NCBI GenBank assembly: GCA_016789295.1
Contig: JAEUQL010000002.1
Location: 1-25,646 of the forward strand
Direction: 5' to 3'
DNA from: Blastocatellia bacterium
Lineage (GTDB): Bacteria; Acidobacteriota; Blastocatellia; Chloracidobacteriales; JADJPF01
Length of the DNA stretch: 25,646 nt
Position 1 is the first letter of the stretch. Each line of letters begins with the position of its first letter. Below the pieces are notes generated by a model, which saw nothing but the letters and a program-made list of their open reading frames with translations, did not search any database and was not told the DNA's origin. The translations under genes and the position numbers were made by a program. This document shows positions 1-25,646 of the stretch, piece by piece.

Positions 1-393
1 GAGAAGCGAGGCAGCAAAAGCAAGTTTTACTTTCTGCGTACATTGTAAAGAAAGCAAGTAGAAAAGTGTGGTGTTTACAGCATGTAGTAGAAGGTTAAAC
101 AGATGGTATACGCTAGGATTTAAGCCACCTACAAAGTAGTTTATTGCATATGTAAAAGCCGTAACTGGCCTGTAAAGTCCAAGTTCTGGGCGGTCTTTCC
201 AGTAGCTTTTGTAGAACATCTCCAATACTGATCTAATAGACTTTATGGAATCATTTCCAACGACTACTGTAAGATCATCCCCAACAAAACCAGCCGAAAC
301 AATATTATTATAGGCAACAAAAACAACCAACCAAAGAACTACTATTGGCAGAACATAAGCTGTTTTTAAGGGTTGCTCTTTTGCAAATATCAT
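1..393 (-). CDS. TMTC-like GT-C membrane glycosyltransferase (putative protein O-glycosyltransferase), 5' part only; runs off window edge
   Basis: Not in the ORF track; translated by hand from ATG at 393 (3 nt after the upstream stop), open for 131 codons: MIFAKEQPLKTAYVLPIVVLWLVVFVAYNNIVSAGFVGDDLTVVVGNDSIKS...YWKDRPELGLYRPVTAFTYAINYFVGGLNPSVYHLFNLLLHAVNTTLFY. TM helix, F-x-x-DD, YRP and YH-x-x-NLLLH are typical of the TMTC/GT-C N-terminus. Confidence 0.8.
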   Translation of the reverse strand, partial: MIFAKEQPLKTAYVLPIVVLWLVVFVAYNNIVSAGFVGDDLTVVVGNDSIKSIRSVLEMFYKSYWKDRPELGLYRPVTAFTYAINYFVGGLNPSVYHLFNLLLHAVNTTLFYLLSLQCTQKVKLAFAASLL

Positions 394-396
394 TAC

Positions 397-897
397 TTAA
401 ACCACTTTTTTAAATATTCCCCACTGGGCAATAAAACCCACAACCCTGATATCAATAGGAGTAAACAATGGAATGTCCTTAAAATATATCAGATGATCGT
501 GTGGGCTTGTCCTCTTCTGGTTAAGCCCTATGGCTTCAAGTATCTTGCAGATCCAATCCATATGCGGCAATGGAGAAGTTAGCATCAATAATCCATCTGG
601 CTTGAGTATGTCATAGAATTCTTTGAAACAGTGTACGTGCTCTACTACTTCAAAAGCTACTATAACATCAAATGAAGCTTCGGTTATCGCCAACATCCTC
701 CAGTCAAAAATGCTTCCAATAATATCTGCAGGAGGCTGAAGATCAAGACTTATACTATCTTTCCAACCATTTTTTTTTAGATAATCACTGAGCCAACAAC
801 TTCCAGCACCAACTTCAAGAATCTTTGCCTCTTTTGGTATTGGATCTATGAAATATCCTATCTTCTTCTTCTGTGCGTACTCACTCAAAAGAGGCAT
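397..897 (-). CDS. Small class I SAM-dependent methyltransferase
   Basis: Motif I ILEVGAGSCWL and FDVIVAFEVVEHV. Start moved from 927 (ORF track) to the ATG at 897 (MPLLSEY), 1 nt after the upstream TAG, which removes a 29-nt overlap. Confidence 0.8.
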   Translation of the reverse strand: MPLLSEYAQKKKIGYFIDPIPKEAKILEVGAGSCWLSDYLKKNGWKDSISLDLQPPADIIGSIFDWRMLAITEASFDVIVAFEVVEHVHCFKEFYDILKPDGLLMLTSPLPHMDWICKILEAIGLNQKRTSPHDHLIYFKDIPLFTPIDIRVVGFIAQWGIFKKVV

Positions 898-898
898 A

Positions 899-2557
899 CT
901 ATTTCTCTTCGTGATAGACCATCTCAAGATTTACATCCCAAAGGTTGGTCTTATCAAATCTTCCTTCGATTATGTTGTCCACAGCCATCATTGCAGTCAG
1001 CATACTGTGATCTTGATTATTGTAACGGTGCATACCATTACGTCCTATCAGAAATAGGTTAGGGATAGTGTTGAAATAGTCTTTGATCTCATCCAACTGG
1101 TCATAAGTCCCAAAATATGCAGGGTAAGCTTTTGGCATCCTAAGTACACAAGCATCTAACAGATCATCGCTCATCAGAAAGCCTATACGCTCCAATTCTG
1201 AGACACCTAGCTGGATCAGTTCGTTATCTTTCATCTCCCATATCTCATCACCCTGGCTAGCAAAATACTCAAGTCCTATCCAAACTGTGTTTTTTCTATC
1301 GGCTACCATATAAGGACTCCAGTTGTTGAAAATCTGTATACGACCAACTTTTACATCTCCATCCTGAACATAAATCCAGTTGTCAGGAACATTAGCAGCA
1401 GTGGCTTTGGCTTTCTCCAACACATTTAGCTTTCTCAAAAGCAACCCAACTGTCAAAAAATCTCTGTACTGTAAACCATCTGCAACAACAGTTACTTTTT
1501 CTGGTGTTTTTGGTTTGAGCATACTGACTAAGTGCTTTATAGGCATAGTTGAAAAGAAATAATCTGCCAGAAATTCTCTTTTTTGACCACTTGTTAGATT
1601 TTCAACAATTACTGTCTTAACTCTACCATCCTCTAACTCTACTCCACACACACGATGCTTGTGGTGTATCTCTCCTCCACAAGCTATCAACTGTTCTGCT
1701 ACCGTTTCCCAGATCTGGCCAGGACCATACTTTGGATAGTAGAAGCGGGTTATTAGACTGGTTTCGCGTTCTTGTTGTGCCTTCTGAAAATCACTACTCA
1801 AAAGATCCTGTACAGCATGTACAAGAGCACGTTTGAGAGAAAGTCCTTTGATACGCTGTGCTCCCCAGTCAGCACGTATTTTGTCACAAGCAATCCCCCA
1901 AACTTTTTCTGTATAGTCTTTGAAGAATGTTTCATAAAGCCTTTTTCCAAAACGATTTATAAAAAAGGCATCCAGATAAGTCTCGTCTTGTACAGGAAAG
2001 AGCTGAGCCTTTATGTAACTCATTCCTATCAAGAAAGTGTTCCATAGTCCCAACTGCCTAGCTACTCTAAATGTAATTCCCAGTGGATAAGGATAGAAAC
2101 TTCGACGGTAGAAGATGCGAGAAAGCCTTGGACGTTGTAGCATCACCATATCTTCTTTTTCTGGATCTGGAGCTTGAATTTTAATTCCTTGTAAGCTATT
2201 TACCGCTAGATTTCTATCGATCAATCCTTCTTTTGTCCACTCAGGACATAGCAGATCTATGATAATTTCTGTAGCATAATCGATATCGTGAGCCTTCTCC
2301 AAAGTATCCGCAGCCGGTGCTCCCTGAAGAGGAAGTATGTTGAACCACCAGTTCATCACCCTATCACTTTTGGAAAAAAACCTATGGCCACCAATGTCGA
2401 TCCGATTGCCTTTGTAGTTGTAGGTTTGGGCTATACCACCTATTGCAGAGGTCTCTTCAAAGATTATAGGTTTTATCTCTGTACGTTTTAGCAGCTCGTA
2501 AGCTGCAGTTAGACCTGCTGGGCCTGCTCCAGCAATCAAAGCGACTTTTTGTGACAT
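899..2557 (-). CDS. NAD(P)/FAD-dependent oxidoreductase, PRK07208/COG1232-like (distant UDP-galactopyranose mutase/HemY fold)
   Basis: N-terminal Rossmann [41 protein letters not shown] and C-terminal [20 protein letters not shown]. The substrate cannot be assigned from sequence alone. Confidence 0.8.
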
Positions 2558-2584
2558 ATATTAGTTATCCACCATAAGAGAAAA

Positions 2585-2884
2585 TTAGTGGCTATCTTTC
2601 TCCTGAGTATGATTTTCACGACTAACAGTTACCCGCTCCACACGACGCGACTCGTCTATTATCCTTTCAAAAAGTCTTCTGATAGCTTCGTTGTCAAGTG
2701 GCCCTTTGTTGTGGGAAGTAACATTGGAAAGAACCTCAGCTTCGCGTGATGGAGAGTAGACGGCTAAACCAAGCCTCTGTTTTATACGCCCAATCTCTAT
2801 TGCACACTGTGATCTTCTGTTGAGCAGATCGACAATCTGCACGTCTAGCTCATCTATAATGACTCGCCAGTCGTCTATATCCAC
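2585..2884 (-). CDS. aroQ: Monofunctional chorismate mutase, AroQ class
   Basis: WRVIIDELD...LLNRR...IGRIK...YSPSRE...IIDESRRVE carries the AroQ Arg/Arg/Lys/Arg-Glu pattern; GTG start; follows trpA. Confidence 0.9.
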   Translation of the reverse strand: MDIDDWRVIIDELDVQIVDLLNRRSQCAIEIGRIKQRLGLAVYSPSREAEVLSNVTSHNKGPLDNEAIRRLFERIIDESRRVERVTVSRENHTQEKDSH

Positions 2885-2914
2885 ACCTTTGACCCTTTCT
2901 TAATACTTTCTGCC

Positions 2915-3712
2915 CTACTTGTAACAAAACTCTCTGACCAAATTACCAACTCTTTTGACCAGTTCCTTAGCGTCTACTTCTTTTTGCAACACCTCTATTT
3001 CAGAAACGATTCTACTACCAACTACTGCAGCTTCCGCATACTGCCAAACCTCTTTTACCTGTTCAACAGTGGAGATCCCGAAGCCAACAGCCACTGGCAA
3101 TGTAGAAAAATCCCTGATCCTCTTAATTAAGCGAGGTGCTGTCTCTGAAATAGACTGCTTCATCCCTGTTACACCCGTTCGAGATAGTGCATAGATAAAA
3201 CCACTTGCAACTTCTGTTATCCTCTTTATGCGTGCGTCACTGCTTGTTGGTGCAAGAAGAAATATAAGGTCTATATCAAATTTATCTGTATATCCTAGTA
3301 ACTCTCCTGATTCTTCTGGTGAAAGATCTGTAACAAGCAGCCCATCTATCTCAAGCTCAGCAGCTTTTTGGCAAAGCCTATCGAGTCCATATTGAAGTAA
3401 TGGATTGTAGTAGCTAAAAAGTATAATTGGTACAGATGTTGACTTTCTAACCTGTGCAACCATATCCAATATTTGTGCTAGATTAACACCTTCTTTTAGT
3501 GCTCTTTCGGCTGCACGCTGTATTACAGGACCATCTGCCATTGGATCTGAAAATGGAACACCTAGCTCTATTATATCTGCACCAGAACACGCAATCTCAA
3601 TAAGGATTTCCTGTGTTAATTTTAAGTTAGGATCTCCTGCAGTAATATACGGAATTAGTAGTTTTCTGCCTTCATTAGCAGCCTGCTCAAAAGTGGCTCG
3701 AATCCGACTCAT
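2915..3712 (-). CDS. trpA: Tryptophan synthase alpha chain
   Basis: [39 protein letters not shown]; ATGA overlap with trpB. Confidence 0.98.
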
Positions 3713-4917
3713 AGTTCAACTCCAAGTGCTTGTGCTACGGTGTGAACATCCTTATCACCTCTGCCAGAAAGATTGACCACAATGACCGAGTCTTTATCCA
3801 TCTTTGCTGCCAGTTTTAAGGTGTAAGCTACTGCGTGAGAAGATTCTAAAGCAGGAAGAATTCCTTCGATCTTTGCTAGAAGTTGAAAAGCTTCGAGTGC
3901 TTCATCATCAGAGACTGAAGTATATTCAACTCGCCCAATGTCGTGAAGATAGGCATGTTCTGGCCCTATGGCAGGATAGTCTAGCCCTGCAGATATGGAA
4001 TGAGTAGCTGCTACTTGACCTTCACTGCTCTGCAGTATGTAGCTGTGAGTCCCTTGTAACACACCTGGTCTACCTCCACCTTCTGACATAAACCTTGCTG
4101 CATGTTCACCAAGACTTTTACCCTTTCCACCAGCCTCAACCCCAACCATTCTCACACTTTTGTCATTAATAAAATCAAAGAACAGCCCTATAGCATTACT
4201 TCCACCACCAACACACGCCACTAAAAAGTCTGGAAGACGACCTTCAAGCTCTAAGATCTGGTTTCTGGCTTCTCGGCCAATCACAGATTGAAAGTCACGC
4301 ACCATTTGAGGATACGGGTGAGGTCCAAGTGCCGAACCCAAAAGATAGTAAGTAGTATCAACATTTGTTACCCAGTCTCGTAAAGCTTCATTGATTGCAT
4401 CTTTTAAGGTACAACTTCCTTGGTCAACACCAACAACTTCTGCACCAAGTAGTTTCATACGAAAAACGTTTAATGCCTGACGGCGCATGTCTTCTGTTCC
4501 CATATATATACAACACTGTTTGTTCAGTAGAGCAGAGACTGTAGCAGTAGCCACACCGTGTTGCCCAGCTCCAGTCTCTGCAATAATTCGTTGTTTACCC
4601 ATTCTGGAAGCTAGAAGTATCTGTCCCAAAGCATTATTTATCTTGTGTGCACCGGTGTGACTTAAATCCTCCCTTTTCAAATATATACGTGCACCACCAA
4701 GATAGTCTGTGAGCCTACGCGCAAAGAAGAGTGGAGTCGGTCGGCCTACATAATTTTTTAGTAGTTGCTGAAACTCTTCTTGAAAAACAGGGTCCGATTT
4801 TGTAGCTTCGTAAGCAGAAACAAGCTGCTCAAGTGGATACATCAATGTTTCTGGTACATAAGATCCACCATAACGGCCAAAGTGACCCATGGAATCTGGA
4901 ACAGCAGTATTTAACAA
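3709..4917 (-). CDS. trpB: Tryptophan synthase beta chain (TrpB1)
   Basis: [16 protein letters not shown] (PLP Lys), [24 protein letters not shown]; TTG start with AAGGAG upstream. Confidence 0.98.
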
Positions 4918-4966
4918 AAGTTCACTCCTTAAACTCTATTTGATTCTTTCGAATCTTTTCAACACT

Positions 4967-5644
4967 CTAACTTTCCAAAGAGAAACGTGGTAGATGTCCA
5001 GTAGTAGATTTTTGTAGTTCTTGAAAACCACGCCTAACTTCCTGTATTAATGTTTGCAAACGAACTCTATCTTTACGACCTGGAGCTGATTCCACACCAC
5101 TACAAACATCTACTCCATAAGGCTTAACTGCACGTATTGCTGCAACTACATTTTCGGGAACTATTCCACCTGCAACTATTATTCTAGGTGTGTACTGCTT
5201 TGCTTCTATTGCTATACGCCAATCAAAAAGCTGCCCTGTGCCACCGTAGGCATCTGCCGAGTAATTATCGAGTAGAATAGCACTAACAGAAAAATCCTTA
5301 ACATGCGCAACATCAAATGTTTCACCAACACGCAAAGCTTTTATTACTCTTCTAGGTAGCAAATGTGAGCAATATTCTGGACTTTCATTGCCGTGTAGTT
5401 GAACAACAGATATACCAACCATATCAGCTATACTAGTGAGATACTCCAGATTAAGCTCATTTACAAAAAGTCCAACAATAGAGGTAAAAGGAGGTAGTTT
5501 CAGTGCTATTTCTCTTGCATCTGATGGTGCTATGTAACGTGGACTTTTGTTATAAAAATTGAAACCTATTGCATCAACACCATTGTCTACACACATGGCA
5601 GCATCTTCATAGCTGGTAATTCCACATATCTTTACTTTGATCAC
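4967..5644 (-). CDS. trpF: Phosphoribosylanthranilate isomerase, with a C-terminal extension of about 20 aa
   Basis: VKICGIT, GFNFYNKSPR, VQLHGNE, GGTGQLFDW, AGGIVPEN, GVDVCSGVE; GTG start. Confidence 0.96.
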   Translation of the reverse strand: MIKVKICGITSYEDAAMCVDNGVDAIGFNFYNKSPRYIAPSDAREIALKLPPFTSIVGLFVNELNLEYLTSIADMVGISVVQLHGNESPEYCSHLLPRRVIKALRVGETFDVAHVKDFSVSAILLDNYSADAYGGTGQLFDWRIAIEAKQYTPRIIVAGGIVPENVVAAIRAVKPYGVDVCSGVESAPGRKDRVRLQTLIQEVRRGFQELQKSTTGHLPRFSLES

Positions 5645-5664
5645 AGCTTCTCTACCTTTCAGGT

Positions 5665-6435
5665 TTAAGCTTTTATCAGAGCCGAAAGTGCTTTGCCAGG
5701 CTCTTCGGCCTTCATAAAATGCTCACCTATTAAAAATGCACTATAACCAACATTTTGTAGCATCTTTATATCTTGTAAGCTATTGATTCCACTCTCGCTT
5801 ACTAAAAGTGTATCTTTCGGTACAGTTGCAGCAAGTTTTACAGATGTCTGGATGTCTACTTCAAATGTCTTGAGATTACGATTGTTTACACCTACTATTT
5901 TTGGCTTTGAGTTTAGCACTTTTTCTAGTTCGACTGCAGTATGAACTTCAATTAGTGTATCCAAACCCAGTTTCTGGCCAAGGTCTACTAGGTGTGATAT
6001 CTGCTCTGTTTCAAGTAAAGAAGCTATTAGAAGGAATGCATCTGCACCTGCTTCTAGTGATTCATAAACTTGATACTCATCAACTATAAAATCTTTTCTC
6101 AAAATTGGAATAGAGACATTGGATCGGATTTGACGAAGTATATCCAGAGAACCTTGAAAAAAATCCTCTTCTGTCAAAACCGAGAGAGCAGCCGCTCCAG
6201 CCAATTCATAACTTCTGGCTATTTGAACTGGCCTAAAATCCTGACAGATAACGCCTTTAGATGGAGAAGCTTTCTTGACTTCTGCAATTACATTTATTTG
6301 ACCAGGTCTTGCAAGAGCCTGGTAAAAACTCTGCTTTTTAGTCGATATAGAGTAAAGCTCTTTAAGCGGTCGTAGCTGTTTCGCTTCCTCTAATCTCTGA
6401 CGTTTCTTTTCTACTATTTTTGTAAGTATGTCCAT
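5665..6435 (-). CDS. trpC: Indole-3-glycerol phosphate synthase
   Basis: IAEVKKASPSKG, LSVLTE, LRKDFI, GVNNRNL, VSESGI. Confidence 0.98.
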   Translation of the reverse strand: MDILTKIVEKKRQRLEEAKQLRPLKELYSISTKKQSFYQALARPGQINVIAEVKKASPSKGVICQDFRPVQIARSYELAGAAALSVLTEEDFFQGSLDILRQIRSNVSIPILRKDFIVDEYQVYESLEAGADAFLLIASLLETEQISHLVDLGQKLGLDTLIEVHTAVELEKVLNSKPKIVGVNNRNLKTFEVDIQTSVKLAATVPKDTLLVSESGINSLQDIKMLQNVGYSAFLIGEHFMKAEEPGKALSALIKA

Positions 6436-6440
6436 ATAAA

Positions 6441-7475
6441 CTAATCAGACTGTTGGCTATAGCCTGCAAGCAGACCCAACTTTTCTATTGCCTTTCCGCT
6501 ATCTATAGACTCTTCAGCAAGCTTGACGCTGTCTTTTAGGCTAGGGGCAGCATCTGCTATGTAAAGTGCTGCTGCTGCACTTGCTATGACAGCACTGCGC
6601 AGTCCGCCTTGTTGCTTACCCGAAAGTATCTCTTTCATCTTGACTGCATTCTCTAACGGTGTATCTCCTAGTATCTCTACTAATTTAACCTCTTTTAACC
6701 CAAAGTCCGAAGGGAGAAGTTCAAACCTATCGACTCTTGCGTCTATTACTTCTGCAACATAGGTCTTCCCACAAAGCGAGATCTCATCCAATCCTCCTCC
6801 GCAACCATCTTCACCCCAAACGACCCAAGCCCTCTCTGCACCAAGCTCAGCAAGTACTGAAGCACATTTGTCAACATACTCCCTGGCAAAAACTCCAACT
6901 ATCTGCCGTGGCGTGCCAGCAGGGTTTGTCAAAGGACCAAGCAGATTAAAAGCTGTCCGAAAACCAAGTTGGCGGCGAATTTCAGCTACACGTTTAGTAG
7001 CCGGATGAAAAGCTGGAGCAAACATAAAACAGATACCTATTTCATCTAGACACTTGGTAGCTATCTCTGGACTGACTACAACTCTAACACCAAGTTCAGA
7101 GAGCACATCTGCACTACCTGAAAGACTTGATACAGCTCTATTTCCATGTTTTGCTACCGCTACACCGGCACCGGCAACTACAAAACCTGCTGTGGTGGAA
7201 ATGTTGAAAGTACCACGTCCATCACCACCTGTGCCAGCAGTATCAACATAGATGGTGTGGCGAGTTTGAAAACTCCTAGCACGAGACCGCATCACTTGCA
7301 CAAGCCCAACAAGCTCTTCAACTGTCTCGCCTTTAATAGCAAGTGCAGTAAGAAATGCAGCTATTTGTGCATCTGTAGTCTCACCATCAATTACTTCATC
7401 TAGTACAGCAGCAGTTTCGCTCCTAGTTAGATTTAGACCAGCTAGTAGCTTCTTTAAATAAGATTTAATTATCAT
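6441..7475 (-). CDS. trpD: Anthranilate phosphoribosyltransferase
   Basis: DTAGTGGDG, FNIST, KHGNRAVSSLSGSADVL, NLLGPLTNP. Confidence 0.98.
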   Translation of the reverse strand: MIIKSYLKKLLAGLNLTRSETAAVLDEVIDGETTDAQIAAFLTALAIKGETVEELVGLVQVMRSRARSFQTRHTIYVDTAGTGGDGRGTFNISTTAGFVVAGAGVAVAKHGNRAVSSLSGSADVLSELGVRVVVSPEIATKCLDEIGICFMFAPAFHPATKRVAEIRRQLGFRTAFNLLGPLTNPAGTPRQIVGVFAREYVDKCASVLAELGAERAWVVWGEDGCGGGLDEISLCGKTYVAEVIDARVDRFELLPSDFGLKEVKLVEILGDTPLENAVKMKEILSGKQQGGLRSAVIASAAAALYIADAAPSLKDSVKLAEESIDSGKAIEKLGLLAGYSQQSD

Positions 7476-7502
7476 TTAGATTAAAGAGTTAACAGCAACT
7501 TT

Positions 7503-8066
7503 CTAAAGATTAAGAAAATTCTTAATGAGCGTCTTACCATAAGTAGTCATTATAGACTCAGGATGAAATTGTACTCCTTCACAGCAGAAGTCACGGTGGC
7601 GAATTCCCATAACTATGCCATCTGGCGTAGTTGCTGAAACTTCCAAAGTAGCTGGTATAGATTCTCTTTCTATGACAAGTGAGTGATAGCGTGTAGCAGG
7701 AAATCTATACTCTACACCACGAAATAGAGTAAGACCATCATGGCATATCTCACTAGTTTTACCATGCATCAAGTAAGGAGCAGGGATAACTTTTGCTCCG
7801 AAAAAATGGCCTATTGCTTGATGACCTAAACATACTCCAAGTATGGGAATACGTCCTGCAAATTCTTTAATAGCATCTAACATTATACCTGCATTTTCTG
7901 GTCTTCCTGGACCAGGAGAAAGTACTATTCTAGCGGGCTTGAGTGCTCTTATCTCTTCAATTTTTATCTGATCGTTACGAACTACCACTATATCTGGCTC
8001 AAAATCTCCCAAATACTGAACTAGATTATAGGTAAAAGAGTCATAATTATCTAAAACAAATATCAT
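7503..8066 (-). CDS. trpG: Anthranilate synthase component II (glutamine amidotransferase)
   Basis: DNYDSFTYNL, SPGPG, LGVCLGHQ, RYHSL, QFHPES (Cys-His-Glu triad); trp operon context. Confidence 0.95.
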   Translation of the reverse strand: MIFVLDNYDSFTYNLVQYLGDFEPDIVVVRNDQIKIEEIRALKPARIVLSPGPGRPENAGIMLDAIKEFAGRIPILGVCLGHQAIGHFFGAKVIPAPYLMHGKTSEICHDGLTLFRGVEYRFPATRYHSLVIERESIPATLEVSATTPDGIVMGIRHRDFCCEGVQFHPESIMTTYGKTLIKNFLNL

Positions 8067-8091
8067 AAACCTCTCTTTAGTAGTTTAATGG

Positions 8092-8787
8092 TTACTGAGT
8101 CACTCTTTCTCTAATTAATACTTGCCTTACTTCTATCCGTTCTTTAGGTTTATCTTGTGTACCTTCTTCTATTGGTACAGCAGCTATAATATCAAGTATG
8201 TCTAATCCTTCTATAACTTTACCAAACACTGTGTACTGTCCATCGAGTGATGAAGCTTTTTGAGTACATATAAAGAAGTGACAAGTTCCACCATCTGGCT
8301 CACCATTTGGTCTTGCAAGTGAAACTGCACCACGTTCGTGCTTTATGTTTGGATCATATTCGGCTTTCAGTTTAGGGATTTCAAATATCTTTTTACGGTT
8401 GGGGTTTGTCTCTTCCCAAGAAGCAAAGTTCCCACTCTGTACAATGAACTTTGGAATTACACGGCTCACAGACATACCATCAAAGTAGCCAACTCTAGCC
8501 AGCCATACAAATTGACGGACATGGTTAGGAGCAGCATCGGCATAGAAGTCAAACACGATCCTACCCATTGATGTTTCTATAACTGCTTGTAAAGTTCTCA
8601 TCTCTTCAACGCTTAGAGCAACTTCTGGTGGAACTACTTTTTCTGGCTCTGGAGGTGGTAGTGGCTTTGTGGGTTCCACAACCACAGGAGGTGGTGGGTT
8701 TGATGGTTTTCTTACCTTCTGTGCTGACGCTTCACTGCAAAACAGTAAGAGTAAGATTAAAACAATAGTAAACCTACTCCCTATCAT
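8092..8787 (-). CDS. Exported cyclophilin-type peptidyl-prolyl isomerase with signal peptide and Pro-rich linker
   Basis: Signal-like MIGSRFTIVLILLLLFCSEASA|Q; linker PSNPPPPVVVEPTKPLPPPEPEK; domain motifs APNHVRQF, RVIPKFIVQSG, GAVSLAR, HFFIC, LDGQYTVFGKV. ATGA overlap with the kinase stop. Confidence 0.9.
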   Translation of the reverse strand: MIGSRFTIVLILLLLFCSEASAQKVRKPSNPPPPVVVEPTKPLPPPEPEKVVPPEVALSVEEMRTLQAVIETSMGRIVFDFYADAAPNHVRQFVWLARVGYFDGMSVSRVIPKFIVQSGNFASWEETNPNRKKIFEIPKLKAEYDPNIKHERGAVSLARPNGEPDGGTCHFFICTQKASSLDGQYTVFGKVIEGLDILDIIAAVPIEEGTQDKPKERIEVRQVLIRERVTQ

Positions 8788-11700
8788 AGAAATCTCCCTG
8801 CACCTGGTGTTGTTCCAAATTCTTGAGAAAGCTCTGCTAGATCATTGTAAACTATTTGCTTACTCTTCAAAAAGTTTACCCTGTCAGCAAATTTGTTCAA
8901 CTCAGAAGACATCATCTCTATTACTTCAATACTCTTTTGTAGCAAGTTAGCAGCTAACTTCTTTTCTCCTTTAGATTTTTCACAGAGTGCAAGACCATAA
9001 AGGGCACGCCATTCAAAGACAAGGCTGCCAGACTGACGTGCAAGGTCAAGAGCTTTCTTATAACTTACTACTGCTTCTGTTACACGACCTAACACACGCA
9101 ATGAATCTGCTATGCTGATAAGAATCTCTATCTCTGTCGGTTTAGCTCCAATCTCAATTGCTATCTGCTCTGCTTTCTGTAGTTCTCTTAAAGCTACTTC
9201 ATGCTCACCTCTGCCCTGATGTGCAAGGCCAATATTGAGCATCACTACACATTCTGTCACTTTATCAAAAGTCTCTAAAGCTAGAGCAAGTGATTGATGG
9301 AAGTAGGCCGAAGCTTCTTGATAGACACCACGACGACGGTAGTAGTCACCAACGCTGTTGAGCAGGCCAGCTTCACTCACTCTATACCCCAAGTCACGTG
9401 CAATTTTTAGAGCAGTGTCAAAGTTGTTGAGTGCATCATCATACTGTCCTACTTCAAGCATCACACTACCTATAAGTTTGAGTGATCTTTGTTGGCCAAG
9501 CCTATCATTACCTGCATAGGCTATCTCGTAAGCACGACGTGCAGAATCTTTGGCTTTTTCATATTGACCTAGTCTGTAGTGTGTTAGTCCAAGGCCACAT
9601 AGTGCGTTGCCTTCATTTACCTTGTCATTCAACTTACGAGCAAGTGCCATAGCACCTTCGTAGTTCTCTATTGCCTGACTGAATCTACCTATACCTTCGT
9701 AAGCAGCACCTATCACCATCAATGCTTGAACTTCCCACTCACAGTCTTCTATAGAAGTAAGAAGTGCAAGCCCCTGTTCTCCATACTCAAGGCTACGTGC
9801 CAGCTGTCCATATTGACGATAAAGTTCTCCAAGAGCAACAAAAGTTCTACCCATCATCTGTAACGAACGCACCTGTCGAGCAAATTCGAGTGTTTGTCGA
9901 AGTTCCGACTCTGCTCTCTGATGGTTGCCTATATGCATTAGTAGCCGACCGTAATTAAGGTGGTAGAGGGCTAGTCTGTCAACTTCAAGGTGTAGCCCAC
10001 AGGCTGCAAGTTGCATAATCTTGTTGCCTGGGTCTGTCTGTATTCCACCTTCAGCCAGAGAAAGTGTCAAACTTTCTATAGATTTTTCTGCCCATTCGTA
10101 GTACTTTGCTGCTTCAGACACAGCCATTGCACGCCAGGCGAGGTTTCCTGCCTCGACTGCATAGCGCAGTGCATGCCCATAATCTTCGGCATTGTGGTAG
10201 TGGTAAACAAGCTCAGCAGCTATCTTATTTGCTCGGTCTGCATAAAGTTCTTCAAGCTTACGACCTATCTGCTGATGCAATTTTTTTCGTCTGCGACGAC
10301 TGGTGCGCTCATAGAGTACTTTGCGCAGTGTACTATGATAAAAGACGTAACGATCTTCTCTTCCACTCATCTCTTCTTTCAATATATGTTCTCGCAAACC
10401 TGTTTCAACAAGTGATAAGAGGTCATCTTCATCAAGCTCTGTAACTGTCTGTAATGTTTCAAAAGTAAATCCATCTCCAAGTACAGCAGCTTGTGTAAAA
10501 ACATCAAGTGCTGTAGCGGGAAGTTTAGCGAGGTGAGCTTCAACCAAGTCAACTATAGAAGATGGAAGTTTGATCTCAGCTACATCTTCACAAACCCACT
10601 TTCCACCTTTGGGGCTTATCACTTTCTCTTCAAGCAAAAGTCTAACAATCTCACTCAAATAGAAAGCATTACCTTTTGTCTCTGTAAGTAATCTTGTAAG
10701 CATTGAGCTTGAGATCTCTATCTTACCAAAGATAAGCTCAAGTACCAGTTCAACCTCTTTTTCATTTAAGGGTGCAAGTTTTATCTGTTCATAGCTGCCA
10801 TAACGACTCATTTGTCGCAGCCAAGTTCGTACTGGGTTACCTTCGTTTGAAATCTCCCATTCACGCATTGTAGCAACTATAAATACACGTTCATCTGCAG
10901 TAGCTCTTATCAAGTAAGCTAGAAAATCTAGAGTCAACTCATCGGCCCACTGCAAGTCATCAAGAAAGAGGATCAGAGGGCGTAGTTTTGCAAGGCTAAT
11001 ATAGATCTTGGTCAAATAATCAAAAATCTTGAACTTCTCTTGTTCTGCATTACTACTAACTGTAGTTTCATGGCTCAAAAGAAAGGAAAGAGGGTCTGAA
11101 TTGGTAAAGTCATTAATAACTTTTTCAGTAAGAGAACCAAAAACCATGTCTACATTTTCAGAAGCATGTTCTGCTAGATAATGTATCGATCCACGTAGTG
11201 AATCACAGAAAACTTTATAAGGTACAGCACCGCCAGACTCATAGAAACGGCCTTGTAGAAAGAGTATATCTCTACCAGCCAATTTTTTTCTAAACTCTTC
11301 TACAAGTTTTGTCTTGCCAAGTCCAGCGTCTCCCACAATAAATAGGAGTCTACCACGGCCAGAGATAGAGCTTTCAAACTCTCTATTTAACCTTTCAAGT
11401 TCATTATTACGCCCTACAAAACTGTCAAAATTTGTTGTTAACTCCACCAAACTAACCCCGTTCAAAGAGCGGCGAGCAAGTTTATCCTGTCTCAGTGCTC
11501 TTTGAGCCGACTCAACAAGGTCAGAAGCATAGATACCATCTTCGGGAAACTTTGCAGCACCTACAGAGAGTGAGAGGTACTGTCCGCCTGGTATATCTTT
11601 CTGTAGGAACTTTGTTTCTGCTGTAATCTTTTTTAACTGTTCTAAAGTTTTGTCAAAATCCTTTACCAGCTCACCGACTGCCATCATAACAAAGCCATCG

Positions 11701-13001
11701 CCCGGTGAGCGACAGATCAACATATCTGATGGAGCTTTTTCATTCAAAAGTATTCCTACTTCACGAATTGCTAAGTCACCTATCAGATATCCATATGTAT
11801 CATTTATCTTTTTGAAACCGTCTATTCCTAGAAAAGCTATACTCAAAAGCTCATTTGTCTGAGCTAGTTTAGCAAGAATTTCTTCTAGTCTTTGGGTAAA
11901 ATACGCATAGGAATGCAGACCTGTAAGACTATCGTAGTTAATAAGCCCGCTTCTTCTTACTTGTGGAAAGTTACCTGTAGTTCCTCTGAGGGCTGCTGAT
12001 ATAGCTTGTTCAGTACCTTCACTGCTTTTCTGTTTCTGTAGATCACCAGTATGCTGTGAAACGTTAGATATAACCTGGCGAAGTCGTTGAGCTAGTGCTG
12101 TAGCAGTTGTTGGACGCATGTTACGGTCTTTAGCAAGTGTCTGCATTACTACAGCTTCAAGCTCTTCTGACACATCTGGGCGTAAGGGGCGCAGTGGAGC
12201 AGGAGCCTCGGTAGCGTGTTGAATGATCACAGCAGAAAGCGTCTTACCCCTAAAAGGAACCACTCCAGTAAGCATCTCATAGAGGATAATTCCAAGGCTG
12301 TATAGATCAGACCTAGTGTCTAAATCTTCACCTTTGCACTGTTCAGGAGAGATATAGTAAGGTGTTCCGACCATCATTCCAGCTTCGGTAAGTTTCGTCA
12401 GGGCATCACTGATAACGTGTTCTCGAAGCTCGGCTACACCAAAATCTACAACCTTGATATTCTCTATTCCACCTCTATGCGGCTCAATCATTATGTTTTC
12501 TGGTTTTAGATCGCGGTGAATGATTCCTGCATCATGGGCAGCCTGCACACCAGCACAAACAGCTATCATAATCTCCATAGCTCTAGCTGTAGAAAGTTGT
12601 TGGGCTTTTTTGAGTTCATCACGCAGGCTATAGCCATCAACATACTCCATTACTAGAAAAGTATTACCTTCTGGTAGGTTACCAAGGTCGTGAATCGTCA
12701 CTACACCACTGTGCTTGATCCTTGCGGCTGCCTGAGCTTCGCGCCGAAAGCGGGCAACAGCAAGTGGATTCTTCAAAGATTCAGCATTAAGAATCTTGAC
12801 AGCGACGTTGTCGCCTATCTGCACTCTGTTTGCAAGGTAGACGGTGGCCATGCCGCCTGTTCCAATGCGCTTCTCGATCCTGTATTTACCTTCAAGTAAC
12901 TGACCGAGCATTGGGTCTGCTGCTTCTAGTACTGCTCCATCGTCTGCACAAACAGACACTTCATCTGTGTATTCTTGATTGCAGATAGGACATAACTTCA
13001 T
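8784..13001 (-). CDS. Multidomain protein: Cys-rich N-terminal knuckle, Hanks Ser/Thr kinase, degenerate GGDEF, STAND/AAA_16 NTPase (SWACOS-like), winged helix, TPR array
   Basis: CPIC...CADDG; kinase GTGGMATVY, VAVK, HRDLKPEN, DFG, GTPYYISPE, SDLYSLG (about 12070-12890); GGDEF-like DSLTGL...FKKINDTYG...GD...RSPGDGF (about 11470-11940); Walker A GDAGLGKT (11310-11333), Walker B LFLDDLQWAD (10941-10970), sensor-1 IVATMR, FYH; roughly 40-aa helical repeats to the C-terminus. Confidence 0.92.
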   Translation of the reverse strand: MKLCPICNQEYTDEVSVCADDGAVLEAADPMLGQLLEGKYRIEKRIGTGGMATVYLANRVQIGDNVAVKILNAESLKNPLAVARFRREAQAAARIKHSGVVTIHDLGNLPEGNTFLVMEYVDGYSLRDELKKAQQLSTARAMEIMIAVCAGVQAAHDAGIIHRDLKPENIMIEPHRGGIENIKVVDFGVAELREHVISDALTKLTEAGMMVGTPYYISPEQCKGEDLDTRSDLYSLGIILYEMLTGVVPFRGKTLSAVIIQHATEAPAPLRPLRPDVSEELEAVVMQTLAKDRNMRPTTATALAQRLRQVISNVSQHTGDLQKQKSSEGTEQAISAALRGTTGNFPQVRRSGLINYDSLTGLHSYAYFTQRLEEILAKLAQTNELLSIAFLGIDGFKKINDTYGYLIGDLAIREVGILLNEKAPSDMLICRSPGDGFVMMAVGELVKDFDKTLEQLKKITAETKFLQKDIPGGQYLSLSVGAAKFPEDGIYASDLVESAQRALRQDKLARRSLNGVSLVELTTNFDSFVGRNNELERLNREFESSISGRGRLLFIVGDAGLGKTKLVEEFRKKLAGRDILFLQGRFYESGGAVPYKVFCDSLRGSIHYLAEHASENVDMVFGSLTEKVINDFTNSDPLSFLLSHETTVSSNAEQEKFKIFDYLTKIYISLAKLRPLILFLDDLQWADELTLDFLAYLIRATADERVFIVATMREWEISNEGNPVRTWLRQMSRYGSYEQIKLAPLNEKEVELVLELIFGKIEISSSMLTRLLTETKGNAFYLSEIVRLLLEEKVISPKGGKWVCEDVAEIKLPSSIVDLVEAHLAKLPATALDVFTQAAVLGDGFTFETLQTVTELDEDDLLSLVETGLREHILKEEMSGREDRYVFYHSTLRKVLYERTSRRRRKKLHQQIGRKLEELYADRANKIAAELVYHYHNAEDYGHALRYAVEAGNLAWRAMAVSEAAKYYEWAEKSIESLTLSLAEGGIQTDPGNKIMQLAACGLHLEVDRLALYHLNYGRLLMHIGNHQRAESELRQTLEFARQVRSLQMMGRTFVALGELYRQYGQLARSLEYGEQGLALLTSIEDCEWEVQALMVIGAAYEGIGRFSQAIENYEGAMALARKLNDKVNEGNALCGLGLTHYRLGQYEKAKDSARRAYEIAYAGNDRLGQQRSLKLIGSVMLEVGQYDDALNNFDTALKIARDLGYRVSEAGLLNSVGDYYRRRGVYQEASAYFHQSLALALETFDKVTECVVMLNIGLAHQGRGEHEVALRELQKAEQIAIEIGAKPTEIEILISIADSLRVLGRVTEAVVSYKKALDLARQSGSLVFEWRALYGLALCEKSKGEKKLAANLLQKSIEVIEMMSSELNKFADRVNFLKSKQIVYNDLAELSQEFGTTPGAGRFL

Positions 13002-13028
13002 ATTTGGAAAACCAGATTTTAGAAAGCC

Positions 13029-14510
13029 TTAGAGTTCCTTTTCAGCTACTTCAATAGCCTTCAAAAGAGCACGAGCCTTGTTTACAGTCTCTATATACTC
13101 TTTTTCGGCTACTGAGTCAGCAACAATTCCTGCGCCAGCTTGTATATAAGCTTTTCCGTCTTTGACAAGCACTGAACGAATAGTTATACACGAATCGAGA
13201 TTACCAGCATAGTCGAGATAAAGAACAGTTCCAGCGTAAAAGCTACGCTGGGTTGGTTCTAGTTCATCTATGATCTCCATTGCTCTTACTTTTGGAGCAC
13301 CACTAACGGTTCCTGCAGGAAAGCAGGCTTGCAGTGCATCAAAGCGATCTTTGCTAGAGTGGAGACGGCCTCGAAGGCTCGACACCATATGCATGACGTG
13401 CGAATAGCGTTCAATAACCATCATCTCCAAAATTTCTATTGAACCATAATCGGAGACACGCCCCAAGTCATTACGACCCAGATCTACTAGCATTATATGT
13501 TCAGCAACCTCTTTTTCATCTGCTCTTAGCTCTTCACCTGCCAAGGCATCTTCCACATCCGTAGTGCCACGCGGCCTTGTGCCTGCAATTGGTCTGTAGT
13601 CGAGCCTACGACTCGTACAGCGAACCAGCATTTCTGGAGATGCACCAGCAAGTGTAATCTCTCCCATACTGAGATAGAACATATAAGGTGAAGGGTTAAC
13701 CATTCTTACAGCTCTATATATCTGAAATGGATGAGTAACAATGTCTATCTCAAAACGTTGAGAAAGAACTACTTGAAATATATCTCCAGCCTTGATGTAC
13801 TCTTTGGCCTTCTCTACTGCATTCTCAAACTGCTCTTTGGTAAAGTTTGAACGGATAGAAGGCGGATATGTTCTTGGCCTCTTTGCTGGAAGTGCGATAG
13901 GTAATGTTAGCAAATTCTCTATCTGGGCTATTTTGTTTAGAGAATTTTGATAGAGAGTTTCTAGAGAACTATTTTCAGAAGATTTGAAGGCATTGACAAT
14001 AATTACTATCTGTCGTTTGACGTGATCAAAAGCAAGGATAGAAGAAAAAAACATCAGTACTGCATCTTCAATATTGATACTGTCAGGATTTTTATCAGGA
14101 ATATCTTCAAACCATCTAACAGCATCATAGCCTATGTATCCTACTGCACCACCTGTAAACATCGGTAAGTCAGTCATTTTGGATGGCTTAAATCTGTTAA
14201 ATATTTGCCGAACTATATCAAAAAAATCACCTTTCTGACTTCTGACTTGACCAGCTTCAACTATCTCTATCTGTCTGCCGCGAGCACGTAGAATCAAGTG
14301 TGGATCTATGCCAAGAAAAGAGTATCTAGCTACTTTTTCACCTCCTTCCACCGACTCAAGTAGAAAAGAGTGTGTTGATCCACTCGATAGTCTCAGATAG
14401 GCTGCTACAGGAGTAAGCAAGTCTGCTGCGATAGTTTTTGTTACTGCAACCAGATTGGAGTTGGAAGCCAGTTGGGTAAACTCTTCTAAGTTTTTAGGTT
14501 TGTAAGCCAT
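13029..14510 (-). CDS. trpE: Anthranilate synthase component I
   Basis: LLES and NPSPYM (Trp feedback motifs), GDIFQVVLSQR, SPEMLV, PIAGTRPRG, EHIMLVDLGRND. Confidence 0.96.
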   Translation of the reverse strand: MAYKPKNLEEFTQLASNSNLVAVTKTIAADLLTPVAAYLRLSSGSTHSFLLESVEGGEKVARYSFLGIDPHLILRARGRQIEIVEAGQVRSQKGDFFDIVRQIFNRFKPSKMTDLPMFTGGAVGYIGYDAVRWFEDIPDKNPDSINIEDAVLMFFSSILAFDHVKRQIVIIVNAFKSSENSSLETLYQNSLNKIAQIENLLTLPIALPAKRPRTYPPSIRSNFTKEQFENAVEKAKEYIKAGDIFQVVLSQRFEIDIVTHPFQIYRAVRMVNPSPYMFYLSMGEITLAGASPEMLVRCTSRRLDYRPIAGTRPRGTTDVEDALAGEELRADEKEVAEHIMLVDLGRNDLGRVSDYGSIEILEMMVIERYSHVMHMVSSLRGRLHSSKDRFDALQACFPAGTVSGAPKVRAMEIIDELEPTQRSFYAGTVLYLDYAGNLDSCITIRSVLVKDGKAYIQAGAGIVADSVAEKEYIETVNKARALLKAIEVAEKEL

Positions 14511-14511
14511 A

Positions 14512-15195
14512 CTATGTTTTTTCTACTCTATTTCCAGCCCGTTTTCTCAGTTCTGCTTGGATGTCTTCTAGGCGAACGTTAGACTCACACATTAGAACCA
14601 GCAAGTGGTATAAAAGGTCAGAAATTTCTGCTGTCATCTGAGGGACAGAACGGTTTTTTGCTGCAATTATTGTCTCTGCAGACTCTTCGCCAACTTTTTT
14701 CAAGATCTTGTCAAGACCTGAGTTGAAGAGGTAAGTAGTGTAAGAACCTTCTGGTCGCTTCTCTTTCCTCTCTTCTATCAACTTGTAGAGTTCATCTAGA
14801 AGTATTCCAAGTTCCAAAGCGTTGTGACTAACCAGAGAAACACTTCTCATTTCTCTAGTTGGCTCTTCATCTTTGCCAAGCCCTCGATGAAAACAGGACT
14901 GTTCTCCAAGGTGGCATGCTGGACCGTTTGGTTCAACCAAAACTACTAGAGCGTCACCATCACAATCGAGCTTTATATCGACTACTTTCTGATAGTTACC
15001 TGAAGTTTCACCTTTATGCCAAAGCTCTTTTCTAGACCTGCTCCAGAACCAAGTTTCGCCTGTTTGGAGTGTTTTGGAAAGACTTTCAGCGTTCATATAA
15101 GCTAAAGTCAACACTTCGTATGTCCGACAATCCTGAACAATAGCAGGTATTAAACCATTGTTGTCAAACTTCAGACTCCGAATAGAGACCGTCAT
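14512..15195 (-). CDS. hisIE: Bifunctional phosphoribosyl-AMP cyclohydrolase / phosphoribosyl-ATP pyrophosphatase
   Basis: HisI: AYMN, WSRSR, KGETSG, DCDGD, ACH...SCF. HisE: SYT, KKVGEE, DLLYH. Confidence 0.97.
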
Positions 15196-15243
15196 AAACT
15201 GTTTTTAACTCCTGTGGATTAGTTTTGAGGATTTTGTGGAGGT

Positions 15244-15252
15244 ATTCTAACA
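15244..15252 (-). promoter_or_regulatory. Candidate extended -10 internal promoter (TG-T-TAGAAT) upstream of hisIE-trpE
   Basis: Minus strand reads TGTTAGAAT about 50 nt upstream of the hisIE ATG in the 97-nt hisF-hisIE gap; no -35 at the normal spacing. Pattern match only. Confidence 0.4.
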
Positions 15253-15292
15253 GATTTTGCAAAAAATCTCTCTGAAGCAGCGTTAAATTGGG

Positions 15293-16054
15293 TTACCTTA
15301 CTATAATCCCTCTACTACTCAAGTACTCTTTTGCTTGCCCAATAGTAAACTGACCAAAATGGAAGATAGAAGCAGCCAAAACAGCCGATGCTTTACCAAC
15401 ATTCAAAGCTTCATAAAGGTGCTCTAAGCTGCCTGCACCACCAGAAGCAATCACTGGAATCTTCACTCTGCTGGCTATTTCTGCAAGTAGTTCAGTATCA
15501 TAGCCATTCTTTGTACCGTCTGCATCCATGCTGGTTACAAGCAGCTCACCTGCTCCCAGTCTTTCTGCACTTTCTGCCCAATCGAGAGCGTCTATTCCCG
15601 TTGGCCTTCTTCCTCCGTGGGTATAGACTTCCCATCTTAGAGGAGGTTCTTCTCTTCTCTTTGCGTCTATCGCTACAACTATGCACTGGCTTCCAAATCT
15701 AGTAGCACTTTCTGTTATCAACTCTGGCTGGTTTAGTGCTGCAGTATTGAGAGAGACCTTGTCTGCACCTGCAAGAAGTATCTCCCTGATATCTTCTATT
15801 TTGCGGATGCCACCACCTACTGTAAAAGGAATAAAGACTGAGTCAGCAACATCACGAACCATCTGCAGGACAATGGGTCGTGCATCTGAAGAGGCCGTAA
15901 TGTCGAGGAAAACTAGTTCGTCGGCTCCCTCAGAGTCATAACGCTGCGCTTGCTCTACTGGATCGCCGGCATCTTTGAGTGAAACAAAATTGGTGCCTTT
16001 AACTACTCTTCCTCTATCGATATCTAAACAAGGAATAATTCTTTTAGCCAACAT
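15293..16054 (-). CDS. hisF: Imidazole glycerol phosphate synthase cyclase subunit
   Basis: [63 protein letters not shown]. Confidence 0.98.
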
Positions 16055-16081
16055 ATTGATGTCTCACTCCGCTATCGTACA

Positions 16082-16698
16082 AGCACAGTTAGCTGTTAAT
16101 GCTATCGTAGTAGTGATTCTCTCCTTCATCGAAGTACTCACCAATAACCTTCAAGCCAGCGTCTGCTAGTGCCTGTCGATATGCTTCATCACCCAAGGAG
16201 ACCGATTGACGGCCAGTCGTCAGATCCGCCCATGCTGCTTTCTGTATGGGTGCCGAGAACAGGAAGCGGCCACCTGGTTTCAGAGCTGTAGACACTCGCT
16301 GGATCAATGCTTGCTGAACGTCAGGGTGCAGCAGGAATAAAAGGCCAATGGCCACGATTCCGTCATATTTTCTGCCGAAGAATTGGGACTCTTCTACAGG
16401 CTCGCAAGCCGTTTGTGCTTGTGGAAACTGACGGTTAAATTCTGCGACCAAGCTTGGAGAGGCATCAACACCATACACCACACATCCCTTGTTGATCAGT
16501 GCCTCTGAGATGGGAACACCAGTACCACATCCAATATCGAGAACAGACGCGCCTGCTGGTAACATCTGGCACCAGGTTTGCACCGTAGCTGCACCAATAG
16601 ATGAACGCTGAGCTATGAATTGGTGCGCCACAGCTTCCCATCCATTTGATCGATCTGATTGCACCGCTCACTCCTATTGATCGTGGTCTAACTGTGCT
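16082..16698. repeat. 11-bp perfect inverted repeat pair bracketing the methyltransferase gene: AGCACAGTTAG (16082-16092) and CTAACTGTGCT (16688-16698)
   Basis: Read directly from the sequence; the left copy contains the gene's stop codon and the right copy lies 24 nt upstream of its start. Confidence 0.85.
16089..16664 (-). CDS. Class I SAM-dependent methyltransferase, higher GC than neighbours
   Basis: VLDIGCGTGVP, GVDASP, YDGIVA, LKPGGRFLF; GTG start with GGAG SD; about 52% GC (249/480 counted over 16141-16620). Confidence 0.9.
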   Translation of the reverse strand: MQSDRSNGWEAVAHQFIAQRSSIGAATVQTWCQMLPAGASVLDIGCGTGVPISEALINKGCVVYGVDASPSLVAEFNRQFPQAQTACEPVEESQFFGRKYDGIVAIGLLFLLHPDVQQALIQRVSTALKPGGRFLFSAPIQKAAWADLTTGRQSVSLGDEAYRQALADAGLKVIGEYFDEGENHYYDSINS

Positions 16699-16718
16699 GC
16701 CTCTTGTTGTCTGAAGTA

Positions 16719-18707
16719 CTACTTCTTCTCTTTTCCTTCATCTCCAAAGATCTGTGCAATAATCTCTTTGTAGACGACTATCTGCTTGTCAGTCTTCATC
16801 TTTTTCTTGACAGATTCTATGTAAGAGTTAAACGTCAAAGACCTTCTCTCTTCTAAAAGGCGTTCCTCAATCAATTTAGACTGGTCGTTATATTTGGTCA
16901 TGTCTGGGTCAGTGCGTTTTGTAACACCCAAAACCAAGTATTTACCATTATTTTCAAGAGGGTCCTTGATAACTTCGCCTTCTTTGACTGCAAGTAGTTT
17001 TGCAGTGAGATCTTTGCTAAAGCCGAACTCATCAAGCGACAGCCCTTCTTTAAAATCGTCTTTCGTGTAGCTCTTTAGATCTTCTTTCTCTATTGCAGCT
17101 TTCAAACTGTCTGCTTTAGCTGCTGAAGCAAGCAACTCTTTGGCTTTTTGGACAGTGAGGTCTTTTGCCTTTTCCTGTTTGTAACGTTTTTCAACTTTGC
17201 TTTTGACATCTTCAAAAGCAGCATCTTGTGGCTCACGTACTGAAACTAGTTGTGGGAGAGCAAATCCTCCTCTTATACCCACTTTTACACCTACTTCTCC
17301 AACCTTTTTAAGTGCTGTGACAGACTCTTCAAAAGAAGGATTGGTGCCTATCTCTGGCACATCGTCACCTTCTGAAAAGAATGGGGTTTGGCGAAGCACC
17401 TCTTCTGTCTTCATTGCTGTCTTCTGAGCAACTTCTGCAGCTACTGCCTTAATATCTTTGGTCTCTTTGAGCTTCTTGAGTGCCTCATCAGCTACTTCAG
17501 AAGCTTTCTTATAAGAGAGTCTGTTCCTTGCTGATGCAAGCAGAGCCTCTTTGGCTTCTTCAAAGGTCTTGTTTTTACGTTCTGTGACCTTGAGTATGTA
17601 GAAGTTGCTACCATCTCTGATAGGCTCACTTATATCGCCAGGCTGCATAGAGAATGCACGCTGAAGGTAACTTCCTGCTTTGGTAGCATCTTTACTGATC
17701 AAGCCAAGGTCGCCTCCCTTGTCTTTTGTAGCAGTGTCTTGAGAATTACCACGAGCCAGAGCTTCAAAATCTTCAGCCTTTGCGCCTGTGGTCCCGCGAG
17801 CGCGTGCAGCAAGTTCATTGGCTTTCTGTTCAGCTAATTCTTCATCTTTCGGAGTGAGTGCTTTAATAAGTATCTGACTGACTCTGACACCTGCAAGATG
17901 TTTGTTTGGATCAAAGTCTTTCTTGAGTTCATCGTCAGAGAGTTGAAGATTTTTGGCTACATTATCTTGGCTAACAAAGACATAATCGACTTTGCGTTGC
18001 TGTTTTTCAAATTTGAATTCGGACTTGTGAGAATCGAAGTAAGCCTTCAACTCGTCATCTGTTGTAGTAACCTTGTCTCTAAACTTTTCTGTGTCAAGTA
18101 TTCCATAGACAACGTTAAAGCTTGTATTCTCTTTGTTGAACTCTTCTTGCAGCTCTTGTGGAGAGACCTTGATGCTACTTGTTACAAAGCTACGTAGCTT
18201 CTCTTCTGCTATCAGTGCTTTCACACTGTCTTCATAATCTGTAATTGTTTGACCAGAGCGCTCTATCAATTTCTTATACTTGTCAAAACCTATCCACTTA
18301 CCATCTTGGCTAAACTGCTCTTTGATCTTTGCCCGCATCTCATCCTGTGTAGGTTCAAGGCCAAGCCTTGCAACTTCCATGGTGACAATTCTCTTGCGGA
18401 TCAAGCCCTCTAAAACAGTCTTATCCAAGCCCATTGCTTTCAAAGAAGCATAAGTGACGGGTCCACCACCACGGGAAAACATGTTCTGGTAAGCCTGCAT
18501 CATCATGTCTAGCCCTCTGGTATATTCTCCAGCAGTGATGTCATCTCCAGAAACTTTTGCAACCAATGTCTTCTCATCTATATTGCCTGCAATTCCTGTG
18601 CTGCGTGTTGGAGCATAGAAAGCAACCATTCCAATAACTACTATGGTTGAGACAAATATCCAGATAAGTTTTTGTGAATTTTTTCTTTGATGTAAAAACC
18701 TGAGCAT
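16719..18707 (-). CDS. PpiD/SurA-like membrane-anchored periplasmic chaperone (SurA N-domain plus parvulin-fold domain)
   Basis: N-terminal TM anchor LIWIFVSTIVVIGMVAFY; SurA-N-like helical region; parvulin-like VRVSQILI...FEALARGNSQD...KGGDLG...AFSMQPGDISEPI...FYILKV; 662 aa; GGAGG SD. Confidence 0.85.
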   Translation of the reverse strand: MLRFLHQRKNSQKLIWIFVSTIVVIGMVAFYAPTRSTGIAGNIDEKTLVAKVSGDDITAGEYTRGLDMMMQAYQNMFSRGGGPVTYASLKAMGLDKTVLEGLIRKRIVTMEVARLGLEPTQDEMRAKIKEQFSQDGKWIGFDKYKKLIERSGQTITDYEDSVKALIAEEKLRSFVTSSIKVSPQELQEEFNKENTSFNVVYGILDTEKFRDKVTTTDDELKAYFDSHKSEFKFEKQQRKVDYVFVSQDNVAKNLQLSDDELKKDFDPNKHLAGVRVSQILIKALTPKDEELAEQKANELAARARGTTGAKAEDFEALARGNSQDTATKDKGGDLGLISKDATKAGSYLQRAFSMQPGDISEPIRDGSNFYILKVTERKNKTFEEAKEALLASARNRLSYKKASEVADEALKKLKETKDIKAVAAEVAQKTAMKTEEVLRQTPFFSEGDDVPEIGTNPSFEESVTALKKVGEVGVKVGIRGGFALPQLVSVREPQDAAFEDVKSKVEKRYKQEKAKDLTVQKAKELLASAAKADSLKAAIEKEDLKSYTKDDFKEGLSLDEFGFSKDLTAKLLAVKEGEVIKDPLENNGKYLVLGVTKRTDPDMTKYNDQSKLIEERLLEERRSLTFNSYIESVKKKMKTDKQIVVYKEIIAQIFGDEGKEKK

Positions 18708-18830
18708 CGAAGGAAACCTACCTCCATTATTGCGTCTACAAATCTGCTAAGTAGGTCGGTAACTTCTAAAGTGGTAAAAAGACTGTTGGGATGGTAATAG
18801 ACTCTTACTTAGCAATTAGGTAAAGCTTGC

Positions 18831-18859
18831 ATTTTAGATACTAGTAGAAAGATTTGCAA
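18831..18859 (-). promoter_or_regulatory. Candidate sigma70 promoter for the ppiD-like gene: TTGCAA-N17-TAAAAT
   Basis: Minus strand -35 at 18859-18854, exact 17-nt spacer, -10 at 18836-18831; lies just downstream of the receptor terminator. Confidence 0.55.
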
Positions 18860-18883
18860 TCTCTACCAGCAAAGATTTTGAGC

Positions 18884-18919
18884 AAAAGAAAAAGGAGGTC
18901 TAAGTTAGACCCCCTTTTA
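18884..18919 (-). terminator. Rho-independent terminator after the TonB-dependent receptor gene
   Basis: Minus strand GGGGGTCTA-ACT-TAGACCTCC (9-bp stem, one G:U) followed by TTTTTCTTTT; A/T runs on both sides, so it may be bidirectional. Confidence 0.8.
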
Positions 18920-18943
18920 GGTAACGTTTTTTGCAAACGTTTT

Positions 18944-21900
18944 TTAGAAGTTGAGGCGTAGTGCAAGCTGAATCACGCGAGGATTGCTGCTGAATACGCG
19001 CTCTGGACGGTTGAAGTCACGGCTGGTAACGGTATTGACTCTACCAACTGCTGTTGTGTTGATTGGGTTGGTACCGTTTACTGAACCTGGAACATACTGT
19101 GCGTGGTTGAATGCGTTGAAGAAGTCTGCACGGAACTGCATCTTGATCGTCTCTGTAATTGCAAAGTTCTTGAAGATCGAAATGTCAAAGTTCTCGATTG
19201 CAGGAAGTCTCAATGTGTTTCTTCCAGCATTTGCAAATGCACCAGGACCTGCCTGAATGTACTCTGCATTTGGATTTAAGGCTACATAAGCAACAGTGTT
19301 TGGATTGTTGAATGCAACCTGATTGCCATTTCTGTCTAGAGCAATGACTCCTGAAGCAGTGTTGCGAGCACCACTGCCATTTCTGATTGTGCGGTCGCCT
19401 GCAGCATCAAGGTTCAAGTTAGAATCAACACCACTAAGTGGGGTGGCATTCTTTCCTGACTCATATGTAGCTGTGGCGGCAACGCTGAATCCACCCAACA
19501 GAGACTTCATCAAGCGATTTGAGCTTCTGTTGAAGAATGGTAGATCATAGATACCAGAAACCACGAAGCGGTGGCGGCTATCCAGAGCTGAATTTGCCTT
19601 CTCTGCTTGGAAGTTCTGGAAATCTTGTGGACGGCGTGGTGAAAGTACTGTACTGAAGAGTTCTGCTGTACTGTCGTCGATCAAGTGGCTAAGTGTGTAA
19701 GCAAGGTTCAACGAAAGTCCTTGGCTGAATCTTCTTTGAAGAGAAGTAGAAAATCCTTGGTAATTGGAGTTTCCGTTTGAAGTAAATGCTACAAGGTTCT
19801 GAGCATTGAATCCTGCAGCACCAAACTCATTACCGAACACTGGACGAGAAGTAAGGTCTCTAAGTGACAATGTCAGATTTCTAAGATCTGCCACTGATGG
19901 AGTAGACAAAAATGTTGGCAATGAAGCATTTTGTGTCACACGAGGAATGGCATTGATACGGTTTTGTGTAATCAATCTCACGCCTCTGGTTCCAAGGTAG
20001 CGGAACTCAACTGACCAATCATTAAGGAACTGACGTTGATAGGCCAATGTGTAAGTGATTGAGTATGGAACCTGTTGATCAGGAATAAATGAAGATGTAA
20101 GCGATCTAAGTGTTCTTGGATCGTTTGGTATTGGATTTGGTGTTGGAGGAATACCACCATTTGCAAGGAAGTTTGGAATGTCTACAGTTGTGTCCACATT
20201 TCTTGTCTGGTTGAACTGTGGTGGCAATGAAAGAATGTAGAGATTGTCAAAAATGTAGTCATAACCAATAGAGAACCCTGCACGGATGGAACTCTGTCCA
20301 TTTTCACTACCAAAGAGGAATTTGGTAATTTTGTTCTTTCCACCATTTGGAGCATATGCTAGACCAATCTTTGGAGCAAAGTTGTTAAGCTCTGCTTCTG
20401 GCTCACGGAACTCGATCAAGCCAGGTACGGATGCTGCACTGTTGAGTGCTTGTTGTCTAGCACCAAATGGCAACTGCTGATACTCATAGCGTAGACCATA
20501 GTTGAGTGTCAGATTTGGAGTGATTCTCCAGTCATCCTGACCATAGAAATAGAGAAGTGTCTGGTTTCCAAAGTATGGAGAGGTACCTACTGTACGCTCT
20601 GCAATAAAGTCTGGATTGAGATCGCGAAGGAAGCGATCTGTGGACTGGTACTGATAGTCACCACGCTGACGTTGTACGAAAGACTGTGGAGAGATCAGAC
20701 GACGGCCATCAAAACCAAACTTGAATGAGTGGTTACCTCGTGTGTAAGAAACATTCTGTACAAGCTGGTAATTGTTCTCAATACCAAACTGTGGAGCAAC
20801 ACCATTTGGACCTATATCGAGAGCAAGATCAAGTAGTCCAATGTTTGGGAACTGATCAAGTCCTGGGAACTGGATGTTTGGTGTAACCAAACGGTTCTCG
20901 TTACGTCTAAATGCAAAACGAGTTTCAGTTGTCAGGTTTGGATTGAAACTATGGAGGAATGTATAAGAGAACAGTCTTCCATTAGTTGGTGTGTTTGTAA
21001 AGAATGCAGGTAGGTTTGCACCAGTGTCTACTGCACGAATGCGGTCAAAGATAAATCTGGTGCGGTGCTGTGACTTCTCGCTCTGATTGAAGTCAAAGTT
21101 GAGAACAAAGTTTCTCTGATTCGAAAATGATGGAGCATCAAAGAAGATGTTTCCTACAGGTACATTGAGTGTTCTACCACCATCTGTCACCTGTATATTT
21201 CCAATAGCACTTGGAGAAACAGGAACAAATTGTCTGAAAATGGCAAAATTGTTCTGTGAAAGACCTCTCAAAGTGCTCAAGACAGCAATACCTTCTGCAG
21301 TTGGTGCAGTAAGTCCACCTGGAGCAGAAGCAGCACCGGTCTGCTGACCTTCATAAGAAGTGAAGAAGAAGAGCTTATCTTTGACTATTGGGCCACCCAC
21401 GTTGCCACCATAGCGGCTGAAGTCTGAACGTGGAAGGAATGAAAGATTTGGATTACTTCTTACAGCAGATCTCTCACGAACTACACCAGCATTCTTCTGA
21501 AGTGTGTCCAAAGCATTGAGGAAACGATTCTGGAAGAATGAATAAGCAGTACCGTGATACTCGTTTGTACCACTCTTGGTCACAGTGATGAACTGACCAC
21601 CGTTTGAACGGCCAAACTCTGCAGAGAACTGATTAGCCAAGAGTGTGAACTCTGAAACTGTCTCAGGAGAGATGTAGATCTGTGGACCGGTAACAGACTT
21701 ATCGTTGTTGTCAATGCCATCAACGGTAAAGTTGTTGTTGCGTGGTCTCTGACCACCTATAGATCCACCACTTCCTACACCAACGCCACCACCGCTTGAT
21801 ACGTTAGGGGCGATAAGTGCCAAGTTGTAGATACCACCACCTGCTGCAGTCTGAGCAAGCTCTACAGTTTGACGAGAATCAAAACTCTTTGAAAGAGTTG

Positions 21901-22339
21901 TTGTTGTAGTTTCAACAAGTTCTGAACCACTTGCAGAGACTTCTACAATCTCGCCTGCTCCACCAACACTCAATGTCGTTGGAACGTCAGTAGTCTGGTT
22001 CAGATCAACCTTAACACCTGTTAACGCCAAGGTTTTGAAACCATCTGCTTCTACGTTTACTTGATATTCACCGGGAAGCAGGTTGTTAAACTGATAAACA
22101 CCATCACCACTACTTTGAGTTGTAAATGATGTATTGGTTCTCTTGTCAGATATTGTCACTTTTGCGCCTGCAACAACGGCTCCAGTCTCGTCTTTTACGA
22201 CACCACGAACGTTTCCGAATGTGGCTTGGGCATATGCAGAAGCACCAACAGCTACAAGAATAGCCAACACCATCATTAGCCTCAAAGACTGGCTAAGTGC
22301 GCTATGGATAGATTTTGCTAGGGCCGAATCCCAACGCAT
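18944..22339 (-). CDS. TonB-dependent outer-membrane receptor, Oar/Acidobacteria type with N-terminal carboxypeptidase-regulatory-like domain
   Basis: Signal peptide ending ASAYA|Q; GVVKDETGAVVAGAKVT...NLLPGEY; plug GQRPRNNNFTVDGIDNND and SAEFGRSNGG...TKSGTNEYHG; beta-barrel pattern; C-terminal LRLNF; AGGAG SD at 22339. Confidence 0.93.
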   Translation of the reverse strand: MRWDSALAKSIHSALSQSLRLMMVLAILVAVGASAYAQATFGNVRGVVKDETGAVVAGAKVTISDKRTNTSFTTQSSGDGVYQFNNLLPGEYQVNVEADGFKTLALTGVKVDLNQTTDVPTTLSVGGAGEIVEVSASGSELVETTTTTLSKSFDSRQTVELAQTAAGGGIYNLALIAPNVSSGGGVGVGSGGSIGGQRPRNNNFTVDGIDNNDKSVTGPQIYISPETVSEFTLLANQFSAEFGRSNGGQFITVTKSGTNEYHGTAYSFFQNRFLNALDTLQKNAGVVRERSAVRSNPNLSFLPRSDFSRYGGNVGGPIVKDKLFFFTSYEGQQTGAASAPGGLTAPTAEGIAVLSTLRGLSQNNFAIFRQFVPVSPSAIGNIQVTDGGRTLNVPVGNIFFDAPSFSNQRNFVLNFDFNQSEKSQHRTRFIFDRIRAVDTGANLPAFFTNTPTNGRLFSYTFLHSFNPNLTTETRFAFRRNENRLVTPNIQFPGLDQFPNIGLLDLALDIGPNGVAPQFGIENNYQLVQNVSYTRGNHSFKFGFDGRRLISPQSFVQRQRGDYQYQSTDRFLRDLNPDFIAERTVGTSPYFGNQTLLYFYGQDDWRITPNLTLNYGLRYEYQQLPFGARQQALNSAASVPGLIEFREPEAELNNFAPKIGLAYAPNGGKNKITKFLFGSENGQSSIRAGFSIGYDYIFDNLYILSLPPQFNQTRNVDTTVDIPNFLANGGIPPTPNPIPNDPRTLRSLTSSFIPDQQVPYSITYTLAYQRQFLNDWSVEFRYLGTRGVRLITQNRINAIPRVTQNASLPTFLSTPSVADLRNLTLSLRDLTSRPVFGNEFGAAGFNAQNLVAFTSNGNSNYQGFSTSLQRRFSQGLSLNLAYTLSHLIDDSTAELFSTVLSPRRPQDFQNFQAEKANSALDSRHRFVVSGIYDLPFFNRSSNRLMKSLLGGFSVAATATYESGKNATPLSGVDSNLNLDAAGDRTIRNGSGARNTASGVIALDRNGNQVAFNNPNTVAYVALNPNAEYIQAGPGAFANAGRNTLRLPAIENFDISIFKNFAITETIKMQFRADFFNAFNHAQYVPGSVNGTNPINTTAVGRVNTVTSRDFNRPERVFSSNPRVIQLALRLNF

Positions 22340-22736
22340 ATTTCTTTTCTCCTGACGTCTTTTGATGGTTATTTTAGGGCTAACGACTTTCCTTTTAATC
22401 TTAATAGAAGAAAACCCTATATAATTAAGAGCTTCTAATCTAAGAGCTTTTGATTTTTTGCGTTACGGAAAATGCATCTTTTTAGAAAGTCTTGACAATC
22501 AGTTTCTTTAGGCAACTTTCATACCAAAACCTAATAAAAGATATTGTTGAGTAAAAAAGATCCCTTTTATTCAATTGATAACTAACTAGTTAAATCTCCA
22601 CTTAGGTCTAAAAGTTCGATAGAAGCTTACTCACTCATTCCACTCATAAATCCATGAATATGGATATCAAGTTTAGATATTCGTATTCGCAGTGGCTCTG
22701 GTGTAGCTACACACAGCCAAAAGACAAGTAGAGATT

Positions 22737-24278
22737 CTAATCTTCTGAAGTTCTGGAAGCTTTTTTACCGCCAGTCATTAACAACCCTATCTCTTGTTGT
22801 GATACTTTATCTGGGAAGACTATGTCAACCATCTCCCCTTCGTAAATTACTCCTACTCGATCACTCAAAGAGAGTACTTCTTCTAACTCAGCCGACACAA
22901 GCAGTATGGCAGCACCTGAAGCTTTAAGCTCCAGAAGCTTCTTGTAGATAAACTCTATTGCGCCAATGTCTACTCCTCGTGTTGGCTGTGAAGCTATCAG
23001 AAACTTTGGACTGAGCGAAAACTCTCTGGCAATGATGAATTTCTGCTGATTGCCACCCGACAGTCCTCTTGCAGATAGGTTTGGATCGGTTGGTCGTACA
23101 TCGAAATCCTCTATCAACTTTCTTGTATGCTCCTCTATTTTCTTGCTATCAAGCAGTGGCCAACCAAATTCACCTTGCAATCCAAGTATAGAGTTTTCCA
23201 AAAGAGGCGATTCTAACAGCAAACCTCTTTTATGTCTATCTTCAGGGATATGTCCAATCCTTAAATCTTTCGCCTGTCTGGAACTGTAATGAGATGGAAA
23301 GTCTTTTCCGTAAAGAGCAACTCGTCCTGTAGAAGGTTTAGTAAGCCCTGCAAGTAGCTCAACTAGTTCTGTTTGGCCATTGCCTTCGACACCAGCAATA
23401 CCAAAAATTTCACCTGTAAAGATCTCAAAAGTGATCTCTTTTAAGCTGTAGCGTTCTGGTGTCTTTGCTTTCAAGGTCACCCCTTTTACAGAAAGAGCCA
23501 CCTGTTTTTCACCCGAAAATCTGTACTCACCCTTATCTACCCTTAAAAGTACATCTCTACCCACCATCATCCTTGCAAGCTCTTCTGCGTTGGTCTTTTT
23601 GGTCTCAACCTCACCAACAACTTTCCCCATTCTCATTACTGTTACTTTTTCTGAAATGGCTAAAACCTCAGCCAGTTTGTGTGTGATGATGATTATGGTT
23701 TTGCCTTGATCGCGCAGTGTGCGAAGAATTTGAAAGAACTCTTCTGTCTCTTGTGGTGTAAGTACTGCTGTTGGTTCATCCAAGATTAAGATCTCTGCTC
23801 CACGGTAGAGAGTTTTCAGAATCTCGACACGCTGTTGTTGTCCAACAGAGAGTGTTTCAATCTTTGCTTCAGGGTCTATCTTCAGTCCATATTGTCTAGA
23901 AAGCTCTTCTATTCTTTTTTTTGCTTGCTTGTAGTTTATTACTCCGTTCGATAATGGTTCACAGCCAAGAATGATATTTTCAGTCACTGATAGAGGCTCA
24001 GCCAACATAAAGTGTTGATGCACCATGCCGAGACCCAGCCTTATTGCGTCTTGACTAGAAGATATATGCTGCAAGCTTCCATTTATGACTATCTCACCCT
24101 CATCTGCACGATAGAAGCCATAGAGGATGTTCATAGCTGTACTCTTTCCAGCACCATTTTCTCCTATCACAGCATGTATTGAGCCAGTTTTAATCTTTAT
24201 ATTGACGCTTTCATTGGCTCTAACAGCTCCAAATCGCTTGGTAATACCTTTCATCTCCACTGCAAACTCGGCAGCCAT
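22737..24278 (-). CDS. ABC transporter ATP-binding protein with two fused NBDs, CUT2/nucleoside-uptake (YufO/NupO-like)
   Basis: [28 protein letters not shown]; second [41 protein letters not shown]. Confidence 0.92.
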
Positions 24279-24305
24279 TGCTGTCTCCTTAAAAAAATAG
24301 AAGCA

Positions 24306-25052
24306 TTAAGAATACATATTCATAGATTTTGTTAGTAGTTCTACAGGATCTGCAACATTTAATGCCTCTCTGACTAGAAAAGCTTCTGCGTGCTCCACAT
24401 CTATTAGAGAACCAAAGTAACGTTGTCCAACTTCTACTTTAGCAAGGAAGTTACTTTTGCTCAGATAAGTCTCTGGTTCCTTGTTTGTAGGGTTGTGTAG
24501 CTGAGATTTGTAGCAGAGTATTGCCTGCCGTTTCCTCTCTGCAAACTCACTTATATCAACCAGAAATGTAGCTACTACAGTGCGTGGAAACATAAAATGT
24601 GCAACAGTTGAAGGTCTATGTCTTGGTTGCCCTGTTTCTTGATCATACTTTGCCAACCCCGCAAGATGGGCTGCCTGACGAACTATCTGTGCAGTCTGCA
24701 CGTGGTCGGGGTGTGGATCTTCCCAATAATGTGTAAAGATTATCTTTGGCTGAAACTTTCTAATAATTCTCACCATTAAAACTCTTGATTGCTCATTGCA
24801 CCATATATTACTGTCTGGAAGAGCTAGATTGTCCCTAGCAGTTAATCCCATAACTTTTTTAGCTTCTGCAGCCTCTAAAAGTCTAGTTTCTGCATTGCCG
24901 CGTGTTCCACCTTCGCCACGTGCCATATCGACAACCGCAGTTTTATAACCTAAAGAAGAAAGTTTTATGAGTGTTCCACCTACTGCAAGTTCTACATCAT
25001 CTGGATGTGCTCCCACTGCAAGCACATCTACTGGACAAGTATCAATCTGCAT
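24306..25052 (-). CDS. bshB1: PIG-L family deacetylase, BshB1-like (bacillithiol GlcNAc-malate deacetylase)
   Basis: AHPDDVEL..GG, DMARGEGGTRG, R.NLALPD, HPDH, R.FG..I.VEHAEAF. Start placed at ATG 25052 (GGAG 6 nt upstream) rather than TTG 25064. Confidence 0.8.
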   Translation of the reverse strand: MQIDTCPVDVLAVGAHPDDVELAVGGTLIKLSSLGYKTAVVDMARGEGGTRGNAETRLLEAAEAKKVMGLTARDNLALPDSNIWCNEQSRVLMVRIIRKFQPKIIFTHYWEDPHPDHVQTAQIVRQAAHLAGLAKYDQETGQPRHRPSTVAHFMFPRTVVATFLVDISEFAERKRQAILCYKSQLHNPTNKEPETYLSKSNFLAKVEVGQRYFGSLIDVEHAEAFLVREALNVADPVELLTKSMNMYS

Positions 25053-25181
25053 AGCCATCTCCAAAAATCTCTAGTTTGTAGAACAAATCTTGACATCCCC
25101 CTGGTTTTGAAAAAGGGGGACTGCTCCAGACATAAAAGTGAAGTTGGAAAGCTCTCAGTTAGAACTGCTAGTGAAAAAGTC

Positions 25182-25220
25182 TCACTCACACAGATTGACA
25201 ACAGAGAGTATCATCAACAT
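25182..25220 (-). CDS. Candidate 12-aa leader/small ORF MLMILSVVNLCE
   Basis: AAGGAG, 7 nt, then ATG at 25220; TGA at 25184-25182. No homology evidence; it could be chance. Confidence 0.3.
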   Translation of the reverse strand: MLMILSVVNLCE

Positions 25221-25311
25221 TAATTATCTCCTTCAGAGCAGATAATTTGAGTATAGGCTGAAGGAGGTAGCAATAGCACCTTACATTTTAGGTGAAAATT
25301 GCTGGAGATCT

Positions 25312-25646
25312 ATGAAAAAAATCTTTTCTAGTGCAATTTTAATTTTCCTGACAATGCTTTTTTCAACTGTTGCTTTTGGACAAGATCCTAGCAAGTCTAT
25401 ACATATAGAAGCTCTGATCTCTGTCGATAAAGTACAACAAGGAAGTAGTTTTATGATGGCTGTTGTTATGGATATCGAACCACCTTTTCACATCAACTCA
25501 AGCAGCCCTCTCGACGAAAGCTTTATCCCAACCAAGATAGAATTTCTAGAGACAGAAGGCGTAGTTTTTGGAGAGCCTATCTATCCAAAAGGTGAAAATC
25601 AGAAACTGAGTTTTTCTGAAGATCCAATCTCTGTCTACAGTGGCTA
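25312..25646 (+). CDS. Exported protein with a DsbD N-terminal (Ig-like) type domain, 5' part only; runs off window edge
   Basis: Translated by hand from ATG 25312 (GGAG SD): MKKIFSSAILIFLTMLFSTVAFG|QDP...AVVMDIEPPFHINSSSPLDESFIPTKIEF...GVVFGEPIYPKG...FSEDPISVYSG. Signal peptide plus the HIN...P...IPT...YP.G...VY.G pattern of DsbD-N-like domains. Confidence 0.7.
   Translation, partial: MKKIFSSAILIFLTMLFSTVAFGQDPSKSIHIEALISVDKVQQGSSFMMAVVMDIEPPFHINSSSPLDESFIPTKIEFLETEGVVFGEPIYPKGENQKLSFSEDPISVYSG

What the first reader, a model, noticed from the sequence alone, without database searches (positions are those of the whole stretch)
8092..13001. Kinase-GGDEF*-STAND-TPR plus cyclophilin (4.9 kb) inserted between trpE and trpG
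Seen: the two anthranilate synthase subunit genes are split by a 1405-aa signalling protein and a PPIase, with 27- and 25-nt gaps, no visible repeats or mobility genes, and no obvious GC step. All catalytic kinase motifs and Walker A/B are intact. Established: STAND NTPases with C-terminal TPR sensors (MalT, SWACOS class, Avs) oligomerise on ligand binding and activate an N-terminal effector; kinase- or adenylate-cyclase-fused SWACOS proteins are known. A GGDEF-fold domain between kinase and STAND, inside a trp operon, is not something I recognise. Inference: either a metabolite-sensing kinase switch acting on aromatic amino-acid enzymes, or an NLR-like defence or stress sensor using a housekeeping promoter.
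Basis: partly seen in the sequence, partly recalled or inferred. Interest (0 to 1): 0.72.

Follow-up and report, generated by a model that had tools for sequence, protein, structure and literature searches.

The report
Signalling kinase riding a tryptophan operon
A large switch-like protein kinase and an exported protein-folding enzyme really do sit between two tryptophan-synthesis genes in this sludge bacterium, but they look like two passengers of different age in an operon that collects unrelated genes, not a new tryptophan regulator or phage defence.

Summary
On the minus strand lie trpE, a 1405-aa Ser/Thr kinase with degenerate GGDEF, STAND ATPase and TPR domains, a signal-peptide cyclophilin, then trpGDCFBA.

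It is not a misassembly. The same order is seen in 7 of 8 same-family genomes; the eighth is cut by contig ends. Other assemblies bridge the junctions.

The insert has two layers:
- **Cyclophilin:** an exported cyclophilin lies between trpE and trpG in 10 of 16 informative genomes of other families of the class, in 0 of 4 sister-family genomes and in 0 of 40 from other classes of the phylum.
- **Kinase:** it entered once, at the base of this family. Its closest relatives in the sister family lie in unrelated neighbourhoods.

The architecture is an Acidobacteriota-specific variant of the known kinase/cyclase/STAND/TPR fusion. The genome has 94 Hanks-kinase matches. All domains are under strong purifying selection, the TPR sensor most, and there is no defence-type match beyond the generic kinase and TPR.

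Best reading: a housekeeping-type STAND signalling kinase co-expressed with the his-trp operon, ligand and substrates unknown. Interest is modest.

The parts
13029..14510 (-). trpE (anthranilate synthase component I), 493 aa; upstream neighbour of the insert
   Evidence: Pfam Chorismate_bind 3.1e-92 and Anth_synt_I_N 3.8e-39.
13002..13028 (-). 27-nt trpE-kinase spacer
   Evidence: Read directly. A 313-nt contig from a metatranscriptome library spans 12818-13130 with 0 differences. The equivalent spacer in the six complete relatives is 46-362 nt.
8784..13001 (-). 1405-aa cytoplasmic STAND-type Ser/Thr kinase (kinase, degenerate GGDEF, NOD, arm, TPR)
   Evidence: Pfam, motifs, orthologues in 8 of 8 family genomes, one clade, dN/dS 0.035-0.085.
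12087..12884 (-). Hanks-type protein kinase domain (residues 40-305), catalytic motifs intact
   Evidence: Pkinase 1.5e-51. The same coordinates were found by PF00069 on the genome. Motifs are conserved in 32 aligned family members.
11469..11939 (-). Degenerate GGDEF domain (residues 355-511): PGDGF in place of GGDEF, and Gly in place of the first Asp of DxD
   Evidence: GGDEF 2.5e-24. Alignments to solved diguanylate cyclases. PGDGF in 9 of the 10 trp-clade sequences (one reads PGDTF); GGDEF is kept in 9 of the 11 paralogues P0015-P0025. dN/dS 0.043 and 0.112.
10299..11408 (-). STAND NOD (about residues 532-901): P-loop NBD with Walker A GDAGLGKT and Walker B LFLDD, a helical domain and a winged-helix domain
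   Evidence: AAA_16 1.7e-28. AF2 secondary-structure order. Best Foldseek match is the STAND protein PH0952, 6mfv.
8907..9983 (-). TPR sensor, about nine helix pairs (about residues 1007-1365)
   Evidence: TPR_12 4.4e-40 and TPR_MalT 47.4 bits. AF2 helices H496-H854 with pLDDT mostly above 90. LGN/Pins-type TPR matches. The most constrained region: dN/dS 0.010 and 0.061.
8092..8787 (-). Exported single-domain cyclophilin PPIase, 231 aa, with signal peptide and Pro-rich linker; its start overlaps the kinase stop by 4 nt
   Evidence: Pro_isomerase 2.3e-39. Sequence. Weak NCBIfam matches to PpiA and PpiB, below their cut-offs. Homologous to the tandem cyclophilin found at this junction in other families of the class.
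7503..8066 (-). trpG (glutamine amidotransferase subunit), 187 aa; downstream neighbour
   Evidence: GATase 4.4e-56.
2915..7475 (-). trpD, trpC, trpF, trpB, trpA, tightly spaced on the same strand
   Evidence: Pfam; coordinates.
14512..18707 (-). Upstream same-strand genes: hisIE, hisF, a methyltransferase and a SurA/PpiD-like periplasmic chaperone. Together with the trp genes these probably form one supraoperon
   Evidence: Pfam. A terminator-like hairpin lies only upstream, at 18890-18918. SurA-like, hisF, hisIE and trpE keep this order in 5 family relatives.

Best explanation
The 4.9-kb 'insert' consists of two unrelated passengers of different age in a his-trp supraoperon. The host is a Blastocatellia-class acidobacterium, a metagenome-assembled genome (MAG) from sludge or bioreactor samples.

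**1. The cyclophilin gene is the older resident.**
- In other classes of the phylum trpE abuts trpG.
- In this class an exported tandem cyclophilin gene, often with one more unrelated gene, lies between them.
- This family keeps one cyclophilin domain plus the signal peptide.

**2. The 1405-aa gene is a cytoplasmic STAND-type Hanks Ser/Thr kinase.**
- It belongs to a paralogous family (kinase, GGDEF, NOD, TPR) found across the order.
- That family is the Acidobacteriota counterpart of the widespread kinase / class III cyclase / AAA_16 / TPR fusion.
- One paralogue moved in between trpE and the cyclophilin at the base of this family. It has been inherited vertically since, packed tightly against the cyclophilin gene and trpG.

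**Inferred mechanism, from what is established for STAND proteins.**
1. A conserved endogenous ligand binds the TPR sensor and relieves autoinhibition.
2. The NOD exchanges ADP for ATP and multimerises.
3. The N-terminal kinase domains are brought together, trans-autophosphorylate and phosphorylate still-unknown substrates.
4. The catalytically dead but selectively maintained GGDEF domain acts as a dimerising or nucleotide-binding relay between kinase and NOD.

The operon position gives co-expression with amino-acid biosynthesis genes. The evidence does not show a tryptophan-specific role.

**Shown:** anatomy, homology, phylogeny, synteny, selective constraint.
**Inferred:** activation mechanism, role of GGDEF*, co-transcription.
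For: **Anatomy**
- Domains and motifs.
- STAND fold: AF2 pLDDT 89.9; top Foldseek match is PH0952, a STAND protein with a TPR sensor (6mfv, 1.4e-13); Avs3 (8dgc) is also matched.
- Passages of PMC6468293 state that bacterial STANDs are mainly MalT-type activators and Ser/Thr kinases. They describe the ADP-closed to ATP-open multimerising switch.

**Known-kind architecture**
- 31 of 120 listed clusters have Pkinase+GGDEF+AAA_16. Every one that carries a source name is Acidobacteriota, Blastocatellia or Chloracidobacterium.
- 32 of 120 have PF00211 cyclase in the same position.
- The best NCBIfam hit is TIGR03903, the kinase/cyclase fusion.

**Family-level, vertical trp linkage**
- trpE-kinase-cyclophilin-trpG is seen in G001-G006 and G007.
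- The 7 trp-linked proteins form one clade (SH-aLRT 100). It is sister to G009/G010 proteins (95), which lie among thioesterase, fatty-acid hydroxylase, TerD and POT genes.

**The cyclophilin is older**
- It is present after trpE in 10 of 16 informative class genomes outside the order, in 5 of 7 families.
- It is present in 0 of 4 sister-family genomes.
- It is present in 0 of 40 genomes of other classes, where 34 of 40 have trpE followed directly by trpG.

**The junction is a hot spot**
- DUF3108-like, M28 peptidase and ankyrin genes lie at the same site.
- A Pkinase-FGE-sulfatase gene lies between trpD and trpC in G039, and a 733-aa ORF between trpC and trpF in G033.

**Base rate:** 94 Pkinase matches and 11 AAA_16 matches in this 4.6-Mb genome.

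**Constraint**
- dN/dS is 0.035 and 0.085 overall, 0.010 and 0.061 for the TPR, and 0.043 and 0.112 for GGDEF*.
- Divergence equals that of the neighbours: kinase 57-64%, TrpE 54-70%.

**Operon packing and assembly**
- Kinase stop to cyclophilin start is -4, 2, 2, 2, 2 and 21 nt in the relatives.
- No Rfam element was found, and terminators do not exceed the shuffled controls.
- An RNA-library contig bridges trpE and the kinase, and DNA contigs of other runs bridge all three junctions.
Against: - The linkage to trp has been kept through the whole family, with TrpE down to 54% identity, and with translational-coupling spacing to the cyclophilin gene and trpG. That is also what a functional tie would give.
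- A second, independent Hanks kinase gene sits inside the trp operon of another family (G039). This could hint at a recurrent kinase-trp connection rather than chance.
- No ligand, substrate or oligomer was tested.
- The RNA evidence is one low-depth contig from a library that may hold DNA.
- Contigs of X1 and X2 may come from the source sample, so they are not independent.
- The tree used the quick search with SH-aLRT support only, and several rows have a skewed composition.
- Only 25 of the 37 PADLOC families for the full protein were displayed. The NOD-TPR part was rescanned alone.
Confidence: 0.6

Rival explanations
1. Tryptophan- or amino-acid-linked regulator. The kinase was recruited into the operon because it senses a pathway metabolite or amino-acid starvation. 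Sensing would be through the TPR, or through a GTP-binding dead GGDEF domain. It would then phosphorylate Trp-pathway enzymes or a regulator, so that its dose follows operon expression.
For: - The position between the two anthranilate synthase subunit genes is conserved in 7 of 8 family relatives.
- The spacing to the cyclophilin gene and trpG is tight.
- The degenerate motif PGDGF is conserved in 9 of 10 members of the trp-linked clade, under purifying selection.
- An independent kinase gene lies in the trp operon of G039.
- MalT shows that a STAND repeat sensor can bind a small metabolite (recalled knowledge; MalT is discussed in PMC6468293).
Against: - The sister orthologues (44% identity) sit in unrelated contexts.
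- The same junction holds functionally unrelated genes for exported proteins in other families.
- The genome has 94 kinase matches, so a kinase gene landing in any one operon is not improbable.
- No paper was found that links a bacterial Ser/Thr kinase to TrpE (search: 3 papers, none relevant by title or abstract).
- No Trp-binding domain such as ACT or TrpR is present in the protein.
Confidence: 0.2
2. NLR-like anti-phage or stress sensor (Avs-like). It would use the housekeeping operon for constitutive expression, with the kinase as an abortive-infection effector.
For: - The STAND plus TPR architecture resembles Avs. Foldseek lists Avs3 (8dgc, 9.6e-10, rank 23).
- PADLOC kinase models (PD-T4-6, MAD6, MkoA) match the kinase domain.
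- Passages of PMC12803255 report TPR sensors in most defence STANDs, and protein-kinase effectors on related STAND-less defence proteins.
Against: - The PADLOC matches are confined to the generic Hanks domain (residues about 30-330). The NOD-TPR part alone matches only a generic TPR model, plus PDC-S27 at 0.0015.
- The gene is present in 8 of 8 family genomes, forms one vertical clade and lies in a core his-trp context. No defence or mobility genes are nearby.
- The TPR sensor is the slowest-evolving part (dN/dS 0.010 and 0.061). This is the opposite of what one expects of an arms-race receptor.
Confidence: 0.05
3. A functional pair with the cyclophilin. The kinase entered next to the cyclophilin gene and is kept translationally coupled to it because the two act in one envelope-stress or protein-folding circuit.
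For: - Kinase stop and cyclophilin start overlap or lie within 2 nt in the window and in 5 of 6 relatives.
- A SurA/PpiD-like chaperone gene lies upstream in the same transcription direction.
- Other genes inserted at this junction also encode probably exported proteins.
Against: - The kinase has no signal peptide or membrane segment (sequence), whereas the cyclophilin is exported, so direct contact is unlikely.
- No cyclophilin was found by tblastn in the 19-kb loci around the sister-family orthologues and the paralogues. Pfam scans of 10 of their immediate neighbours found none either.
- The cyclophilin was at this site before the kinase came.
Confidence: 0.1
4. Assembly artefact: a chimeric contig joins trp genes to an unrelated kinase locus.
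For: The genome is a fragmented MAG: 942 contigs, 83% complete.
Against: - The same order is found in 7 other genomes.
- A 28,560-nt contig (X1) spans the whole stretch. X2 contigs bridge all three junctions. An X3 contig bridges the kinase-cyclophilin junction. An RNA-library contig bridges trpE and the kinase.
Confidence: 0.01

Closest known systems
TIGR03903 'TOMM system kinase/cyclase fusion protein' and the wider Pkinase / class III cyclase (PF00211) / AAA_16 / TPR fusions
   Same: - Same order of modules: N-terminal Hanks kinase, a nucleotide-cyclase-type domain, a STAND ATPase and a TPR sensor, with similar length.
- It is the best NCBIfam hit (3.1e-110).
- 32 of 120 listed homologue clusters have this architecture.
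   Different: - The score of 369.8 bits is far below the equivalog cut-off of 705.75.
- The middle domain is a GGDEF-family domain, not PF00211, and is catalytically degenerate.
- There is no RiPP/TOMM gene context.
PH0952 and MalT-type STAND proteins with TPR/SUPR sensors
   Same: - NOD, arm and TPR-sensor anatomy.
- Top structural match is 6mfv, 1.4e-13, over 877 alignment columns.
- TPR_MalT is above its Pfam cut-off.
- The double-autoinhibition and ADP/ATP switch model comes from passages of PMC6468293.
   Different: - The effector is a protein kinase plus a dead GGDEF domain, not a DNA-binding domain.
- Global TM-score is low (0.23-0.30), as expected for different conformations or lengths.
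- At sequence level the NOD gives no match. The only PH0952 (6mfv) match is weak (1.6e-4) and falls in the TPR part.
Mycobacterial PknK-type STAND Ser/Thr kinases
   Same: A Hanks kinase fused to a MalT-like AAA and repeat regulatory region. PMC6468293 names Ser/Thr kinases as a main class of bacterial STANDs. The PknK details are recalled and were not tested here.
   Different: PknK has no GGDEF or cyclase domain between the kinase and the NOD (recalled).
Avs anti-phage STAND NTPases
   Same: A STAND NTPase with a C-terminal TPR-like sensor and an N-terminal effector. Avs3 appears among the structural matches.
   Different: - No Avs model matched in PADLOC.
- Core-genome context, vertical inheritance and a slowly evolving sensor.
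Non-trp genes inserted in trp operons (Xie et al. 2003, as cited in PMC2395257)
   Same: Passages of PMC2395257 state that genes of unknown function had already been found inserted within trp operons. They say these may be mere passengers ('morons') or may aid the pathway.
   Different: - The sites named in those passages are trpB-trpA and trpF-trpB. Here the site is trpE-trpG.
- The passengers here are a cyclophilin and a STAND kinase.
- The searches found no relevant paper that holds both 'cyclophilin' or 'peptidyl-prolyl' and a trp operon. Two papers hold 'peptidyl-prolyl' together with 'tryptophan operon', but on unrelated subjects.

Membership tests
Hanks-type (eukaryotic-like) Ser/Thr protein kinase | Pkinase fold with Gly-rich loop, catalytic Lys (VAxK), HRDLKxxN, DFG and APE/SPE motifs | tested here: met
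   PF00069 1.5e-51, profile positions 1-260 of 263. GTGGMATVY, VAVK, HRDLKPEN, DFG and SPE are all present, and are conserved in the family alignment.
STAND NTPase (signal transduction ATPase with numerous domains) | P-loop NBD with Walker A and B, followed by a helical domain and a winged-helix domain (NOD), then an arm and a repeat sensor | tested here: met
   AAA_16 1.7e-28. Walker A GDAGLGKT and Walker B LFLDD. The AF2 model (pLDDT 89.9) has the alpha/beta, helical, beta-hairpin/helix and all-helical-repeat order. The best Foldseek match is the STAND protein PH0952.
STAND NTPase | Ligand-dependent ADP/ATP switch and multimerisation | not testable with these tools
   Needs biochemistry (SEC-MALS or cryo-EM, with and without nucleotide and ligand).
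Active diguanylate cyclase (GGDEF) | GG[DE]EF active-site motif and the metal-binding first Asp of DxD | tested here: not met
   PGDGF stands in place of GGDEF, and G-I-D in place of D-x-D, in alignments to solved cyclases (6d9m, WspR) and in the family alignment. The domain belongs to the GGDEF family by homology (2.5e-24), but the catalytic features fail.
TIGR03903 TOMM kinase/cyclase fusion | Score above the curated equivalog cut-off (705.75 bits) | tested here: not met
   369.8 bits. No PF00211 domain.
Avs / defence-type STAND | Match to a defence STAND model; defence-island or sporadic distribution | tested here: not met
   PADLOC gives only generic kinase and TPR models. Present in 8 of 8 family genomes in a his-trp context.
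Cyclophilin-type PPIase, exported | Pro_isomerase domain, with an N-terminal signal peptide | tested here: met
   PF00160 2.3e-39. A hydrophobic N-terminus ending ...ASAQ, then a Pro-rich linker. The signal peptide was judged by eye; no predictor was run. The same holds for the relatives.
Single operon with the trp genes | Co-transcription of trpE, kinase, cyclophilin and trpG | tested here: inconclusive
   Spacers of 27, -4 and 25 nt. No terminator excess. One RNA-library contig bridges trpE and the kinase, but it is a contig at low depth and DNA carry-over is not excluded.

The most novel reading that the evidence does not exclude
The trp-linked clade is a starvation-reporting STAND kinase.

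- Its synthesis is tied to his-trp operon transcription.
- Its catalytically dead GGDEF domain keeps the guanine-nucleotide contacts and serves as a GTP (or c-di-GMP or alarmone) sensor.
- Its highly conserved TPR binds a Trp-pathway protein or metabolite.

Together this would make a Hanks-kinase route that couples amino-acid supply to phospho-signalling in Blastocatellia. The independent kinase gene inside the trp operon of another family would be a second instance.
Probability: 0.1. Interest if true: 0.7.

Novelty: new variant of a known kind. Interest (0 to 1): 0.35.

Why it matters
The finding gives a dated, two-step history of how a textbook biosynthetic operon accretes unrelated genes.

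- An exported cyclophilin became fixed between trpE and trpG in one class of Acidobacteriota.
- A STAND kinase was then added in one family.

It also defines an uncharacterised, order-wide family: Hanks kinase, GGDEF, STAND and TPR. Within it, one clade keeps GGDEF and another keeps a conserved dead version. That makes it a natural system for asking what a cyclase-fold domain does between an effector kinase and a NOD.

If the operon position turned out to be functional, it would be a new kind of link between amino-acid biosynthesis and Ser/Thr phospho-signalling. On present evidence that is a minority reading, and the locus is best treated as an ordinary signalling gene in an unusual but explicable place.

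Tried and rejected
**Checks that found nothing**
- Rfam scan of the whole window for leaders or riboswitches: 0 matches.
- Promoter and terminator scans: no more sites than in the shuffled controls, and nothing in the spacers.
- Repeat search for target-site duplications or inverted repeats around the insert: only short chance-level pairs, none bracketing 8092-13001.
- Sequence search of the NOD-TPR part against PDB: TPR proteins only, no NOD match.
- The search for related loci on genome contigs with the whole protein: only two true orthologue loci, identical to G003 and G006. Otherwise generic kinase or GGDEF hits. Its use was to name the lineage (Acidobacteriota / Blastocatellia MAGs).

**Literature searches**
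- A bacterial Ser/Thr kinase acting on anthranilate synthase: 3 papers, none relevant by title or abstract.
- Cyclophilin in trp operons: nothing relevant.
- The Pkinase+GGDEF+AAA_16+TPR architecture: no paper describing it, judged from titles and abstracts only.
- Supplements were closed, so supplementary domain tables of PMC9239204 or PMC12803255 could list this architecture unseen.

**Sequencing runs**
They are not used for any habitat claim.
- Parts of the stretch without cover in X3 and X13 are not interpreted.

**Considered and dropped**
- A second structure prediction, of the kinase plus GGDEF half. Pfam and the PDB alignments already settle the fold.
- A metagenome-contig scan. The genome sample already gave enough.

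**Earlier notes of this scan**
- Looked up. Only notes on this same window bear on the finding.

Full report
**1. The observation**

All long ORFs from 2915 to 18707 lie on the minus strand. Pfam names them, in transcription order:

| Gene | Coordinates |
|---|---|
| SurA/PpiD-like chaperone | 16719-18707 |
| small methyltransferase | 16089-16664 |
| hisF | 15293-16054 |
| hisIE | 14512-15195 |
| trpE | 13029-14510 |
| 1405-aa protein | 8784-13001 |
| 231-aa cyclophilin | 8092-8787 |
| trpG | 7503-8066 |
| trpD, trpC, trpF, trpB, trpA | down to 2915 |

- The spacers are 27 nt (trpE to kinase) and 25 nt (cyclophilin to trpG). The kinase stop overlaps the cyclophilin start in ATGA.
- The 1405-aa protein has Pkinase (residues 40-305), GGDEF (355-511), AAA_16 (528-709), and TPR_12 and TPR_MalT repeats to the C-terminus.
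- The kinase motifs and Walker A and B are intact. The GGDEF signature reads PGDGF, and the first Asp of the DxD metal site is Gly.
- GC content shows no step. No repeats bracket the segment. No mobility gene is among the 18 ORFs scanned.
The cyclophilin starts with a signal peptide and a proline-rich linker, so it is an exported enzyme.

**2. It is not an artefact**

The window lies in a fragmented MAG: 942 contigs, 83% complete.

- Public runs from sludge and bioreactor metagenomes hold the stretch.
- A 28,560-nt contig (X1) spans all of it.
- Two contigs of X2 together bridge all three junctions.
- An X3 contig, from another study, bridges the kinase-cyclophilin junction.
- A 313-nt contig from a biofilm metatranscriptome library (X13) spans 12818-13130, the trpE-kinase junction, without a difference.
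- X1 and X2 may be the source sample and are not independent. The RNA contig has low depth and does not exclude DNA carry-over.

Independent support comes from synteny (section 4).

**3. What the big protein is**

- *Fold.* An AF2 model of residues 512-1405, built on a 40-row alignment, is confident: mean pLDDT 89.9, pTM 0.75. It shows an alpha/beta P-loop domain, a helical domain, a winged-helix-like module, an arm and about nine TPR helix pairs.
- *Structural matches.* The best Foldseek match is PH0952, the solved STAND protein with a TPR sensor (6mfv, 1.4e-13). Avs3 (8dgc) and LGN/Pins TPR domains follow.
- *Literature.* Passages of PMC6468293 state that bacterial STANDs are mainly MalT-type activators and Ser/Thr kinases. 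They describe the closed ADP form, the open ATP form and inducer-dependent multimerisation.
- *Sequence families.* The best NCBIfam match is TIGR03903, the 'TOMM system kinase/cyclase fusion protein', but at 369.8 bits against a cut-off of 705.75.
- *Homologue architectures.* Among the best 120 clusters:
  - 31, including the query, carry Pkinase+GGDEF+AAA_16. Every one that has a source name is Acidobacteriota, Blastocatellia or Chloracidobacterium.
  - 32 carry a class III cyclase domain (PF00211) in the same position. Their source names include Deltaproteobacteria and Dehalococcoidia.

The protein is thus a lineage-specific variant of a known fusion, with a GGDEF-family domain where the relatives have a cyclase domain.

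- *Gene family size.* The genome is rich in such genes: 94 Pkinase matches (a few are two halves of one gene) and 11 AAA_16 matches in 4.6 Mb.

**4. History of the kinase gene**

- All 8 same-family genomes (G001-G008) have an orthologue at 57-66% identity.
- In G001-G006 the order is trpE, kinase, cyclophilin, trpG.
- G007 has the same order, with the kinase, the cyclophilin and hisIE each in two frames. That is most simply read as assembly frameshifts.
- In G008 both the kinase and trpE stop at contig ends, so it is uninformative.
- In the sister family of the same order, the closest relatives (44% identity; G009, G010) lie among thioesterase, fatty-acid hydroxylase, TerD/vWA and POT-transporter genes. 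No trp gene or cyclophilin is nearby.
- Further full-length paralogues (34-39% identity), including second copies in the same family and the Chloracidobacterium-like genomes, are also unlinked to trp.
- A maximum-likelihood tree (29 rows, quick search, SH-aLRT only) puts the seven trp-linked proteins in one clade (100). That clade is sister to the G009/G010 pair (95), and the other paralogues lie outside.

The gene therefore entered the operon once, at the base of this family, and has descended vertically.

- *GGDEF motif.* The motif is PGDGF in 9 of the 10 trp-clade sequences and PGDTF in one. Nine of the 11 paralogues P0015-P0025 keep GGDEF. All of them, apart from the own-genome paralogue P0032, lack the first Asp of DxD.
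- *Selection.* dN/dS for two orthologue pairs is 0.035 and 0.085 overall. By region:

| Region | Pair 1 | Pair 2 |
|---|---|---|
| TPR part | 0.010 | 0.061 |
| NOD | 0.030 | 0.089 |
| kinase | 0.042 | 0.063 |
| dead GGDEF domain | 0.043 | 0.112 |

- *Divergence.* Amino-acid divergence matches that of the neighbours: kinase 57-64%, TrpE 54-70%, TrpG 71-77%.

**5. History of the cyclophilin**

This was the unexpected part.

- In families of the class outside this order, TrpE is followed by one or two cyclophilin domains and then trpG. This holds in 10 of 16 informative genomes: G023, G024, G028, G025, G033, G037, G030, G034, G038 and G039, in 5 of 7 families.
- It does not hold in G026 (plain trpE-trpG), in G032, G036 and G040 (trpE-trpD), or in G027 and G035 (trpE followed by unrelated genes).
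- G031 has too little flank, and G029 was not examined.
- Where the ORF could be read, it is a single exported tandem-cyclophilin protein of 382-409 aa.
- An additional unrelated gene often follows it: DUF3108-like, M28 peptidase or ankyrin repeats.
- The window's cyclophilin is most like the second domain of such a tandem protein.
- In the sister family (G009, G010, G012, G014) there is no cyclophilin at trpE or trpG. G009 and G010 have orphan orthologous trpE and trpG plus a second, plain trpE-G-D-C operon.
- Outside the class, 40 genomes of other classes of the phylum were fetched. None has a cyclophilin match after trpE, and 34 have trpE followed directly by trpG.

The cyclophilin is thus a class-level resident of this junction. 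The kinase was later inserted between trpE and the cyclophilin.

- All cyclophilins at this site carry signal-peptide-like N-termini.
- Within the family, the kinase stop and the cyclophilin start are -4 to 21 nt apart. The cyclophilin gene and trpG mostly overlap, whereas the trpE-kinase spacer varies from 46 to 362 nt.

**6. How it most likely works**

Shown: an intact Hanks kinase, an intact P-loop NOD, a TPR sensor, a dead but conserved GGDEF domain, no signal peptide or membrane segment, and operon packing.

Inferred from the STAND literature:
1. The resting protein is a monomer, ADP-bound and autoinhibited by its sensor and arm.
2. A ligand on the TPR opens the NOD.
3. ATP binding drives multimerisation.
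4. The clustered kinase domains trans-autophosphorylate and act on substrates.

GGDEF domains function as dimers (established knowledge, recalled). Sitting between kinase and NOD, the dead domain is best seen as a dimerising or nucleotide-binding relay. The very slow evolution of the TPR argues for a conserved cellular ligand rather than a phage protein.

**7.

*A Trp-specific switch.* It is not excluded, and I give it about 0.2.
- The sister orthologues are elsewhere.
- The junction is a demonstrable sink for unrelated genes.
- The genome has about ninety kinases.
- Passages of PMC2395257 show that non-trp genes inside trp operons are a recognised phenomenon with the same unresolved 'passenger or helper' question.
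- In its favour, a Pkinase-FGE-sulfatase gene sits between trpD and trpC in G039. This is a second, independent kinase in a trp operon of this class.

*Defence.* It is unlikely, about 0.05.
- PADLOC hits are generic, to the kinase domain and to a TPR model.
- The gene is core, vertical and slowly evolving.

**8. Novelty and score**

- The kinase / cyclase-fold / STAND / TPR kind is known. The GGDEF version is uncharacterised, and my searches found it described in no paper (titles and abstracts only, supplements closed).
- The trpE-trpG position is real, but it is explained by a two-step accretion history.
- I classify the finding as a new variant of a known kind, with modest interest (0.35).
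- The class-wide exported cyclophilin inside the trp operon is the more curious by-product.

Noticed in passing
Loci L066-L070 and L073-L076 (G039, G023, G030, G033, G025, G028, G024, G037, G034), and L049 (G038): An exported tandem-cyclophilin gene (382-409 aa where read) lies between trpE and trpG in 10 of 16 informative Blastocatellia genomes outside this order. It is absent from this position in 40 of 40 genomes of other classes of the phylum. Why a periplasmic folding enzyme is fixed inside a trp operon is unexplained.
   Followed up: yes
L066:9542-11416 (G039): A 624-aa Pkinase plus FGE-sulfatase protein is encoded between trpD and trpC. This is an independent second case of a Hanks kinase gene inside a trp operon of this class.
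   Followed up: partly
L069:9742-11943 (G033): A 733-aa ORF with no Pfam match lies between trpC and trpF.
   Followed up: no
window 16089-16664: The methyltransferase gene between the SurA-like gene and hisF has no counterpart in five family relatives (L013-L017). There SurA-like and hisF are only 86-137 nt apart, and tblastn with the methyltransferase found nothing.
   Followed up: partly
L071, L072, L160, L161, L164, L166 (G009, G010): These sister-family genomes hold two sets of anthranilate synthase genes. One set is orphan trpE and trpG, orthologous to the window's genes; trpE is followed by a homocysteine S-methyltransferase/MTHFR fusion gene. The other is a second, more divergent plain trpE-G-D-C operon.
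   Followed up: partly
L077 (G007:C148): The kinase, the cyclophilin and hisIE each appear in two frames in this assembly. Several frameshifts within 8 kb suggest sequencing or assembly errors rather than pseudogenes.
   Followed up: no
Proteins P0015-P0025 (paralogue clade); L028 (G000:C111): The paralogues keep GGDEF but also lack the first Asp of DxD, so they may not be active cyclases either. The own-genome paralogue P0032 has DxD and SGDEF, but sits on a long branch.
   Followed up: partly
window 12264-12521: Contigs of other organisms in runs X1-X3 match short pieces of the kinase-domain coding region and then run on unlike. One X2 contig gives a spurious 'joint' at 12357/12492. These are cross-matches to other kinase genes, not variants of this locus.
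   Followed up: no
window 16719-22339: A SurA/PpiD-like chaperone gene heads the his-trp gene string. It follows a CarboxypepD_reg plus outer-membrane beta-barrel gene, with a strong terminator-like hairpin at 18890-18918 between them. Envelope-folding genes and amino-acid biosynthesis genes therefore share one gene string.
   Followed up: no
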